The notes under the pieces: model-generated
What the model was told of the DNA's origin: nothing
The model's input: only the letters and a program-made list of their open reading frames with translations
The model's database searches: none
Source of the DNA: a virus
Taxonomy: Duplodnaviria; Heunggongvirae; Uroviricota; Caudoviricetes
Virus record (IMG/VR): IMGVR_UViG_2917413769_000002
Location: 1 to 41,543 of that record
Length of the DNA: 41,543 bases
Reading direction: 5' to 3' (one strand)
Shown: in pieces, positions 1 through 41,543 of the stretch
Layout of the letters: every line of letters begins with the position of its first letter
Position numbering within the stretch: the first letter of the stretch is position 1
Made by a program: the position numbers and the translations under genes

Positions 1-249
1 ATGATTATCGAAATCAGCATTGCCAAAGAGAAGATCGGCAAAATGCCGAAAGGCTCTACTGAAGCATTAAAACAGGAAATGATACGCCGTGTCAGCCAAC
101 GCTATGACGATGTAGAGGTCATTGTGAAGTCCGCCAGCAATGACGGTCTGTCGGTCCTCCGCGCACCTGATAAAGATGCAGCGAAGGCATTTGTGCAAGA
201 AACTTTGCAGGATGCGTGGGAGAACGCGGACGACTGGTTTGTTCAGTAA
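1..249 (+). CDS. dinI: DinI-family DNA-damage-inducible protein (prophage accessory gene)
   Basis: 82-aa ORF starting ATG at position 1; size and sequence pattern (acidic C-terminus ...[10 protein letters not shown]) match the small DinI family from memory; opposite strand to the phage late operon. Confidence 0.75.
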
Positions 250-360
250 CCACCGTGTAAACTCGCCGCCGGCTGGCAGCCATTCAATACTCGCACTATC
301 GAACGATCGCCAGCCAGCTGCAGCCCGTTCTTGCATACGACGTGGCTGCAGCACTCTCCT

Positions 361-783
361 TTAAGCAGGCTTTTCAGGCCAGTTAATATCCGGCGCAGTA
401 GACGTATCAACTGCTTCCAATGCATCCAGATAATCAAGCCTCGCGTTATACTGCGTCTTATCCGAATCGCTCAACCTTCCCATAGCCGCTTTGCCAGGCC
501 ACTGTTTGCTGTTCATGTAATCGTTGGCCTGATCTATGCGATTTTGCTTCTCTACATCAGCTGCTGAAATCAGATCTTCAGGTGGAATATCAACCCACGC
601 AGGAAGCCCATCCTTTCCCACTCCTAAAACCTTCCCTTCAGGCGGTGCGAAGTTATAGATATCACGCACGTCATCACCGACTTTTACAACGTCATCGGGG
701 AGCGTTCCTGCATCTATGTATGCCTGCTTATTACTTGCCGGGTAAAATGCCAGAGTTTTTCCACTAAATAAGTACATGCTCAT
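361..783 (-). CDS. tail fibre assembly protein (Tfa-like chaperone)
   Basis: 140-aa ORF immediately downstream of the tail-fibre gene with 4-nt overlap; conserved Tfa-like N-terminal region; ATG at 783. Confidence 0.75.
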   Translation of the reverse strand: MSMYLFSGKTLAFYPASNKQAYIDAGTLPDDVVKVGDDVRDIYNFAPPEGKVLGVGKDGLPAWVDIPPEDLISAADVEKQNRIDQANDYMNSKQWPGKAAMGRLSDSDKTQYNARLDYLDALEAVDTSTAPDINWPEKPA

Positions 784-1577
784 CTCCCAATCACTAAATA
801 GTTATAACGATAAGTAGTTCCTGTTCCTGCAGCTGAAACGTTCGCACCCCATGAGGTGAGGCTCATTGACGCAAAATTTACGCCGGTTGTTGAAGTGTTG
901 GTTGGTAACTGTACAGGGTCACTGATAACACCGAATGCTGCGTATACGGCCGACGTGAACGGGATCGGATAATTACCTGAATTCCCTGAAGTACCATTCC
1001 CTCCAAAATTACCCCACTGAATCATCAAACCGCCCGGAAGTTTCATGTAACCATTTGGTCCAATTGACGATGTGAAGCTGCTCATATCAGGGATCTGATT
1101 TGTGCCTGTTCCTACATCACGTTGCGCGGCGGTTTTTAGACCAAGGTAAGTAAGAACGCTGGGAATATCAGTCTTCCCAATGATATCCCGACCGACCTGA
1201 GTCAGGTCAGTTTGTGCAGCGGTATCAATACCGGTGAAATAAGGAAGCTTATTCGCTCCGGTCGCAAGGGCTGCAAGTGCCGTAAGTGTGGCATCCAGCG
1301 CCTGGAAATCCTTACCGAACGCGACGGTCATCTTGGTAATAAACCCGTTTAAGTCACCATCATCAAGCACATCTTGCCCACTTTTATTCGCGATATATTG
1401 CGCTAGAGAAGCTGCGATAAAACTTGCCTGCCGGATAGCTTTGTTCACCTGCGCACTGGATGCTTTGCCTGCCATGAACCCTGACAGTAAAGCCGGAAGC
1501 GCTTCCCACTCAGCCTGTGACATTACGTTTGCATTTGGATCAAGTGCAAATGCCTTAAAATCATTCTTGTTAGCCAT
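780..1577 (-). CDS. tail fibre protein
   Basis: C-terminal region contains the ...KLPYF...LTQVGRDI... block I recall as conserved in lambda Stf / Mu S-type fibres; last structural gene before Tfa; ATG at 1577 preferred over the TTG at 1595 in the ORF track. Confidence 0.7.
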   Translation of the reverse strand: MANKNDFKAFALDPNANVMSQAEWEALPALLSGFMAGKASSAQVNKAIRQASFIAASLAQYIANKSGQDVLDDGDLNGFITKMTVAFGKDFQALDATLTALAALATGANKLPYFTGIDTAAQTDLTQVGRDIIGKTDIPSVLTYLGLKTAAQRDVGTGTNQIPDMSSFTSSIGPNGYMKLPGGLMIQWGNFGGNGTSGNSGNYPIPFTSAVYAAFGVISDPVQLPTNTSTTGVNFASMSLTSWGANVSAAGTGTTYRYNYLVIGR

Positions 1578-1634
1578 CAGAGTAATACCCCCCAAGCGCC
1601 GGTATCGAAACCGCCGATATATTCGTTATCCATA

Positions 1635-2258
1635 TCAAACCCAAAAAAATTTCGTTCCTTCGGACGGTGTTTCTACCGAAGGTGTTTCAACGTCACCGGC
1701 CCATACGCCAGCTGCTTTAACGGTGAGATAGCCCTGTTTAATAGCGGCGATCAGTTCAAGAGACACATCTGAAATATCAGTCTCAGGGAATACCCAGACC
1801 GAAATCGTCATGTCCTGGTTATCGACGATTTGCATTTTCAGGCCAGAACCTGCTGTCGCAGCGTCAAGAATGGGTGGCAGCGAGTCGTTCCGCCCGTCCC
1901 AGTTGTTAATAGCGATTTTCGCTTTCAGAATGATGCGGTAGGTGTCATCGCTCAGCGACGTATAGCCCGAATCCGGGTCATATGGCCCTTGCCAGACACC
2001 TTGGTCATATCCCAGCCCATCGGTATCCCAGCTGAAATAAACTCCGGAAATAGGCTGGCTGACAATGCGGCTGCGCCCAATCCATAGCCCGAGCGTGTCG
2101 AGCTGCACACCGACAGCTGTATCGATATCGAAAGCAGAGACAAGGCCGCCCATGCTTTTGGAAATATCGATAAGCGGTCGGGTGCTCAGGTCAACGTGAT
2201 CGAAGAATTTGGGCTTGGTCGCGTGGTAATTGGTGATCCTGTCCGTATATTTGCTCAT
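1635..2258 (-). CDS. baseplate protein (P2 gpI / Mu gp48 position)
   Basis: 207-aa ORF directly downstream of the baseplate-J gene with coupled stop/start; synteny V-W-J-I-fibre-Tfa. Confidence 0.55.
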   Translation of the reverse strand: MSKYTDRITNYHATKPKFFDHVDLSTRPLIDISKSMGGLVSAFDIDTAVGVQLDTLGLWIGRSRIVSQPISGVYFSWDTDGLGYDQGVWQGPYDPDSGYTSLSDDTYRIILKAKIAINNWDGRNDSLPPILDAATAGSGLKMQIVDNQDMTISVWVFPETDISDVSLELIAAIKQGYLTVKAAGVWAGDVETPSVETPSEGTKFFWV

Positions 2259-3451
2259 GAGGTCACCGTGAGAGCGATATTATCGGGCTTACAGGACGCT
2301 GATTCGTTGTAGGCAATAACGATATTTGCCGCTGCCACCGAACCGGAAGACTTTCCGATCAACAGCTCGGTAATGTCGTAATAGCGAGCATTACCGCCGC
2401 TCACCACACCGAGGTTCGCCGGGGAGTAAATACGGCTCAACAGCACTGAATCACCGATCGTCAGCCCGTTGATGTAGTCCGCCACCGCCTGCTGAATCTG
2501 CGTGCCGATTTGCGATGTGTAACCGGTGAAGGCCTTCAGCGTGATGTGTCCGAAAACAGGCACGTCGGTTGAGCGAGAAAATCCGACATCATGCGGGTTA
2601 CCGTATTTGTCCGGTACAGAGACAACAGTTGATCCGTAGGGAGTCGTTCCCTGCCCCTTATTCCCCCTGATGGCCTGGGCTATTGCCGTTGCATCCCCAC
2701 CGTCGACAATGGCTGCAATGGAATGAGGCGGCAGTCCGTTGCTGTCAGTTGTGCCCTTGTCGTTTTCGTAGAGCTTGTGACGTGTCACACCAGCAACGTT
2801 GGCAAGAGCGCCATCAACAGCCTCAAACGGTGTAATCGACGGCAACGCAACGCTTTGCCCCTGCCTGACGCGCAGCTCTGCGTCAGTTTCTGCAGGTTCG
2901 CCCACTGTGGCCGCCGTCGGGTTCGTTACCGAAGTCCAGCCACGAGTCGGCGTGTTAATGGTGGTGATTGTCCCGGCCAGCGCCGCTACCGCACCGCTAT
3001 TCGCACATGTGGCCGTAACGATAACTGAACCTCCATCAATGACCACTGAAGGTGGAAGATTCCAGATCACGTTATTGTCGTCTTTAACCGAGCCGTTCGT
3101 GATGGTCGTCCCGGCGGTTCCGGTCAGCTGCAAATCTACGGTAGAGTTTGTCGCCCCATTACGGGCGATACCGTTAATTTTTACATTGCTGGTCAATCCG
3201 GCACCGTACCCGGTCGCAGGGGAAAAGCTGTTGTAGACACTGATGGCTGAGTTATTGGCATCGTGGATCGCCAGCGCTACCAGCGACACAACTTGTCCGT
3301 CCTTGCTGTCCGGGTCAATGTACACATCAGCGCCGTAAATCTGCTGAAAAAAGCTCGTCAGGGTATCGATTATCGTCTGAAAATCAGGTGCGCTAATACC
3401 CTCAGCGGTTACCGTTGCCGATAAGCCGAGTGTGTCCAAATTGAGGGCCAT
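2255..3451 (-). CDS. baseplate J-like protein
   Basis: 398-aa ORF; size and position typical of Baseplate_J family proteins (P2 gpJ / Mu gp47). Confidence 0.8.
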   Translation of the reverse strand: MALNLDTLGLSATVTAEGISAPDFQTIIDTLTSFFQQIYGADVYIDPDSKDGQVVSLVALAIHDANNSAISVYNSFSPATGYGAGLTSNVKINGIARNGATNSTVDLQLTGTAGTTITNGSVKDDNNVIWNLPPSVVIDGGSVIVTATCANSGAVAALAGTITTINTPTRGWTSVTNPTAATVGEPAETDAELRVRQGQSVALPSITPFEAVDGALANVAGVTRHKLYENDKGTTDSNGLPPHSIAAIVDGGDATAIAQAIRGNKGQGTTPYGSTVVSVPDKYGNPHDVGFSRSTDVPVFGHITLKAFTGYTSQIGTQIQQAVADYINGLTIGDSVLLSRIYSPANLGVVSGGNARYYDITELLIGKSSGSVAAANIVIAYNESASCKPDNIALTVTS

Positions 3452-3805
3452 TTATGCCTCGCTGGTTACTGTCGTTGTTCCGTAGATGGTGTCGACTGTG
3501 GTTGTGAACTCAACGCGCCGCGTCGTGGTGTTCACTGTCGTATTGAAAGAGAGAATGGATTTCACGCCACGCGTTTCGAGAATGCGCTGGCGTATCGCTA
3601 GGTTGTAGGTTTCCGGTTTTTGCTTACCGAGAACGGACTGGATCCACGGCGTGCCTGCCGTCGTATCGAGGAACCATTCCCCATACCATAATTCGAATCG
3701 CGTTTTTATCGCCTGCGCCACAGCCTCTGGTGAGTTAATCAGCCAGGTATCATCACCGCTGCCAAAGGTATAATCACCGTCGGCATCTTCACGCCGGTAT
3801 CGCAT
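3452..3805 (-). CDS. baseplate wedge protein (gpW / gp25-like)
   Basis: 117-aa ORF between spike and baseplate-J genes; size and synteny. Confidence 0.55.
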   Translation of the reverse strand: MRYRREDADGDYTFGSGDDTWLINSPEAVAQAIKTRFELWYGEWFLDTTAGTPWIQSVLGKQKPETYNLAIRQRILETRGVKSILSFNTTVNTTTRRVEFTTTVDTIYGTTTVTSEA

Positions 3806-3807
3806 GT

Positions 3808-4461
3808 TTAACCTCCCAGCGGCGCGGTATTGCTGCCGCCACTCTGTACGCCACCGTGCTTGTGTTTGTCGACGATAGAACCATCCACCAGCTGCAGGCG
3901 TCCGTCAGGCAGTATTTTCAGCCCATTCAGGTCGAACCCTCCCGGCGCGGTACCGGTTATCGCCCCGCTTGATGGGTTTAGGCTCAGCTTGGTCTCGCCA
4001 TCGTCACTACGCAACTCCACGCCGCTGGTGCTGATACCGCCGATTTTCTGCGCCTGCGACTGTGGTCCGACAATGCAGAACGCATCTGATAAATCATGCA
4101 CCCTATCGTCGACGGGCTCCTGCACACCGCCGCTTTGCCACCAGAAATCGATGCAGCGATCGGCAAATATCACCAGACATTCATCACCGGCCTTCACCGG
4201 GAACGTTAGCGTGCAACCGCCGCCGCGCGGAAACACCACCGGCACATCCACCAGCAGCGGATAATTATTCGTAATGCGCTTCCCGTCGTTATCGGTTTCA
4301 ACCGAACGGATAGCAGGCTGCACTACCGCAGTTACTGTTCCCGGGTCGAATGACTGAACGATTCCAGGCAACGCGACACGGATCTGGTTTTTTGTTGTTT
4401 CCCGCTCAGATTTGAGGGTTTCGGCAAGATCGCCGCTGCGGGTCTGGTCAGATACTGCCAT
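3808..4461 (-). CDS. baseplate spike / assembly protein V-like
   Basis: ATG at 4461 with GGAG 9 nt upstream; the longer ORF-track start at 4500 is a read-through of the upstream terminator hairpin; position upstream of W-J-I. Confidence 0.6.
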   Translation of the reverse strand: MAVSDQTRSGDLAETLKSERETTKNQIRVALPGIVQSFDPGTVTAVVQPAIRSVETDNDGKRITNNYPLLVDVPVVFPRGGGCTLTFPVKAGDECLVIFADRCIDFWWQSGGVQEPVDDRVHDLSDAFCIVGPQSQAQKIGGISTSGVELRSDDGETKLSLNPSSGAITGTAPGGFDLNGLKILPDGRLQLVDGSIVDKHKHGGVQSGGSNTAPLGG

Positions 4462-4478
4462 TTGGTAGACTCCAGAAA

Positions 4479-4504
4479 GCAAAAAACCTCGCCGAAGCAA
4501 GGTT
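4479..4504 (-). terminator. intrinsic terminator after the exported-protein gene pair
   Basis: minus-strand AACCTTGC-TTCG-GCGAGGTT followed by TTTTTT; 8-bp stem with one G-U pair and a UUCG tetraloop, read directly from the sequence. Confidence 0.7.
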
Positions 4505-4534
4505 TGAGAAGTGATTGTAAATATTTACAGGGAG

Positions 4535-5032
4535 TTACTTAAACATCCGATAAGTTACCTGTCCGTTAGGTTTGGTCAGGCTGCCATAGCACTCAATTGT
4601 ATGAATAACCTTAACATTAAAATCATTCAGCCCTGAGTAATGAAGAGTGAAGTAATACTGCTTTGGACTCACCGTGTCATCTATGCCACTTTCTGTTTGT
4701 TCCGTATCAAACGTCTCAGGCCTAGTTAGGGTATTTCGAGCAATATCCTTGCACGCGAAAATGACATTATTTTTAGCAAGAACATCGACAGGAAGCTGGT
4801 TCTTTTTAGCCTCATCAGCAAGTTCTTTTTCATAAATGGCCTTACGCTTAAGCCTTGCAGTTTCTTTTTCTTCTGCTGACCGGATGGCCGCCTTATCACT
4901 CTCACTTCTTGATTCAGCAGGCTTACTTCGCGCCTGACTCGCTTGATCTTCCTCTTGGCTCGTATCAAAAATCGCATACGCCGCAAATCCAATCACAGCC
5001 AATAACGCAATCCTTAGCATTTTTGTGAACAT
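4535..5032 (-). CDS. membrane-anchored hypothetical protein (moron)
   Basis: 165-aa ORF; N-terminal hydrophobic segment LRIALLAVIGFAAYAIF followed by a charged low-complexity linker and a C-terminal domain; locally AT-rich; followed by its own terminator. Confidence 0.5.
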   Translation of the reverse strand: MFTKMLRIALLAVIGFAAYAIFDTSQEEDQASQARSKPAESRSESDKAAIRSAEEKETARLKRKAIYEKELADEAKKNQLPVDVLAKNNVIFACKDIARNTLTRPETFDTEQTESGIDDTVSPKQYYFTLHYSGLNDFNVKVIHTIECYGSLTKPNGQVTYRMFK

Positions 5033-5037
5033 GGCCG

Positions 5038-5382
5038 TCAGTCCTTAATATTCTTACACGGAAACGAGCCAATTACTCTTGGAGCATCCATACTGTTTTG
5101 GAGAAGCTGGACATTCAGGAAAGATTTCCCGTTACGCTTCACAAATTCAAAGCCATAATTGTTGCCGTCACGCGCAGGCATCAGCCCCATATTCCACACA
5201 GCCTTAGATTCATCACCTTGAGCGCCGAGGTATTTTACTTTTTGACTTGTGACTAATTCGCCGTTAATACGCACAAGGCCTTCAGCATCCGATAATGTCA
5301 TCTTATAGCCGCCGCACTGGAAAGCTGCGAAAGAAGGTAACGAAACCAATAGCCCAACCAGCAACGCATATTTTCTCATCAT
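5038..5382 (-). CDS. secreted hypothetical protein with Sec signal peptide (moron)
   Basis: 114-aa ORF; N-terminus MMRKYALLVGLLVSLPSFAA looks like a cleavable signal peptide; two Cys in the mature part; sits inside the baseplate cluster. Confidence 0.5.
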   Translation of the reverse strand: MMRKYALLVGLLVSLPSFAAFQCGGYKMTLSDAEGLVRINGELVTSQKVKYLGAQGDESKAVWNMGLMPARDGNNYGFEFVKRNGKSFLNVQLLQNSMDAPRVIGSFPCKNIKD

Positions 5383-6449
5383 CCACCCCGGTTAAAAGCT
5401 TCCTGAGTTTTAATATCCACCGCACCACGCGCCTCGCACATCATATCCATGTACCACGCTTGGCCCCTTGTGTCGCCAGTGTACATAATCCCGCGTACAA
5501 TATAAACGCCATCCGTGGCGATGCTGGCTGTCATTTGCTTGGACACTGGCAGCGCTACGTTCGAATTGCCGTTTATGGTATCGTCGAAATAACGACCAGC
5601 CGTCATGGATATGTCGTTACCCGGTAGCGCTGTTTTGTATACCGACGCTTGATCCAGCTGAATGAGCCCGTTAACCCGGATGTTCGGGTTTATCAGCGCG
5701 CGAACGTTCACACCGTTACCGATGGTCTGCTGCGGCATGCCGATCAGCCCGGTGGCGCTGTTGAGCACAATCGCTTCGTGAACATACTCGTTATTCGCCA
5801 CCATCTGGCGCTGACCGTCCACGAACAGCCAGGTTGCACCACATTGTCCAGCCACGTTATCCATAAGATGCCGGGTCATACCAAACAGCACCCGGCCCCG
5901 GGGGAATACGGTGGCAGGCATTTCAGCCGTCAGGCCTTCAGTCGCACCTTTAGCCTCAAAATCTTTCATCAACGCGCGGTTCACATCTGCGACCGTATAA
6001 CCGGCTGCCAGCGTCTGCGAGGTTATGCTAGTGGCAAAAGCCAGATCCGTATCCGCTGCCTGAATCAGGACATAGGAATCAATGGGATTCTCCTTACCAG
6101 TCACCGAGTATCGAATTTCGCCGCTGTAAATCAGCCCATAGTTTCGCCCATCGCTCTGACCCACATCTGCCGCGTCAACCTCTCGCACCTTTCCGACGTC
6201 GCTGGCCGATACTTCCGGCGCTATGCCGTCGTAACCGGCGATCAGTCGCACCTTTGAAAACTCTTTACCGGTGATCCGATTTGAGGTATCGGCTGACAGG
6301 TTGTAAATCTTGAAGGTTCCCAGCCGGGACGCGCTGCTGATGTTGAACCAGTCGATCGTAAAGGTCACCTTAAAATCGCTAAGCTCAATGCCCTTCCCAT
6401 TCTCGTCCACGAGCTGCAGCTCGAAATGTCTCATCCAGTTCAGTGACAT
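5379..6449 (-). CDS. baseplate hub / tail protein D-like (Mu gp44, P2 gpD position)
   Basis: 356-aa ORF downstream of tape measure and small tail proteins; size and synteny. Confidence 0.55.
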   Translation of the reverse strand: MSLNWMRHFELQLVDENGKGIELSDFKVTFTIDWFNISSASRLGTFKIYNLSADTSNRITGKEFSKVRLIAGYDGIAPEVSASDVGKVREVDAADVGQSDGRNYGLIYSGEIRYSVTGKENPIDSYVLIQAADTDLAFATSITSQTLAAGYTVADVNRALMKDFEAKGATEGLTAEMPATVFPRGRVLFGMTRHLMDNVAGQCGATWLFVDGQRQMVANNEYVHEAIVLNSATGLIGMPQQTIGNGVNVRALINPNIRVNGLIQLDQASVYKTALPGNDISMTAGRYFDDTINGNSNVALPVSKQMTASIATDGVYIVRGIMYTGDTRGQAWYMDMMCEARGAVDIKTQEAFNRGG

Positions 6450-6451
6450 GT

Positions 6452-6754
6452 TTACTCCGTTGATACCAGTAAATGACTGCGGCCGCCCAGGTCGGTTTTC
6501 GTCGGATAATCCTGCGCGCTGTCGTCGCAGACCACCACCAGCTTAAAGCCCAGCCTCATATAGGCATTCTGCGCCAGCAGGTCAGCGCCGGTGACAAGGG
6601 GAATGCCGGAGATAACCGGCTCCCCTCTGTCGTTCTGCAGGTCCATAATCCAGTACAGATCCCGCCAGTTGATGCTGATCCGCCAGGTAGCGCCTGCGAT
6701 ATTGATACTGAACTGCTGGTTATCCGCCGTCAGCGGTATTTCCTGAATAGCCAT
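6452..6754 (-). CDS. phage tail protein (hypothetical)
   Basis: 100-aa ORF tightly packed in the tail module; ATG at 6754. Confidence 0.4.
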   Translation of the reverse strand: MAIQEIPLTADNQQFSINIAGATWRISINWRDLYWIMDLQNDRGEPVISGIPLVTGADLLAQNAYMRLGFKLVVVCDDSAQDYPTKTDLGGRSHLLVSTE

Positions 6755-7341
6755 TAACCCAGCCCCAGTAATGACACACCTCTTTGCAGCAAGGAGCTGT
6801 TAGGTGGCTTCGTCGTTTTAGTGCCGGTGTTCAGTACCGCAGAGGTACTTACACCATCTTTCATGTCTGTTTTATCCGCCACGCTGATTTGTTGCGTTTG
6901 GGATATAAGGACTTCGCGCAGGGTGAGAACGGCGGACAGGACATTTTCGGTCGTCTTATCCGTCGTCACCTCCAGCGCGCGGATCAGCATGTTGCTGTAT
7001 AGTCGCTTACCAGTCACCACATCGAAGGGGATTCTGCTATTCTGCAGCTCCAGTAACTTCTGATACGTCTCCTGCGGGCTAAGGCCAAGACTCAGCCCGA
7101 TTTTTGATGTGTCGGCAAAATCCAACAGCGAGCCACCACCAGCAAAACCGACCTCCATCGTCACTTCAGACGGTTTTTTATAGGCGTGGTCAGCAACTGC
7201 GGCCCCGACTTCAACGGGGTGCTCTGTGATTTCCAGTGTGTCGCTGTGCTTCTCAGAAATAACGACACTTGGAATTATCAAATCGTAACTTGGACCGAAT
7301 CGCCTAGATTGCTGATGAAACAGCGTAGAGAGAATGTCCAT
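6754..7341 (-). CDS. phage tail protein (hypothetical)
   Basis: 195-aa ORF directly downstream of the tape measure gene with coupled stop/start. Confidence 0.4.
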   Translation of the reverse strand: MDILSTLFHQQSRRFGPSYDLIIPSVVISEKHSDTLEITEHPVEVGAAVADHAYKKPSEVTMEVGFAGGGSLLDFADTSKIGLSLGLSPQETYQKLLELQNSRIPFDVVTGKRLYSNMLIRALEVTTDKTTENVLSAVLTLREVLISQTQQISVADKTDMKDGVSTSAVLNTGTKTTKPPNSSLLQRGVSLLGLG

Positions 7342-9362
7342 TATCCCACCTTCGTCTGGTTGCCGCGCATCACCTGGGCGTTTGATGACTGCTGCCGACG
7401 TTCGACTTCATTACCGACCGCCCGGGCGTCACCACCACCGTAGATGTGATACGTGTTCTGCTGGTTCACCTCTGGCGCTCTGCCATACCCCGGCATGTTG
7501 CTCATCACTTTAGGGATGTAGTTGCGGGTTTCCTGAGGCATGAGGGCCATCCCGTGCTTTTGCACATTCCCTATTCCCCAGTTGTAAGACGCTAACGCCT
7601 TACTCAGGTCGCCGCCGTTCGCCTGAAGTAACTGAGCCAGATATTTCGCAGCAGCCTGCGCTGACTTCTCTGGGTCGAAAACATCGTTCCCGCGTAAGCC
7701 CATGTCGCGCGCGGTGCCATCCATAAACTGAAATAGCCCCTTTGCACCAGCGCCAGATGTTGCGAACTGATTACCGCCAGATTCCGTAATGGCAACGCTT
7801 TTCAGCAGCCCGGCGGGAAGTTGATAAACTGCCTCCAGTCTGTTGAGCATAGGTCCCATCCAGTCAAGGAGAACTTTACCCTGAGCGGTCGCGCGCGGAC
7901 GTTTCACTGACTGTGCGTGCTGTTCCGGTTCGTCGTCTGAAGGCCCTGATTCCCCGCGTAAACGTCTGCCCACACTGCGGGGATCCCACCCCGTTTTATC
8001 TTTAATCCAGTCAGCAACGCTATTAGCGCTATCCTCCACCATCGGAGTGGCGCTCGGCTGTCCGCTGCCTTGGTTAAGTAGCTGCTTGCCAATGCTGGCG
8101 GCCTGCGCCCAGTTCCCGTCTTTAATGGCATTCAGCAGGTCGGCAATCATGTTCAGCATCTTGCCGAACTCGCCCATTTGCGAAATAAAGTTATCGAAAT
8201 CCCATTTCAGGGACCACGATTTCGGGTCTATGCCGAGCAGCTTCGCCAGCGCTTGTGTCAGATCTTTGACGGTCTTTTGCAGGTCGCCAATCATCTTGAC
8301 GGCCTGGTCAACCTCTGGCTTCCACTTCTGCCAGTCAATCAGGCTCTGACCACCTTCCTTCCACGTTTTGTAATCTTCCCACAGCAGCGCTATCCCGGCG
8401 GCCAGCGCCGTAATTAAGCCAATCGGGGACATCCAGAAGGTGCTGTTCAGAATGCGCAGCGCGATGGTCAGCGCGCCGAATAAGGCGATCATCTCACGCG
8501 TCTGTTTATCGAGCGACTTCCACCAGGTAAGAAGATCAGACGTCCCCTCAATCAACCGGAAGAACAGACGACCAATAATATCCCCGAGCGCCAGAATACC
8601 CTTGATGGCTTTCGTCAGGGTCTGCTCGATGCGCGGGAAGTTATCCAGAATGTGGCGGCGCAGCGTGTCCAGCGAACCCGCCAGACCACCAGCAAGATTA
8701 GAGCCGATTTTGTCACGGGCCATGCCTGCCATCGCGCCGAACTCGCGCAGGGAGGTCATGAATTTGTTGGAGCTTCTGGCCGCTTCGTCAGCATTAAAGC
8801 CGATAGCTTTCGCCATTGCGCTGTACTGCCCGGTGAAACCGCCCACACCCCGGCGCATCGCCATGAGGGTATTTTCGTCAATACCCAGCATCTGCGCATA
8901 CTGGTTAGCCCTGTAATACGGCATGCTGCTGAGCTTCTGGCCGACGCCCGTAAAAATAGCGGCCATGTCACGCATGTTACCGCTGGCGTCACGGGTCTGT
9001 ACGCCCAGACGGTTCAGGAAACCTTCCGCTCCGGGGTTATGCCGCATAAACCGGGCGAGGCTTTCCAGAGAGGAACGCGCCGCGTCGACGCTGCCGCCCA
9101 CCTGCGAAACCGCATAGCCAATAGACTGAATCCCCTGAACCGTCGCGCCGGTGCGCTGTGACGCCCAGTAGAGATTATCCAGACCGGAGGCGATCTTAGC
9201 CGTGAAGGCCACCACGGCAAGCGCGGCACCTTCGACAGCCAGCCCCATTTTGATGGCGTTTGCGGTCGTACCGGCGAGAACAGAGTCGAACTTTGACGCG
9301 CCCGCTTCGTCGATATCGAAACCGAGCGAAACAAGGAAATCTTTAATAGTCTCAGCGTTCAT
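7341..9362 (-). CDS. tail tape measure protein with C-terminal lytic transglycosylase (SLT) domain
   Basis: 673-aa ORF rich in Ala/Gly/Met repeats; C-terminal segment ...ESGGNQ...GAKGLFQF...YNWG... carries the catalytic-Glu and AxGLMQ-like motifs of soluble lytic transglycosylases; follows the chaperone gene. Confidence 0.8.
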   Translation of the reverse strand: MNAETIKDFLVSLGFDIDEAGASKFDSVLAGTTANAIKMGLAVEGAALAVVAFTAKIASGLDNLYWASQRTGATVQGIQSIGYAVSQVGGSVDAARSSLESLARFMRHNPGAEGFLNRLGVQTRDASGNMRDMAAIFTGVGQKLSSMPYYRANQYAQMLGIDENTLMAMRRGVGGFTGQYSAMAKAIGFNADEAARSSNKFMTSLREFGAMAGMARDKIGSNLAGGLAGSLDTLRRHILDNFPRIEQTLTKAIKGILALGDIIGRLFFRLIEGTSDLLTWWKSLDKQTREMIALFGALTIALRILNSTFWMSPIGLITALAAGIALLWEDYKTWKEGGQSLIDWQKWKPEVDQAVKMIGDLQKTVKDLTQALAKLLGIDPKSWSLKWDFDNFISQMGEFGKMLNMIADLLNAIKDGNWAQAASIGKQLLNQGSGQPSATPMVEDSANSVADWIKDKTGWDPRSVGRRLRGESGPSDDEPEQHAQSVKRPRATAQGKVLLDWMGPMLNRLEAVYQLPAGLLKSVAITESGGNQFATSGAGAKGLFQFMDGTARDMGLRGNDVFDPEKSAQAAAKYLAQLLQANGGDLSKALASYNWGIGNVQKHGMALMPQETRNYIPKVMSNMPGYGRAPEVNQQNTYHIYGGGDARAVGNEVERRQQSSNAQVMRGNQTKVG

Positions 9363-9539
9363 TATCCTCTCTCCATTTCTCTATACGGCGCTGGTTGTCT
9401 GCCTTAACGGCCAGGTGGTCATTCATCAGCGCGATATCGCACAGATCGACTGATCCATCCTTCAGCGCGTAATAAGGGATTAACCCGGCGTCAACCGGGT
9501 CAAGAAGATAAGACAGCCCGTCAGGCAGGCTGTTGAGGG

Positions 9540-9992
9540 TTAACCCTGAGGCTGGCCCGGCGTCGCGCTGGTAGGGCTCACGGGCAAAAAATTTCCCAGT
9601 GAATCGGCGACCACCCGCGCCACCAGCTGCAGCATGGTCAGCAGGTCGATATCATCGAACATCAGCTGACCGCTGTTGAATACCGGCGTCCATCCGTCCA
9701 TGTGCTTGCGTGATACCACGGCCAGGCACGGATGAATAATCGCGTTGGTGTCTTCTTCGGTCAGGGAAGACAGCTCCTCAGCGATACGCGGGAGCAGGGT
9801 TTCAAACACCGGTTTCAGCTGATCGAATTTCACAGTGTCGATTTTGCCATCAGCAGGCAGAAGGGAGCGAATGCTCCCAAATTCTGACATCATTCCCGCC
9901 AGCACCGGCAGCAGTTTGCGGGTCACTTTCAGCTGGTCAAAAACGCTGAGTTTCGCCACGCGGTAATCGTGGCCTTTGATTGAGCATTCCAT
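9540..9992 (-). CDS. tail assembly chaperone (lambda G-like), with a -1 frameshift extension to 9352
   Basis: 150-aa ORF between tube and tape measure genes; slippery heptamer near its 3' end opens a 77-codon -1 frame ending at the tape measure start. Confidence 0.6.
   Translation of the reverse strand: MECSIKGHDYRVAKLSVFDQLKVTRKLLPVLAGMMSEFGSIRSLLPADGKIDTVKFDQLKPVFETLLPRIAEELSSLTEEDTNAIIHPCLAVVSRKHMDGWTPVFNSGQLMFDDIDLLTMLQLVARVVADSLGNFLPVSPTSATPGQPQG
9585..9591 (-). other. candidate programmed -1 ribosomal frameshift slippery site (T_TTT_TTG)
   Basis: minus-strand GGA AAT TTT TTG CCC; heptamer T TTT TTG in zero frame; -1 frame is open for 77 codons with no stop until TGA at 9352-9354. Confidence 0.6.
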
Positions 9993-9995
9993 CTG

Positions 9996-10436
9996 TTAAA
10001 ACTCTCCGAGAACCTGGTCGATTTTGCCGCAGTCAAACACCCAGGGCATCGTATTACCGGCCTTAGCGTTGGCGTTATCCGGCTGTTTCTGGAACGCCAC
10101 GCTGCGCGCCGTGATGATGTCTCCGCTCACCTTGTTTCGGATCACAATGACGTTGTTTCCCCAGGTGCCTGAGGACTGACTCTGCGCGTTGTACGCCAGC
10201 GACAGCTTTTTGTTTGTCGGCGAGGTCTTCAGCAGGTTGACGGTTACCGTGCCGCTTTTATCTGCGTGCAGGCTGTGCATCACTTCGCCATCAGCACCAA
10301 TTGTCATGGTGTTTTTAGGACCGCCCATTGCAACGGTGATCCCCTCCTCTGAACTGGCGGAACCGTAGCCCAGATCAATCTCGCCGGTCGGGCCGGAGAG
10401 GGACGCCGTGACGTCCATAAAAGAATAAGTAGCCAT
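9996..10436 (-). CDS. tail tube protein
   Basis: 146-aa ORF immediately downstream of the sheath gene; size and synteny. Confidence 0.65.
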   Translation of the reverse strand: MATYSFMDVTASLSGPTGEIDLGYGSASSEEGITVAMGGPKNTMTIGADGEVMHSLHADKSGTVTVNLLKTSPTNKKLSLAYNAQSQSSGTWGNNVIVIRNKVSGDIITARSVAFQKQPDNANAKAGNTMPWVFDCGKIDQVLGEF

Positions 10437-10447
10437 TCATGTTCTCC

Positions 10448-11593
10448 TTAGCGAACGACGTTGATCTGCACATCAGCGAAATGAACCGCACCCGCCAGCT
10501 TACAGGCCACCTGAATAACCGGTGCCTTACGGGCTTCGCGGTCTGCCTGCGCCTGCTCGGAAATCGGCTGCGCGTAGACGTAATAGCCTTTTGTCAGCGT
10601 ATCGCCGGAATCCAGCTGCCCGATCGGGCCGCCATTCCATACACCGGCAGCCACCAGCCCGTTTGTGACAGACTGATCCATCGACTGTTCGACATTGGAA
10701 AGGAGGCGCGTAACGCCAGCATCGGTCTGTGGGACTTTGGTTGTGCTGGTGTAGAGCAGGTTATACAGGTTGGTCTGAACGTAGTTCTGCAGCCAGTCGA
10801 GCCCGTGGCGCTCATCGAAGAAATCGCCGCTGGACATGACGCCCTGCTGCAGGATTGCCGTATCGTTTTCGTAATACACGTAGACGTTACAGTTTTTGTT
10901 ATCCAGCGCCTTAGCCTGGCTGAGGTCCAGTGTCTCGTAGGTGATACCCGGCTCCTGCTTGAATTTCAGGGTAATGGTGGTGTTGCTGCCGTTGAAATTC
11001 ACCGTGAACGCGCGACCAAATGCAGACAGCGCGGCGTACTTGCTGCTGGTGGAATACTGCACAAACGTGCGACCGTATTTTGCCGCCTTCAGCTTATAGG
11101 CGAGATCGGTTGTGGATGTCGTGTTAATCGCTTCCGAGTCTTGAGTGGTAATTGCCAGAATACGACTGAGGCTGGAAGCTTCGATCGCGGCGGCCACGCT
11201 CAGCCAGTCGGCATCATCGATCTCTTCATCATCGGCTACGCCCAAACCGTACCAACTCGTGTAATTCAGTACAGCGTTCACGGCCTGCTGCAGCGTTTCC
11301 GTAGAACCGTCTTCAGCCGATACCAGCGTTTTAGCCCAGCGACCAACATACACCTGCTGAGGTTTCGGTGATTGCGAGAAATACACCGTAGCGGCTTCAT
11401 ATTCCGGGCTATCCACACCGAAATCTGTGCCTATATCTTCGGGGGATGAGTAAAGGCGAATACGCTCAGTAACCGGGATAACCGTTGAGCTCCCGAGAAT
11501 GAGCAGCGAACCAAAGTTTCGACCAGTAGCCGCACGCGGCCCAATGATCACGTCGACATTGACGACGTTTGATACAGGTAATCCCTGCGGCAT
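10448..11593 (-). CDS. tail sheath protein
   Basis: 381-aa ORF upstream of the tube gene; size, composition and synteny typical of contractile-tail sheath proteins. Confidence 0.75.
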
Positions 11594-11596
11594 AAT

Positions 11597-12223
11597 TTAG
11601 TCTCCGAAAAATGAGACGGGCGCATCTTGCAGCGTCCGGACGTTGTAGGTACGAATGTTTTTGCGGGACAGCGTAATGGTGAGGTCGTATCGCCTCACCC
11701 ACTGGTTATTAATGAGTTCTGGCAGGTTGTAGATAGTCCCGGCGTCCACCAGCGAAAGCCCCGAGCGGTTCAGCTCGGCGTTGTTTTGCTCGACGAATAT
11801 TCCCGCGCGGAAAGTTGATGCAGTGTTGGCCCCCAGAGGGCCATAGAAGCAGCAAATCACCGTTACCTGTTCCCATGTCCATTGCTCGGACTGTTCTTCC
11901 GAAACCTGAACATCGGACTGGCTCAACGGCTGAGGAACGGTAGTGATACCGAAGGCGCACCACGTTACCCCGTTGTTGGGGATCTGCGGCTGCGGGTCAG
12001 TCCATCGGGGGAAAACAAGAGCGGCCGGCAAGCCAGAAACACCACGAATCCACCGGCTGATTTCACGCTCCAGCGCCTCGTCGTATTGGGGTAGATCCCC
12101 GACAGGCGTCAGATAACCGCGCGCGTTGCTGTCGTTACTCAACTGGCGTCCCTCCGTTAAAGTCCACCAGCTCACAATGCGCCTGGACGAATCCGGCGCC
12201 GTAACTGGTATACGGGTCGACAA
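11597..12223 (-). CDS. tail completion / neck protein (hypothetical)
   Basis: 208-aa ORF directly upstream of sheath gene. Confidence 0.4.
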   Translation of the reverse strand: MSTRIPVTAPDSSRRIVSWWTLTEGRQLSNDSNARGYLTPVGDLPQYDEALEREISRWIRGVSGLPAALVFPRWTDPQPQIPNNGVTWCAFGITTVPQPLSQSDVQVSEEQSEQWTWEQVTVICCFYGPLGANTASTFRAGIFVEQNNAELNRSGLSLVDAGTIYNLPELINNQWVRRYDLTITLSRKNIRTYNVRTLQDAPVSFFGD

Positions 12224-12539
12224 ATGTCACCCGGTAAGCACGCCCGTTATAGCTCACGATATCGGCATCAAGTCGCGGGGCACTGTCTGTACCAGGCTGG
12301 CCCTGGGTTAATCGGAACTGCGTCACGATGAGGATCGCGCCGCTGATGTTCTGGCCTGCCGCCATTCGCCTGGCTTCCAGAGAACGGTCAACCGTCACCA
12401 CTCCAGAGAACGGGATATCCTGAGCTGTGTTTTTCGTGAAATTGTCCTCATCCACCGTCTGAACCTGCCGGTGACACACCAGACTGGTGTCCATGAAGTC
12501 GGGATCGAGAAGAACATCGCTCACATCGAGAAGAGGCAT
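12135..12539 (-). CDS. head-tail joining protein (hypothetical)
   Basis: 134-aa ORF in the head-tail connector region; start uncertain (89-nt overlap with the downstream gene). Confidence 0.4.
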   Translation of the reverse strand: MPLLDVSDVLLDPDFMDTSLVCHRQVQTVDEDNFTKNTAQDIPFSGVVTVDRSLEARRMAAGQNISGAILIVTQFRLTQGQPGTDSAPRLDADIVSYNGRAYRVTFVDPYTSYGAGFVQAHCELVDFNGGTPVE

Positions 12540-13084
12540 TATTTTTTCCTCACGACGTAGTTAATTGAGCGCAGCAGGTAACCGTGGGCATACAGCGGTT
12601 TTTCGCCGGGAATGCCCTCGGCCCTTCTGCGTTCGAGGGTTTTCTCAGAAAGTGGGTGCAGCCGGTCACCAGCCCCGATAACGGCTTTTGCAGCGTCACG
12701 GGCAATCTGTCCGGCGCTCTCCAGCTCACGCACTGCTGCTTCAGTCTGCCCCTCCAGCGCGGCGGTTGCCGCTGCCTTGAGGTGTGCAGTGGTTCGGGGT
12801 TTTGAATCCTCGATCCCCATATCCAGAAAAGGACGCGGGGGAAGCGTGACTGTCGTACCGTCGATTTCCGCCGTTGCACCCGTCGAGTGGAGATATCCCA
12901 GTTCCGCGTTATTAATCGGAGAGCCATCCTCACGCCCTGCCTTGTCCTCAGGTATTCCTACCAGCACATCCATTCCGGATAGCTGGCGGAGGGATTCCAG
13001 AACAGCCACGGCGTTATCAGCACGAACCGTTAACCCACTTTTCATAGCAGCTGCCTGCCACCAGCACCGAACATCGACCACCAC
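12539..13084 (-). CDS. head-tail adaptor protein (hypothetical)
   Basis: 181-aa ORF in connector region. Confidence 0.4.
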   Translation of the reverse strand: MVVDVRCWWQAAAMKSGLTVRADNAVAVLESLRQLSGMDVLVGIPEDKAGREDGSPINNAELGYLHSTGATAEIDGTTVTLPPRPFLDMGIEDSKPRTTAHLKAAATAALEGQTEAAVRELESAGQIARDAAKAVIGAGDRLHPLSEKTLERRRAEGIPGEKPLYAHGYLLRSINYVVRKK

Positions 13085-13452
13085 CAGTAGAACTCGCGCC
13101 CGTAGGCGGTGCTGTTCCAGAAACCGGCATCCGGATTGATTACCCCGGACACGTCATAGCTCACTGAAACCTTATCCACGGACTTAGAGGACACTACACC
13201 TGCAGCGCCGTTGCTGTTCACACCACCAGCGGCAGCGGCGGCCAGCGTGCGGCCGCGCAGCTCCGTATAGTGAGCTGTGAATAGCTCGGCCAGGTAGACG
13301 AACTGATCGCCCTGTACGTCCTGATTCAGGAGTGAATCGGCCTGCCCCAGATAGAAATTCACTGAGGGGTCAGGGTAGCGGGTTTTATCGGCGAACTCGG
13401 GAAAGTCGGTGCGGAACTGCTCGTTAGTCGGAAGCCTGCTGTTTTTTGGCAT
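13042..13452 (-). CDS. head-tail connector protein (hypothetical)
   Basis: 136-aa ORF downstream of capsid genes. Confidence 0.4.
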   Translation of the reverse strand: MPKNSRLPTNEQFRTDFPEFADKTRYPDPSVNFYLGQADSLLNQDVQGDQFVYLAELFTAHYTELRGRTLAAAAAGGVNSNGAAGVVSSKSVDKVSVSYDVSGVINPDAGFWNSTAYGREFYWWWSMFGAGGRQLL

Positions 13453-13834
13453 TTTTCGCGTCCCCGCCGGTGTTATCGGTTTTGTCCGTGCTGTCGGCAG
13501 GTTTACCGCCTGCTGGTGCCTGAGCGGCTGCCAGCTGCGCTTTCAGGTCGGTGTTTTCATTCCCCAGCGCGGTGATGGTTTTTTCATGCTCAGCCAGCTG
13601 CGCTTTCAGGGTGTTATTTTCTTCTGCCAGGAGAACAAGGCTCGCGGAAAGGTCTTCATTGCTCTGCTCGTTCGCCAGGTCGGCCTCGTCAATCGGGCGC
13701 GCATAGGCTTTAAAGGCCCAGTGGTCCTTAACTTCTTTCGGGAAAGAGGAACTGTCGTGAATGCCCTGAGACAGCTCAAATTTAGAACCGTCGGAAAAGC
13801 TGAGAGTCGCGCCACCGGAAACAACGTATTTCAT
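13424..13834 (-). CDS. hypothetical coiled-coil protein
   Basis: 136-aa ORF with Ala/Leu/Glu-rich predicted coiled coil and Lys/Asp-rich tail; directly after the capsid-gene terminator. Confidence 0.4.
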   Translation of the reverse strand: MKYVVSGGATLSFSDGSKFELSQGIHDSSSFPKEVKDHWAFKAYARPIDEADLANEQSNEDLSASLVLLAEENNTLKAQLAEHEKTITALGNENTDLKAQLAAAQAPAGGKPADSTDKTDNTGGDAKNAKKQQASD

Positions 13835-13846
13835 GTTTTTGCTCCA

Positions 13847-13869
13847 TAAAAAAAGGCGGGTTTCCCCGC
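13847..13869 (-). terminator. intrinsic terminator downstream of major capsid gene
   Basis: minus-strand GGCGGG-GAAA-CCCGCC hairpin followed by TTTTTTT. Confidence 0.75.
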
Positions 13870-13879
13870 CCGTTTCAGG

Positions 13880-14827
13880 TTAAGACGCCGGAACGTCCAG
13901 GTAAGAGATCGTATTGGAATACGGGGTTTCCACCTGGCCCAGCTTGCCGTAGTAAGTGGTCAACTGCTGCAGCCCGCGATACTCCAGCGGCGTGTTCAGC
14001 AGAGGAACCATTGGGAAGCGAACGTATTTTTCGTCCTGGGTGTAAGCAACGATACGATGCGCGCCACCAGCGCCACGCTTGGAGGCCCACTTCATGGAGA
14101 CGATCTCCAGTGGTGTGCCGTTTTCCTGAAACGCGATGGTGTTAATCTTCACGTATTCCAGCACAGAGATATTCCCTGCAGAGGAAACCTTTTTGCTCGC
14201 CAGCAGGCCGAACAGCTCCGGCGCCAGACCGATTTTCGCCGGGCAGACCGCATAACCAGAACGAACCCAGCCATCAGACAGCACCAGGTTGATATCCTGA
14301 ACAATCACATCCGGATCGGTAGTAGCGGTCCATGCTGCAGCTGCAGCGACAGGGGTAACATCCGGCAGGTTCAGCAGGCCAGGAACGTCGAGTTCGCTAT
14401 CACCGATGTAAACCTGTTCGTCGGTGTCCATGTTCCACTTCAGCTTCATGCCTTCGTATTTCTGGACATCAACCGGACGGCCCAGTTTCTGGGCAGAAGC
14501 CAGTTCCGGCACCGTCCAGCTGATTTCCTGCCCCCACAAGGTGAGGTTGTTACGGGTAGGCTGAATATCGAGTTCGATACCAGGAATGGCAGTAGCTTTT
14601 TTACCGATCCAGTTTTTACCGTTAGGGTTTGGACCACCAACGCCAACAAAATCGGTATTAGTGAAGGATGACACTTCATCAGCGATAGAAATATCGCTGC
14701 GCAGCGGCATGTCGCGTGACCATTTGTAGGACACTAAAGGCATGTTCAGCGTCTGATCCATGCGCTCCAGTTCGCCGACGAGAAACACGCCGGTGGAGTC
14801 GATGGTCGCTCTGTCAATTGTAAACAT
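13880..14827 (-). CDS. major capsid protein
   Basis: 315-aa ORF followed by a strong terminator; position after scaffold and decoration genes. Confidence 0.75.
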   Translation of the reverse strand: MFTIDRATIDSTGVFLVGELERMDQTLNMPLVSYKWSRDMPLRSDISIADEVSSFTNTDFVGVGGPNPNGKNWIGKKATAIPGIELDIQPTRNNLTLWGQEISWTVPELASAQKLGRPVDVQKYEGMKLKWNMDTDEQVYIGDSELDVPGLLNLPDVTPVAAAAAWTATTDPDVIVQDINLVLSDGWVRSGYAVCPAKIGLAPELFGLLASKKVSSAGNISVLEYVKINTIAFQENGTPLEIVSMKWASKRGAGGAHRIVAYTQDEKYVRFPMVPLLNTPLEYRGLQQLTTYYGKLGQVETPYSNTISYLDVPAS

Positions 14828-14838
14828 TAATTATTCCC

Positions 14839-15342
14839 TCAGATGTTATAAGCGATTTCAATACGGCCGTCGGCTTCACCCGGCCCCATGACCTCTGCAT
14901 TTGGCAGCTGAGGTGTATTTGATGCGGTAGAGTCCGGAGACAGCACAAAGGAGCCAACCGGGCTTTGAGTGGTGCCACCAGCCACGCGAACGTAAACCGG
15001 ATCGCCTTTTTTCGCGGTCGCCGCGTTGCCTGCGGTAGCAGTTACGCAGATGTAACCGCGTTTCAGGTTGTCACCAACCTGATTAGCCGTCACACCGATG
15101 TAAGCAAGGTCCAGAGCAGAGGTGATCGGGAACGGACGAACCAGAATCCCTTTCACTTTGCTGATGGTGTCGCCAGACTCCAGCGGAACGAATTTATCGT
15201 TCACGTATTTACCTGGCAGCCCGTAGGACGCGAACTGCTTCGTGTGGTCCAGGCTAATCGGCTCGATGGTGAGATCACGAGGACGGGTAACGCCCCCGGC
15301 AATGCCCAAGGGCATGCGCGTTAAATATGCAGTACCTGCCAT
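14839..15342 (-). CDS. capsid decoration / structural protein
   Basis: 167-aa Gly/Ala/Thr-rich ORF between scaffold and capsid genes. Confidence 0.5.
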   Translation of the reverse strand: MAGTAYLTRMPLGIAGGVTRPRDLTIEPISLDHTKQFASYGLPGKYVNDKFVPLESGDTISKVKGILVRPFPITSALDLAYIGVTANQVGDNLKRGYICVTATAGNAATAKKGDPVYVRVAGGTTQSPVGSFVLSPDSTASNTPQLPNAEVMGPGEADGRIEIAYNI

Positions 15343-15353
15343 GATGATTTACC

Positions 15354-16625
15354 TTATTTGTTTTTTGCCCAGAATTCGGCGTTGACCTTGTTCAGTTCTG
15401 CCGGGGAAAGGTGCTTAGTGCTGATTCCGCTGTCTGTGGTGCGGGTGATGTTGTTTAGCGGGGTCAGCTGATTTTTCGCCTTATGCAGCGCCACAGCGGC
15501 AGTAAACACCGCATCGACCGTAGCCTTTGGCGCTTTGTAGAAATCATCCACGCCGAACGATTTCAGGCTGTCGCCGGTGCGCATTGCATGACTCAGCACC
15601 TGACGCTTCAGGCTCTTATCGCCAGCAGGCTGGAAGCCAGGGCAGATAATTTCCGCATCGGCGATCAGGTTGCGCTTAAAGGCTGCATCACCTGTCACTT
15701 TGCGGTTTTCTTCTTCATCTTCGTCGGTGGTCATGTTACCCGGGTCCGGATCGCCGTCGGTGGTTTTACCCTCCAGCTTTTCCAGACGAGCCAGCAGCGC
15801 TTTCGCCCAGGCCGGAATTTCTTCATCGCCGGTGCCGGTTTTGTCTTTGTTCGGATCGCCTTCGTCCGTAGTGGTGCGATTGCCTTCAGGTAAGGCTGTG
15901 GCCTGTGAAGGAATGTTGATGGTGATAGAGGAACCGGGGATTGAAGGCATGCCATCAGACGGCATATCCGGCGCTTCGTCGATGAGTTTTGCCAGTGCAT
16001 CCTCATCTTTCGTCTTAATGGCCTGAGCCAGTTTTTTAAGCCATGACATTACAGGCTTCTCCTTTGTTGTTGATGGGATGGAATCCCCGATTGCACAGCG
16101 GCCACCAGCACGCCCCCGGTCGATGCCGACAGCGAGGTGGTTACCTGTGATTTGGTATTGCTTGCCCTTACCGGGTGCCAGCTGCTTGTACTGCGCGTCA
16201 TAGCCACAACTGACATCGGTCAGGCCTGAATTCACCGCGTCGATTGCTTCCTGGCGTTTAATCAGCACGTCAGCAATGAGCAGATCCGATTTCTCGCCGG
16301 TGCCGCGCCGGACGTTCTGAATGTGTCCGTGTGCCAGCTCTGCGAAGTTAGAAGGGTTCACGAAAACGATGTTGCCCAGGCTGTCCTCTGGATGCCCCAG
16401 CGTGACGGCTACGCCCTCAAAGCTCGCCATCGTCTCCGGGGAAAACACCTCGTCTTCCGTTCGCCAGACTGTCACCGTGCCGGTGCCGTCCGGTTCGAGG
16501 TCGATTTCCTCAGGTAAATAGACCTGCGTCCCTGTGCGTGCGATCGGCACGTCTTTACACAGCAGCGAGCCGTCCGCCTGTAGATAGCGCGTTTCGCCCA
16601 GGCGTGTAGTGAAGAAATATTTCAT
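15354..16625 (-). CDS. capsid scaffold / morphogenesis protein
   Basis: 423-aa ORF with a charged helical central region typical of scaffolding proteins; upstream of the capsid gene. Confidence 0.55.
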   Translation of the reverse strand: MKYFFTTRLGETRYLQADGSLLCKDVPIARTGTQVYLPEEIDLEPDGTGTVTVWRTEDEVFSPETMASFEGVAVTLGHPEDSLGNIVFVNPSNFAELAHGHIQNVRRGTGEKSDLLIADVLIKRQEAIDAVNSGLTDVSCGYDAQYKQLAPGKGKQYQITGNHLAVGIDRGRAGGRCAIGDSIPSTTKEKPVMSWLKKLAQAIKTKDEDALAKLIDEAPDMPSDGMPSIPGSSITINIPSQATALPEGNRTTTDEGDPNKDKTGTGDEEIPAWAKALLARLEKLEGKTTDGDPDPGNMTTDEDEEENRKVTGDAAFKRNLIADAEIICPGFQPAGDKSLKRQVLSHAMRTGDSLKSFGVDDFYKAPKATVDAVFTAAVALHKAKNQLTPLNNITRTTDSGISTKHLSPAELNKVNAEFWAKNK

Positions 16626-16650
16626 GGGTTACCTGCTCGATTACGGGCAA

Positions 16651-16675
16651 CAAAAAGGCCGCCCGGAGGCGACCT
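16651..16675 (-). terminator. intrinsic terminator-like hairpin upstream of scaffold gene
   Basis: minus-strand AGGTCGCC-TCCG-GGCGGCCT followed by TTTTTG. Confidence 0.55.
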
Positions 16676-16680
16676 TGTGA

Positions 16681-16738
16681 GATGGGAAAAATGTTCGAAA
16701 TAACGGGCTATTTAACATAAGGGTTCTTACCCGCACCG
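16681..16738 (-). repeat. conserved ~55-bp intergenic element, copy 1
   Basis: minus strand GTGCGGGTAAGAACCCTTATGTTAAAT...ATTTTTC; perfect blocks GTGCGGGTAA and TTATGTTAAAT shared with copy 2 at 20578-20632. Confidence 0.6.
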
Positions 16739-16886
16739 ACGAAAATGGACTCGATTAAAATGTCCCCTTAAAGCCGTAAAAGTAGCGATTAACTGGGCTG
16801 AAAATCGGCCTTTTCGAATACAACATTTTCATAACATTTCGCGGGTATTGCAGTTCGCATGAAATGAATGCTCAAAGCCGTATTTT

Positions 16887-17639
16887 TCATTTTCTCGGTG
16901 CAGGAATCTGTACCTCAGGCCAGCATTCGCAGTTCGGTAAACATCCGGCGTGCCCGGTCATACCATCCAGCGTTGGAGGGTTATCCCAGCGGACAAATTT
17001 ATCTTTCATTTTCCGATGTGACGGGCGGGTGCCAGCACCATGAATACGCCACCAGTAACCCTCTGAGCCAACCGAAAGGGCTCTGGCCTGCGTCAGCGCG
17101 CCGGTAGCTCGTCCAATCTCTGTACGGGCAATCAGCTGCGCCCTGCTGGCGGCCACGTCACCGGAGGCCATAATCATCTCGTAGAGCTGATCCGGACGTT
17201 CGCCAGTGATAACCGCCTGCATTGCACGCTGTTGTATGTCCATCACGCGATCGGCAGCTTCCAGCGGCAGGGACTTCATCAGCTGAATCTGGCGGTACAC
17301 TATATCCTGCGCCACCTGCCCGACGGGGGTATTACCCACCACATCGCGCAGGCCAGCGCCGATTTCCTCTGATACCGATTTCCACAGATTCCATTCCTCC
17401 TGCTCGACCTGGGCAAACATCCTTCGCCCGACCTGCTCTGCCCAGTCGCTGATTACTTCGGAATAGTCCACCAGCGTTTTCGAAATGCTGTCAGCGCTAG
17501 CCTGTGAACCATCGTAGGTACCATCGACGATCTGCCCTATCTGGTTTGCTATCGCCAACAGGCTTTTTCGATACTGGATCTCCGAACGGCGGCGGAGGGA
17601 TGGTTTCAGGTTCATCCTCCTCCCACTGGGCCTTCGCAT
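16887..17639 (-). CDS. head morphogenesis protein (MuF / SPP1 gp7-like minor head protein)
   Basis: 250-aa ORF downstream of portal; start ambiguous (ATG 17639 or ATG 17615, the latter with GGAGG directly upstream). Confidence 0.65.
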   Translation of the reverse strand: MRRPSGRRMNLKPSLRRRSEIQYRKSLLAIANQIGQIVDGTYDGSQASADSISKTLVDYSEVISDWAEQVGRRMFAQVEQEEWNLWKSVSEEIGAGLRDVVGNTPVGQVAQDIVYRQIQLMKSLPLEAADRVMDIQQRAMQAVITGERPDQLYEMIMASGDVAASRAQLIARTEIGRATGALTQARALSVGSEGYWWRIHGAGTRPSHRKMKDKFVRWDNPPTLDGMTGHAGCLPNCECWPEVQIPAPRK

Positions 17640-18960
17640 CTTCTATGTCCTCGTCAGTGATAGAACCACCGATGCCAATCACATCAGAAATGTTCCTGAG
17701 GTCGTTAAGCGCTGCTGCAGGTGGCATCCCAAGGTCACGAACGGCGGTACCGAGTGCGGTAACCACATTATTCGCCATCGTTGCGCGGTCCACGTCTGAC
17801 ATCTCCCAGAGCTTGTTAAACTCGAAAGTAAAATCGTCAGGCAGTGGTTCACCGAACAGAGAACGCCAGGAGATATCGAGCAGCCAACGGATATGTCGGC
17901 GTAAGCGTCTCTCCTGCAGCGAGTTAACCCGGCTGTAGTAGTTTTCCAGATCGCCGTCGCCGGTGTTGAAACCTGCAGGGGATTGCCCGAACAGACGGAC
18001 GAGAGGAATTCCCGTCGCGCCGGAAACCTGCTCAGCAAAGCGCAGAAGGACATCAGCGATACCCGCAAACGTATAGCTGTGGGTTTCGAACTTATCCTTA
18101 CCATCCATGATGGTCATGCCTTCGATGGTCTGGAACTGACGTATCATGTCCAGGTGCTTCATCAGCGCCTTTTCAAGGTCGCCTCCGGTAGCAAGAATCT
18201 TGCGCAGGTCTTCAATGCTGTAGGTTCGCAGGTGCGCTTTGTGGATCAACTGTGTGGTGCCGACCGTCGCAGTATCAAACGCCTCGATACGCTCGAAAAT
18301 ACGCTCCACAACAGACATCCCCCAGCCGTTTTCCGTCTGGGCCTGCTGGAAAGGAAGCGTATCGCCCTCCATGCGGATAACGCGGCTATGGTGAATCTTC
18401 CAGGGGGGAATCCCCTGCTGGTTCGTGATTACCTTGTAATATTTCGGTTTCCCGAAATCGGGACCGTAATCGGTAACGAGATCGTAATAACTCGGGTTAA
18501 CCATCCAGCGGTCAAGGCTCATTACGCCCTTAAACTGCCCCTCTTTGATGCGATCCAGTTTCAGCGGGGAGGACATATCCTGTCCTTCAAGCAGGACCAC
18601 CAGCACCGCTCCACCGTACAATCGTGACCATTTGAGGTTATCGTTAAGCCCATCCCATATAGCGAGCTCATCCCAGAAGGTTTCGAGCTTACCCTTTTGT
18701 CCAGGTTTCAGCTTTGAGCTGATGTTAATCCCCTTACGGGTCATATCATCGGCCATCGCATCCACACCGGCACCAACGAGGAACGATGAACGATACGCAA
18801 ACTCCAGCATCACCCTGTTACGGCTGATGTACCCGGGCATGTACATTCCGCCCGTCTGTATGTTTCTGGTGTCGCTGCCAAGTTTGGCCGTGAAATTGTT
18901 GTACCCGTCAGCTGTCGCAACGGGCTTTTGTGCGCCGTTCTGGCGTTTCTTACGGGACAT
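17497..18960 (-). CDS. portal protein
   Basis: ~487-aa ORF immediately downstream of the large terminase gene; ATG at 18960 abuts the terL stop; 3' end overlaps the head morphogenesis ORF by >100 nt. Confidence 0.75.
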   Translation of the reverse strand: MSRKKRQNGAQKPVATADGYNNFTAKLGSDTRNIQTGGMYMPGYISRNRVMLEFAYRSSFLVGAGVDAMADDMTRKGINISSKLKPGQKGKLETFWDELAIWDGLNDNLKWSRLYGGAVLVVLLEGQDMSSPLKLDRIKEGQFKGVMSLDRWMVNPSYYDLVTDYGPDFGKPKYYKVITNQQGIPPWKIHHSRVIRMEGDTLPFQQAQTENGWGMSVVERIFERIEAFDTATVGTTQLIHKAHLRTYSIEDLRKILATGGDLEKALMKHLDMIRQFQTIEGMTIMDGKDKFETHSYTFAGIADVLLRFAEQVSGATGIPLVRLFGQSPAGFNTGDGDLENYYSRVNSLQERRLRRHIRWLLDISWRSLFGEPLPDDFTFEFNKLWEMSDVDRATMANNVVTALGTAVRDLGMPPAAALNDLRNISDVIGIGGSITDEDIEDAKAQWEEDEPETIPPPPFGDPVSKKPVGDSKPDRADRRWYLRWFTG

Positions 18961-18961
18961 G

Positions 18962-20515
18962 TCACGCTCCGGCCAGTTTGGCCCAATTATCAAGAGAGGA
19001 ATCCATCGGCGCGTAGTTAATCATCACGGCGTCAGCGAGGTTCGGCGATTTTGTGCCTTCCGGCTGTTTATCCACGAGGATTTTACCCACGGCGTTTTTC
19101 GACCATGTAGGCTGTGAAAGCTCCATCAGCAGGCGGTCAATATTTTCTATCTCGCTGCTTATCGAAATGATTTCGTCGGGGTTGTAGTCCATCCCGTTCA
19201 GCGCGCGGAAGGTGTTACGAAACAGCTTACGAAGATGCCACCAGCTCTGTGCTTTCGCGTTCGCGAAGAAGTCTTTATTCAGGCGCGCCGCTTTACCGTT
19301 ATCACCAGGAACGGCTTCATCTTCCGGATCGAATACGCTACCGCTACCACGGAAAGGCGTAGCTGTGATTGTTCCCCGGCCTTCAGCCTGCCTGAGCTCG
19401 TTTATCACGCGAGCATCGCCACGCGCACCAGCACCCAGACCGTCCTCATCGAAACGGAACTCATCCAGACCGTAATCGTCACAGTACCCAAACGATTTAA
19501 CGACAGAGGCGTAGATGTCGCTGCCAATGCCAGACCATTCGTGAACGTTCTGCAGAAGGAAGCCATAGCGGCAAGAAAAACCGTTTTTGTCTTTCCCTTC
19601 GTCTGCAATATCCATTGCGCCGAGGCGCTGGCCGCTGGGCTGAATACCCAGTTTGATATGTGCGTCGACGGCAGCCTGTACCCATTCAGAAGGAATGAGA
19701 ATCCCCTCTGTGGATGCACTGTAGTTCAGGTCCAGTTCCTGAGCAACGATAATCGGATCATCAATTTTCAGACATTCGTTGCGGTACCACTCATCATCCT
19801 TGCGCGGGTCGCTGCGCCAGTGGAACGTAAACACCGGGATATTTCCGCTGTGACGCTTACGGGCAAACGGGTTATTCATGCCGTTGACGGATGAGAGGTC
19901 TATACGGCAGCGGGTCGTCTGAGAGAGCGCAGCATCGATGAGTAATGGCCGTTTGAGGAATGCCGACTCATCCACGAAATAAAGCGTGGTACGGTCACCA
20001 CGGCCAATGTTATCGCCAGCCTCTCCCTTAATGACCGCGCCCGTTTCCGGGAACTCCACGCGCATGTAAGGAGCATGTTTTTTGTCACTCCATGAACCGC
20101 GAAACTCTACCGGCAGCAGCTCGACAAACTTACGCGCTTTCCAGAACAGTGCTTTCGGGTCGCCGGTACTGTCGACATATTCCTCTTTACGGGAACCGAA
20201 CCCGATCACCATTTCTTTGTTGAACAGGCAAAGCGAACAGGCCAGACCGATAGAGGTCCAGCTCAGCCCCATTTCGCGGCTTTTTTCTGTCAGTCCATGC
20301 TCAAGACTGGCGCGCCTGTCCATGATCCAGTTAATCCATTCCTCCTGGCGGGGAAACAGCAAAAACGGGATGGTCGCAGGCAGGCCATAATCGAGGTTGC
20401 GCGGGTCTGTCGTCATGCCCCAGTCGATGATGAACTGGGCCGGGTTAGTGCGGTAAAACTCACGGAGTGCCGGAAGCATTTCAGGCGCTTTCCTGATCCG
20501 CTCCAGCCTCTCCAT
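18962..20515 (-). CDS. terminase large subunit
   Basis: ATPase-like N-terminal region and nuclease-like C-terminal region; start at ATG 20515 preferred because the ORF-track TTG start (20593) lies inside the conserved intergenic element. Confidence 0.8.
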
Positions 20516-20577
20516 TCTCCACTCAAACACGGCGGTATAGTCCGGTTTTCGGAAGTCAAAGGGGAACGGGATCGGCA

Positions 20578-20632
20578 CAGAAAAATTCCTCAAAAACGCC
20601 CCAATTTAACATAATGGTCGTTACCCGCACTG
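20578..20632 (-). repeat. conserved ~55-bp intergenic element, copy 2 (upstream of terL)
   Basis: minus strand GTGCGGGTAACGACCATTATGTTAAAT...ATTTTTC; see copy 1. Confidence 0.6.
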
Positions 20633-20776
20633 GCGCAACAGCACCCATCACGCAAACGGCGTGAAGCCTCTGTTTTGAAGAGAAAAGTGGTCAAATCGGG
20701 ATGAATAAAACGTGCATAAAACGGGTCAAAAAGTGCATAGCGTTTTTACGGTTCGAAACGCCTGTTTTTGCAATTT

Positions 20777-21380
20777 TCAGCCCATGAATTTTTTGTAGAT
20801 ATCTGCGACCTCATGCGGGGACAGGTTCGCCGCGTCGGCTTTGGCTGCCTCGTCCATATTGGTGAACGATTCGAAAATTTTCGGCGCTCCAAGCTCCATA
20901 AGCAGGGTTTCCGGAACCTTTATTCCCTCAGCCTCAAGCAGCTGCGCCGCCTGCAGCGCGGTGTATTTACCATCTACCTTGTGCTTCATCACCTCACGAA
21001 GCACATCACGCTGACGGTCCTCTTCCCCCATAAACACTGCGGCCGAGTCCAAGAGCTTTGGCAAACACCGCAACATCATTGTGCGTTGGTAAAACATCCT
21101 CGACGGTTGTTTTCAGTCCATCAGGGGATTTGGTGACAATCTTTCGCTTCCGAACGTCCAGGCTTTTACCTGCAACGTTGTTAATCTTTTCCATCAGAAC
21201 TTCGCGAGCCTCGGTAAAGGCACGATTAAAGTCGGCGTGTTCCTTGCGCCAGTTGCGGATAGTCGCCTCGTCAATTTCCAGTCGCTGGGCAACCATACGG
21301 TTTGAGATCTTGTTACGGGCCAGAGCCATATCAATAACGATACCGACGTAGGCCTTCTTAAAGCTATTTTTACGGGCCAT
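20777..21380 (-). CDS. terminase small subunit, interrupted by an apparent frameshift (two ORFs 21006-21380 and 20777-21097)
   Basis: N-terminal ORF has HTH-like start MARKNSFKKAY...; C-terminal ORF continues in another frame with 92-nt overlap; G5 run at 21025-21029 (minus strand) is the candidate shift site. Confidence 0.6.
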
Positions 21381-21428
21381 ACGCTTACCTGAAATCGGGT
21401 GCTGTTTATATTTTGTTCAAAATTATTT

Positions 21429-21529
21429 TTCCGCATTTTGCGTGCGGAATAATTCTGAGAAAAAATCTGCTCCGGGGCCGCAAGCCTGCTGGGTTTGAGT
21501 GCGGAATTAAAAACGTCAAAAAATGCGGA
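21429..21529. repeat. cluster of TGCGGA(A/G) repeats upstream of terS, downstream of the recombinase gene
   Basis: TTCCGCA (21429-21435) and TGCGGAA (21443-21449) form a 7-bp inverted repeat with 7-nt spacer; further direct copies at 21500-21506 and 21524-21529. Confidence 0.6.
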
Positions 21530-21626
21530 GTTATCAATTTTCCGTAAAAACTGCGATTTTATGCCCGGAGGCCGCGCAGAATGGGGAGATAGTGGATCGC
21601 CCTAATATTTCCACTATGTGGATAAC

Positions 21627-22631
21627 TCAGTCCAAATCCATCTCCACCACTTCACCGAACAGGTGACCGTAAACGTCCATTGTGGTTTTGATGTTCGAAT
21701 GCCCAATAAGTCGGGAAACCTTCAGAATATCGACGCCTTTGTTTGCCAGGCGAGATACAGCAAAGTGGCGAAGATGATGGAATCGCTTAATGCCATAGTC
21801 GTTCAGGGTTCTGACGAGAACGCCCTGAGTGCCGTAACTGGTAGCAAGGCATGCGCCGGTAAACTGATTGCAGATAAGAGGCTCAGAGGAACCCAGCTTA
21901 TTTTTATCCAGCAACGCGAAAAGCTCACGCGGCATCCGTACCCGGCGCTCCACTCCTCTTTTCAGCCCCTCATGTATAACGCCGTCAACAACATGCCCCC
22001 GGATGTCGATCCAGTCGGCTGACACGTCGTTATAAGTAACCGCCAGAGCCTCACCGATACGCAGGCCACAAATCCCGAGCCAGCACGCGATACGCTCACG
22101 AACTGGCGCGTTATTCAGTAGCTCCCTGACCGATGATGATGGCGGTATGGTGATGGGTCGACGCTTCCGGCGCGCTGGACGGTCAACAGGGTTAAAAGTG
22201 ATGAGCCGCTTTTCCACCAGCAGGAAGAAAGCCGAACGAATCCAGCGATGGCAGCCGGTGCGAACCGAATCAACGATATCGCGATGGCTGATATGGAGAA
22301 TATTTTTTTCCAGTATCGGCCCGTCTACAGCGAGAAGATCGTGACGGCATTTCGTATATGACGACAGCCGTATGATATTTTTTTCCAGCTTGCCGGCCTG
22401 ATACCCCAGATAAAACAGAATTAACTTTCGGAAAGTCCAGGAATGGTCTATTCCGGTCCAGCTGGCGGTTCGACAATCCAGCTCAATATTCTGTTTTTGC
22501 CAGAAAAGATGTGCGGCATCATCAATATTCTTAAAGATGCGGCGGCGCCCATGACCGGATTTTTCATCCTTCCAGTGGACGTAATATTTTGATTGTCCAT
22601 TGGCATCAGTGGATTCTTTTATCGAAGCCAT
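21627..22631 (-). CDS. tyrosine site-specific recombinase (integrase family) with arm-binding-like N-terminal domain
   Basis: C-terminal catalytic signature R (LRIGEALA), H-x-x-R (HHLRH) and Tyr (…TTMDVYGHL); N-terminus GQSKYYVHWKDEKSGHGRRRIF resembles AP2-like integrase arm-binding domains; ATG 22631 with GAGGA upstream. Confidence 0.75.
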   Translation of the reverse strand: MASIKESTDANGQSKYYVHWKDEKSGHGRRRIFKNIDDAAHLFWQKQNIELDCRTASWTGIDHSWTFRKLILFYLGYQAGKLEKNIIRLSSYTKCRHDLLAVDGPILEKNILHISHRDIVDSVRTGCHRWIRSAFFLLVEKRLITFNPVDRPARRKRRPITIPPSSSVRELLNNAPVRERIACWLGICGLRIGEALAVTYNDVSADWIDIRGHVVDGVIHEGLKRGVERRVRMPRELFALLDKNKLGSSEPLICNQFTGACLATSYGTQGVLVRTLNDYGIKRFHHLRHFAVSRLANKGVDILKVSRLIGHSNIKTTMDVYGHLFGEVVEMDLD

Positions 22632-22695
22632 ACTGAACAATCCTCACTCAAAAAACATTATCAAAGCCACTCGGTGAATGGCTTTTGTAATGAAT

Positions 22696-22878
22696 TTATC
22701 GGACCAGCGTTACTTTCGTTTTTGTAAACCGGCGCACCAGTCGAGCGGCTTCACGCTGGAGCTCGCCTTCGATCTGAGGAGTAAGTGGCTTACGTGCATA
22801 TTTCCGGCTTATTTCTTCAATCACCTGGTTTATTTGCTCATTACTCGGCGGGATTACTTCGACATTTAAGCGAGCCAT
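22696..22878 (-). CDS. small hypothetical protein (possible recombination directionality factor)
   Basis: 60-aa basic ORF translationally coupled (TGATG) to the upstream membrane protein gene and lying just upstream of the recombinase. Confidence 0.4.
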   Translation of the reverse strand: MARLNVEVIPPSNEQINQVIEEISRKYARKPLTPQIEGELQREAARLVRRFTKTKVTLVR

Positions 22879-23306
22879 CAAGCCACCTCTTTTTCGGTTA
22901 GTTTCTCGACCTTATCACGAGCAAGCGAACAGCACAGGCGCACAAACAATGACGCTATTACGTAGGCTACCGCTGTAAACACCCACCCACCGTATGCAAG
23001 CATGGAAGCCCCCAGCACCAGGCAGAACCATCCCCATACTCTCGCTATTGCGTTCTTGCGCTTAGCAAAGCGTTCAAGGTATTCAATACCCTCCCGCCGG
23101 GACTTATCATCCTTTGAATACTCGACACCAAACGTAATAATGAGAGCTAACAAACCAACTACCGCGCCAAGCAATACGATCACCCAGTAGGCGGCGGCAA
23201 CAACTCTCAATAAAGAACCGGCACCTGTAGTAACAGCAAAAAGCAAAGCGGCGAGCAGCGCGTAAAAAGTTATTTTTGTTGCTGCATCAGTGAAAAATTT
23301 CTTCAT
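22878..23306 (-). CDS. integral membrane protein, ~4 predicted TM helices
   Basis: ATG 23306 with AAGGA upstream; four hydrophobic segments read from the translation; follows the Rz terminator. Confidence 0.5.
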   Translation of the reverse strand: MKKFFTDAATKITFYALLAALLFAVTTGAGSLLRVVAAAYWVIVLLGAVVGLLALIITFGVEYSKDDKSRREGIEYLERFAKRKNAIARVWGWFCLVLGASMLAYGGWVFTAVAYVIASLFVRLCCSLARDKVEKLTEKEVA

Positions 23307-23427
23307 TGCGTTTCCTTTAAGGTGTGAGCCTGTCGTACAGGAGCAACGCCCGAGAGAGGTCGCCACCTTTAACGATGCTCCTCAGGCTCACTACTGAAAG
23401 ACTCTCTGAAATGCGCGTACGAGGCGC

Positions 23428-23455
23428 AGAAAAAAAGCCCCGCTATTGCGAGGCT
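23428..23455 (-). terminator. intrinsic terminator at end of lysis cassette
   Basis: minus-strand AGCCTCGC-AATA-GCGGGGCT followed by TTTTTTT; overlaps the Rz stop codon. Confidence 0.65.
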
Positions 23456-23994
23456 CTGGTTTTCTCTATTTCACGTATCCCAGCCAGCTGGTTATTCGCT
23501 TTTTCGATAGCGGCCAGCAGCGGCTTGATCCAGAGAACAGCTTGGCAATACGTCAGCGCGCTGGTGGTAGTGGCGCTATCACCGGCTGCGTCAGCGTCCC
23601 CGGAATCGGTGTGCACTGCGCTGGCACGTAAACTGTTCGCGTAGCTGAGCAGCCCACCAGCGACATCAGCAGGAACAGGCAGATCACAGGTTTTTTCACG
23701 GCGGAGGATCTCCCGATATTCGATAACGGTTTTATCGGAGCTGGCATCAATCAGCGAGTTTAGTCGGCTGGCGTTTTCGGCAACCTGGTTAAACCGGTTG
23801 AAGTTGAAAGCCTGAGCAGCGATAACCGTCCCCTGCAGGGCGTTGTCACTGCGCAGAACGCCGTTATCACTCTTCAGCGTAGCTACGTCAGAGCGGCTGT
23901 TTGCCAGCAGGACACACAGCACGGCGACTACTGCAATGACGGCCACCAGCAGTATCAGACGCCATGAGGCTTTGATATCGGCTATGGTGATCAT
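23443..23994 (-). CDS. Rz-like i-spanin
   Basis: 183-aa ORF with N-terminal signal-anchor (ILLVAVIAVVAVLCVLL) and coiled-coil periplasmic domain; follows endolysin; contains the embedded Rz1 frame. Confidence 0.75.
   Translation of the reverse strand: MITIADIKASWRLILLVAVIAVVAVLCVLLANSRSDVATLKSDNGVLRSDNALQGTVIAAQAFNFNRFNQVAENASRLNSLIDASSDKTVIEYREILRREKTCDLPVPADVAGGLLSYANSLRASAVHTDSGDADAAGDSATTTSALTYCQAVLWIKPLLAAIEKANNQLAGIREIEKTRASQ
23553..23699 (-). CDS. Rz1-like o-spanin (outer-membrane lipoprotein), embedded in Rz in +1 frame
   Basis: GTG at 23699 gives MKKPVICLFLLMSLVGC with lipobox LVGC, followed by a Pro-rich mature peptide; fully nested in the Rz gene as in lambda Rz/Rz1. Confidence 0.7.
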   Translation of the reverse strand: MKKPVICLFLLMSLVGCSATRTVYVPAQCTPIPGTLTQPVIAPLPPAR

Positions 23995-24521
23995 TTCAGA
24001 CCGTCCAGACAGAGAGCTTCCTCTTTACCTGCGCGAGTCACCAACCCAGGAAGAACCCGGCCGCCACCGTAAACCCAGCGAGGAAATTGGTAGCACGCCG
24101 CCTTAAGGTCACCTTTTCGGAACAGGGAGAACATTGTCGAGCTCCGCATATTGCCGCACCCAGCACGGAACGTGACCGATACTACAGCGCTGAAAGTATC
24201 ATCAGACAGATTTCTGCCGTTGGCGTACCGGTTAACACAGGATTCAGCATCGAGGATATTTTTTTCCCATTCCGCCGCGATCTGCTGGTCGTTTTTAACT
24301 GTGCCGGGTTTAACCCCGTGGGTGTTGCCCATGCCATCAGTGAGCACACCAGCCGGGCAAATATAAGGATCTCGACGACATGATTCCGCGTTGCCGATGA
24401 GTTCAAGACCGCGCTCATTGGTCCGAACATGCCCAGCGTTGAGCACTATTGCGATAATCGTAGCTACCGAGCAAACAATTCCGGCAGCTCCACTTTTCTT
24501 ACTCAGTTTCAACTGTGCCAC
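23991..24521 (-). CDS. SAR endolysin (phage lysozyme, GH24 type, P21 R-like)
   Basis: N-terminal Gly/Ala-rich weakly hydrophobic SAR domain; catalytic E...D...T arrangement; C-terminal block resembling P21 R as recalled. Confidence 0.8.
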   Translation of the reverse strand: MAQLKLSKKSGAAGIVCSVATIIAIVLNAGHVRTNERGLELIGNAESCRRDPYICPAGVLTDGMGNTHGVKPGTVKNDQQIAAEWEKNILDAESCVNRYANGRNLSDDTFSAVVSVTFRAGCGNMRSSTMFSLFRKGDLKAACYQFPRWVYGGGRVLPGLVTRAGKEEALCLDGLK

Positions 24522-24819
24522 TAGAAATTCTCCGCATAGCCTCCGTTACCACCTCGGCGGTAGCCGGACGATCGGAGTGTGGTTTTTTACCTACATCTGA
24601 TAAGTAGTTCGCCAGCAGTTGGGTTCTTTTCCTTTCCTCTGCCATGCGCTCACGCTCTTCTTTGCGCTTTGCGTAGTAGGTTTTTATCGTGAAAAATGCC
24701 GATACAAGGGCACCGATAATAAATACGTAATCCTGTAGGCTGAGCAAAGAGAACACCCCTAAAGCAGCCGACCACCAATACGGTAAGTCGTGTCCATTTG
24801 TTGGGTTCATACGTTGCAT
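24499..24819 (-). CDS. holin (pinholin-like, 2 TM)
   Basis: 106-aa ORF with two hydrophobic segments and a highly charged C-terminus; overlaps the endolysin start by 23 nt; first gene of lysis cassette. Confidence 0.55.
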   Translation of the reverse strand: MQRMNPTNGHDLPYWWSAALGVFSLLSLQDYVFIIGALVSAFFTIKTYYAKRKEERERMAEERKRTQLLANYLSDVGKKPHSDRPATAEVVTEAMRRISSGTVETE

Positions 24820-24862
24820 TCCACACCTCCGGGTTCGGGGTGCTGTGTGATGAAATGGGAAA

Positions 24863-25477
24863 TTAAATTCTGCGGAAAGCGTACGAAGCGACGCCCTTAC
24901 GCCCTAACTGGCATTCGATTGTGTTTTGCTCTGCGCAGGTGAAGCCCTGCTCTGCAAACCAGCGCCTGATACCTTCATCAGTGAAATACCAGATGTGCTC
25001 GTTCTTTCTGAAATGATGGGAGCGGAGAATGTCTCCGGCATCAGTGAAAATCGGGATCGACACGAAAACGTATTCACTGGCCTGCTGTACCGCCAGCTCC
25101 GGCTCGTCGATGTGTTCCAGTACATCCCACATCGTCAGTGCTCGCCACTTATTGGCGTAGAGATCTGCGAATGCGCCCCGCTCGTTCAGCCAGGCAATAC
25201 CGGCCGGATTAACGTCATACCCAAGCGTTCCCGGTCGGATAGAGACGAACTGACCGGCACCGATACCAACGTCGAGAACAGGGCCGTGAAAATGGCGATC
25301 CACCAGCTCAATACGGGATTGCGTTAAAGCTCTGCCCGTTTCGGTGTCAGCCAGCTGCTGATACTTTGCGAAATACTGCTCGTCATACGGGCGTGATGCC
25401 GGAACGGGGTAACGTCCGATCCCCAGCTCCGGTAAAAATACCAGCCCGCTTTCCAGTTCCTGATAAAACGACTTCAT
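24863..25477 (-). CDS. class I SAM-dependent methyltransferase
   Basis: motif I VLDVGIGAGQF and acidic motif II ...DVLEHIDEPE; ATG 25477 with GAGG upstream; 95-nt overlap with the upstream GT9-like ORF. Confidence 0.7.
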   Translation of the reverse strand: MKSFYQELESGLVFLPELGIGRYPVPASRPYDEQYFAKYQQLADTETGRALTQSRIELVDRHFHGPVLDVGIGAGQFVSIRPGTLGYDVNPAGIAWLNERGAFADLYANKWRALTMWDVLEHIDEPELAVQQASEYVFVSIPIFTDAGDILRSHHFRKNEHIWYFTDEGIRRWFAEQGFTCAEQNTIECQLGRKGVASYAFRRI

Positions 25478-26321
25478 GGAGCCAGGCCTCGAATTTATCG
25501 GAGAAATTTGAAATCCGCTTGTCGCAGTGGTGATCCCATGCTTCACAGCGGCAGTAATTGTCGGGAATTGCCCAGCCAACACGAGAAAGGTCCATCGCCG
25601 GATCGGTTACGATTTCCGGGGCGTTGTGGCCGCCCCGCCCACCAGCAACAACATAGACAGGCGTTCTGTAGGCGATGGCAGCAGGAAGCGCCCAGCCAAC
25701 CGGCGAAACCACTACGGCAGCGTGTTCAATCAGGCGCATCAGCGATTTAAAATTGAGCTGGCCGGAGTGCAGCCGCAGATCCGCTTCGGGAAGTTCGCCG
25801 ACCGCCCACTCTTCCCCCTCCTGCAGGTCAGCCACGCTGATCACACAGAAATGTTTTCGCAGTAACCGGGAGGCCTGCAGCAGATAATCAGGATCAGGGT
25901 TGCGAGAGTCGCTACGCCACTCAGATCGCACTGTTGCCGGGCGGATCACCGCAATCGGCTTTTGGTGGGTAAATTCCGCCGGGCCGAAGGAAGGCAGATC
26001 CAGCGCTGCTGGCTCTACGCCGAACTGCTGGCGCATAGCGTCAAAAATTGAGCCGCGCCGCAGGTGCTGTGGCCCGTAGAAAATGCGCTTTGTCTGGCGC
26101 ATATCCGGTGGCTGCTGGAAAGCGGCTTGCGTCCGGTATTCGTTCTTGCGTTGCGTTCGGAGCGTTGTAAAGCTACGAACGGGCAGAACGGGTAAATCTT
26201 CGTAGATTTCAGGCCAGGCGGTTTTGATGTAACTCCCCGGCGGTAACTGCTTTACGAAAGCCCGCTGGTAGATACTGTCACCCATGCCCAGCATGCCATC
26301 GATAAAAAGAGGAACGTTCAA
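25383..26321 (-). CDS. GT9-family glycosyltransferase-like protein (heptosyltransferase fold)
   Basis: N-terminal ...LFIDGMLGMGDSIYQ... and C-terminal ...VVSPVGWALPAAIAYRTPVYVVAGG... resemble WaaC/WaaF-type heptosyltransferases as recalled; TTG start coupled to upstream stop. Confidence 0.6.
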   Translation of the reverse strand: MNVPLFIDGMLGMGDSIYQRAFVKQLPPGSYIKTAWPEIYEDLPVLPVRSFTTLRTQRKNEYRTQAAFQQPPDMRQTKRIFYGPQHLRRGSIFDAMRQQFGVEPAALDLPSFGPAEFTHQKPIAVIRPATVRSEWRSDSRNPDPDYLLQASRLLRKHFCVISVADLQEGEEWAVGELPEADLRLHSGQLNFKSLMRLIEHAAVVVSPVGWALPAAIAYRTPVYVVAGGRGGHNAPEIVTDPAMDLSRVGWAIPDNYCRCEAWDHHCDKRISNFSDKFEAWLHEVVLSGTGKRAGIFTGAGDRTLPRSGITPV

Positions 26322-26869
26322 AGTGCGACCTCGCGAAGCGCCTCATTGAGGCTGAGCCGCCGGAAGCACTTCAGCGCAGTCTGGCGGCTGCTGTTAATGA
26401 TGTTGACCTTCCCGGCCAGCGCTCTGGCTGTACTGGCGAACTCGCCGCGCCACCGTTCGGCATTTTCTGCCGTTGGGTTATCGAGCCCAACATGATCACC
26501 ATGCCAGTGACTGCCATCAGCGACAGAACAGTCGAACCCGAGCAGAATGATATTTTTCGCGCCCAGGCTGGCGGCGAACAGAATTGATCGCTGACCTGAG
26601 TTGAACGCCCAGCGCGTGTCCGTATCGAAAAGGTGCAGGCCGTAGCGCGTGTGTGCCCGATAATTGCAGGTCCACAGGGCAGCCGAGGGAGGCAGAACGC
26701 CAATATTTGCATCCCACCAGCGAAGATCACCCGCGTAAATGTGCGAGCAACCCGGTACCGCGTGCCAGGACGAATTGACCGCTATGACGGGAAAGCCCGT
26801 GCTGATAGCCGTCTGACAATCGTCGTGAGTGAGGGATGGACCGGAAGCGCAGACGATCGCCGTGTTCAT
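26318..26869 (-). CDS. Rossmann-like putative glycosyltransferase (CstII / DUF115-like)
   Basis: ATG 26869 with GGTGA upstream; N-terminus MNTAIVCASGPSL...VIAVNSSW mirrors the GxGPSL...N motif of CstII-type sialyltransferases (from memory). Confidence 0.45.
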   Translation of the reverse strand: MNTAIVCASGPSLTHDDCQTAISTGFPVIAVNSSWHAVPGCSHIYAGDLRWWDANIGVLPPSAALWTCNYRAHTRYGLHLFDTDTRWAFNSGQRSILFAASLGAKNIILLGFDCSVADGSHWHGDHVGLDNPTAENAERWRGEFASTARALAGKVNIINSSRQTALKCFRRLSLNEALREVAL

Positions 26870-26967
26870 ACGAGAATCACCGTTTGATATTGAGCCGAAT
26901 AGCCCTTGCAATTGGCTCACACACTGAGCCGAATTTCCGAATGGCTGCCGCTGTCACCCGCATGGTG

Positions 26968-27219
26968 TCACGATTGCGAAATCACCACTGTTACAGCATT
27001 GGTGGTGATCGTATTCTGCCCGTCGCCGCACTTATCACAGGTGCTATCGTGACGCTCCATTGCAATAAACGCGGCGGCTATGCAACGCCCCAAATATTCA
27101 AAATCACTCACTCCCGAGTTAGCCCGAGCCACAATAAGCTGGCCCAGTGCGATTTTTGCCTGTGAGCGGGATTCAGAAGATAATTCGTTAAATTGCATAA
27201 CTGGCTCCAGAAACGACAA
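26968..27219 (-). CDS. hypothetical protein
   Basis: 83-aa ORF between Q and the enzyme cluster; no recognisable motif. Confidence 0.35.
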   Translation of the reverse strand: MSFLEPVMQFNELSSESRSQAKIALGQLIVARANSGVSDFEYLGRCIAAAFIAMERHDSTCDKCGDGQNTITTNAVTVVISQS

Positions 27220-27290
27220 AACCCCACCATTGCTGGCAGGGTTTCGATTATTAAGCGTTGTGTCGAAGTGACCACTCTTAACACGTTAAA

Positions 27291-27711
27291 CTAAAAAATG
27301 CGGACCGCACTAGCACTTTTTTGATTATTTTGAATGCTCACTACGGCGTCCATTTCCAGGCGAACATCCAGCATCGACAGGCAGCCTTCAATGAATCCCT
27401 CGGCAAGCAGCATCTCTATGCGTATCTGCTTTTCGCTTTTCTTCCTGCGCTTCGCCATCTGCCGTTTTGAATACCGGAGAATATAATGCCCGACCAGCAA
27501 GTGATAATCGTATGGGCATTTTTTTTATCAGGCGTGCCATGCAGCCCTCGATAATCAGCCCATCGTCGTCGGTACACATGATCCGCGTTTTGCTGGTTTG
27601 CGGAAGCAGCCCCTTAAAACCAGCAGCGATGGAAGAATAATCAATATTGCATGAATCGCTTGCCGCCCACGCGCCCCACATATCAAGAACCTTTTGCATA
27701 TCACGCATCAT
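27291..27711 (-). CDS. late antiterminator Q (QuuD-type), interrupted by an apparent frameshift (ORFs 27388-27711 and 27291-27500)
   Basis: N-terminal ORF MMRDMQKVLDMWGAWAA...IDYSSIAAGFKGLLP...CTDDDGL is Q-like as recalled; C-terminal continuation ...SMLDVRLEMD... in another frame; T8 run at 27519-27526 is the most likely shift site. Confidence 0.6.
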
Positions 27712-28679
27712 GCAGCCACCTTTTTCTTATAGAAAACCTGCTCACGGACCTGATCACCGTTCATGAGCATGTCGTTGAAATCGCCGTTATCAGGCCAGCG
27801 CACGCTGACTTTAACGATGTCATTTTTCGCCATGAGATTGGCGTGGGCGCACTCGAACGCCGCCGCCTGGCCGGTGGCAGAGTGTTTATCCATATCAGCG
27901 AAAATAACCAAGTGTTTTACCCCCGCCGGCGCACGGAATTTCTTCATGAAATTGCTGTTCATCACCGCCCAGGTATTCACGCCGTAGATCTGATAACAGG
28001 ACAGCGCCGTTTCGATACCCTCGGCGATCCCCAGCGTTGAGGAAACCGGAAACATGCGAATGGCTACAGAGCGGGCATATTCGAGATAGTTGTCTTCCTG
28101 CAGGGATTTTTGCCGTTTGGCGCTTTCGCCCAGCGGCGCTTTGCGATCCCCTTCGAGCAACGTCCGATGGAGATAGCACAGCTCACCTTTATCATCGGTG
28201 GCGAGGGCGTAGAGGACGTGATAAATCTTGCCAGCATGGCGCTGCTTATCGCAAAACCTGATGGCTTCAGCGGGTAATTTGTTGATCCCGCGCTGACGGA
28301 AATATCCGGCACCATTGGTACCGTGCAGAGCCGGAAGTTTTGAAAACTTGCTGATCACCCGCTGGCGCAGCTTCGCGGCGGAGCTGTGGGCAGGGATTTT
28401 TTCACGCTGGTAGTCATTACCAATAAGCTGATCCACCTCGGCGCAGAGTGCCGAGAAGGTTTTACTGGTCTGCGTGGCCGAAAGCAACTTCATGCCGTCG
28501 CCGCTGCCGCACACGCAGATCCATGTACCGGCACCATCGCGATCGTCTATACGGAACTTACCGCGTGCGCTGCATACCGGGCACTCCCCTTTGTAGTGGT
28601 TTTTCCCGGTTATTGGTGGCAGGCCGTAATGCTCAAATATTTCGGGCCAGCGGCCTTTCGCCGCTTCTGCTGTCTTCAC
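27708..28679 (-). CDS. DNA primase (zinc-binding + Toprim, P4-alpha / TraC-like)
   Basis: N-terminal Cys cluster CPVCSA...CVCGSGDG (zinc-binding); Toprim-like acidic motifs later; GTG start coupled to helicase stop. Confidence 0.7.
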   Translation of the reverse strand: MKTAEAAKGRWPEIFEHYGLPPITGKNHYKGECPVCSARGKFRIDDRDGAGTWICVCGSGDGMKLLSATQTSKTFSALCAEVDQLIGNDYQREKIPAHSSAAKLRQRVISKFSKLPALHGTNGAGYFRQRGINKLPAEAIRFCDKQRHAGKIYHVLYALATDDKGELCYLHRTLLEGDRKAPLGESAKRQKSLQEDNYLEYARSVAIRMFPVSSTLGIAEGIETALSCYQIYGVNTWAVMNSNFMKKFRAPAGVKHLVIFADMDKHSATGQAAAFECAHANLMAKNDIVKVSVRWPDNGDFNDMLMNGDQVREQVFYKKKVAA

Positions 28680-30292
28680 GCTGTTCTTCTCCCCAGCATA
28701 CTACGAATGTTAGCAACCTGATTTCTGGCGTTGATGATCCGGTTTGTGGTGTTGTCGGCGGGCTCCTCCGGCTGACTGCCGGACCTTTCCCGCCCCTTCG
28801 CAAATTTGATCTGCTTGTGTTTGATGTAGTTGTTTACCTCAGGGGTAATCTCCATCGGGAAATCGCTCAGCCCATTGGGCCACTCGTCGAATTTTTCGCG
28901 GAATGTATGCGCGCACCAGCCGTCACTGATGGGTTTACCCATAGAATTACGCTGGCGCTGATAGAATTTGATTTGGCTCCACCAGGACTGTTTGTCCGAC
29001 TTGGTGTAAACCTTTTCGCCCTTTTTGAGCTTTTTGATATTTCGCTGGGTGTCGGTTTCCACATCCTCCCCCACCAGTGGCTTAAAGCCGCATTTCGGGC
29101 AGACGTAGACGCCAGCAGGCTTCATGAAATGGCATTCCGGGCATTCCTTCGGAAGTTTTTCCTCCCGCTCCTCAGCCGTGCGGGCTGCGGCCTCTTTCAT
29201 GCCATCGTTTTTGGACGGGAGATCGTTGTACTCAATCGCGTCAGGAAACCCCAGGCGGTGGACGGTGCCACTGTGATCGAAGATGAGACAGGCGTCTTTG
29301 CCCGGTGCAGTGCGAAGACCGCGCCCGAGTGCCTGAAGCCAGCGAATTTCGCTTTTCGTCGGACGGGCGTAAATGACGCAGCGAACATCACTGTCGAAGC
29401 CCGCCACCAGCACGCCGACGCTGACAATGATTTTTGTCGCGCCAGTTTCAAAGCGGTGGATCATCAGCTGGCGTTCTTCGTGCGGCGTTTCGGCCACCAT
29501 CACCTCAGCATTCACGCCCGCTTTGTTGAACTGCATCGTGACGTAGTTGGCGTGGGCCTTATTGACGCAGAACGCCACTGTCGGAAGGTCCCGGCCGTTA
29601 CGCAGCCAGTTATCGACAATATCGCCCACCAGGTCAGAGCCGCACATAATCTCCGCCAGCTGCGCTTCGTCGTAGTCGCTGCCATACTCCATCGACGCTT
29701 TAGTTTTAACGCCTTTCAGATCCGGCTTTGTTGGCGCGTAAAATTCGTAATTACTCAGATCGCCACGCTGGATAAGCTCGCCGATGGTGGTCGGCTTGAT
29801 AAGGCGCTGGTAGTAATTCCCCAGGAAAGGTGAAAATGGGGTTCCCGACAGGCCGATAACCTTCGCTTTGGTTTCCGTGGTGATCCGCTCAATCTCTTTC
29901 AGAATGCGGCGTTTGCGCAGATGGGCTTCGTCGATAATCAGCAGATCGATATCCTGCGGGAATTCCCGGCGGATCAGCGTGTCGGCGCTGGCAATCTGGA
30001 TCTGCAGGCTGGGGTCATAGTTCGGATGGTCACGCCAGATAAAGCTGATCTGGTCTTCCGGAAGACCATACTGAGCGAAGCGCTGCGCCGTCTGGTTGAT
30101 CAGGATGGTGTAAGGGGCGACAAAGAGAACGCGCATACCACGGCTTACCAGACCATCAGTAACGAAAGCAGCCAGTCCAGTTTTTCCGCTGCCGGTCGGC
30201 ATATACATCATGAAAGATTCATAGGCCTTCCAGTCGCGGCGCAGCATGTTCAGCGCGCGTTCCTGTGCAAAATTTGGTGTGATGTTCAGCAT
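28676..30292 (-). CDS. SF2 (DEAD/DEAH-box type) replicative helicase
   Basis: Walker A MPTGSGKTG, DEAH-like box LIIDEAH, motif VI-like QALGRGLR; C-terminal Cys4 zinc finger CPECH...CPKCG; ATG 30292 with AAGGGG upstream. Confidence 0.8.
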   Translation of the reverse strand: MLNITPNFAQERALNMLRRDWKAYESFMMYMPTGSGKTGLAAFVTDGLVSRGMRVLFVAPYTILINQTAQRFAQYGLPEDQISFIWRDHPNYDPSLQIQIASADTLIRREFPQDIDLLIIDEAHLRKRRILKEIERITTETKAKVIGLSGTPFSPFLGNYYQRLIKPTTIGELIQRGDLSNYEFYAPTKPDLKGVKTKASMEYGSDYDEAQLAEIMCGSDLVGDIVDNWLRNGRDLPTVAFCVNKAHANYVTMQFNKAGVNAEVMVAETPHEERQLMIHRFETGATKIIVSVGVLVAGFDSDVRCVIYARPTKSEIRWLQALGRGLRTAPGKDACLIFDHSGTVHRLGFPDAIEYNDLPSKNDGMKEAAARTAEEREEKLPKECPECHFMKPAGVYVCPKCGFKPLVGEDVETDTQRNIKKLKKGEKVYTKSDKQSWWSQIKFYQRQRNSMGKPISDGWCAHTFREKFDEWPNGLSDFPMEITPEVNNYIKHKQIKFAKGRERSGSQPEEPADNTTNRIINARNQVANIRSMLGRRTA

Positions 30293-30420
30293 TATCAACC
30301 CCTTTACGTTTCACTCTTCCAGGAAAAACCTTTCCCGATTTCTTACCCGACCAACTGCGCATCACCTTGCTAGTACAGTGGCGATTTTGGGCTCTGTCTC
30401 TGAGATCAGCACCTACCTAA

Positions 30421-30620
30421 CCAATGGAGCTGCCTTCTGGAAAAGGCCTATTCCCATCCCTCTCCGATCTCCCCCCTTACCCCCCTCTTACCTCTCCCTT
30501 ATTCATGTACTAGATAGCTAGTACAATCAGGCGTAAAAAAAGTAAGTGGGTGGTCCCAGCTTCATCAGCAGCTGACGCCTTTAAGTCAGACTGCAACCAG
30601 GCACCTTTAAGCCCGGTATC
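30421..30620. promoter_or_regulatory. candidate origin / early-promoter region with repeats
   Basis: ~50-nt polypyrimidine tract with CTTAC-type repeats (30445-30500), perfect inverted repeat TGTACTAG-ATAG-CTAGTACA (~30488-30510), two CCTTTAAG copies. Confidence 0.35.
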
Positions 30621-30621
30621 G

Positions 30622-30915
30622 TCAGGCGCGCTGTTGCGTTCCTGCCAGAGGCGGCTGGGCCGTGTAGCCCTGAATTGCCCGCCCGTGTGTTTCAACGAAC
30701 CTGCGAAGCCTCACGTTGGCTTCATGCCTTGCCCGGTTCTCCCTGCGGTATGTAACCGGCTCGGCGTCAAACGTGATTTCGTAAACCTCTGCGTACTTCA
30801 GCGCGACTTTGCGGCGGAGGGACGGAGGCAAACTCAGTAACTGCTGCTGGATCCACGCTGCATCTGCCTGGCTGTAAGCCAATGGCAGATCAACCTGCAC
30901 ATAATCCGGGTACAT
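30622..30915 (-). CDS. hypothetical protein in the cII position
   Basis: 97-aa ORF from ATG 30915 with GGAGG 4 nt upstream; immediately downstream of cro; basic C-terminal region. Confidence 0.45.
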   Translation of the reverse strand: MYPDYVQVDLPLAYSQADAAWIQQQLLSLPPSLRRKVALKYAEVYEITFDAEPVTYRRENRARHEANVRLRRFVETHGRAIQGYTAQPPLAGTQQRA

Positions 30916-30932
30916 ATCGCCTCCGGGGCATG

Positions 30933-31193
30933 TCACACCTCGCTTTGCTCTGCGTGACTTGTTCCGCGTAACGTTTCAGGTAGTCCGTCATCAGTGCTTG
31001 GATATAAATCAGGGCGAATTTCATGTGGAATGACCTTCCAGCCCGTCAACTCACAGAGCTGTAATACAAATCGAGGCGGGATAACTGACTTGCTAAACCA
31101 CTGATTTACTGCCTGAGGCGTGATCCCTAACCCTTTAGAGATAGCGCGCTGAGAGAGCAATTCCCCCAAACGAGAGCGAACGATTTCGTTCAT
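30933..31193 (-). CDS. cro: Cro-like / YdaS-family HTH repressor
   Basis: 86-aa ORF divergent from cI; HTH ...ISKGLGITPQAVNQW...; SD GGTGA upstream of ATG 31193. Confidence 0.7.
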   Translation of the reverse strand: MNEIVRSRLGELLSQRAISKGLGITPQAVNQWFSKSVIPPRFVLQLCELTGWKVIPHEIRPDLYPSTDDGLPETLRGTSHAEQSEV

Positions 31194-31200
31194 AAATCAC

Positions 31201-31289
31201 CATCAAGTTAAATTTGATATTGAATGTAATATATCAAGTTTTAATTAACATGCAACACAAACACTTCTCATGTAGACTTGATATCAAGG
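31201..31289. promoter_or_regulatory. OR-like operator region between cro and cI
   Basis: three sites sharing ATCAAG/CTTGAT half-sites: ATCAAGTTAAATTTGATAT (31201-31219), TATCAAGTTTTAATTAACAT (31231-31250), perfect palindrome CTTGATATCAAG (31276-31287). Confidence 0.65.
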
Positions 31290-31345
31290 ATTGCTTTATT
31301 TTTATGCGTGATAATCTTGCGAGTAACCGACAAACTGGGAGAGGT

Positions 31346-31919
31346 TATGGACACCACAAACACGATCAACGAACTGCTAAAAATGAAGGGCTGGACTCAG
31401 CGAGAACTGGCTCGCAGGCTCAATGTCAGCGCCCAATCAGTTCAATACTGGACAACGGGGAAAACATTCCCAAGAGGTAAGCGACTTGCGCGGCTTTCGG
31501 AGATCAGCGGTCTCCCGCAATCATGGTTTCTTGGCGAGAAACAAAGCACGACTTTCCCTGCGGCCGCTGCACCAGATGAGCAGACTGATAGCGTTACTTT
31601 TAAGGTTCTTGATGTTGAATTCAGTTGTGGTGATGGGACGAGTGTAAAGGGGGACTTTGTTGATGTTGTCAGGTCAATAGAACTTGATCCAGAGTACGCC
31701 CGCCAGCTCGTAGGTAATAGACCATTCAAAAATATCGAGATAGGTAATGCTCGTGGGGACAGCATGTGTCCCACTATAGCCCCTGGAGACCTACTATTTC
31801 TCGATAAAACAGTTACATACTTTGATGGTGACGGGATCTACGCTTTCTGTTTTGATGGGGAATGTTATGTAAAAACGCCTGCAAAAGGTTGGCACAAAAA
31901 TAGTGGTCTTATCCGATAA
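31346..31919 (+). CDS. cI: CI-like repressor (HTH-XRE + S24 LexA-like peptidase domain), 3' end frameshifted; intact frame would end at 32025
   Basis: SD GGGAGAGG before ATG 31346; HTH ...WTQRELARRLNVSAQSVQYW...; S24 motif GDSMCPTI; removing one A from the A5 run at 31871-31875 restores ...YVKRLQKVGTKIVVLSDNANY... including the canonical VKRL. Confidence 0.8.
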
Positions 31920-32038
31920 TGCAAACTATCAAGCATGGAATATAGAAAAAGAAGCATTAAACATGCTCTACATCCAGTCAAAAGTAATATCCTCTGTTCC
32001 TTTCAACATCAATAGATTTGGATAATTAATTGATTTAT

Positions 32039-32056
32039 AACGGGCTTGTGCCCGTT
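32039..32056. other. stem-loop AACGGGC-TTGT-GCCCGTT downstream of cI
   Basis: perfect 7-bp inverted repeat; not followed by a clean U-run on either strand, so not called a terminator. Confidence 0.4.
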
Positions 32057-32074
32057 ACCTCGCTGTCTTCGCAT

Positions 32075-32154
32075 ATCATCAAGAAAATAATCAAGTTTAA
32101 CTTGACACAAATCTCATCTGGTCATAACCTCTAATCATCAAGTTAATCTTGATT
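32075..32154. promoter_or_regulatory. OL-like operator region upstream of the early-left operon
   Basis: palindromes CAAGTTTAACTTG (32092-32104) and ATCAAGTTAATCTTGAT (32138-32154) use the same CTTGAT half-site as the cro-cI operators. Confidence 0.6.
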
Positions 32155-32202
32155 AACTTAAACCAATGCGACACTACCGTGTTCATCGATTAGGGGAAGA
32201 AA

Positions 32203-32589
32203 ATGGATACTCTCAATAATTCGCTTAATAAAGCGCAAGCAGTCCTAAGCTCTCTCTTTGAAGCCTGCCACGAAATTGATATTTCTGAGATAGAAACAAA
32301 TCTGTCAGTCATTAATGCTTACTTATGTGATGCCATAGAATCTATTTCCAAAGGCGAAGGTAAGGGGATTACTCGCCCTACAGATAAAGAGTGTGATGAC
32401 GGCTATGATGATATATTTGGTGCGGTTGTCACTGCAGAAAAACGTAAAGAACTTACACATATATATTCTGAGAATTATTTCACAGATAAAGATAGTGACA
32501 ACCCATTGTGCCTTATGGCTTCAGTCATATTTGATTACGTAATAAAAATAAATGGCGAATTAAAAGCCATCAAAGAAAAGCTCAACTAA
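32203..32589 (+). CDS. hypothetical acidic protein, first gene of early-left operon
   Basis: 128-aa ORF in an AT-rich segment downstream of the OL-like operators; not N-like (acidic, no Arg-rich motif). Confidence 0.45.
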   Translation: MDTLNNSLNKAQAVLSSLFEACHEIDISEIETNLSVINAYLCDAIESISKGEGKGITRPTDKECDDGYDDIFGAVVTAEKRKELTHIYSENYFTDKDSDNPLCLMASVIFDYVIKINGELKAIKEKLN

Positions 32590-32774
32590 AAAAGGTGAAA
32601 ATCAAATACAGCTTAACCGCTGGGGATCTTTGCCAGCGTCTACGGGCTCCTTGTTCCTTCACTCATTTCGATGAAGGACACCGTGTCCGTTATCTCTGGC
32701 TTAGCACTGGCATTCCTGACCCCGCCGTGCCTCTACGCCATTTTTATGGGTCTGTCTTCCGGAAAGGATAAAAA

Positions 32775-33602
32775 ATGAAAAAGGTTATTTTCGCTGTTCT
32801 GATTTCCGCCGCCGCTGCTGGCCTGACTGGCTGCGATCGTGTCGAACCCGGCAACGTAGGTATCAAGGTGAACAAGCTGGGCGACGACAAAGGCGTTGGT
32901 GAGGTTGTCGGCGTTGGCCGCTACTGGACCGGCTGGAACACGGAGGTCTACATCTTCCCGACCTTCAAACAGATGAAAACCTACGACGACGCGTTCAATT
33001 TCCAGATGAGCGACGGTACGACAATCGGTTATCACATCGGCGTGGCGTACAAAGTTGATCCAACCAAAGTTACCACCGTTTTCCAGACCTACCGGAAAGG
33101 CGTGGACGACATTACCGATACCGACCTTCGACAGAAGATCGCCGATGCGCTTAACCGTCTTGCCAGCCGCATGAGCACCGACAAGTTCATTGATGGTGGT
33201 AAAGCGGATCTGCTGGAAAGTGCCCTGAAAGAGATCCAGTCCGACATGGGGCCGGTCGGCATTCAGGTTATTAGCCTCTCCTATGTTGGCCGTCCGGAGT
33301 ACCCACCGACTGTTATCGACAGCATCAACGCCAAAGTCACCGCCAACCAGAAGACGCTGCAGCGCGAGCAGGAGGTGAAACAGCGTGAAGCTGAAGCCAA
33401 CATGCTGCGCGCGGAAGCGGATGGCCAGGCAGACGCAAAACTGAAGCTGGCAGAAGCCGAAGCGAAATCTATCCAGATCCGTGGGCAGGCCATGCGTGAA
33501 AACCCCGAGGTGCTGCAGCTGGAAGCCATTAACAAATGGAACGGCACCCTGCCGCAATACATGACCAGCGGCGCTGGCACTCCATTTATCCAGGTTAAGT
33601 AA
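32775..33602 (+). CDS. SPFH / band-7 (prohibitin-like) domain lipoprotein
   Basis: N-terminal lipoprotein signal ...AAAAGLTGC; SPFH-like core followed by an Ala/Glu/Lys-rich coiled-coil (...QREQEVKQREAEANMLRAEADGQADAKLKLAEAEAK...). Confidence 0.7.
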   Translation: MKKVIFAVLISAAAAGLTGCDRVEPGNVGIKVNKLGDDKGVGEVVGVGRYWTGWNTEVYIFPTFKQMKTYDDAFNFQMSDGTTIGYHIGVAYKVDPTKVTTVFQTYRKGVDDITDTDLRQKIADALNRLASRMSTDKFIDGGKADLLESALKEIQSDMGPVGIQVISLSYVGRPEYPPTVIDSINAKVTANQKTLQREQEVKQREAEANMLRAEADGQADAKLKLAEAEAKSIQIRGQAMRENPEVLQLEAINKWNGTLPQYMTSGAGTPFIQVK

Positions 33603-33650
33603 TCGCACCAGCCCGGTGTAGCGCCGGGCTAACAGAAAAATGAGGCTGAA

Positions 33651-33875
33651 ATGAAAATTGACTTCAACGACTACGGGGCCGTGGCATCGGTGACGCTCAC
33701 CAGCACTATCTTTGAGTTTCGCAAGCATAACCGGGTGGTCGACACCACTCTGTTTCTGGTGCCGGGAGTGGTCAGCGAACGGCGCGGCTCCTTCTTCATG
33801 AAGACGTTTATCTCAGGGAAAACCCGCGATGCGCTGCGGGCTTATAAAACCGTACAGCGTGAGGTGAAACGATGA
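33651..33875 (+). CDS. hypothetical protein
   Basis: 74-aa ORF 48 nt downstream of the SPFH gene. Confidence 0.4.
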   Translation: MKIDFNDYGAVASVTLTSTIFEFRKHNRVVDTTLFLVPGVVSERRGSFFMKTFISGKTRDALRAYKTVQREVKR

Positions 33876-34080
33876 GCAAAGGCCAACAACCAGCCTAGCC
33901 ATGCCCCAGTAACGCAACCCCCTACGGCATGACATACCGCCAGTACCTGGTAAGTCAGCTTGCGCCCGTAGTCGCTGCGCAGTTCTTCGAAAGCAATGCC
34001 TGGGATGATTACGACGACATGGCCGGATCACTAATGATGATGGTCGACAGCATTATTGAAGCGGAGAAGGAGACGGCAAA

Positions 34081-34674
34081 GTGAGCAAAATTCAGAACCC
34101 CGTGGTGATTATTCACAAACGAGAAAATAGCGATACCTACGCTGTCGCGATAACCAGCGGCAGCAGTGACTACCGCGATGCGGTTTTGATGGCAACAATG
34201 GAGCCGGATATGACGGGTGATTCTGTCGATACCTGGAGTAAAACTGGCTACTACATGGCAGCAGAGATCGAACGTCTGCGAGCCCAGAAACAACCCGAGT
34301 ATCCAGAGTTGTTACCCTGCGCTGTTGAATTAAAGCCAGGCCTGATTATCGGAAAAGGGTGTAAGACAAACACCATGCTGGAGTCATTGCAACGGCGTGC
34401 TGATTATTACGCCGAAATTGATGCCATGACCCCAGAGGAGCGCGTTAAGCATGACACCAATATTGAAGCGGTTAAAGCAATGCTCCCTTCTGTTTCGCCG
34501 GCGGCGGCCACAGCCAAAACGCTGACCATAAATCTGCCCGATATCAGCTCGAAGGCATTCTGGAGCGGTACAGGTAAGAGCGAGGTTTTCCATCCTGAAA
34601 CCTACCGCCGCTGGGTGAAGGAAGCGATCGAGCGTAATTGCGTTATCGCAGGTATTGAGGTGAAGGTGAAATGA
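34081..34674 (+). CDS. hypothetical protein
   Basis: 197-aa ORF in early-left operon. Confidence 0.45.
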   Translation: MSKIQNPVVIIHKRENSDTYAVAITSGSSDYRDAVLMATMEPDMTGDSVDTWSKTGYYMAAEIERLRAQKQPEYPELLPCAVELKPGLIIGKGCKTNTMLESLQRRADYYAEIDAMTPEERVKHDTNIEAVKAMLPSVSPAAATAKTLTINLPDISSKAFWSGTGKSEVFHPETYRRWVKEAIERNCVIAGIEVKVK

Positions 34675-34697
34675 TTAGCAATTCCCCATAACCCAAG

Positions 34698-34985
34698 ATG
34701 GTAGCGTCAGGCCGCATTCGCCATCGCCATTACCTGATCACTGTTCACGCTCTCGAACGTTATATCGAGCGTATTGGCGGCGATGCTGGCGACATGATTG
34801 CGGAAATAGACAACTCATGGTTGTTCGATTTTAACCAAAGAGGCCACTCTCGCAGATGTTGTGCTTCAGCAGTTGCTGCCGATCGCGCTGGTGGTTATAC
34901 GCTGAGTAGCGGGCGGGCAATGTTTATCGTGTTCCCGAAAGAACAACACGCGATCGTGACAACGTTATCTACGGAGGTGAAATAA
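34698..34985 (+). CDS. hypothetical protein
   Basis: 95-aa ORF; stop overlaps next start. Confidence 0.4.
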   Translation: MVASGRIRHRHYLITVHALERYIERIGGDAGDMIAEIDNSWLFDFNQRGHSRRCCASAVAADRAGGYTLSSGRAMFIVFPKEQHAIVTTLSTEVK

Positions 34986-35344
34986 TGTCCGATGTTAGCC
35001 GTGGCCCAGTATCGACACTTCCCGGACAATTTTCAAATGTTCCAGTTGGCGCAATGTGCGATGAACATCCGGAGAAAAACGCGGTAAGACGAATACAGGG
35101 TGAAACTGATTCAGTTGGCTGTGAATACCACGATATGTGCCAGGAATGCTTAGAGGAACATTTACGCGCATCCCGTGAAGCTGATTATTCAGGTAAATGT
35201 GATTGGTGCAGAAAACATGCCGATCACTTGTACCCTCATCGGGATATCGAGGAGGGGAGCTGCGGACGTGTCTATGAGGTATGCAAACCTTGTATTGAGG
35301 CAGAGCGGCAACGCTGGGAAGAAGAAGATGAACAAGGCTTTTGA
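34985..35344 (+). CDS. Cys-rich putative zinc-binding protein
   Basis: 119-aa ORF with ~10 Cys in CxxC-like pairs (CDEHPEKN..., CQECLEEH, CDWCRKH, CKPCIE). Confidence 0.45.
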   Translation: MSDVSRGPVSTLPGQFSNVPVGAMCDEHPEKNAVRRIQGETDSVGCEYHDMCQECLEEHLRASREADYSGKCDWCRKHADHLYPHRDIEEGSCGRVYEVCKPCIEAERQRWEEEDEQGF

Positions 35345-35474
35345 AATGTGGGTTCGCAAGCGGTACGGAAACCGCTACGACCTGTCGCGAGATTGCGAAG
35401 GTTTCTATTGCCGGGAAGTGGTTAAGCGGATGTTTGATGTGTGGTGCCACTGCCGTGGCCTGAGCGTGGTTTAG
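35328..35474 (+). CDS. small Cys-containing hypothetical protein
   Basis: 48-aa ORF MNKAFEMWVRKRY... from ATG 35328, overlapping the end of the previous gene. Confidence 0.3.
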   Translation: MNKAFEMWVRKRYGNRYDLSRDCEGFYCREVVKRMFDVWCHCRGLSVV

Positions 35475-35484
35475 CGGAGGAAAT

Positions 35485-35667
35485 ATGAGTACAGACTTCA
35501 TGACAGAACAAGAGGTTTCTGAGTTGCTTCAGAAAAAAAGAACAGCTTTATATAACCTCAGAAAAAAACATGGTTTCCCTGAGCCAGTCCTCACCCACCC
35601 AGCGAGATATAGCCGCAAAGCCGTGGAAAACTGGATCAGTGCAGGCGGAGTTAACCGAGCTGTTTAA
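35485..35667 (+). CDS. AlpA / excisionase-family HTH protein
   Basis: 60-aa ORF; position next to and convergent with the integrase. Confidence 0.6.
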   Translation: MSTDFMTEQEVSELLQKKRTALYNLRKKHGFPEPVLTHPARYSRKAVENWISAGGVNRAV

Positions 35668-36820
35668 CGTGCCAGAGGATTTTATCAGCATACAGCTCGT
35701 AAGCTGCTTTCTGCTCAGGTAACCAGTCGTGTTTATTATACACGGCCATCACCCCGCCAAGCTCGTGCCCCAGCATCTTTTCGGTGACATGGGGCATCAC
35801 CCCTTCTGCAGATAAATTCGTTACCAACGAACGGCGGAAATCATGCGTTCGCCACTCCGGGATATCGATTTTACCTCTCAATTTTTTCATATAGAGATTT
35901 GACGACGAACGGTCTATAGCGCGGTCAAGCGTCTGTCCGGGAAACAGCACAGAGTTCCCACTATTCAGCAGCCGCTCAACATAGGGTTTAACCTGGTCAA
36001 AGATAGGCCGTCGGATGACATTTCCCATCTTGGAATGCTCAGATGGAGTCGTCCAGATCAGATCATCCATATTGAACTCATCCGGCGTTGAAAGCCGCAG
36101 CTCAGATAAGCGTGGTCCCCAGAGCAATAGCAGCTGGTGCAGCACTTTATTGGAGGAGACGATCTTGTTATTTTCCAGTGCCAGCCAAACCTTCGCCAGT
36201 TCGGTGTATGTTAACACCCGCTCACCGACGTCAGGCTTCTTGCCTATGGTTTTCACACTTAACTTCATCAGCTCGCATGACGGAACCAACTGCCGGCTGA
36301 TGCACCAGTTAATTACCGAGCGTAGCTGTAACAGCAGAACGCGCGCTTTCTTTTTGTTCAGGCTTTCCTGTTTATCGAAAAAACGCACCCATGCAGAAAC
36401 CGGTACATTCGCCACTGGCGCATCTTCAAATTGTGTGTACATCGTGTTGTACACGACCGATTTATAAAGCGTCTGGGTGTTGGGCTTCAGACCGGATGCA
36501 TACTTATCCCACCACTGATCAAGGCATTCTTTGAGTGTCAGCTCGCCATCTTCACGGGCAAAATAATTTTTGGGGTTCACACCCTTCGTGTACAATGCGC
36601 GCATCTCACCGACGATAACCCTAGCGTCCTTGAGGGATGTCGAAGGATAGCGGCCAACCGTCAGGCGCACTGGTTTACCGTTCCATCGATAACGATACTG
36701 AAAAGTGATTGTGCCAGTTGGCGTGATCCGGGCACTGAGACCATCACCATCGGTGATTTCTGGTGCCGCAGAATACGGTTTACCGTTGATGCTCCGTAGT
36801 TTAGTGTCGCTGAGTGCCAA
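35651..36820 (-). CDS. int: P4-type tyrosine integrase
   Basis: C-terminal catalytic region ...WRTHDFRRS...GHELGGVMAVYNKH...; N-terminal ALSDTKLRSI...KPY... block typical of P4-family integrases; likely TTG start at 36820 (ORF track extends to 36931). Confidence 0.8.
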   Translation of the reverse strand: MALSDTKLRSINGKPYSAAPEITDGDGLSARITPTGTITFQYRYRWNGKPVRLTVGRYPSTSLKDARVIVGEMRALYTKGVNPKNYFAREDGELTLKECLDQWWDKYASGLKPNTQTLYKSVVYNTMYTQFEDAPVANVPVSAWVRFFDKQESLNKKKARVLLLQLRSVINWCISRQLVPSCELMKLSVKTIGKKPDVGERVLTYTELAKVWLALENNKIVSSNKVLHQLLLLWGPRLSELRLSTPDEFNMDDLIWTTPSEHSKMGNVIRRPIFDQVKPYVERLLNSGNSVLFPGQTLDRAIDRSSSNLYMKKLRGKIDIPEWRTHDFRRSLVTNLSAEGVMPHVTEKMLGHELGGVMAVYNKHDWLPEQKAAYELYADKILWHVKQLG

Positions 36821-37015
36821 TGCGCTATATCCTGTACACAAGGGTTTCAGGCATTCTGTACTCAATCTGTACTCAATGGCAAGTGAACGAACGCAAATAT
36901 CAGCATAAACAAGCTGGTAAATGATGAACAAAGACGCACTTACATCTTGATGTCAAAGCAGTAAAGGCGGTAGAATCAGCATCACGGTGAACAACCAAAA
37001 ACATCGCCGATCAAT

Positions 37016-37090
37016 GTCCCCTTAGTTAAATGGATATAACGAGCCCCTCCTAAGGGCTAATTGCAGGTTCGATTCCTGCAGGGGACACCA
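37016..37090 (+). tRNA. argW: tRNA-Arg (anticodon CCU), argW-like
   Basis: 75 nt: 7-bp acceptor stem GTCCCCT/AGGGGAC, T-arm GCAGG-TTCGATT-CCTGC, anticodon loop CTCCTAA, 3' CCA encoded. Confidence 0.9.
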
Positions 37091-37250
37091 TTTATCAGTT
37101 CGCTCCCATCCGTACCAGTCCGCAAAATCCCCTGAATATCAAGCCTTCCGTATATTCACGGTTCGTCATGGTTCGCGTCAGATCGTTGACAGCCGCACAC
37201 CATGACGGGTAAAAAGTGGATAAAATAATTTACCCACCGGATTTTTACCC

Positions 37251-37802
37251 ATGCTCACCGTTAAGCAGATTGAAGCAGCAAAGCCGAAAGAAAAACCATA
37301 CCGCCTTCTCGATGGTAATGGCCTGTACCTTTATGTTCCTGTATCCGGGAAAAAGGTATGGCAGCTTCGCTACAAGATTGACGGTAAGGAGAAAATCCTG
37401 ACCGTCGGAAAATATCCGCTTATGACTTTGCAAGAGGCAAGGGATAAGGCATGGACCGCGAGGAAAGATATCTCGGTTGGCATAGATCCGGTAAAGGCGA
37501 AAAAGGCTTCGTATAACAACAATTCCTTTAGTGCGATTTACAAGGAATGGTACGAGCATAAGAGGCAAGTATGGTCAGTCGGCTATGCGACTGAACTTGC
37601 CAAAATGTTTGACGACGACATTTTACCTATCATCGGCGGTCTTGAAATTCAGGATATTGAGCCGATGCAACTTCTTGAAGTAATCCGCAGATTTGAAGAT
37701 CGCGGTGCAATGGAGCGAGCCAACCTTACTATATCTCGAATAGCACAAAGCCTTGCAATCCAGTGCAAAGCTTTGTGTGTCTCAGTTTTGTCTTACGCTT
37801 AA
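37251..37802 (+). pseudogene. truncated P4-type (IntS-like) integrase, N-terminal ~180 aa only
   Basis: starts 161 nt downstream of the tRNA 3' end in the same orientation; N-terminal KPYRLLDGNGLYLYV...GKK.W block; ends where AT-rich DNA begins. Confidence 0.7.
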
Positions 37803-37822
37803 ACGTATCTTTTTATTTAGAA

Positions 37823-38849
37823 TTATTTGATGCATTTAATTTTAGATTTTCTTTTCAAAATTAAGCCGCATGGAATCTCAATATATTTATAGCTTAAGTA
37901 TGAAGACAGAAGAATAAGTACTATAATTGGTACAACCATCAATAATTTATCTAACATATAGATATCACATAGCTTATTTATTATACATATAATGATCACA
38001 TGCGAAAGATATGTCGAGTATGACCAATCTCCAAGTTTAGATGCAATTCTTGATATAGTGCTATTGCCAATATTGTTTTCAAGACATAAAGCGGAAACAA
38101 TTAAAGCAGCGCAAGGGATTCCAATTTGGAGAAGTCTTTTTGATTCATTGCTAAAAAATATACTTATCAGTGATAATACGGATATTGTTAGTGCAGTTTT
38201 AACACCGATATTTCTGAATAGCCCATTATTATAACATATAGCTATTACCCCCCCCCATAACAAACTCAAACAACAGTTCATCATTATAGAAAAGAAATAC
38301 AGTAGACTCATTATTGCCAAGCCATGAAAACAAATTCATTACAACAAGAGGAATTAGAATACAGCAAATTTTTTTGTTGTTTTCAGGGAATAACAGAGAA
38401 ATAAATACGCACGTATAAAATAGCATTTCAAAATTAAGAGTCCACCCAACCGTTAGGGTTGGAATATACCAACCTATCTGTTGATTCATTACCGGAATAA
38501 AAGCAAGGCTTTTTAATACATTATTTAATCCAATCTCAGCAAACGGAATAACTCCGTGAAAATTGTATGATATTACCACTACCAGCAATGTGTAGAACCA
38601 ATATGCAGGAATAATTCTTACCATCCTATTGAGAGCAAATGACGTAGGTGTAATATTATTTTTCGATATTGACTTATAAATAATAAAGCCACTTATGATA
38701 AAAAACATATCGACACCATTGCCAGCCTTAAGTGCAATAGTGTGCATCAATTTGGATGATGCAGACCATTGAAACATGACTTGAGAAATATGATGATAAA
38801 CAACTGCCCAAGCAGCAAGTGCTCTTAAGATTTGTATTGACTTAATCAC
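37823..38849 (-). pseudogene. acyltransferase-3 family membrane protein (O-antigen acetylase-like), split by a frameshift at a G9 tract
   Basis: ORFs 38229-38849 and 37823-38320 overlap at a C9 run (38247-38255, plus strand); G8 would fuse them into a ~350-aa acyltransferase_3-like protein; strongly AT-rich region. Confidence 0.65.
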
Positions 38850-39478
38850 GGATAAATCCTAATGTTTTTTCATGCATTTTATACTATACCGATCGAAAGT
38901 CCAGTTCTCTTTTCCCATATCATACTATTCGCAATATACGGTGTAAAAATATGATAAACATCAACTTCCTTATTAATGTGTTAATAAACCATTTTTGTTA
39001 AATGCTTTCTATGCCCAATAAGAATCAATACTATAAGTTATAGAACCTTTTATTGTGGCATCAACATTGACATCGCTTTTATGTACAGGATCACAATCAG
39101 GGTTGTTAAATTTGTAAAAATCAATGTAATCATTTCCGCGATCGATGGCTCGCCGTAAACACTTGCCACCCAGTTGTCAAACCAAAAGTTATGGAAATAA
39201 CGCCAGATACTTGGTTTGCGGCTTTGTGCGGTTGGTTTCTCATTCTCATTTAACCTGATTGTTCTGCGAATACGTTCAGTCTTATAATAAACTCTATAGT
39301 AACCAAACTTCCATTTTGATGATATTTAACATCCCTAGCTAAAAGTCCAATACCATTTGTCGAATCACCAAATGTTATCGTAATCTCACCATCAATAGAG
39401 CGTCGTTCTCTTAATGACTCTAGTTGCAAGGCATTCTGAACAGATGTAATTCATGCTGCATAGATATTAGCCGAAGTG

Positions 39479-39733
39479 TTATATACAATAGTTGACCCTG
39501 CCAATAGTTAACCCTGCAGCGTCATCTGTACAGCCAATTAGCGGCATTCCCGTGCCAAATTTACCGCCATTTATGACAATATGATTACCTGGGCCATGTA
39601 TGTAGAAGTTCCATGAATATGATTTCCCCCACGAAAGCATTGGATTATTAAAAGTTACGTAATTATTATCTTTAACAGAAACAATCTGATCCCCCCCATC
39701 TTTTGGTATGCATATATACCCAATAAACATCAA
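39479..39733 (-). CDS. hypothetical protein, possibly a gene remnant
   Basis: 84-aa ORF in AT-rich DNA between the acyltransferase gene and the IS630-family remnant. Confidence 0.25.
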   Translation of the reverse strand: MMFIGYICIPKDGGDQIVSVKDNNYVTFNNPMLSWGKSYSWNFYIHGPGNHIVINGGKFGTGMPLIGCTDDAAGLTIGRVNYCI

Positions 39734-39763
39734 GATGTGGGTGTGAACACCCGAAAGTGATCA

Positions 39764-40700
39764 TTAATTCTGGATGTCAGCCGCTATATCCGGCAGCGTC
39801 TGGTTAAAAAAGACAGATATTGCGTCCCTGAACACTCGCGTACTGCTGAAGTAGCGATTATTCCGCGCATGTTCGTTCATTAATTTCCACATTCTTTCTA
39901 TCGGATTCAGGTTTGGACTGTAAGGGGGAAGGTAATGCAGCCTGATATTTACCACTTCCGCCCAGTCTTTCACTAACTGTGAACGGTGATAACCTGCTCC
40001 ATCCAGAATAACGTGGATTTTCTGGTTATAATCAGGATAAACCTTTCGTATATCATTGAAAAAACGGTATACATTATATTCATTAATGGTTTTATATTCG
40101 CAGATTAGCGGTGACGTCAGTGCTTTCAGATTTAGCGCCCCATGATATTCAGGCGTGTGCGGCTGCCTGTTGTTTTTACTGCTTTTTTCTGGCCTTTGCG
40201 TATCCAGCCATAGCTGATTTTAGTGGCCTGAGTCGGATGGACTCCATCAATAAAAAGAATCGGTTCATCACCCACAGTTGTTTTCAGTTCCACATAATAT
40301 TCAATGAATTGCCTTTGTTTCTCTTCACAGAATTTATGGGGAACGCCTGACGGTTTTTGTAGGTGAAACCATTACAATGCAGCCACTTATTCATCCCCAG
40401 AATGCTGAAAATGATGTTCCATGTCCGGGTGACAAACGCAATAACATCGCGGGTACGGTGAAATAAATTATCGGATAACTGACTGATAAAAAGGGCCATT
40501 TGTTCAGCTCTGAGTTTGCGGCCTGAGCCGCCGTTTTCGGCCTTCAGTTTCCCTTTATTCAGGAATTCACTGATATGGTGATCAATCGTTGTCTAATGTA
40601 GGCGTAAAGCCTGAGCAATCATGGCAGAACTCCAGCCTTCGGAGGCCAGAAGAATAGCTTAAATACGAGCTCTGACTCGCCCGTCACGGCTGGAATCATG
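39764..40700 (-). mobile_element. IS630-family transposase gene, frameshifted
   Basis: C-terminal ORF has the DDE region ...HVILDGAGYH... and the family signature YLPPYSPNLNPIE; upstream parts in other frames (…YGWIRKG…NIMG / ALNL…); two frame breaks at short homopolymers (~40138-40141 and ~40354-40358); element ends not defined. Confidence 0.65.
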
Positions 40701-41054
40701 AAGGCGTTCAAGTTCAGCTTTTTGTTGCTCAGTGATGAATATTTTCATGTTGGACAGCATGATCTCCGATTGCTGAAAAATCAATCAGTTCCAATGATCA
40801 CGGGTATAAAATCGTTAATTGTATTATCGTTACCTGACTGCAAATGCATTCCTACCCCCATTCCAATATCAGTTGCAGATGGTAACTCATAGGCACAACT
40901 GGTCATGGTGAGGTCATTACAGTTATTGATATAGTAGGCCGTTCTGACAGTACCATCACTTGTACAACAAACCATGTTCGAATACTGACCGTTCTCTATC
41001 CGGAAAGCTCCTGGCAAGACTTAAGCATCGTTTACCCGTCCAGAGTTGAAGTGG

Positions 41055-41543
<489 letters not shown>

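Follow-up and report, generated by a model that had tools for sequence, protein, structure and literature searches.

Predicted CI/Cro operators of a lambda-type prophage immunity region conserved among Enterobacterales

Genes of the immunity region and their prophage setting

The locus lies within a 41,543-nucleotide stretch of DNA (matching contig PDIL01000012.1 of GCA_004745435.1), referred to here at its full length as the window, which is the prophage of an integrated temperate myovirus and, with its integrase gene, tRNA-Arg(CCT) and structural genes, looks complete. The structural genes are related to those of Yersinia phage YP3 (88% identity over 63% of the first 25 kb) as well as to those of Salmonella phage SEN34. 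At the other end, the integrase gene (35651–36931, minus strand) is located beside tRNA-Arg(CCT) (37016–37090). Just past this tRNA, a second, truncated integrase-like open reading frame (ORF) is present at 37251–37802 on the plus strand, which suggests that a different element also used this tRNA as its attachment site and left a remnant there.

The immunity region itself is organized around two divergent genes, in the order cro, OR, cI, a hairpin, OL with its promoter PL, and the early-left operon. The cro-like gene (30933–31193, minus strand), identified as an ORF with profile and PDB matches, encodes 86 amino acids and is the first gene of the early-right operon, where it is followed on the same strand by a phrog_852 ORF and then by genes for a helicase and a primase. 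The cI repressor gene starts at 31347 and runs to 32025 on the plus strand, and the first gene of the early-left operon, a 128-aa ORF assigned to phrog_27579, lies at 32203–32589 on the same strand; the same 128-aa gene also comes after cI in the closest relative (L082). The gap between cro and cI spans 153 bp, and that between cI and the early-left operon 177 bp. Within the early-left operon, positions 32775–33602 encode an SPFH/Band 7 protein (Pfam 6.8e-31), the N-terminus of which resembles a lipoprotein signal (MKKVIFAVLISAAAAGLTGC); it may be an accessory gene expressed from the predicted PL, with a possible role in exclusion or defence. On the other side of cro, the phrog_852 ORF and the helicase gene are separated by a 320-bp gap (30299–30621) that holds three copies of CTAGTACA, one as a direct copy at 30370–77 and two forming an inverted repeat at 30506–30525, whose 8-bp arms match perfectly around a 4-nt loop. 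The inverted repeat is terminator-like on neither strand; the cluster might represent binding sites, an origin or an RNA hairpin.

The product of the cro-like gene is a small helix-turn-helix (HTH) protein that falls into phrog_35 and matches the Pfam families YdaS_toxin (1.8e-10, above the cut-off), P22_Cro (1e-4, with a score of 22.4 that is below the cut-off of 30.2) and HTH_3. Among solved structures it matches the Cro protein of a Xylella prophage (3bd1, E 8.5e-5), 5w8y (E 0.0015) and P22 Cro (1rzs, E 0.008). Its small size, its HTH domain, its homology to Cro proteins of solved structure and the first place of its gene in the early-right operon assign it to the Cro family. The CI protein combines an N-terminal HTH_3 domain of the five-helix Xre/434 type with a Peptidase_S24 domain that aligns to UmuD over the Ser and Lys motifs. 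Columns S139, K176, S93 and G95 are invariant in an alignment of 26 sequences, and the linker reads S93-C94-G95, so that CI carries the Ser139/Lys176 dyad and the Cys-Gly cleavage site of a self-cleaving S24 repressor. An AlphaFold model of an intact relative (P0001, 93% identical) displays five N-terminal helices and a beta-rich C-terminal domain, and its fold matches LexA, UmuD' and the lambda and 186 repressors (3bdn, 1f39, 8gmu). Thus, the flanking genes are those named in the original prediction, namely a Cro-family HTH gene on the minus strand divergent from an HTH_3 and Peptidase_S24 gene on the plus strand.

In the window, the cI frame is broken just after Lys176, where a run of five A's is found at 31871–31875, whereas the same run has four A's in the closest relative, which shares 92% DNA identity. 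The repaired product is 225 aa long, and intact 225-aa relatives are 79–93% identical to it. An independent assembly (L090, run SRR8835199) encodes an intact 225-aa CI and, when one unaligned base at each end is set aside, is identical to the window over 3.26 kb except in the A-runs at 30535 and 31871. The frameshift is therefore probably a homopolymer error of the window assembly, since the independent assembly lacks the extra A. A programmed frameshift was also considered and rejected, as relatives and the independent assembly have an uninterrupted frame. Other genes of the window may carry homopolymer errors as well.

A 17-bp dyad in the two intergenic gaps

The informative unit of the region is a 17-bp dyad, ATCAAG-N5-CTTGAT, with the fuller consensus ATCAAGTTnAACTTGAT. 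Five putative operator sites are built on it, three (A, B and C) between cro and cI and two ahead of the early-left operon. The centres of the two hexameric half-sites are 11 bp apart, or approximately one helical turn, which fits an HTH dimer touching successive major grooves on one face of the DNA.

The dyad is far more distinctive than its half-site. While the bare hexamer is weakly enriched in the window (31 occurrences versus 22 ± 4.7), the dyad with up to three mismatches has 35 matches versus 17.9 ± 4.3 in shuffled sequences, none of 100 shuffles reaching 35. With at most one mismatch, four matches are found in 41.5 kb versus 0.085 expected from Markov-1 simulations, and all four (31202, 31283, 32090 and 32137) fall within the two intergenic gaps. 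When simulations were given the intergenic composition, the probability of at least one site with at most one mismatch was 0.0016. We also scored the window with a weight matrix derived from the sites of relatives alone, with the window left out and B sites not used. The five sites have the five best scores in the 41.5-kb window (25.3, 25.2, 20.9, 19.0 and 17.6), and the sixth-best score, 14.5, is inside the shuffle range. The motif search across the prophage that had been proposed as a check thus places the five dyads above every other position of the window.

Site A, with the sequence ATCAAGTTAAATTTGAT and one mismatch to the dyad, is predicted at 31202–31218 (score 20.9, conservation 0.84), where it abuts the cro ribosome-binding site and covers approximately +4 to +20 of the predicted early-right promoter, PR. 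Site B, ATCAAGTTTTAATTAAC, at 31233–31249 has three mismatches (score 17.6, conservation 0.94); its left half is consensus, while its right half, AATTAAC, is non-consensus yet almost invariant. B fills the spacer of the predicted PR, is centred at approximately -44 from the start of the candidate cI promoter, PRM, and is embedded in an invariant block, ATCAAGtTTnAATTAACATGCAAG, which includes the PR -35. Site C, ATCAAGGATTGCTTTAT, at 31283–31299 has one mismatch (score 19.0, conservation 0.83) and precedes the cI start codon by 48 bp, lying at approximately -2 to +15 of the candidate PRM; in relatives its right half is the non-consensus CTTTAY. On the far side of cI, the predicted OL-distal operator, ATCAAGTTTAACTTGAC, spans 32090–32106 with one mismatch (score 25.3, conservation 0.93), and the predicted OL-proximal operator, ATCAAGTTAATCTTGAT, spans 32137–32153 as a perfect dyad (score 25.2, conservation 0.95).

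All the sequence strings on which the original prediction had drawn are present, with ATCAAG at 31202, 31233 and 31283, CTTGATATCAAG at 31277–31288, CAAGTTTAACTTG at 32092–32104 and ATCAAGTTAATCTTGAT at 32137–32153. The claim of three sites with ATCAAG/CTTGAT half-sites between the divergent cro and cI genes agrees with A, B and C, which are conserved in 44 distinct relatives. Both palindromes reported downstream of cI stand as sites, with CAAGTTTAACTTG re-parsed as the core of the 17-mer ATCAAGTTTAACTTGAC. By contrast, the perfect palindrome CTTGATATCAAG that had been singled out between cro and cI does not hold up as an operator. Rather, it consists of the left half of site C and an adjacent, non-conserved CTTGAT (31277–31282), which is variable in relatives, the remaining 43 distinct sequences having CTTGAG, CTTGAA, CTTAAA, CTAAA or ATGAAA at this place. 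In addition, the half-sites of the palindrome face outwards and are 6 bp apart from centre to centre, a geometry at odds with the 17-bp dyad. A possible third OL site, marked by ATCAAG at 32078–32083, is kept in the closest relative only and so was not counted. LexA and IHF boxes were likewise considered for the sites, which match neither consensus.

A generic promoter and terminator scan of positions 30800–32400 reported no promoter, because its 4-of-6 rule excludes the conserved -10 hexamers TAACCT and TAGACT, which match three to four of six positions. An Rfam search returned nothing relevant. Promoters were instead called with our own weight-matrix scan over the aligned relatives. The predicted PL on the plus strand consists of a -35 TTGACA (32102–32107), a 17-bp spacer and a -10 TAACCT (32125–32130) that matches three of six positions only, with a start at approximately 32137. 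It is the top-scoring plus-strand promoter at the same aligned column in all 56 distinct relatives, where CTTGAC is invariant and the pattern is TTGAC(n)-17/18-TAnnnT. The two OL sites bracket this TTGACA-17-TAACCT arrangement, the right half of OL-distal supplying the -35 and OL-proximal covering approximately +1 to +17.

The predicted PR on the minus strand has its -35 TTGCAT (ATGCAA on the plus strand) at 31250–31255, present in 43 of the 44 distinct sequences, and its -10 TATATT at 31228–31233, which is an extended -10 with TG at 31236–31235; the start would be at approximately 31221. These two hexamers flank site B. In relatives, the -10 is placed 16 or 18 bp from the -35, and the matrix scan calls PR at this position in 34 of the 44. 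The six bases of the PR -35 double as a poor -35 position of the candidate PRM, abutting B. For this cI promoter, we suggest a -10 TAGACT at 31273–31278 on the plus strand and a start at approximately 31285. TA-n-A-n-T occurs at the aligned position in 44 of 44 distinct sequences; the candidate PRM is nonetheless the least certain element, with several rival -10 candidates in the matrix scan, and its placement is tentative and could easily be wrong.

Following cI, a hairpin, AACGGGC-TTGT-GCCCGTT, is located at 32038–32057 on the plus strand (-13.7 kcal/mol, z -2.9). It is conserved in relatives and was not called by the terminator scan. Many relatives have a T-run after the hairpin that is absent in the window copy. 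The hairpin is the likely cI terminator in those relatives that have the T-run, whereas in the window phage cI transcripts may read through into OL and PL, as the hairpin there has no T-run.

Conservation across relatives and covariation with the repressor

Only one match was found in the phage database, Klebsiella phage ST16-OXA48phi5.3 (MK416014), whereas an IMG/VR scan with the repaired CI recovered 80 loci with repressors that are 78–84% identical. Across the approximately 80 related prophage loci, the sites, the distances separating them and the promoter hexamers are preserved, while the intervening DNA has drifted. Within the sites the majority-base frequency is 0.83–0.95, compared with 0.43–0.57 between them, in footprint alignments of 44 distinct OR and 56 distinct OL sequences. 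The sites occur at matching offsets in 65 distinct versions of the region, with the OR sites upstream of cI and the OL pair, in most loci, 64–67 and 111–114 nt past the cI stop. Start-to-start spacing is fixed at 30/31 bp from A to B, 49/50 bp from B to C and 47/48 bp from OL-distal to OL-proximal; OL-proximal begins 47–48 bp after OL-distal in 79 of 79 loci in which both OL sites are matched. By this comparison, the five predicted 17-bp dyads are phylogenetic footprints.

Intact CI homologues of 224–231 aa are found in the protein database in Salmonella, Cronobacter, Klebsiella, Citrobacter, Leclercia, Atlantibacter and Pantoea. An exact-pattern scan over one genome per species revealed the OL pair in Pantoea, Pseudocitrobacter, Citrobacter and one further Enterobacteriaceae genome, and in the Pantoea locus cI is directly upstream of the OL pair and accompanied by matching OR sites. 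None of 5,426 complete Escherichia coli genomes gave a megablast match, and within the sensitivity of that search they lack this immunity type. The geometry of operators and promoters is conserved across many Enterobacterales prophages. Two IMG/VR groups (L043–L047 and L062–L079) have ATCAAT, not ATCAAG, in the OL left halves and ACCAAT in site A, and their OL pair is located 51–53 and 98–100 nt past the cI stop. The CI recognition helix of these groups, SAQSVQYW, is unchanged and the Cro N-terminus differs; this subgroup may have a slightly shifted specificity or reflect affinity tuning.

The recognition helices of CI and Cro share the pattern xxQxVxxW (SAQSVQYW in CI, helix 29–37 in the model, and TPQAVNQW in Cro), which fits the two proteins reading one operator. 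Because these helices barely vary in the close family, where CI has S-[AT]-Q-[ST]-V-x-Y-W and Cro has TPQAVNQW or in some cases SPQAVNQW, we sought covariation further out. Repressors that are approximately 40% identical through the C-terminal domain (L085–L087) have other N-terminal domains and other dyads, and no ATCAAG-N5-CTTGAT with up to two mismatches was found near their genes. Among 80 further loci, an upstream CAAG-N5-CTTG is absent in 14 of 16 DNA-binding-domain types. Repressors with the helices SPQSVQYW or RPQSVQFW, however, have AACAAG...CTTGAC, TTCAAG...CTTGAA or TACAAG...CTTGTA upstream: the locus with SPQSVQYW (L083) carries AACAAGTATTTCTTGAC and AGCAAGAAAAACTTGTA, and the nine loci with RPQSVQFW (the L096 group) carry TTCAAGTTTTTCTTGAA and TACAAGAAAACCTTGTA. 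A single CAAG-N5-CTTG dyad is also seen in one locus with an unrelated DNA-binding domain (L113). The CAAG core thus travels with the DNA-binding domain of the repressor and not with its C-terminal domain, and this covariation, seen in two outgroup clades, is indirect support for recognition of the sites by CI.

Proposed switch and comparison with known systems

Taken together, the region is very likely an immunity switch governing lysis and lysogeny, in which a LexA-like CI and a small Cro, divergently transcribed, are both predicted to bind ATCAAGTTnAACTTGAT as dimers. With OL-distal over the PL -35 and OL-proximal over the PL start, bound CI would shut the early-left operon, and with B in the PR spacer and A just past the PR start it would shut cro, replication and the late genes. 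B, at approximately -44 from the likely PRM, would occupy the position from which lambda CI at OR2 activates PRM. C, over the start of the cI promoter, would be a likely Cro target and a site of CI autorepression, like lambda OR3, and SOS-induced self-cleavage at Cys94-Gly95 would lift repression. We infer the identity of the binders, their order of affinity, the transcription starts and the activation and autorepression steps from sequence and comparison. The OL sites are 47 bp apart, corresponding to 4.5 helical turns, and B and C 50 bp apart, which does not suit lambda-style cooperativity between adjacent operators. It is conceivable, although doubtful, that the switch is wired unlike that of lambda, with B as a core operator common to two back-to-back promoters with coincident -35s, and with A, C and OL-proximal as roadblocks past the starts. 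Repression might then depend on looping between OL and OR over approximately 0.9 kb, since OL has only two sites, 4.5 helical turns apart.

Several other explanations of the sites can be weighed against CI and Cro binding at all five dyads. Only the OL pair and A might be operators, with B and/or C being kept as promoter spacer, UP-like sequence or a site for a host factor such as IHF, the core of which, WATCAA, resembles the half-site. The non-consensus right halves of B and C are themselves conserved (AATTAAC and CTTTAY), and B lies inside the invariant block ATCAAGtTTnAATTAACATGCAAG together with the PR -35, as would be expected for this arrangement. However, the left half of both sites is still a perfect ATCAAG and the 17-bp register is intact, B has the fifth-best score of the window under a matrix made without B sites, the full IHF consensus, WATCAANNNNTTR, is not found in most relatives, and imperfect operators of graded affinity are the norm in lambda-type switches, such that we regard a reduced set of operators as unlikely. 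There is less still to recommend dismissing the dyads altogether and regarding the hexamers as by-products of promoter -35 elements (TTGA...) that overlap in intergenic DNA rich in AT. TTGA is indeed contained in CTTGAC and CTTGAT, OL-distal supplies the PL -35 and the bare hexamer is mildly enriched in the window, but a -35 is not needed past the -10, where OL-proximal forms a perfect 17-bp dyad, and on the transcribed strand the ATCAAG left halves serve no promoter function. Such by-products would also leave the dyad symmetry, the fixed N5 and the covariation with the DNA-binding domain unexplained, and simulations with intergenic composition yield sites with at most one mismatch too rarely (P = 0.0016), making this the least credible of the explanations considered.

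The identity of the small gene bears on whether Cro shares the operators with CI. Its best Pfam match is named YdaS_toxin, and it could in principle act as a toxin or regulator of the YdaS type within a cryptic-prophage module, in which case the sites would serve the S24 repressor only. This is highly improbable, given that the product is an HTH protein matching solved Cro proteins, that the replication operon begins with this gene, in the position of Cro, that the recognition helix resembles that of CI and that the prophage, with structural genes, integrase and tRNA-Arg, looks complete. We therefore favour the five dyads as operators that both CI and Cro are predicted to recognize.

The layout can be compared directly with that of lambda. 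As in lambdoid switches generally, the repressor and cro genes are divergent and separated by a short gap, this gap holds several dyads of the same consensus, and an OL set is located beyond cI. More specifically, the arrangement resembles lambda in that cI and cro diverge from a tripartite OR, that a further operator set is found past cI at an early-left promoter transcribed in the cI direction, that the predicted operators are 17-bp dyads with a graded match to the consensus, that the repressor is composed of an N-terminal HTH and a LexA-like S24 domain and that, by inference, one operator is placed at approximately -42 to -44 from the maintenance promoter. In contrast, three adjacent operators per set with centres 23–24 bp apart, as in lambda, are not seen here: OL has two sites separated by 47 bp, the distances between OR centres are 31 and 50 bp, the outer sites are placed past the predicted transcription starts, and the -35 positions of the two promoters fall on the same bases. 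Of the lambda-like OR/OL layout in the original prediction, the gene order, the tripartite OR and the second set at PL are thus retained, whereas the number of OL sites and the spacing are not those of lambda. Further differences are that the operator sequence is unrelated to lambda operators of the TATCACCGCCGGTGATA type, that Cro is of the all-helical P22/Xfaso type and does not have the lambda Cro fold, that rex genes are absent from the interval between cI and OL, and that the virion is that of a myovirus related to YP3 and SEN34.

A similar mixture of shared and distinct features is observed with 434 and P22. The N-terminal domain of CI is a five-helix Xre-type domain as in these phages, with 434 repressor (E 0.03–0.05) and P22 C2 (E about 1) as its best, albeit weak, phage matches in the PDB. 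Cro matches P22 Cro, and the mutual resemblance of the CI and Cro recognition helices is shared with 434, the half-site of which, ACAAG, resembles the TCAAG found here. However, the predicted operators of the window are 17 bp long, compared with lengths of 14 bp for those of 434 and 18 bp for those of P22, their number and spacing differ, and the sequence similarity is marginal; the window is not in the 434 or the P22 immunity group.

The closest counterpart is ST16-OXA48phi5.3, in which the immunity region has 73% DNA identity over cro and cI, the same five sites, spacing and promoters are present, and the two genes are annotated as 'repressor CI' and 'putative Cro protein'; the virion module is different. 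CI is 79–84% identical in this phage and in Enterobacterales prophages of the same immunity type. The paper describing ST16-OXA48phi5.3 makes no mention of operator, repressor or Cro, and none of the papers in the literature collection searched contains the operator strings. From sequence and comparison alone, the consensus of the predicted operators and the probable arrangement of the promoters are defined for one immunity type, common to prophages of Klebsiella, Citrobacter, Cronobacter, Salmonella, Pantoea and relatives, and can be used for annotating such prophages, predicting homoimmunity between them and designing reporter or induction experiments. The understanding of lambda-type switches is unchanged, the geometry of operators and promoters being the sole mildly unusual aspect. 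Function and layout are supported as those of a lambda-type CI/Cro switch, and what is new in relation to the known systems is the predicted, previously undescribed operator specificity of a widespread Enterobacterales prophage immunity group.

What the first reader, a model, noticed from the sequence alone, without database searches (positions are those of the whole stretch)
31346..32025. cI repressor frameshifted inside the S24 peptidase domain
As given, cI ends at 31919 with a non-conserved tail (…KTPAKGWHKNSGLIR). Removing one A from the A5 run at 31871-31875 yields …GECYVKRLQKVGTKIVVLSDNANYQAW… to a stop at 32025, recreating the canonical catalytic-Lys VKRL motif and the conserved C-terminal strands of LexA-type repressors. 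Either the assembly has an indel or the repressor has lost its C-terminal dimerisation/autocleavage region, giving a non-inducible or poorly repressing CI.
Basis: seen in the sequence. Interest (0 to 1): 0.5.

Follow-up and report, generated by a model that had tools for sequence, protein, structure and literature searches.

The report
Sequencing-error frameshift in prophage cI
The broken phage repressor gene is really in the given sequence, but it is almost certainly a homopolymer miscall from an Ion Torrent draft assembly, because another assembly of the same strain has one A fewer and an intact gene.

Summary
A CI/LexA-type repressor ORF (31347-31919, 190 aa) leaves its frame just after the A5 run at 31871-31875. 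Removing one A gives a 225-aa protein ending at 32025. That protein is about 80% identical end to end to intact CI repressors of Klebsiella, E. coli and Stx phages, and it doubles the Peptidase_S24 score.

The frameshift is very probably not biological. The window is contig PDIL01000012.1 of Escherichia sp. E1130, an Ion Torrent single-end assembly (PMC6639607). A second assembly of the same strain (VATL01000008.1) and two independent read-set assemblies carry A4 and the intact 225-aa gene.

Over the 40.1 kb shared with VATL01 there are no substitutions and seven single-base differences. All seven are an extra base in a window homopolymer of 5-9 bases. The five that lie in genes (baseplate wedge, a 200-aa late gene, antiterminator Q, cI, an acyltransferase) all break a gene that is intact in the other assembly.

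No homologue shares the short C-terminus, and homologues are in frame at this site, so programmed frameshifting is excluded. The verdict is an assembly artefact in an ordinary prophage repressor, of low interest.

The parts
31347..31919 (+). cI-like ORF as it stands in the window: 190 aa, equal to WP_240782933.1. It has an HTH_3 domain (residues 8-53), a Cys94-Gly95 candidate cleavage site, Ser139 in GDSM and Lys176, followed by a 14-residue out-of-frame tail.
31871..31875 (+). A5 homopolymer that carries the extra base. It is A4 in VATL01000008.1 and in the Logan assemblies of SRR6148301 and SRR8835199.
31876..32025 (+). Out-of-frame C-terminal 49 codons plus stop of the repressor (RLQKVGTKIVVLSDN...SSVPFNINRFG*), conserved in all full-length homologues.
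31347..32025 (+). Full extent of the true cI gene. With one A removed it encodes 225 aa, identical to WP_138211442.1 / TLI72923.1 of the same strain.
30933..31193 (-). Divergently transcribed cro-like HTH gene (86 aa, PF15943 YdaS-type HTH), which forms the immunity switch with cI.
31203..31217 (.). Operator-like palindrome TCAAGTTAAATTTGA in the cro-cI intergenic region.
32091..32105 (.). Perfect operator-like palindrome TCAAGTTTAACTTGA downstream of cI, upstream of the next early gene (32203-32589).
32138..32152 (.). Second perfect operator-like palindrome, TCAAGTTAATCTTGA.
32038..32057 (+). 8-bp GC-rich stem-loop (TAACGGGC-TTGT-GCCCGTTA, about -13.7 kcal/mol for the 50-nt context). It begins 13 nt after the repaired stop codon, which is consistent with the gene ending at 32025.
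27519..27526 (.). T8 run, T7 in the other assemblies. It breaks the antiterminator Q gene (138 aa, PF06530) into ORFs 27388-27711 and 27291-27500 on the minus strand. Same class of artefact.
21025..21029 (.). C5 run, C4 in VATL01. It breaks a 200-aa late gene into ORFs 21006-21380 and 20777-21097 on the minus strand.
1643..1649 (.). A7 run, A6 in VATL01. It breaks the 226-aa Phage_Wedge1 baseplate gene on the minus strand.
38248..38256 (.). C9 run, C8 in VATL01. It breaks a 341-aa Acyl_transf_3 gene into ORFs 38229-38849 and 37823-38320 on the minus strand.
23430..23436 (.). A7 run, A6 in VATL01, intergenic.
30535..30541 (.). A7 run, A6 in VATL01 and SRR8835199, intergenic. SRR6148301 shares A7 with the window.

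Best explanation
The locus is the ordinary immunity repressor of an argW-integrated prophage of Escherichia sp. E1130. It has an N-terminal HTH_3 DNA-binding domain, a Cys-Gly self-cleavage site and a C-terminal S24 Ser139/Lys176 autopeptidase and dimerisation domain. It is transcribed divergently from a cro-like gene across operator palindromes.

The frameshift at 31871-31875 is not a property of the organism. It is a homopolymer over-call, A5 instead of A4, that the Ion Torrent-based draft assembly PDIL01 carried into its consensus. The true gene is 31347-32025 minus one A, giving a 225-aa intact repressor that presumably represses the lytic promoters and is cleaved after RecA activation.

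Shown here: the gene's identity, the site, the intact allele in other assemblies of the same strain, the sequencing platform, and the assembly-wide pattern of +1 homopolymer calls. Inferred: that reads covering this site mostly say A4, and that the intact protein is SOS-inducible.
For: 1. Source and platform. The 190-aa product occurs on a single contig on record, PDIL01000012.1 of GCA_004745435.1. PDIL00000000 is strain E1130, sequenced as single-end Ion Torrent reads of 35-400 bp at 50x and assembled with MIRA and SPAdes (PMC6639607). Ion Torrent indel errors run at about 1.5% and are largely tied to homopolymers (PMC3902414).

2. Same strain, intact gene. The exact repaired 225-aa sequence exists as TLI72923.1 / WP_138211442.1 from Escherichia sp. 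E1130, on the 231,013-bp contig VATL01000008.1 of GCA_005781065.1. Logan assemblies of SRR6148301 and SRR8835199 also encode the 225-aa form.

3. Pattern of differences. Over window 1454-41543, compared with VATL01, there are 0 substitutions and 7 one-base differences. Every one is an extra base in a window homopolymer of 5-9 nt, at 1643, 21025, 23430, 27519, 30535, 31871 and 38248. A random insertion would lengthen a run of 4 or more with probability about 0.019. Five of the 13 window runs of 7 or more bases are affected.

4. Direction of the error. All 5 differences that lie in coding sequence break an ORF in the window that is intact in VATL01 and in relatives: Wedge1, the 200-aa late gene, Q, cI and the acyltransferase.

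5. Conservation. All close full-length homologues that were listed (223-231 aa) and aligned continue VKRLQK...SSVPFNINRFG, and none has the short tail.
Against: No reads were inspected, so the A5 call cannot be disproved directly for the DNA that was sequenced for PDIL01. I could not establish how VATL01 was produced; no paper was found. It might not be a fully independent data set, or it might have been frameshift-corrected. The assignment of SRR6148301 and SRR8835199 to particular strains of the BioProject is my inference, not verified. A5 is a short run for an Ion Torrent consensus error at 50x; errors are commoner at 7 bases or more. NCBI's pipeline accepted the 190-aa ORF as a protein (WP_240782933.1).
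Confidence: 0.9

Rival explanations
1. A genuine +1 insertion arose by replication slippage in the culture used for PDIL01. CI would then keep the HTH, Ser139 and Lys176 but lose the last 49 residues, including the C-terminal beta-strands of the S24 fold. The result would be an unstable, non-dimerising, non-cleavable or weak repressor in a decaying prophage.
For: The base is present in a deposited assembly and was annotated as a protein. Prophage repressor and late genes do decay. Q, a late gene and a baseplate gene are also broken in the window, and that would make loss of CI survivable.
Against: It would require seven independent insertions, all +1, all in homopolymers, with no substitution in 40 kb relative to another assembly of the same strain. 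The platform is known for exactly this error. Read-set assemblies give A4. An unrelated chromosomal acyltransferase is hit in the same way. No other contig on record encodes the 190-aa form.
Confidence: 0.07
2. Programmed recoding: a +1 ribosomal slip of tRNA-Lys on A-AAA-A, or transcriptional slippage on the A run, makes full-length CI from the shifted gene and sets a fixed ratio of short to long repressor.
For: In principle, an AAA Lys codon followed by A allows re-pairing in the +1 frame (sequence).
Against: Homologues are in frame at this site with varied codons (GTAAAGAGG, GTCAAAAGA, GTCAAACGA), so no slippery site is conserved. The same prophage in other assemblies has A4 and is in frame. 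There is no rare or stop codon in the A site and no stimulatory element. A5 is too short for efficient transcriptional slippage (established knowledge).
Confidence: 0.01
3. The error lies the other way: VATL01 and the Logan assemblies under-call homopolymers, and the window is correct.
For: The Logan SRR6148301 contig does carry one under-call of its own, T2 against T3 at 26207, where it disagrees with both NCBI assemblies.
Against: At all five coding sites the shorter run is the one that keeps the reading frame open and matches homologues across many genomes. Three assemblies agree on A4 at cI.
Confidence: 0.02

Closest known systems
CI repressors of lambdoid-type enterobacterial prophages, for example repressor CI of Klebsiella phage ST16-OXA48phi5.3 (QBP07978.1), Escherichia phage phi467 (CUW01243.1) and Stx2-converting phages (BCI49772.1)
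   Same: 78-81% identity over residues 3-225 of the repaired protein. Same length (224-229 aa), same HTH_3 + Peptidase_S24 architecture, same divergent cro-like neighbour, and an identical C-terminal ...YIQSKVISSVPFNINRFG.
   Different: The window copy has one extra A after codon 176. Otherwise only ordinary sequence divergence.
LexA / UmuD / lambda CI superfamily (MEROPS S24 self-cleaving Ser-Lys peptidases)
   Same: GDSM with the catalytic Ser and VK(R/K)L with the catalytic Lys align to UmuD' structures 1AY9, 1I4V and 1UMU. There is a Cys-Gly candidate cleavage site, as in UmuD (invariant columns; the UmuD site is from established knowledge).
   Different: Only distant sequence similarity to the solved members (E about 3e-4). 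Self-cleavage was not tested.
Homopolymer indel errors in Ion Torrent or 454 draft genomes, which produce false frameshifts and pseudogenes
   Same: Ion Torrent platform. Every discrepancy is a single-base length change in a homopolymer, there are no substitutions, and genes are broken that are intact elsewhere.
   Different: Nothing notable. The A5 and C5 sites are shorter runs than those most often affected.

Membership tests
CI/LexA-type phage repressor (HTH + Peptidase S24) | N-terminal helix-turn-helix DNA-binding domain | tested here: met
   PF01381 HTH_3, residues 8-53, 35 bits against a cut-off of 23.
CI/LexA-type phage repressor (HTH + Peptidase S24) | C-terminal S24 domain with the Ser-Lys catalytic dyad | tested here: met
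   Ser139 (GDSM, invariant) and Lys176 (VKRL) align to the GDSM and VKKL of UmuD'. PF00717 scores 57.6 bits after repair.
CI/LexA-type phage repressor (HTH + Peptidase S24) | Complete S24 fold, including the C-terminal strands after the catalytic Lys | tested here: not met
   As the window is written, the ORF leaves the frame at residue 177 and the Pfam match stops at profile position 81 of 116. The feature is met once one A is removed, and it is met in the other assembly of the same strain.
CI/LexA-type phage repressor (HTH + Peptidase S24) | Ala-Gly or Cys-Gly self-cleavage site in the linker | tested here: inconclusive
   SCGDG at residues 93-97, with S93, G95 and G97 invariant among 15 homologues. 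The position fits, but cleavage itself is not shown.
CI/LexA-type phage repressor (HTH + Peptidase S24) | Immunity-region context: divergent cro-like gene and repeated operator palindromes | tested here: met
   Cro-like gene 30933-31193 on the minus strand. TCAAGN5CTTGA-type palindromes at 31203, 32091 and 32138: 6 matches in the window against 1.28 expected, 4 of them around cI, namely these three and a weaker one at 31284.
CI/LexA-type phage repressor (HTH + Peptidase S24) | RecA*-stimulated autocleavage and prophage induction | not testable with these tools
   Needs a cleavage assay or mitomycin C induction.
Programmed ribosomal frameshift or transcriptional slippage site | The out-of-frame arrangement and the slippery sequence are conserved among homologues | tested here: not met
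   All aligned homologues and three other assemblies of the same prophage are in frame. The codons at the site vary.
Homopolymer sequencing or assembly artefact | A flow-based sequencing platform prone to homopolymer length errors | tested here: met
   PDIL00000000 is Ion Torrent single-end data (PMC6639607). The error mode is described in PMC3902414.
Homopolymer sequencing or assembly artefact | The variant is absent from independent assemblies of the same strain or prophage | tested here: met
   A4 in VATL01000008.1 (same strain name) and in the Logan assemblies of SRR6148301 and SRR8835199.
Homopolymer sequencing or assembly artefact | Discrepancies are confined to homopolymers, with no substitutions, and they recur along the contig | tested here: met
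   7 of 7 differences are +1 in runs of 5-9 bases, with 0 mismatches in 40.1 kb.
Homopolymer sequencing or assembly artefact | Read pile-up shows the consensus call is not supported by most reads | not testable with these tools

The most novel reading that the evidence does not exclude
The A5 allele, together with the Q, late-gene and baseplate frameshifts, is real in the E1130 stock that was sequenced on Ion Torrent. That would be a prophage caught just after multiple slippage hits, in which loss of the CI C-terminal domain is tolerated because antiterminator Q and structural genes are also broken. The truncated HTH-plus-partial-S24 protein would act as a non-cleavable immunity factor.
Probability: 0.04. 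Interest if true: 0.25.

Novelty: not a real feature. Interest (0 to 1): 0.05.

Why it matters
The main value is as a caution. The 190-aa 'repressor' (WP_240782933.1), and at least four other broken genes in this 41.5-kb window, should not be read as pseudogenes, as prophage decay or as a non-inducible CI variant. They are what an Ion Torrent homopolymer over-call looks like. Anyone scanning this assembly, and probably the 15 sister assemblies PDHW-PDIK of the same BioProject, for frameshifts, pseudogenes or phase-variable tracts should expect about one false +1 homopolymer call per 6 kb (7 in the 40.1 kb compared here). If the frameshift were real, it would still be only an ordinary inactivating mutation in a well-understood class of repressor.

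Tried and rejected
- Near-identity DNA searches of 31200-32100 against the phage and complete E. coli genome collections found nothing, so no near-identical copy could be compared there.
It did not find the strain.
I reached the same contigs by looking up neighbouring window proteins instead.
- No paper mentioning VATL00000000 was found, so the platform of the second assembly is unknown.
- The sigma-70 consensus scan found no promoter in the cro-cI region, and only an uninformative terminator-like site.
- Programmed +1 frameshifting was considered and rejected, because neither the site nor the out-of-frame arrangement is conserved.
- An under-call in the other assemblies was considered and rejected, because the shorter runs are the ones that keep all five genes open.
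- P0038, a 156-aa homologue, was checked as a possible shared short form. It ends elsewhere (…LDNLL) and does not share the tail.

Full report
**What is in the sequence.** There is an A5 run at 31871-31875. The product has an HTH_3 domain at residues 8-53. It also has a Peptidase_S24 match that breaks off at profile position 81 of 116, scoring 32.9 bits. Removing one A joins the ORF to the +1 frame and gives a 225-aa protein that ends at 32025. The S24 match then runs to profile position 106 and scores 57.6 bits.

**Is it a disrupted, formerly intact gene?** Yes.
- The repaired protein matches annotated CI repressors of Klebsiella phage ST16-OXA48phi5.3, Escherichia phage phi467 and a set of Stx2 phages over residues 3-225, at 78-81% identity and E = 2e-120 or weaker.
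- A nucleotide alignment with three of these genes needs one internal gap, placed exactly in the A run. The window reads GTAAAAACGCCTG; the homologues read GTAAAGA-GGCTG, GTCAAAA-GATTA and GTCAAAC-GACTT, each encoding V-K-R-L.
- In a 15-sequence protein alignment, every full-length homologue (222-229 aa) continues VKRLQK...LSDN...YIQSKVISSVPFNINRFG. None has the tail TPAKGWHKNSGLIR.
- Differences from homologues in the 49 shifted codons are mainly synonymous: 23 against 7, 23 against 9, 20 against 10, and 9 against 3. That frame was therefore under protein-level selection until very recently.
- Alignment to UmuD' structures identifies Ser139 (GDSM) and Lys176 (VKRL) as the catalytic dyad. Lys176 is still encoded in the as-is ORF, and divergence begins at residue 177.

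**Where the window comes from.** An exact look-up finds the 190-aa product on one contig only: PDIL01000012.1 of GCA_004745435.1, named Escherichia sp. E1130 (WP_240782933.1). The window is identical to that contig. The exact repaired 225-aa sequence is also on record, from the same strain name (TLI72923.1 / WP_138211442.1), on a 231,013-bp contig. By looking up neighbouring window proteins I retrieved that contig, VATL01000008.1 of GCA_005781065.1. I also retrieved contigs assembled by Logan from the read sets SRR6148301 and SRR8835199. All three encode the intact 225-aa repressor.

**Comparison of the assemblies.** I pieced together VATL01 from loci L036, L020 and L028, which cover window 1454-41543 (40.1 kb). 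Over that span there is no substitution, and there are seven one-base differences. Each is an extra base in a homopolymer of the window:

| Window position | Window run | VATL01 run |
|---|---|---|
| 1643 | A7 | A6 |
| 21025 | C5 | C4 |
| 23430 | A7 | A6 |
| 27519 | T8 | T7 |
| 30535 | A7 | A6 |
| 31871 | A5 | A4 |
| 38248 | C9 | C8 |

- A random single-base insertion would lengthen a run of 4 or more with probability of about 0.019, so seven out of seven is not chance.
- Five of the 13 window runs of 7 bases or more are affected.
- Five differences lie in coding sequence. In each case the window allele breaks a gene that is intact in VATL01 and in relatives: the Phage_Wedge1 baseplate gene (226 aa), a 200-aa late gene upstream of the large terminase-like gene, antiterminator Q (138 aa), cI, and a chromosomal Acyl_transf_3 gene (341 aa) outside the prophage.
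- The SRR6148301 contig agrees with VATL01 at cI and Q, and it shares the window's A7 at 30535. It also has a private T2-for-T3 at 26207 that breaks another gene, which suggests it too derives from homopolymer-error-prone reads.

**Sequencing platform.** The genome announcement for PDIL00000000 states that E1130 was sequenced as single-end Ion Torrent reads of 35-400 bp at about 50x. The reads were assembled with MIRA and SPAdes, followed by reference-guided and manual finishing (PMC6639607). Ion Torrent reads have about 1.5% indel errors, largely at homopolymers (PMC3902414). The pattern above is the textbook signature of that error mode.

**Conclusion on mechanism.** The organism almost certainly has an intact, ordinary CI/LexA-type repressor. 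It sits divergent from a cro-like HTH gene (30933-31193, minus strand). Operator-like palindromes of the form TCAAGTTnnnnCTTGA lie in the cro-cI spacer (31203) and twice downstream of cI (32091, 32138), ahead of the next early gene. A strong stem-loop begins 13 nt after the repaired stop. The prophage spans roughly 360-36931 of the window and is integrated next to tRNA-Arg(CCT) at 37016-37090. That the intact protein represses lytic promoters and is cleaved at Cys94-Gly95 on SOS induction is inferred from family membership. It was not tested.

**Rivals.**
- A real frameshift mutation would need seven independent +1 slippage events with no substitution, in one stock of a strain whose other assembly lacks all of them. 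I give it about 0.07.
- Programmed +1 frameshifting or transcriptional slippage is excluded in practice, because neither the slippery site nor the out-of-frame layout is conserved.
- Under-calling in the other assemblies is contradicted, because the shorter runs are the ones that keep all five genes open.

**Limits.** I could not see reads. I could not establish the platform or read source of VATL01. I could not verify which strain the two SRR runs belong to. The decisive test is a read pile-up or Sanger read across 31850-31900.

**Verdict.** The gene identification and the proposed repair are right. This is not a real biological feature, and interest is low.

Noticed in passing
window 27291-27711 (- strand), T8 run at 27519-27526: The antiterminator Q gene (PF06530, 138 aa in VATL01 and the Logan assemblies) is split into 107-aa and 69-aa ORFs by an extra base in a T8 run. 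This is the same artefact class as cI. Taken at face value, the prophage would falsely appear to lack both CI and Q.
   Followed up: yes
window 20777-21380 (- strand), C5 run at 21025-21029: A 200-aa late gene just upstream of the 538-aa terminase-like gene is split into overlapping 124-aa and 106-aa ORFs. It is intact (run of 4) in VATL01 and in many related prophages.
   Followed up: yes
window 1577-2258 (- strand), A7 run at 1643-1649: The Phage_Wedge1 baseplate gene (226 aa in VATL01) is truncated to 207 aa by an extra base. It was not listed among the called genes for the PDIL contig.
   Followed up: yes
window 37823-38849 (- strand), C9 run at 38248-38256: A chromosomal Acyl_transf_3 gene next to the prophage is split at a C9 tract, which is C8 and intact (341 aa) in VATL01. 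A C8 tract inside an acyltransferase could in principle be a real phase-variable switch, but here it fits the same sequencing-error pattern.
   Followed up: partly
window 31203-31217, 32091-32105, 32138-32152: Three 15-bp operator-like palindromes (TCAAGTTnnnnCTTGA family) flank cI: one in the cro-cI spacer and two perfect copies 47 bp apart downstream of cI. They suggest a second operator region that controls the leftward early operon. The pattern has 6 matches in the window against 1.28 expected.
   Followed up: partly
window 35651-36931 (-), 37016-37090 (+), 37251-37802 (+): The prophage integrase abuts tRNA-Arg(CCT). Just beyond the tRNA lies a 183-aa ORF resembling the N-terminal arm-binding part of a second P4-type integrase, which is probably a remnant of an earlier element at the same tRNA site.
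   Followed up: no
window 21627-22640 (- strand): A 334-aa Phage_integrase-family tyrosine recombinase sits in the late region, between the lysis genes and the terminase genes, far from the attachment-site integrase. The arrangement is conserved in many related E. coli prophages. Its role was not examined.
   Followed up: no
window 32775-33602 (+ strand): A Band_7 (SPFH) family protein of 275 aa is encoded in the early-left operon downstream of cI. An identical protein occurs in at least 28 blocks of the contig collection, in prophages with different immunity regions. It may be a moron or superinfection-exclusion candidate.
   Followed up: no
window 26207-26209; locus L031 (Logan SRR6148301_424): The Logan assembly of SRR6148301 has T2 where both NCBI assemblies have T3, which truncates the 312-aa gene 25383-26321. 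That read set therefore shows homopolymer errors of its own, in the opposite direction.
   Followed up: partly

Follow-up and report, generated by a model that had tools for sequence, protein, structure and literature searches.

A mosaic prophage early-left operon carries a copy of a mobile two-gene cassette for a membrane hairpin protein and an SPFH lipoprotein

Several phage proteins that mediate superinfection exclusion, including T4 Imm and Sp, Ltp of Streptococcus phage TP-J34, and HK97 gp15, are small membrane or lipid-anchored proteins located at the cytoplasmic membrane, and some of them are expressed early. HflK and HflC carry an SPFH domain followed by a coiled coil, are held in the inner membrane by an N-terminal transmembrane helix, and form a heteromeric pair of proteins of 334 and 419 aa. 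In SPFH-NfeD operons, such as QmcA-YbbJ and PH1511-PH1510, an SPFH gene is tightly coupled to a gene for a small membrane protein. SPFH lipoproteins have also been annotated in hundreds of phage genomes, among them the published ones of phiP27 (L05) and phi1026b (gp48). Several papers discuss the protein, always speculatively, and the literature searched holds no experiments on its role in phage biology. The region analyzed here is an ordinary mosaic early operon rather than a new system, and its SPFH lipoprotein belongs to this known family. What we add is that a small two-helix membrane protein is the conserved partner of the lipoprotein, with the two genes translationally coupled, that the lipoprotein has a signal for retention in the inner membrane and evolves under very strong purifying selection, and that the pair passes between temperate phages and N4-like ones of the virulent type.

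The window, which is the whole stretch of viral DNA that was analyzed (41,543 nucleotides), comes from a temperate prophage with a contractile tail that resides in Escherichia sp. E1130, and positions 32203 to 35474 belong to its PL (early-left) operon. The open reading frames listed for this region by an earlier sequence-only reading are all real and lie on the plus strand where it placed them, and the run ends at the excisionase. The genes are tightly spaced and are bordered by the following features.

31347..32025, plus strand: cI-type repressor (HTH_3 and S24 domains), 225 aa in the public record
32090..32153, plus strand: putative left operators and PL promoter, with two palindromes flanking a TTGACA -35 element at 32102-32107
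35485..35667, plus strand: excisionase (HTH_17/AlpA-like), the last gene of the operon
35651..36931, minus strand: tyrosine integrase, convergent with the excisionase gene (17 nt overlap) and outside the PL operon

Placement of this operon as early-left agrees with its strand and with operator palindromes upstream of 32203, which fit a repressor-controlled leftward early operon. The palindrome ATCAAG-N5-CTTGAT occurs twice between cro and cI (31202, 31283) and twice directly upstream of the first gene (32090, 32137). There are seven matches against 1.66 expected, a number that none of the shuffled sequences reached, with four at OR and OL and three scattered elsewhere. The interval that includes the TTGACA element is thus a candidate for the PL promoter, and promoter-like and terminator-like sites within the operon are no more frequent than in shuffles. 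The repressor gene is split in the window by an extra A in the homopolymer at 31871-31875. At the other end, the excisionase scores 28.6 bits against the Pfam HTH_17 model (gathering score of 27) and lies next to the convergent integrase gene, which itself adjoins a tRNA-Arg(CCT) gene at 37016-37090. The excisionase gene shares 77% nucleotide identity with the int-xis region of Stx phages, and the resemblance of the excisionase to MADS MAD1 in a PADLOC search is a generic helix-turn-helix match.

The operon had been described as lacking recombination genes, and this description holds at the profile level: neither the PL ORFs nor the early-right ORFs that were scanned have a Pfam or PHROG match to the Red, RecT, Erf, exonuclease, or Gam families. 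Likewise, blastp revealed no similarity to lambda Exo, Bet, or Gam, none of these ORFs resembles any lambda PL protein, and no cII- or cIII-like gene was recognized in the window. The genes that occupy the operon instead are as follows.

32203..32589, plus strand: first PL gene, acidic 128-aa protein, phrog_27579 (pI 4.5, GC 0.36)
32617..32778, plus strand: 5′-truncated phrog_1130 (hairpin) remnant, with an in-frame TAA at 32614-32616 and a stop codon that overlaps the SPFH start codon (ATGA)
32775..33602, plus strand: SPFH/Band 7 lipoprotein, 275 aa, phrog_200, with lipobox LTGC, Cys20, and Asp at +2
33651..33875, plus strand: basic 74-aa protein, phrog_1001
33872..34084, plus strand: phrog_2728 gene, which a TAG at 33896-33898 interrupts in this prophage and which encodes 70 aa in its sisters
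34081..34674, plus strand: 197-aa protein, phrog_492/phrog_2960, whose N- and C-terminal modules are conserved and whose middle is hypervariable
34698..34985, plus strand: 95-aa protein with no family match, whose sister-prophage relatives are 103-107 aa
34985..35344, plus strand: acidic 119-aa protein, phrog_15864, with nine cysteines and an acidic tail at its end
35328..35474, plus strand: 48-aa protein with four cysteines, phrog_3871

Whether these genes act together was judged from their co-occurrence across 84 related phage loci that hold the SPFH gene. The 74-aa protein accompanies it in 28 of these loci, the 48-aa protein in 21 (including phiP27), the 128-aa protein in 21, the 51-aa product of the interrupted phrog_2728 gene in 10, and the 197-aa protein in 6, whereas the 95-aa and 119-aa proteins accompany it in none. 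The idea that the set might be a single system is therefore not borne out: apart from the hairpin gene described below, each ORF is found with the SPFH gene in 0 to 28 of the 84 loci, and the PL operon is a mosaic of interchangeable accessory genes. Nor is the set undescribed, as had been suggested. Eight of the 10 reading frames match catalogued PHROG families (the hairpin remnant having been scanned in its 52-aa form, with the 35-aa ATG form left out), the 95-aa ORF matches none, and the SPFH lipoprotein is already annotated in published phage genomes.

The 128-aa protein, correctly called acidic, has homologues of 31 to 58% identity directly after cI in 21 of the 84 loci and has no Pfam, PDB, or PADLOC match. 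Relatives of the 197-aa protein have been named “ATPase” or “Ead/Ea22-like” by their sources. This protein has no Pfam match, however, and none of 25 family members matches the Pfam Ead/Ea22 model. An Ea22-like identity was rejected upon hhalign comparison with lambda Ea22 (probability of 0.4%), such that only the architecture of conserved ends and a variable middle, plus the source-given name of one relative, is shared, and the AF2 model is poor (pLDDT of 58). The 119-aa protein probably binds zinc. In its family, C25, C52, C72, and C100 are invariant, and at least 90% of the sequences retain H28, C55, C75, and C103. The same ORF yielded one sub-threshold PADLOC match to the candidate model PDC-M20A (E of 0.0077, no stretch passing). 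The small cysteine protein is most likely 48 aa in length because phrog_3871 covers exactly those residues, and in all related loci in which both genes were detected its gene immediately precedes xis.

Profile searches confirm that the SPFH gene encodes a predicted membrane lipoprotein. The protein matches Pfam Band_7 (PF01145) over residues 22-208 (E of 6.8e-31, 108.1 bits versus a cut-off of 23.6) and the phrog_200 “lipoprotein” family over residues 1-274, which is a full-length match (E of 2e-110). Its layout comprises a signal peptide, the SPFH domain, a coiled coil at approximately residues 186-246, and a conserved C-terminal KWNGxLP motif. The long coiled coil that had been proposed fits the alignment of residues 114-230 with a region of HflK that includes its coiled coil, as well as the length changes among homologues in residues ~186-246, which come in blocks of 11. 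Asp at +2 is an established Lol-avoidance (inner-membrane retention) signal in Enterobacteriaceae, and this position is Asp in 99 of 104 homologues and Glu in the other five. Signal peptide, lipobox cysteine, and Asp+2 together predict a lipoprotein retained in the inner membrane. The strength of retention by Asp+2 depends on the +3 residue, which here is Arg.

The closest characterized relatives of this protein are HflK and HflC, and the similarity is weak (E of 8e-06 and 2e-05 for HflC, 0.004-0.009 for HflK). Assignment to either family was rejected, as the scores lie below the NCBIfam equivalog cut-offs (24.8 bits versus 134.4 for HflC, 14.9 versus 660 for HflK), a lipobox replaces the N-terminal transmembrane anchor, and there is one SPFH gene whose neighbor encodes a two-helix hairpin. 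The family itself is widespread: 690 phage records hold a relative, and prophages of clinical Klebsiella, Enterobacter, Salmonella, and STEC frequently carry one. Alleles are 72 to 96% identical between unrelated phage types, and the dN/dS of 0.010 over 63 alleles indicates very strong purifying selection.

The sequence-only reading had suggested expressing the SPFH gene alone and with its downstream neighbor and had called for profile searches and a comparison with related prophages. These analyses reveal that the conserved partner is instead the upstream hairpin gene, which is truncated in this prophage, and that the other ORFs are variable. The hairpin protein (phrog_1130) is a two-helix membrane protein of 62 to 64 aa (61 to 78 aa in the enterobacterial-phage versions examined), encoded directly 5′ of the SPFH gene by an ORF whose stop codon overlaps the SPFH start codon. 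It is upstream of the SPFH gene in 79 of 84 loci, with the ATGA overlap in 77, and its dN/dS of 0.13-0.17 indicates purifying selection. A single PHROG family covers the versions from Fraca, P88, Pylas, SSU5, RCS47, and Pseudomonas. In 31 of 47 genomic relatives with at least 32% identity, in genera as far apart as Morganella, Leptospira, and Sphingomonas, an ORF with two or three predicted transmembrane segments adjoins the SPFH start and retains the loop motif. Beside most SPFH relatives below 32% identity, no such pair was detected.

The hairpin and SPFH genes are thus the only conserved functional unit of the operon, and they form a mobile two-gene cassette. Temperate phages of the lambda-like, P2-like, P1-like, and SSU5-like kinds carry the pair, as does one phage of the Schitoviridae (N4-like), a group known as virulent, and recognizable versions extend to Pseudomonas, Dyella, Leptospira, Caulobacterales, and Sphingomonadales. 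Its surroundings differ from phage to phage. In Klebsiella phage Pylas (Schitoviridae) the cassette lies among genes for virion-RNA-polymerase subunits and dUTPase, in SSU5 it adjoins recombination and replication genes, and in the P1-like phage RCS47 it is inserted alone among tRNA genes. Distant SPFH genes also occur in Kayvirus, large (220-230 kb) Caulobacter phages, crAss-like phages, and Lak phages.

In the prophage studied here, the cassette may be impaired because its hairpin gene is truncated at the 5′ end. The remnant, which the sequence-only reading missed, has lost its start codon and approximately the first 11 codons and matches profile positions 14-57 of 66, so that the overlap with the SPFH start and only the 3′ two-thirds of the gene persist. 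Sister prophages with a 100% identical SPFH protein hold an intact 62-aa hairpin gene. A second lesion, a TAT-to-TAG nonsense codon, interrupts the phrog_2728 gene. A 51-aa ORF at 33929-34084, which is absent from the earlier ORF list, corresponds to a restart product of that gene (profile positions 20-69 of 70).

These lesions raise the possibility that the cassette is a decaying relic here, wherein SPFH protein is produced in the absence of its partner and retains a residual function at most. Around both lesions the window agrees exactly with two other assemblies of the same element, an independent one from NCBI and one from Logan, the second lesion is in a gene 1.1 kb downstream of the first, and between PL and the cassette a single gene replaces the five to seven called genes of the sister prophages. 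However, the SPFH ORF is intact, is 100% identical to the Pantoea stewartii and sister-prophage copies, and retains its own Shine-Dalgarno sequence. The remnant could also still yield a product with the loop and second helix, either of 52 aa from a CTG at 32620 or of 35 aa from the first ATG at 32671. We consider this reading very unlikely on balance. Nevertheless, this copy of the cassette is a poor choice for functional tests because the partner gene is broken.

As for what an intact cassette does, we tentatively favor, at somewhat less than even odds, a role during lytic growth as a scaffold that resembles HflKC and sits on the periplasmic side of the inner membrane. The SPFH lipoprotein would be exported, lipidated at Cys20, and kept in the inner membrane by Asp+2, and such anchoring would place its SPFH domain in the periplasm, on the same side as that of HflK and HflC. 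Like other SPFH proteins, it may then assemble into a ring or cage, using its coiled coil and C-terminal motif to oligomerize. The hairpin, predicted to be N-in/C-in and to be translationally coupled to the SPFH protein, would either nucleate this assembly or sit enclosed within it, exposing to the periplasm only its conserved loop P-x-L-[IF]-[SND]-x-x-[SDT]. Early in lytic development, the assembly could remodel part of the host's inner membrane or shield it, with either a conserved host component or membrane integrity and lysis timing as its target, to benefit the phage's own cycle. Such a lytic role on a conserved target is favored by the neighboring genes in Pylas and SSU5, by the distant SPFH genes of Kayvirus, Caulobacter, crAss-like, and Lak phages, and by the low dN/dS and high allele identity across unrelated phage types. 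Expression early or in the lysogen had been proposed. The first part fits, in that the unit should fire early after infection or induction. Lysogen expression is unsupported because the cassette lies downstream of a repressor-controlled promoter, and in sister prophages it begins 9 nt behind the preceding gene, which leaves no room there for a promoter of its own.

The same membrane location invites the proposal that the pair serves superinfection exclusion or abortive infection, with the SPFH protein and hairpin blocking entry of foreign phage DNA or triggering membrane failure. The periplasmic face of the inner membrane is where phage DNA enters, the operon position implies early expression, the isolated insertion in RCS47 is the behavior of a mobile accessory unit, and there is an analogy with T4 Imm (a small membrane protein) and Sp (membrane-anchored, periplasmic) and with the TP-J34 lipoprotein Ltp. 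Against this, no PADLOC-DB 2.0 defense-system model matches the SPFH protein or seven other PL ORFs, the cassette lacks an independent promoter, and no report of defense was found in the literature searched. Near-identical alleles across unrelated phages and a dN/dS of 0.01 are unlike arms-race genes, although strong purifying selection may be compatible with a defense role too. Moreover, the phage hosts range from Enterobacteria to Bacteroidales, Staphylococcus, and Caulobacter, a span that a generic host target fits better than a phage-specific block. We therefore judge exclusion unlikely; the missing PADLOC match, the occurrence in a phage of the Schitoviridae, and the extreme purifying selection lead us to lean toward a host-directed role in the lytic cycle.

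A narrower version of host targeting would have the SPFH protein mimic HflKC, engaging the periplasmic side of FtsH or displacing HflKC so as to alter turnover of phage regulators and tune the lysis-lysogeny decision. HflK and HflC are the only characterized proteins detected by sequence, their topology is the one predicted here, lambda's FtsH inhibitor (cIII) sits in the same operon as a functional analogue, and the idea has been raised for Burkholderia phage CSP3 and Pseudomonas element AH14b. Yet the scores fall far under the HflK/HflC cut-offs, the protein has neither a transmembrane anchor nor a second SPFH paralogue, no cII- or cIII-like partner was recognized in the window, and the Schitoviridae phage that carries the cassette is of the N4-like kind, which is not known to make a lysogeny decision, all of which renders this mimicry quite unlikely. 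Least probable, and in our view highly unlikely, is that the lipoprotein serves lysogenic conversion by changing the envelope or virulence of the host. The HflK/C-like protein Pmorf0222 of a Pasteurella multocida prophage, a possible relative of this family, was reported to reach outer-membrane vesicles, a location that would also count against the favored scaffold, and to stimulate TLR1/2, and its deletion attenuated virulence in mice (PMC9872710). Prevalence of the family in prophages of clinical isolates points the same way. Conversely, TLR2 stimulation is a generic lipoprotein property, the gene lies in a repressed early operon, and relatives occur in an N4-like phage and in phages and prophages of environmental bacteria. 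A bolder reading, which we hold to be doubtful, is that the hairpin and SPFH protein constitute a self-contained mobile “membrane cage,” an HflKC-like periplasmic enclosure that bars phage DNA or controls a protease such as FtsH. If true, it would be a new and widespread class of phage-encoded membrane effector. The pair in any case offers a concrete two-gene unit with possible effects on membrane integrity, lysis timing, FtsH, or phage exclusion.

Among described phages, the nearest counterparts are phiP27 L05, phi1026b gp48, P88 gp12, SSU5 gp062, and Pylas gp29, all of phrog_200 with 38 to 84% identity and all with the same hairpin gene upstream, which in the present prophage is truncated. 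Kayvirus MbpS/MbpV (Staphylococcus phage K group) likewise place an SPFH protein in a short cluster with a small holin-like membrane protein, with 27 to 28% identity over part of the protein (E of 7e-7 to 8e-9), but in the lysis region of a Gram-positive phage. Compared with HflK and HflC, the domain order and the predicted inner-membrane location and periplasmic orientation are shared, whereas the phage protein is shorter, has a lipid anchor, and is encoded by a single SPFH gene. The phage pair recalls the tight coupling of SPFH-NfeD operons, but its partner is a two-helix hairpin that lacks the OB-fold and the protease domain of NfeD (none of nine partner proteins matched NfeD, PF01957, or had any significant Pfam match), and its SPFH domain is predicted to be periplasmic and lipid-anchored. 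The exclusion proteins T4 Imm/Sp, TP-J34 Ltp, and HK97 gp15 have no sequence or domain relationship with the SPFH family, and their narrow distribution and divergence contrast with its breadth and high conservation. Finally, in where they lie and how much they vary, the accessory genes of the PL operon can be compared with the non-essential exo-xis/b-region genes of lambdoid phages. As with lambda orf60a, orf63, orf61, ea22, and ea8.5, they lie between early functions and xis, and both sets are small, non-essential, and mosaic, with a variable-middle protein and a Cys-rich protein. In contrast to lambda, red, gam, kil, cIII, and N are missing here, and the resemblance is one of arrangement, with no detectable sequence similarity.

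The early-left (PL) operon of this Escherichia sp. E1130 prophage carries a gene for an SPFH/Band 7 lipoprotein preceded by a damaged gene for a small two-helix membrane protein, hereafter the hairpin gene. Together the two genes form a cassette. Features of the operon and of the region at its end are as follows.

32203–32589: orf128, an acidic protein (pI 4.5) encoded by AT-rich DNA (GC 0.36)
32617–32778 (+): remnant of the hairpin gene (phrog_1130)
32775–33602 (+): SPFH gene, a 275-aa lipoprotein (phrog_200)
33651–33875: orf74
33929–34084: 51-aa ORF (orf51)
34081–34674: orf197
34698–34985: orf95
34985–35344: orf119, a Cys-rich protein with nine Cys residues
35328–35474: orf48, most likely the last Cys protein of the operon (48 aa)
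35485–36931: xis (+) and int (−), convergent with a 17-nt overlap
37016–37090: tRNA-Arg(CCT), adjoining the prophage

Every ORF named in the earlier sequence-only reading exists, although its list lacked the hairpin remnant and orf51. The proposed placement in an early-left operon that ends at an excisionase gene, here an HTH_17 match, is also borne out. Palindromes of the form ATCAAG-N5-CTTGAT are located at 31202 and 31283 in the gap between cro and cI, and at 32090 and 32137, where they surround a TTGACA just upstream of 32203. The window contains seven such palindromes (the other three are scattered elsewhere) versus 1.66 expected, and no shuffle reached seven. These positions and this count indicate that 32203 to 35667 is a repressor-controlled leftward early operon. 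The operon had been described as lacking recombination genes and, indeed, neither its proteins nor the scanned early-right proteins match the Red, RecT, Erf, exonuclease, or Gam families; blastp likewise revealed no similarity between the PL-operon proteins and lambda PL proteins. We rejected orf128 as an N-like antiterminator because it is acidic and lacks similarity to N, and a 58-aa ORF at 32595 to 32771 as a gene because it is an out-of-frame reading over the conserved hairpin gene. Promoter-like and terminator-like sites did not exceed those in shuffled sequences, and therefore these scans are uninformative on independent expression.

The assignment of the 275-aa protein as an SPFH lipoprotein is supported by matches to Band_7 (E 6.8e-31) and to the phrog_200 “lipoprotein” family (E 2e-110), and by the lipobox LTGC. 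The sole characterized proteins detected by sequence are HflC and HflK, with scores far under the family cut-offs. Of 104 homologues with a recognized lipobox, 99 have Asp immediately after the lipobox Cys and the other 5 have Glu. Asp at this +2 position is an established Lol-avoidance signal in Enterobacteriaceae, wherein the strength of retention varies with the +3 residue (Arg in the window protein). The Asp residue thus predicts inner-membrane retention of the protein, with the SPFH domain on the periplasmic side, where HflK and HflC also sit. Residues ~186 to 246 form a coiled-coil segment, within which homologues differ by indels of exactly 11 residues; such indels preserve helical phase. 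The median dN/dS over 63 distinct SPFH alleles is 0.010, with values of 0.006 for the SPFH core and about zero for the coiled coil. This constraint is unusually strong for a phage accessory gene.

Conservation of the pair was evaluated with 84 loci, comprising 80 viral contigs whose SPFH proteins are 81 to 96% identical to that of the window and four reference phages. A relative of a 62- to 64-aa protein with two hydrophobic helices is encoded directly upstream of the SPFH gene in 79 of the 84, and the hairpin stop and SPFH start codons overlap as ATGA in 77. The hairpin gene is under purifying selection (dN/dS 0.13–0.17) and therefore encodes a real protein. Hairpins of Fraca, P88, Pylas, SSU5, RCS47, and a Pseudomonas phage match phrog_1130 (“membrane protein”). 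No Pfam family is matched by the hairpin versions, and identity with NfeD was rejected because the NfeD model is among those unmatched. The cassette is present in phages and prophages of several kinds.

Lambda-like: phages Fraca and phiP27; Klebsiella prophages
P2-like: P88
P1-like: RCS47, where it lies alone among tRNA genes
Plasmid-prophage: SSU5
N4-like Schitoviridae, a virulent family: Klebsiella phage Pylas, among virion-RNA-polymerase-subunit and dUTPase genes

In RCS47, a 78-aa two-helix ORF matching phrog_1130 (3284–3520 of the fetched locus) runs into the beginning of the SPFH lipoprotein gene; RefSeq annotates the latter but lacks this partner. A one-genome-per-species scan, with an alignment of nine diverse SPFH lipoproteins as the query, returned 440 relatives, found in Pantoea, Lelliottia, Shigella, Yersinia pestis, Morganella, and Pseudomonas, and also in Dyella, Leptospira, Caulobacterales, Sphingomonadales, and Bacteroidales. 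Where identity is at least 32%, 31 of 47 loci have an ORF with two to three transmembrane segments abutting the SPFH start, compared with only 3 of 33 below this value, and the motif P-x-L-[IF]-[SND]-x-x-[SDT] in the inter-helix segment is kept from Enterobacteria to Leptospira and Sphingomonas. A 108-kb, plasmid-sized Y. pestis contig carries a 75% identical SPFH copy with an SSU5-type partner. More remotely related SPFH genes occur in Kayvirus, large (220–230 kb) Caulobacter phages, crAss-like phages, and Lak phages.

The window holds most of a temperate prophage with contractile-tail genes, whose other genes include the following.

Tail and head: baseplate J, a DUF3383 protein (probably the tail sheath), portal, major capsid
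Lysis block: holin, lysozyme, Rz-like spanin
Regulators: Q-type antiterminator, cro-like gene, cI-type HTH+S24 repressor on the + strand
Replication: primase, SF2 helicase

A second tyrosine-recombinase gene (21627–22640, −; 337 aa; Phage_integrase, phrog_1) lies between the lysis block and terminase, distant from the attachment-site integrase. In the position of the toxin genes of Stx phages, flanked by the Q antiterminator and the lysis genes, are three accessory genes (24863–26920, −) for a sialyltransferase-like protein (phrog_4603), a methyltransferase, and a phrog_6804 protein, which could be a surface-modification moron cluster. Just past the tRNA gene are a truncated P4/IntS-like integrase fragment (37251–37802, +) and then a low-GC (0.33–0.42) stretch with an Acyl_transf_3 gene (37823–38849, −); this arrangement suggests that another element has left remnants at this tRNA site. 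A near-identity DNA search of phages and E. coli genomes matched only the int-xis segment, which is 77% identical to that of Stx phages such as vB_EcoP_24B. The host differs from a standard E. coli. Representative genomes yielded no match to the exact junction.

Positions 26772 to 39603 are the same as public contig VATL01000008.1 from this strain, with no substitutions, except for four single-base homopolymer insertions, each adding one base to the window (27519, 30535, 31871, and 38248); two of these sites were also compared with a Logan read assembly. With these insertions, the Q antiterminator is shorter (107 versus 138 aa), and the cI repressor (225 aa in the public record) and the acyltransferase gene (C8 to C9) are each split. 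The insertions resemble errors of sequencing or assembly more than genuine biology, and none falls within the PL operon.

The cassette itself is damaged in this prophage. Divergence from sister prophages, relatives whose SPFH protein is 100% identical, falls inside the hairpin gene, wherein sequence running on from orf128 takes the place of the start codon and first ~11 codons. An in-frame TAA (32614–32616) precedes the remnant, which matches positions 14 to 57 of the 66-position phrog_1130 profile. The remnant could yield only 35 aa from the ATG at 32671 or 52 aa from a CTG, and neither start has a recognizable ribosome-binding site. Approximately 1.1 kb downstream, a phrog_2728 gene (70 aa, intact in sister prophages) carries a TAT-to-TAG change at 33896 to 33898, and orf51 is its restart remnant. 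Both lesions lie within stretches that are identical in the window, an independent NCBI assembly, and a Logan assembly of the same element, and are therefore real features of the strain. The SPFH ORF is intact, keeps its own Shine-Dalgarno sequence, and encodes a protein 100% identical to that of the plant pathogen Pantoea stewartii ATCC 8199 (3001–3825 of the fetched locus), where the hairpin gene is intact. Functional decay of this particular cassette copy is, in our estimation, very unlikely.

We tentatively read the cassette as a phage membrane scaffold that acts on a conserved host feature during early lytic development, and place this reading slightly short of an even chance. SPFH proteins oligomerize, and the lipoprotein would likewise assemble, as a ring or cage at the periplasmic face of the inner membrane, with the hairpin protein as its membrane-embedded partner; the assembly would then target the host feature. 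We favor this reading because the cassette occurs in an N4-like phage as well as in temperate phages, because it lies in an early operon and has no room for a private promoter in sister prophages, and because its range of hosts is broad and the purifying selection on it extreme. The superinfection exclusion or abortive infection function originally suggested for the lipoprotein fits its location and timing, and T4 Imm and Sp and TP-J34 Ltp are possible analogies. However, PADLOC gave no defense assignment and the gene does not evolve in the manner of an arms-race gene, making this function unlikely. An HflKC mimic that acts on FtsH in the lysogeny decision, a role already proposed by others for related genes, would leave the presence of the cassette in an N4-like phage unexplained, and we regard it as quite unlikely. 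A role in lysogenic conversion or virulence, such as that reported for a Pasteurella prophage protein, has only a slight chance of applying here. That the cassette represents a general phage-encoded membrane cage, functioning in exclusion or protease control, is doubtful.

The SPFH lipoprotein family is already known as an annotated but uncharacterized group, for example in phiP27 (L05) and phi1026b (gp48), and the window adds a member. Papers on the family offer speculative mentions only, and we found no functional study of it in phage biology in the literature searched. A 2026 paper states that the reason for such a lipoprotein in a phage genome “remains unclear,” and in a Kayvirus paper the SPFH gene shares a short lysis-region cluster with a holin-like membrane gene. 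The present analysis newly defines the pair as a two-gene cassette, infers its topology, describes how widely it is distributed and how strongly selection constrains it, and shows that the copy in the window is damaged.

The PL genes had also been viewed as a single gene set, and co-occurrence in the 84 related loci instead indicates a mosaic rather than one system. Proteins of the window are also encoded in 28 (orf74), 21 (orf48), 21 (orf128), 10 (orf51), and 6 (orf197) of these loci, and orf95 and orf119 in none. Furthermore, the interval from PL to the cassette holds five to seven other called genes in sister prophages versus orf128 alone here. By this measure, the operon is an ordinary mosaic. 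The orf197 protein has a hypervariable middle between conserved ends. Relatives are named “ATPase” or “Ead/Ea22-like” in source records, names not borne out by Pfam, which family members do not match; a profile comparison with lambda Ea22 was negative, and the AF2 model (pLDDT 58) was too poor for a structure search. The orf119 protein has seven Cys and one His that vary little or not at all among 40 homologues, and the family is small (64 clusters), ranging from Enterobacterales to Mesorhizobium. The predicted structure of orf119 is confident and has no significant match among solved structures; PDB sequence searches with orf197, orf119, and orf128 gave nothing usable. Without sequence homology, the operon resembles the non-essential genes of the lambdoid exo-xis/b region in position and behavior. 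The convergent, overlapping xis and int genes, with the integrase on the minus strand, are a feature of the window unlike lambda.

Follow-up and report, generated by a model that had tools for sequence, protein, structure and literature searches.

The locus examined here raises the question of how a complete-looking prophage came to lie upstream of a tRNA gene, with its integrase transcribed away from that gene, an arrangement atypical of elements that use tRNA 3' ends. The window (the whole stretch of DNA analysed, 41,543 nt) contains a single tRNA gene, argW, identified as tRNA-Arg(CCT) at 37016–37090 on the + strand (ARAGORN; Rfam tRNA score of 65.6 bits). An Rfam scan of 36500–37400 found no RNA besides this tRNA, an antisense 'Plastid-ycf2' match falling far under the gathering score. 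An earlier note, made from the letters alone, had placed the complete prophage on the 5' side of argW with a divergent integrase, and this was borne out, the integrase start at 36820 being 195 bp from the 5' end of the tRNA. We propose, with a probability of roughly 0.9, that a Φ24B-type tyrosine integrase recombined the prophage into the argW 5' end; the prophage would lie upstream of the gene because the integrase recombines within the first 25 bases and rebuilds the 5' end.

Coordinates of the features discussed (positions in the window; core sequences are given with their features).
Feature	Position	Strand	Basis
Prophage, ~37.2 kb, contractile-tail type, complete-looking	1..37040	.	contig L005 continuation and gene content
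Excisionase, Xis/AlpA-like helix-turn-helix, 60 aa	35485..35667	+	Pfam HTH_17
Φ24B-type tyrosine integrase, 389 aa, TTG start	35651..36820	-	Pfam domains and homologues
P arm of attR, with predicted arm-type sites and promoters	36821..37014	.	motifs kept in 24 related P arms
Predicted phage-borne σ70 promoter facing argW	36947..36976	+	promoter scan and conservation in 24 P arms
attR core TGTCCCCTTAGTTAAATGGATATAAC (1 nt upstream plus tRNA nt 1–25)	37015..37040	+	repeat comparison of prophage ends
argW, tRNA-Arg(CCU), intact, apparently chimeric	37016..37090	+	ARAGORN, Rfam, allele comparison
KplE1/CPS-53-type 16-nt core CTGCAGGGGACACCAT (tRNA 3' end, attL of downstream island)	37076..37091	+	window read
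intS remnant	37251..37802	+	blastn against K-12 and strain 2013C-3277
Acyltransferase (Acyl_transf_3), frameshifted, in downstream island	37823..38849	-	domain match
IS remnants beyond acyltransferase	39764–39973; 41055–41543		

The left part of the prophage was recovered from a public contig (L005), which is identical to window positions 1–13451 (13451/13451 nt) and extends further to the left of the window, whose first letters are the start codon (ATG) of phage dinI. The prophage carries structural and packaging genes for tail fibre assembly, baseplate J, sheath/tube, portal, protease, major head protein and large terminase, together with dinI, a spanin, a CI-like repressor, xis and int. A search of 5,426 complete genomes of E. 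coli yielded no near-identical prophage, the structural region being matched at 91% at best and the int region at only 81%. The host backbone (mlaA-yfdC) is ~91% identical to that of K-12, a level which suggests that the host belongs to Escherichia but not to typical E. coli/Shigella.

The int open reading frame in full spans 35651–36931 on the minus strand, and its start was set at the TTG at 36820 (MALSDTKLR...) because homologues are 389 aa long. Int contains Phage_integrase (PF00589, E = 1.7e-14) and Arm-DNA-bind_3 (PF13356, E = 4.5e-18) Pfam domains and belongs with the integrases of the argW Stx phages: it is 86% identical to Int of AU5Stx1 across 389/389 residues, the int-attP region shows 77% nucleotide identity to vB_EcoP_24B with 94% of the query covered, and int shows 77% nucleotide identity to the Stx2a argW phages. 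Xis shares 80% identity with the xis product annotated in the Stx1 phage AU5Stx1, and its gene is convergent with int, overlapping the int 3' end by 17 nt, such that int is transcribed away from attP and into the phage interior in the inverted arrangement of the Φ24B type. It was previously shown that Φ24B int is inverted in this way, with a small Xis ORF convergent with int and overlapping its 3' end, and the Xis at the equivalent position was validated by experiment (PMC3064807). With a catalytic domain, an N-terminal arm-binding domain and putative arm-type sites in both attP arms, Int has the make-up of a λ-Int-like heterobivalent integrase. Int and Xis are predicted to carry out integration and excision at the 26-bp core sites.

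Comparison of the two prophage ends revealed a 26-bp direct repeat, which was the longest, and the only significant, repeat common to both. The attL copy, TGTCCTCTTAGTTAAATGGATATAAC, was read in contig L005 at 160–185 nt to the left of window position 1 (outside the window), and it is identical to attR at 25/26 positions, the mismatch being tRNA nt 5 (C in attR, T in attL). Since the ends share this repeat, the core corresponds to tRNA nt 1–25, that is, to the 5' acceptor strand and D-arm. A 24-bp sequence, GTCCTCTTAGTTAAATGGATATAA, equal to argW nt 1–24, forms the annotated attP/insertion duplications of related phages, and is matched by attL in contig L005 at 24/24 positions and by attR (37016–37039) at 23/24, with C at nt 5; Φ24B has been shown experimentally to use a 24-bp crossover site (PMC7581858). 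In attL, intact host sequence from the yfdC side, including the native argW promoter, is followed by the tRNA 5' fragment and then by phage DNA, and the prophage between yfdC and argW in an E. coli Stx2a lysogen is bounded by attL and attR of the same structure. The contiguous attP of the free phages Lyz12581Vzw, Hafnia yong2 and Pantoea AH07 has precisely tRNA +1 as its first tRNA position and stops at nt 22–24. In canonical tRNA elements (anticodon-loop, T-loop or 3'-end sublocation), which lie downstream of the restored gene, a 3' fragment is displaced downstream and attP carries the 3' part of the tRNA; here the displaced piece is the 5' 25 nt, located upstream, and attP carries nt 1–22/25. 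A transposon target-site duplication was rejected as the origin of the repeat because the same core was found in free-phage attP and across genera.

The P arm contains three repeats of TGTAC(A/T)C (at 36833, 36857 and 36868), and the P' arm contains AGTACAC/TGTACAC repeats that are conserved among relatives; all are putative arm-type sites. A Pint-like promoter is predicted on the minus strand (TTGCCA at 36882–36877, 18-nt spacer, CAGAAT at 36858–36853), and its spacer holds two of the arm repeats, which is consistent with autoregulation of int via arm sites inside its own promoter. The predicted promoter facing argW consists of a -35 element TTGATG (36947–36952), an 18-nt spacer and a -10 element TAGAAT (36971–36976), with a predicted transcription start near 36983 and hence a leader of ~33 nt. 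When 24 P arms, otherwise divergent, were stacked without gaps, only TTG (-69 to -67) and TAnnAT (-45 to -40) were near-invariant (22–24/24), separated by an 18-bp spacer and standing at a set distance from tRNA +1. We infer that this phage promoter replaces the native one, whose -10 element (TATACT) occupies -17 to -12. The conserved TTG...TAnnAT could play another role in attP, either as a free-phage promoter or as protein-binding sites.

Judged from the alleles, the 5' end of argW (at least nt 1–5) is phage-derived and the remainder is host, as the lysogen has C at nt 5 and the host allele is T5. The C5 allele was found in 26/5426 E. coli genomes and is linked to upstream elements: all of the C5 genomes sampled (6/6) had a divergent tyrosine integrase ~193–196 bp upstream, against a base rate of ~4%, and these six encoded at least five distinct Int proteins in two downstream contexts. 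The C5/T5 difference could in principle represent a mutation that arose after integration, but the 6/6 association speaks against this.

In the mechanism that we propose, attP would carry tRNA-Arg(CCU) from nt 1 to ~25, starting exactly at +1, with its own σ70 promoter 40–69 nt upstream, and its junction would read ...GATCAAT-GTCCCCTTAGTTAAATGGATATAAC-AACAAAAAC.... Strand exchange would take place inside the D-arm (tRNA nt 6–22), most likely in the D-loop, with the D-stem halves GTTA/TAAC serving as symmetric core-type sites and two cleavage sites predicted to flank the D-loop AATGGATA. The host promoter and the 25-nt 5' tRNA fragment would thereby be displaced to the far prophage end as attL, and at attR the phage would supply the promoter and tRNA nt 1 to at least 5, and the host the rest of the gene, which would be rebuilt intact with U5·G68 becoming C5-G68. 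Rebuilding of the argW 5' end at attR would therefore leave the integrase on the 5' side of the tRNA and pointing away from it, in a geometry that would mirror that of elements using tRNA 3' ends. The 3' end of argW would have been used separately by an IntS/KplE1-type element, since degraded.

That the 3' site is held by a separate, degraded island, as the earlier note had supposed, agrees with the window, in which the tRNA 3' end forms the 16-nt core published for KplE1/CPS-53 (PMC2951348) and intS lies directly 3' of argW, although neither an intact integrase nor a second core was found. The integrase that the same note had called truncated, starting at 37251, is indeed a remnant: it retains the 5' ~470 nt of intS (96–97% identical to K-12 and 2013C-3277 by blastn), followed by a ~0.68-kb internal deletion near 37720, and only N-terminal Pfam domains remain. 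In strain 2013C-3277, an intact homologue of the acyltransferase adjoins intS. The argW 3' end occurs just once in the window even with up to 2 mismatches allowed, the 16-nt core has no other copy in the window, 37092–41543 included, and the island may end beyond the window. Among E. coli genomes, the upstream element occurs both with and without the downstream island, which upholds the earlier view that two independent integrations flank argW.

Alternative explanations were weighed against this reading. The earlier note had placed the att site in the intergenic 36821–37015 or had supposed that the target was not the tRNA at all, which would make the closeness to argW incidental, and an integrase upstream of and divergent from a tRNA is indeed atypical for users of tRNA 3' ends. 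This now appears very improbable. The intergenic stretch is the P arm of attR, and the sole significant repeat is at 37015–37040; once the left end of the prophage had been located, no repeat of 36821–37014 was found there above chance (the longest matches were 10–11-mers), and what recurs is the 26-bp core at the tRNA 5' end. The comparison with empty sites, which the earlier note had recommended, gave the same answer, in that for K-12 and ~5,200 genomes of E. coli, homology to the window is confined to the part from 37012–37015 rightward and stops exactly at the tRNA 5' end. The core covers tRNA nt 1–25 and argW is the target; the attP of free relatives holds nt 1–22/24, and the same tRNA adjoins int at 19 loci from ~13 genera. 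A repeat made up of the tRNA 3' end, which the earlier note had named as the outcome that would contradict it, was not what we observed, the repeat being the 5' end. Even less probable is an original integration at the tRNA 3' end or elsewhere, after which inversion or recombination between the flanking elements moved the prophage to the 5' side. Two mobile elements and several IS copies surround argW, so rearrangements are plausible there; however, attL joins intact yfdC-side host sequence and the native promoter directly to the tRNA 5' fragment, the same structure is found in unrelated hosts without the downstream island, and the identical junction is already present in free-phage attP.

A further alternative accepts integration at the 5' end and holds that TTG-N18-TAnnAT is not a tRNA promoter, such that argW is silent or otherwise expressed and the role of the motif would lie in attP architecture or a phage transcript. 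tRNA-Arg(UCU) also reads AGG and argW is therefore dispensable in principle, which is compatible with this alternative, and the unusually long attP required by Φ24B (~427 bp) means that the conserved positions could be protein-binding sites (PMC7581858). We nevertheless regard it as unlikely. The conservation resembles that of σ70 promoters (TTG, then T1, A2, A5 and T6 of the -10 element), the spacer is constant at 18 bp yet variable in sequence, and distance and orientation relative to tRNA +1 are constant. The genes past the P' arm differ between phages in identity and orientation (dinI here, a convergent LPD38 gene in the Stx2a phage), and every attP restores the tRNA exactly from nt +1, which makes sense only if the gene stays functional.

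Use of a tRNA 5' end is an already known, uncommon mode of integration, and the present finding is real but ordinary: the odd geometry is explained by a documented integrase family that uses the D-arm end of tRNA-Arg(CCU), and no new biology is required. The additions made here, namely a conserved phage promoter facing the tRNA and a phage-derived C5 allele, are small and would bear on how the target tRNA is kept functional. Exact att coordinates are now given for the prophage, and the 24-bp 'crossover site' of Φ24B is tied explicitly to argW nt 1–24; the words 'tRNA' and 'argW' are absent from the Φ24B papers (PMC7581858, PMC3064807). Software that delimits prophages and islands on the assumption of a tRNA 3' end would misplace the limits of the present prophage. 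The filters in the Islander paper permit configurations with the 5' fragment upstream, but that paper does not discuss them. More speculative, and in our view doubtful, is the idea that Φ24B-type phages bring expression of the sole tRNA-Arg(CCU) gene of the host under their own control and edit that gene too. The native promoter would be swapped for the conserved phage promoter with its ~33-nt leader and would stay at attL, facing into the phage (toward dinI in this window), and in the present lineage the acceptor stem would be rewritten from U5·G68 to C5-G68. We did not find such takeover or editing stated in the accessible parts of the literature on Φ24B, the argW Stx phages and the Klebsiella islands. 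If the idea holds and the phage promoter differs in strength or regulation, lysogeny would alter AGG-decoding capacity, with possible effects on how horizontally acquired, AGG-rich genes are expressed.

Among relatives with ≥69% identity, 18/20 had a tRNA-Arg(CCT) gene divergent from int at ~171–204 bp, as did one degraded copy, whereas more distant relatives had no adjoining tRNA. DNA matches to int include Klebsiella phages. The closest known systems are Φ24B and the argW Stx1 and Stx2a phages (TW14359, EC4115, AU5Stx1 and Lyz12581Vzw; Int 86% and Xis 80% identical in amino acids), a comparison that draws on PMC3064807, PMC7581858 and PMC8309913. Common to these and the present phage are an int that runs opposite to that of λ and whose 3' end overlaps xis, a core made up of argW nt 1–24/25 (24–26 bp), a P-arm layout of arm repeats and promoters, and a site between yfdC and argW. 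The remainder of the phage is unrelated, the Stx phages being short-tailed and lambdoid and the present one a contractile-tailed phage of ~37 kb that lacks stx and has tail genes of the E217/PhiTE kind. A further difference is tRNA nt 5 in attP, which is C here and T in the Stx phages.

In Klebsiella pneumoniae, a different host genus, islands and prophages with integrases of clade I.d occupy the arg2A 5' end and likewise lie upstream of a tRNA-Arg gene (Berríos-Pastén et al.). According to the accessible text of the preprint, Klebsiella islands integrate at the arg2 5' end, at a site comprising the 5' acceptor half, D-stem and D-loop, and in two strains each end of one tDNA is occupied by an island (bioRxiv 10.1101/2020.11.02.365908); in that text, mentions of promoters are unconnected to a replacement promoter borne by the element. 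The arg2A tRNA may not be the CCU isoacceptor, and clade I.d may not equal the Φ24B-type family. The dusA elements (Farrugia et al. 2015, PMC4482086), as far as their available description goes, use a tyrosine integrase that likewise hits the 5' end of a gene, in their case dusA, and must therefore rebuild that end, but their target is protein-coding and their integrase family is different. KplE1/CPS-53 (IntS) and elements of the Sf6/HK620 type use the same argW at its opposite (3') end and lie downstream of it, and IntS is unrelated to the present Int except in the arm-binding domain, where 71 aa show 34% identity.

The observations in the earlier note were borne out: the prophage on the 5' side of argW, the only tRNA gene in the window (ARAGORN; Rfam tRNA 65.6 bits), looks complete, with structural, packaging, lysis, regulatory and integration functions all present, and its integrase gene lies directly upstream of argW and is divergent from it. 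As homologues of the integrase are 389 aa long, its true start is the TTG at 36820 (MALSDTKLR...), which leaves 195 bp to the 5' end of the tRNA. The left prophage end was located in a public contig (L005; GCA_004745435.1, PDIL01000012.1), found through an exact match to the baseplate protein; this contig is identical to window positions 1–13451 at 13,451/13,451 positions and runs on leftward. At attL, 160–185 nt left of window position 1, the sequence reads host ...GGGTATACTCATGCCGCGC-TGTCCTCTTAGTTAAATGGATATAAC-AACAAAAAC... phage, and the right junction (attR) reads phage ...GCCGATCAA-TGTCCCCTTAGTTAAATGGATATAAC-GAGCC... remaining tRNA.

The repeat shared by attL and attR is 26 bp long (25/26 identical) and was the sole repeat above chance between the prophage ends, the next longest being 10–11-mers. 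It comprises 1 nt upstream of the tRNA plus tRNA nt 1–25, and so takes in the acceptor stem's 5' strand together with the entire D-arm; the tRNA is therefore the target, via its 5' end. Empty-site genomes (K-12 order mlaA-yfdC-argW-intS) align to the window only rightward of 37012–37015, that is from the tRNA 5' end, a pattern found in about 5,200 of 5,426 complete E. coli genomes. The proposal that the att site was in 36821–37015, or was not the tRNA at all, thus failed on both the repeat search and the empty-site comparison; 36821–37014 is the phage P arm rather than the crossover site. We put the probability that the prophage integrated at the argW 5' end at about 0.9.

Features of the prophage, argW and the downstream island (window positions)
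Feature	Position	Strand	Remarks
Prophage gene set	1–37040		Tail fibre assembly, baseplate J, sheath/tube, tape measure with SLT domain, major head protein, protease, portal, large terminase; DinI, spanin, CI-like repressor, Xis, Int
dinI	from 1		ATG at position 1
Small ORF	21006–21380		Beside the second tyrosine recombinase; weak likeness to transposase helix-turn-helix domain
Second tyrosine recombinase	21627–22640	-	337 aa; Pfam Phage_integrase E 2.3e-15; PHROG integrase
SPFH/Band 7 lipoprotein-like gene	32775–33602	+	Pfam E 6.8e-31
xis	35485–35667	+	60-aa helix-turn-helix ORF; convergent with int, overlapping its 3' end
int ORF	35651–36931	-	Arm-DNA-bind_3 (E 4.5e-18), Phage_integrase (E 1.7e-14); 35651–36820 from true start
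P-arm TGTAC(A/T)C repeats	36833, 36857, 36868		Conserved in relatives
P'-arm AGTACAC and TGTACAC	off-window		11 nt apart; conserved in relatives
Promoter-like TTGCCA-18-CAGAAT	36882–36853	-	Two P-arm repeats inside spacer
Putative argW promoter, TTGATG-18 nt-TAGAAT	36947–36976	+	Promoter scan
attR core	37015–37040		tRNA nt 1–25 plus 1 nt
argW, tRNA-Arg(CCT)	37016–37090	+
KplE1/CPS-53 core CTGCAGGGGACACCAT	37076–37091		Sequence from PMC2951348
intS remnant	37251–37802		N-terminal integrase domains only (Pfam)
Acyl_transf_3 acyltransferase	37823–38849	-	Frameshifted, split into two ORFs
DDE_3 transposase fragment	39764–39973	-
IS3-family rve-domain transposase	41055–41543	-	Reaches window end

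Nucleotide 5 of the tRNA is T in attL (the E. coli allele) and C in attR; therefore the phage supplied at least nt 1–5, and the exchange took place 3' of nt 5. The C5 allele, found in 26 of 5,426 E. coli genomes, gives the lysogen tRNA-Arg(CCU) a C5-G68 pair, compared to the U5·G68 wobble pair of about 99.5% of E. coli genomes. A later mutation to C5 is argued against by the presence of a divergent tyrosine integrase 193–196 bp upstream of argW in all six C5 genomes sampled from the 26, relative to a base rate of upstream occupancy of about 4% (209/5,426); these six encoded at least five distinct Int proteins and had two different downstream contexts. Judging from these sequence comparisons, the C5 allele is phage-borne. 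Contiguous attP sequences in three packaged-phage genomes (Lyz12581Vzw, Hafnia phage yong2 and Pantoea phage AH07) all begin their identity to the tRNA exactly at nt +1 and end it at nt 24, 23 and 22, respectively. Because C5 was supplied by the phage and attP identity stops at nt 22–25, the exchange is placed within nt 6–22. If this site behaves like tRNA att sites of the anticodon-loop and T-loop classes, the D-loop (AATGGATA) would be the strand-exchange overlap and the D-stem halves GTTA/TAAC the symmetric core sites.

A survey scanning one genome per species yielded 58 integrase relatives. Twenty had 69% identity or more; in 18 of these, as well as in one degraded copy, tRNA-Arg(CCT) lay on the strand opposite int, with its 5' end about 171–204 bp (mostly 193–196 bp) from the int start; in one of the two exceptions the upstream sequence was too short to show the tRNA. 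The divergent arrangement is thus characteristic of the integrase clade rather than peculiar to this window. Genera with this pairing include Erwinia, Phytobacter, Enterobacter, Brenneria, Pantoea, Xenorhabdus, Salmonella, Providencia, Morganella, Proteus, Rouxiella and Limnobaculum, and relatives at or below 63% identity (Gilliamella, Vibrio and Shewanella among them) had no adjacent tRNA. An 81%-identical integrase in Erwinia typographi had no detectable adjacent tRNA. An 80%-identical one adjoins tRNA-Arg(CCT) in a record titled Martelella alba, an alphaproteobacterial label that may reflect assembly contamination or mislabelling.

Because int is divergent and the native argW promoter (-10 TATACT at -17 to -12) remains at attL, the rebuilt argW needs a new promoter. 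When 24 P arms, otherwise weakly similar there, were stacked without gaps and anchored at tRNA +1, the near-invariant columns from -110 to -1 were T-69, T-68 and G-67 (23–24/24), G-47, T-45, A-44 and T-40 (23/24 each) and A-41 (22/24), with GAACA around -28 to -22 partly conserved and most remaining columns below 1 bit. This profile matches σ70 (TTG of the -35; T1, A2, A5 and T6 of the -10), and both its 18-bp spacing and its distance to the tRNA are fixed. The motif in the P arm is therefore quite probably a phage-borne argW promoter, from which a leader of about 33 nt would be removed by RNase P. At attL (L005 13452–13700, minus strand, and window 1–249), the native promoter aims through a 25-nt tRNA fragment into the phage, where the first gene met is dinI, which has two LexA-box-like sequences upstream of it (CTGTATGAATAACCAG and TACTGTATATTCAACCAGTA); a host tRNA promoter could therefore feed an SOS-regulated phage gene.

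The conserved P- and P'-arm repeats are likely arm-type sites for the Int N-terminal domain, and the position of two of them in the spacer of the minus-strand promoter-like site suggests Int autoregulation, which would parallel that shown for IntS of KplE1 (PMC2951348). Within the prophage, the second recombinase gene, with terminase on one side and lysis genes on the other, lies in a region of reduced GC (about 0.49); it is possibly a moron, nested element or invertase-like recombinase. The SPFH/Band 7 gene, in the early/accessory region, may serve lysogenic conversion or exclusion.

On the 3' side of argW, the KplE1/CPS-53 core is followed by the truncated integrase already noticed, which proved to be intS; its first ~470 nt are 96–97% identical to K-12 (blastn), followed by a ~0.68-kb internal deletion. 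No second copy of the core was found within the window, and the island is heavily decayed, with GC down to 0.33–0.42. Among E. coli with upstream argW occupancy, the downstream context varies (intS, dsdC directly, or an MFS transporter), and therefore the two sides were filled independently. Hence the earlier interpretation holds for two integration events and for occupancy of the 3' site by a degraded island, but not for an att site outside the tRNA. Identity to K-12 is 96–97% for this island, compared to 90.9% for the host mlaA-yfdC backbone left of attL (L005 13640–14700), and the host probably belongs to an Escherichia lineage other than typical E. coli/Shigella. The yfdC gene beside attL carries a frameshift near its codon 25.

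Matches to the int-attP region came from 203 phage records, the majority of them Stx1/Stx2a-converting phages, with nucleotide identity of about 77%; among them are vB_EcoP_24B (Φ24B), AU5Stx1, PA28, Lyz12581Vzw and Stx2_H27V05_argW. Int and Xis are 86% (389/389 aligned) and 80% identical in amino acids to those of AU5Stx1, and Int is unrelated to IntS except in the arm-binding domain. In Φ24B, int is inverted relative to λ and expressed in lysogens from its own promoter, with an experimentally validated small xis gene beside its 3' end (PMC3064807), and recombination at a 24-bp central crossover site requires an attP (about 427 bp) and an attB (about 93 bp) of unusual length (PMC7581858); a text-term match to these two papers returned neither 'tRNA' nor 'argW'. 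Depositors' 'attP' or 'duplication due to insertion' features in related phage records are the 24 bp GTCCTCTTAGTTAAATGGATATAA, i.e. argW nt 1–24, and the STEC literature calls this standard Stx-phage insertion locus simply 'argW' (PMC8309913). The E. coli Stx2a lysogen 2013C-3277 has the same anatomy as this prophage: attL consists of the yfdC flank and tRNA nt 1–24, then phage, and attR of phage then the whole tRNA, with intact intS downstream. In a Klebsiella study (bioRxiv 10.1101/2020.11.02.365908), islands lie upstream of the tDNA, having entered a tRNA-Arg gene at its 5' end through the 5' acceptor half, D-stem and D-loop, and two strains carry an island at each tDNA end, as at argW here. 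Neither a conserved replacement promoter nor a phage-derived C5 was found in the portions consulted of the literature on Φ24B, Stx phages and Klebsiella islands, and these are modest additions to the known picture. Integration at the 5' end of tRNA-Arg and argW as an Stx locus are thus already known; the present phage differs from the Stx phages in being of the contractile-tail type and in carrying the Φ24B-type module without stx. None of its matches in complete E. coli genomes exceeds 91% identity.

What the first reader, a model, noticed from the sequence alone, without database searches (positions are those of the whole stretch)
37251..38849. argW island remnant: truncated integrase and AT-rich acyltransferase gene with a G9 tract
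Downstream of the tRNA, an IntS-like integrase is cut off after ~180 aa where AT-rich foreign DNA begins. The next gene is an acyltransferase-3 family membrane protein (O-antigen acetylase-like) split into two ORFs exactly at a 9-nt G tract (38247-38255); G8 would give one intact ~350-aa protein. Homopolymeric G tracts in surface-modification genes are classic slipped-strand phase-variation switches, so this may be an ON/OFF contingency locus for O-antigen acetylation. Alternatively it is an assembly error or plain decay.
Basis: partly seen in the sequence, partly recalled or inferred. Interest (0 to 1): 0.55.

Follow-up and report, generated by a model that had tools for sequence, protein, structure and literature searches.

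The report
Sequencing-error frameshift in an acyltransferase gene
The split acyltransferase gene beside the arginine tRNA is almost certainly an Ion Torrent miscount of a run of eight G's as nine, not a biological on/off switch; another assembly of the same strain encodes the intact 341-residue protein.

Summary
argW is at 37016-37090. A truncated Sf6/IntS-type integrase ORF follows at 37251-37802. G8 gives one 341-aa protein.

The window is 100% identical to PDIL01000012.1, Escherichia sp. E1130, cryptic clade II. That genome was sequenced on Ion Torrent (PMC6639607). A second NCBI assembly of the same strain encodes exactly the G8 protein (TLI72932.1). Strain E2562 shows the same pattern.

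In the same island and flanks, the Ion Torrent assemblies carry further 1-nt homopolymer errors. These break the core gene yfdC (A9 vs A8), an FAD oxidoreductase (A9 and T9 vs A8 and T8) and a GT2 gene. Correcting only run lengths reproduces exactly the proteins of the second assemblies.

All G9 calls come from the Ion Torrent series and all G8 calls come from other series. dN/dS is about 0.09 on both sides of the tract. The frameshift is therefore best explained as an artefact. Phase variation is unsupported and interest is low.

The parts
37016..37090 (+). tRNA-Arg(CCT), argW; attachment site of Sf6/HK620/CPS-53-type elements
   Evidence: ARAGORN. Window 37076-37724 aligns at 95.8% to the Sf6 attP core plus the 5' part of int.
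37251..37802 (+). Truncated Sf6/IntS-type tyrosine integrase remnant: 183-aa ORF, homologous part is aa 1-158, catalytic domain deleted
   Evidence: Pfam Arm-DNA-bind_3 plus Phage_int_M only. 94% identity to Sf6 Int aa 1-158 of 385. DNA similarity to Sf6 ends at 37724. The same junction is present in E3356, E2562 and the E. coli carriers.
37823..38849 (-). AT3-family (Acyl_transf_3) membrane acyltransferase gene; one gene, 341 aa when the tract is G8; GTG start at 38849, stop at 37823-37825
   Evidence: The two halves hit the N- and C-terminal parts of PF01757. The repaired or second-assembly protein P0122 hits PF01757 over residues 3-320 at 86 bits. Intact homologues of 62-96% identity span the junction. 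dN/dS is 0.095 against the E. coli allele.
38248..38256 (-). G9 homopolymer as called (C9 on + strand); most likely G8 in the organism, miscounted by Ion Torrent
   Evidence: G9 is found only in Ion Torrent assemblies PDIL/PDIJ/PDIE and a Logan reassembly of the E2562 reads. The exact G8 product exists as TLI72932.1 from the same strain, E1130.
38369..38375 (-). A7 run in the same gene (T7 on + strand); called A6 in the Ion Torrent assembly of strain E2586, giving a 164-aa fragment there
   Evidence: P0129 ends ...PEKNKKFAVF. Coordinates.
37844..37852 (-). Site of a 17-nt deletion relative to the E. coli 350-aa alleles. It shortens and changes the C-terminal tail (KRKSKIKCIK) and is shared by all clade II 341-aa alleles
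   Evidence: Alignment; indel list; protein tails.
39691..39697 (.). Second G/C run (C7 in the window) whose length differs among the Ion Torrent assemblies (7 vs 8); lies in degenerate, non-coding-looking DNA
39764..41543 (-). IS remnants: IS630-family transposase fragments about 39764-40500 and an IS3-family integrase-core fragment at 41055-41543. They separate the acyltransferase from the rest of the glycan-modification island, which lies beyond the window end
   Evidence: ORF translations. HTH_33/DDE_3 Pfam marks on the equivalent genes of L001-L006.

Best explanation
The frameshift is a sequencing artefact. The window comes from the Ion Torrent draft assembly of Escherichia sp. E1130 (cryptic clade II, deposited as 'unclassified Escherichia'). 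In the organism the tract is most likely G8, and the gene is an intact 341-residue AT3-family membrane acyltransferase under purifying selection. The Ion Torrent data systematically counted several 8-nt homopolymers in this region as 9, which splits the gene on paper. The real features around it are ordinary. There is an argW-linked remnant of an Sf6/CPS-53-type element whose integrase lost its catalytic half. It is fused to AT-rich DNA carrying the acyltransferase. IS fragments follow and, beyond the window, a small glycan-modification cluster: an FAD oxidoreductase, an ArnC/GtrB-like GT2, an epimerase, a sugar-isomerase-like TIM barrel, an SMR/ArnE-F-like small membrane protein and another GT2. 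The acyltransferase most plausibly O-acylates a surface polysaccharide; that function is inferred from family and context, not shown.
For: (1) Source and platform. The window is 100% identical over 11,315 nt to PDIL01000012.1. PDIL is strain E1130. All 16 strains of that project were sequenced as Ion Torrent single-end reads (PMC6639607).
(2) Same strain, other assembly. The exact conceptual G8 product is in the database as TLI72932.1 [Escherichia sp. E1130]. Its accession neighbours TLI72931 (integrase) and TLI72934 (GT2) are identical to the window-strain proteins TGC25314 and TGC25316, so it is the same locus. E2562 likewise has G9 in PDIJ01 and G8 in TLI83224.1.
(3) Batch confound. Every frameshifted copy is from the PDIx01 Ion Torrent series: three with G9 and one with A7 called as A6. 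Every intact copy (TLI, RZN, TBR accessions) is from another series.
(4) Other homopolymer errors in the same contigs. 11 of 12 indels between two Ion Torrent assemblies over 16.6 kb are 1-nt run-length differences. One breaks the core gene yfdC at A9 vs A8, and the repaired protein equals TLI83225.1. The GT2 gene is broken at G3->G2 and T7->T8, and the repaired protein equals P0199, which includes TLI83221.1. The FAD oxidoreductase is broken at A9 in all three Ion Torrent assemblies, and also at T9 in E1130; the intact E. coli gene has A8. The repaired E1130 protein (A8, T8) equals TLI72933.1 [E1130], and the repaired E2562 protein equals TLI83222.1. In E1130, therefore, three runs called 9 are 8 in the other assembly.
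(5) Selection. dN/dS against the intact E. coli allele is 0.087 upstream and 0.092 downstream of the tract, so the downstream half has been kept in the G8 frame.
(6) Literature. [quoted passage not shown] Reproducible high-frequency indel errors give frameshifts in assemblies (PMC3623719).
Against: No reads could be inspected. The platform and method of the second (TLI) assemblies are unknown; no paper was found. If they were frameshift-curated rather than resequenced, their G8 would not be independent evidence. Bragg et al. found that long runs are usually under-called, not over-called, so an 8->9 error runs against that general trend. However, yfdC and the oxidoreductase show the same 8->9 direction in these very datasets. 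A different assembler (Logan) on what appear to be the E2562 reads also gives G9. The error would therefore be in the reads, not the assembly.
Confidence: 0.88

Rival explanations
1. Genuine slipped-strand phase variation. The tract really switches between G8 (ON) and G9 (OFF). The cultures used for the Ion Torrent runs happened to be predominantly OFF and those used for the other assemblies ON.
For: A length change at the tract toggles the reading frame: G8 or G11 intact; G7, G9 or G10 truncated. The gene is a surface-glycan-type acyltransferase in a glycan-modification island. G8 is a derived, unusually long G run created by two substitutions in one codon relative to E. coli alleles. Both states occur on each of three protein haplotypes.
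Against: The two states track the sequencing series perfectly: 3 of 3 Ion Torrent copies are G9 and at least 5 of 5 others are G8. Two of these comparisons are the same strain. Neighbouring genes, including the core gene yfdC, show the same +1 discrepancies at their homopolymers, and phase variation cannot explain that. No G7, G10 or G11 products exist in the 15-billion-protein collection. The tract is absent from the other alleles of the gene. No independent metagenome copy was found.
Confidence: 0.07
2. A real, fixed frameshift (gene decay) in E1130, E2562 and E3356. The intact versions in the second assemblies would result from automated or manual frameshift 'correction'.
For: The island is visibly degraded: truncated integrase and IS630/IS3 fragments. 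The three amino-acid polymorphisms within clade II alleles are all non-synonymous. Pipelines for Ion Torrent genomes often include frameshift curation (own knowledge).
Against: dN/dS is about 0.09 on both halves of the gene. Strain E14S1 (RZN accession) and the TBR-accession assembly, which are not known to be re-assemblies of the strains shown here as G9, also encode the G8 protein. The same assemblies break yfdC, a conserved 310-aa core gene, at a homopolymer. That shows the errors lie on the Ion Torrent side.
Confidence: 0.04

Closest known systems
Ion Torrent (and 454) homopolymer-length miscalls producing false frameshifts and pseudogenes in draft genomes
   Same: The platform is documented for this genome. 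The discrepancy is a 1-nt length difference in a run of 8 or more. It recurs at the same sites in several strains' data. It disappears in another assembly of the same strain. It is accompanied by many other run-length indels. This matches published error descriptions.
   Different: The direction (8 called as 9) is the less common one for long runs according to Bragg et al. 2013.
Shigella phage Sf6 int-oac serotype-conversion module integrated at argW (and the related E. coli K-12 CPS-53/KpLE1 intS-gtr remnant)
   Same: The att core and the first 474 nt of int are 95.8% identical to Sf6. An O-antigen-modification-type gene lies directly beyond int, as oac does in Sf6.
   Different: The integrase lacks its catalytic half. 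The acyltransferase is only 22% identical to Sf6 Oac and is on the opposite strand. No phage genes follow; IS fragments and sugar-modification genes do.
AT3-only membrane O-acyltransferases (Pfam PF01757: Sf6 Oac, Rhizobium ExoZ/NodX, Legionella Lag-1, E. coli WecH; AT3-SGNH fusions OafA/OafB)
   Same: Full-length PF01757 match. The N-terminal R...HH, FFxISGF and NRxxR motifs are invariant in the alignment. Size is about 340 aa with no fused SGNH domain. Sources label homologues ExoZ or OafA/YrhL.
   Different: No characterised member is close. The best matches outside Escherichia/Enterobacter are 34-41% identical, and there was no NCBIfam equivalog hit. Substrate and acceptor are unknown.
Homopolymer or short-repeat phase-variable surface-glycan modification genes (for example Campylobacter poly-G capsule/LOS genes, Neisseria meningitidis capsule O-acetyltransferase, Haemophilus influenzae oafA); recalled from own knowledge
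   Same: A G run inside the coding sequence of a glycan acyltransferase, where a 1-nt change toggles the frame.
   Different: No method-independent length variation was found. The tract is not conserved in the family. The host is an Escherichia, a genus for which I know of no documented homopolymer contingency locus of this kind (own knowledge, not checked here).

Membership tests
Sequencing artefact: Ion Torrent homopolymer miscall | The sequence derives from a flow-based platform | tested here: met
   Window = PDIL01000012.1. PDIL = E1130, Ion Torrent single-end 35-400 bp, 50x.
Sequencing artefact: Ion Torrent homopolymer miscall | Another assembly of the same strain disagrees at the run and nowhere else in the gene | tested here: met
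   TLI72932.1 [E1130] is identical to the G8 translation at 341 of 341 residues. TLI83224.1 [E2562] is identical to the repaired L006 product.
Sequencing artefact: Ion Torrent homopolymer miscall | Other run-length discrepancies in neighbouring genes, including conserved genes | tested here: met
   yfdC A9/A8, oxidoreductase A9/A8 and T9/T8, GT2 G2/G3 and T8/T7. Each repaired product exactly matches a second-assembly protein.
Sequencing artefact: Ion Torrent homopolymer miscall | Read or flow-level ambiguity at the site | not testable with these tools
Slipped-strand phase-variable contingency locus | A repeat tract positioned so that length changes switch expression | tested here: met
   G8 and G11 are in frame; G7, G9 and G10 truncate at 200-206 aa.
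Slipped-strand phase-variable contingency locus | Tract length varies within or among populations independently of method | tested here: not met
   Variation is fully confounded with the sequencing series and occurs between assemblies of the same strain. No G7, G10 or G11 products were found. No metagenome copies were found.
Slipped-strand phase-variable contingency locus | The tract is maintained across alleles or lineages | tested here: not met
   The E. coli-type 350-aa alleles (L001-L004) read ATGGGGGTAGTA (G5) at this site. Other homologues have G-V, not G-G, at this position.
Slipped-strand phase-variable contingency locus | Measured reversible switching at high frequency | not testable with these tools
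   Needs colony-level sequencing or reporter assays.
AT3 acyltransferase family (PF01757) | Full-length domain match above the curated threshold | tested here: met
   P0122: 86.1 bits against a cut-off of 31, residues 3-320 on profile positions 2-325 of 326.
AT3 acyltransferase family (PF01757) | Conserved TM1 Arg/His, FFxISG and RxxR motifs (motif definitions from own knowledge of Oac/OafA studies) | tested here: met
   R9, H19, H20, F49-F50, I52-S53-G54-F55 and N74-R75...R78 are invariant in alignment A1.
AT3 acyltransferase family (PF01757) | Demonstrated O-acylation of a defined glycan | not testable with these tools
   No characterised close homologue and no NCBIfam hit.
Sf6-type int-oac serotype-converting module | Sf6/HK620-type integrase and att core at argW | tested here: met
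   95.8% nt identity over 650 nt and 94% aa identity over residues 1-158.
Sf6-type int-oac serotype-converting module | Orthologue of Oac in the Sf6 arrangement, with an intact integrase | tested here: not met
   22% identity to Oac, opposite strand. Catalytic domain of Int absent.

The most novel reading that the evidence does not exclude
The G8 run is real. It arose in the clade II lineage by two substitutions in one codon (GTA to GGG). It could make this surface-glycan acyltransferase a slippage-prone ON/OFF locus in an Escherichia species. The G8/G9 difference between cultures of E1130 and E2562 would then be real switching hidden among sequencing errors.
Probability: 0.06. Interest if true: 0.45.

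Novelty: not a real feature. Interest (0 to 1): 0.05.

Why it matters
Mainly as a caution. A textbook-looking poly-G 'contingency locus' in a surface-modification gene turns out to be a platform artefact. The apparent strongest evidence for switching was that both tract states occur on three different haplotypes. That evidence was produced by the same strains having been deposited twice from different data. Anyone mining these clade II Escherichia assemblies (PDHW-PDIL series) for pseudogenes or phase-variable genes should expect false frameshifts at homopolymers. In this region the clearest cases are at runs of 7 or more, and at least one is at a 3-nt run. The real biology is a degraded Sf6-type argW island carrying an intact AT3 acyltransferase and a small glycan-modification cluster. 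It is an ordinary new member of known kinds.

Tried and rejected
1. A megablast of 37700-38950 against 5,426 complete E. coli genomes found only the short intS stretch and no copy of the acyltransferase. Tract lengths could not be compared there.
It returned only 34-39% relatives (Pseudomonas, Salinicola, Enterobacter) and no close Escherichia locus.
The G8 state is inferred from exact protein identity.
4. A metagenome scan for the tract with variable length gave no match.
5. For a while I read 'three haplotypes, each in both G8 and G9 states' as homoplasy proving a hypermutable tract. I rejected this once one search showed that the G9 and G8 records include the same strains and that G9 is confined to the Ion Torrent series.
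6. I scanned all 184 homopolymers of 5 nt or more in the window for ORF fusions on a 1-nt change. That flagged 14 sites. The two most suspicious were checked. One proved to be a normal gene boundary, portal | Mu-F head protein, annotated as separate genes in E. coli prophages. The other, around 25434, showed no domain split across its two ORFs. So no other frameshift was found inside the window itself. The additional errors lie just beyond its right end and in the sister assemblies.
7. Literature searches for the second assembly series (E2562+E1130; E14S1) found nothing beyond the Ion Torrent announcement.
8. Sf6 Oac orthology was rejected at 22% identity.

Full report
**1. What is in the window**

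ARAGORN finds one tRNA, tRNA-Arg(CCT), at 37016-37090 on the + strand.

A 183-aa ORF follows at 37251-37802 (+).
- It carries the arm-type DNA-binding and central integrase domains but no catalytic domain.
- It is 94% identical to the phage Sf6 integrase over residues 1-158 of 385.
- At DNA level, window 37076-37724 matches the Sf6 attP core plus the first 474 nt of int at 95.8%, and similarity then stops.
- GC drops from about 0.46-0.50 to 0.31-0.33 between about 37750 and 39100.

On the minus strand, ORFs 38849-38229 (206 aa) and 38320-37823 (165 aa) match the N- and C-terminal parts of Pfam Acyl_transf_3.
- They overlap at a homopolymer that is C9 on the + strand at 38248-38256.
- With 8 G's the gene is one 341-aa ORF, and with 11 G's it is 342 aa. 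With 7, 9 or 10 it truncates at 200-206 aa.
- Homologues of 62-96% identity run uninterrupted through the junction, so the two ORFs are one gene.

**2. The tract is not a family feature**

The closest intact alleles are 350 aa and 96% identical. They come from four Logan assemblies, and the same cluster holds E. coli-labelled proteins. They read ATG GGG GTA GTA ATA where the window reads ATG GGG GGG GGT AAT A. A G8 run would therefore be a derived state, made by two substitutions in one codon (GTA to GGG). The window has one further G. The window allele also has a 17-nt deletion near the 3' end that changes the C-terminal tail. All 341-aa alleles share that tail.

**3. A result that first looked like strong support for phase variation**

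Exact-sequence look-ups gave the following.
- The conceptual G8 protein exists in the database (P0122), as do three single-substitution variants (P0126, P0127, P0130), all 341 aa.
- The G9 206-aa fragment (P0121) occurs in three NCBI assemblies plus one Logan assembly.
- After repairing the tract in the G9 loci, each of three protein haplotypes (reference, N234S, I268V) occurs in both a G9 record and a G8 record.

Taken at face value this is homoplasy, meaning recurrent slippage.

**4. Why that result is not valid**

The source is an Ion Torrent assembly.
- The window is 100% identical over 11,315 nt to PDIL01000012.1.
- The genome announcement for that project (PMC6639607) gives PDIL = Escherichia sp. 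E1130, PDIJ = E2562, PDIE = E3356 and PDIH = E2586.
- These are cryptic clade II strains from Hong Kong sediment. All were sequenced as Ion Torrent single-end reads and assembled with MIRA and SPAdes.

The G8 records include the same strains.
- P0122 is annotated from Escherichia sp. E1130 (TLI72932.1) and P0130 from E2562 (TLI83224.1).
- The E1130 integrase and GT2 proteins carry both accession series, in matching order: TGC25314/25316 flank TGC25315 (the 206-aa fragment), and TLI72931/72934 flank TLI72932 (the 341-aa protein).

The Logan G9 contig (SRR6148323) is 100% identical to the E2562 Ion Torrent contig over 3,343 nt. It is very probably the same reads, so it is not independent.

Every frameshifted copy comes from the Ion Torrent series: three with G9, and one with the gene's A7 run called as A6 in E2586. 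Every intact copy comes from another series.

**5. Direct evidence that these assemblies miscount homopolymers, here and in the same direction**

- Over 16.6 kb, the E3356 and E2562 Ion Torrent contigs differ by 12 indels. Eleven of them are 1-nt length differences in homopolymers.
- One of them splits yfdC, a conserved 310-aa core gene, at A9 vs A8. The repaired protein is exactly TLI83225.1, the next accession after the E2562 acyltransferase.
- The island's GT2 gene is broken in E3356 and E2562 at a G3->G2 site, and additionally at T7->T8 in E2562. Repairing only these gives exactly P0199, which includes TLI83221.1.
- The FAD-dependent oxidoreductase lies just beyond the right end of the window. 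It is truncated in all three Ion Torrent assemblies at an A9 run where the intact E. coli gene has A8. In E1130 it is also shifted at a T9 run.
- Repairing E1130 to A8 and T8 gives a 371-aa protein identical to TLI72933.1 [Escherichia sp. E1130]. That is exactly the accession missing between the acyltransferase and the GT2 gene. The repaired E2562 protein equals TLI83222.1.
- In strain E1130, therefore, three runs within about 6 kb are called 9 in the Ion Torrent assembly and 8 in the other assembly.

The published behaviour of the platform agrees.
- Reproducible high-frequency indel errors cause frameshifts in assemblies.
- The same paper notes that long runs are usually under-called, so the direction here is atypical. 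The yfdC and oxidoreductase cases nevertheless show that +1 calls at 8-nt runs do occur in these datasets.

**6. Selection**

I compared the G8-repaired allele with the intact E. coli allele. dN/dS is 0.095 overall, 0.087 upstream of the tract and 0.092 downstream. The downstream half has been conserved in the G8 reading frame. This argues against an old pseudogene.

**7. What is really there**

- argW carries the stump of an Sf6/CPS-53-type element: the att core and the first 158 codons of int.
- The stump is joined to AT-rich DNA carrying an AT3-only acyltransferase on the opposite strand.
- The acyltransferase has a full-length PF01757 match. The R...HH, FFxISGF and NRxxR motifs are invariant in the alignment.
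- It is only 22% identical to Sf6 Oac. It has no close characterised relative and no NCBIfam equivalog.
- IS630- and IS3-family fragments follow.
- In the parent contig beyond the window there are an FAD oxidoreductase, an ArnC/PgfS-like GT2, an epimerase-like protein, a sugar-isomerase-type TIM barrel, an SMR/ArnE-F-like small membrane protein and another GT2.
- This context makes modification of a surface polysaccharide the most plausible role. That is inference, not demonstration.
- The acyltransferase was not found in 5,426 complete E. coli genomes. The database labels its closest relatives as E. coli and unclassified Escherichia. Other genes of the island (the GT2 and the oxidoreductase) also have members labelled E. 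marmotae, E. ruysiae, E. whittamii or Citrobacter freundii.

**8. Verdict**

| Reading | Probability |
|---|---|
| Ion Torrent miscount of a real G8 tract | about 0.88 |
| Genuine phase variation | about 0.07 |
| Genuine fixed pseudogene | about 0.04 |

Doing so gave G8 in every non-Ion-Torrent record. Interest is low. The finding is best filed as not a real feature. It also warns that this assembly series carries false frameshifts at homopolymers.

Noticed in passing
window 1-36931 (integrase ORF 35651-36931, minus strand; called gene 389 aa): A prophage occupies the whole left part of the window: portal, Mu-F-like head protein, terminase, and a tyrosine integrase whose 90% cluster includes Cronobacter sakazakii integrases. 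It abuts the 5' end of argW. In sister strains E3356 and E2562, yfdC lies directly next to argW, and similarity to them stops at 37015, one base before the tRNA. argW in E1130 is therefore flanked by mobile elements on both sides. The left one uses a site at or upstream of the tRNA 5' end, which is not the usual 3'-end arrangement.
   Followed up: partly
L005/L006/L007 (parent contigs), just beyond the window's right end; for example L007:3541-4404 and L006:9900-10850: False frameshifts at homopolymers in neighbouring genes of the Ion Torrent assemblies: FAD oxidoreductase (A9, T9), GT2 (G2, T8) and the core gene yfdC (A9). Each is restored exactly to a deposited protein of a second assembly by changing run lengths only.
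   Followed up: yes
window 38369-38375 (T7 on + strand; A7 in the gene): A second slippage- or error-prone run inside the same acyltransferase gene. The E2586 Ion Torrent assembly calls it A6, giving a 164-aa fragment (P0129). A Logan contig of a different allele shows the same break (P0138/P0140). The sample and platform of that contig are unknown.
   Followed up: partly
window 39691-39697: A C7 run that is 8 long in the E3356 and E2562 assemblies. It lies in degenerate DNA between the acyltransferase and the IS630 fragments. The E. coli versions read GGGGAGGGG there. Probably another miscount.
   Followed up: no
window about 37844-37852: A 17-nt deletion relative to the E. coli 350-aa alleles, in an A-rich repetitive stretch. 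It replaces the tail ...KRKTKIKKNLKLNASNNCK with ...KRKSKIKCIK. It is shared by all clade II alleles, so it is not inactivating.
   Followed up: partly
window 27519-27526: The only other homopolymer of 8 or more in the window (T8), inside a 107-aa prophage ORF. Given the 8->9 and 7->8 miscalls seen nearby, its length should not be trusted either.
   Followed up: no
window 37711-37796: This stretch lies beyond the end of similarity to Sf6 int. It still matches DNA annotated as intS in many E. coli genomes at 85-91%. The remnant may therefore be an internal deletion or a mosaic of two int alleles rather than a simple truncation.
   Followed up: no
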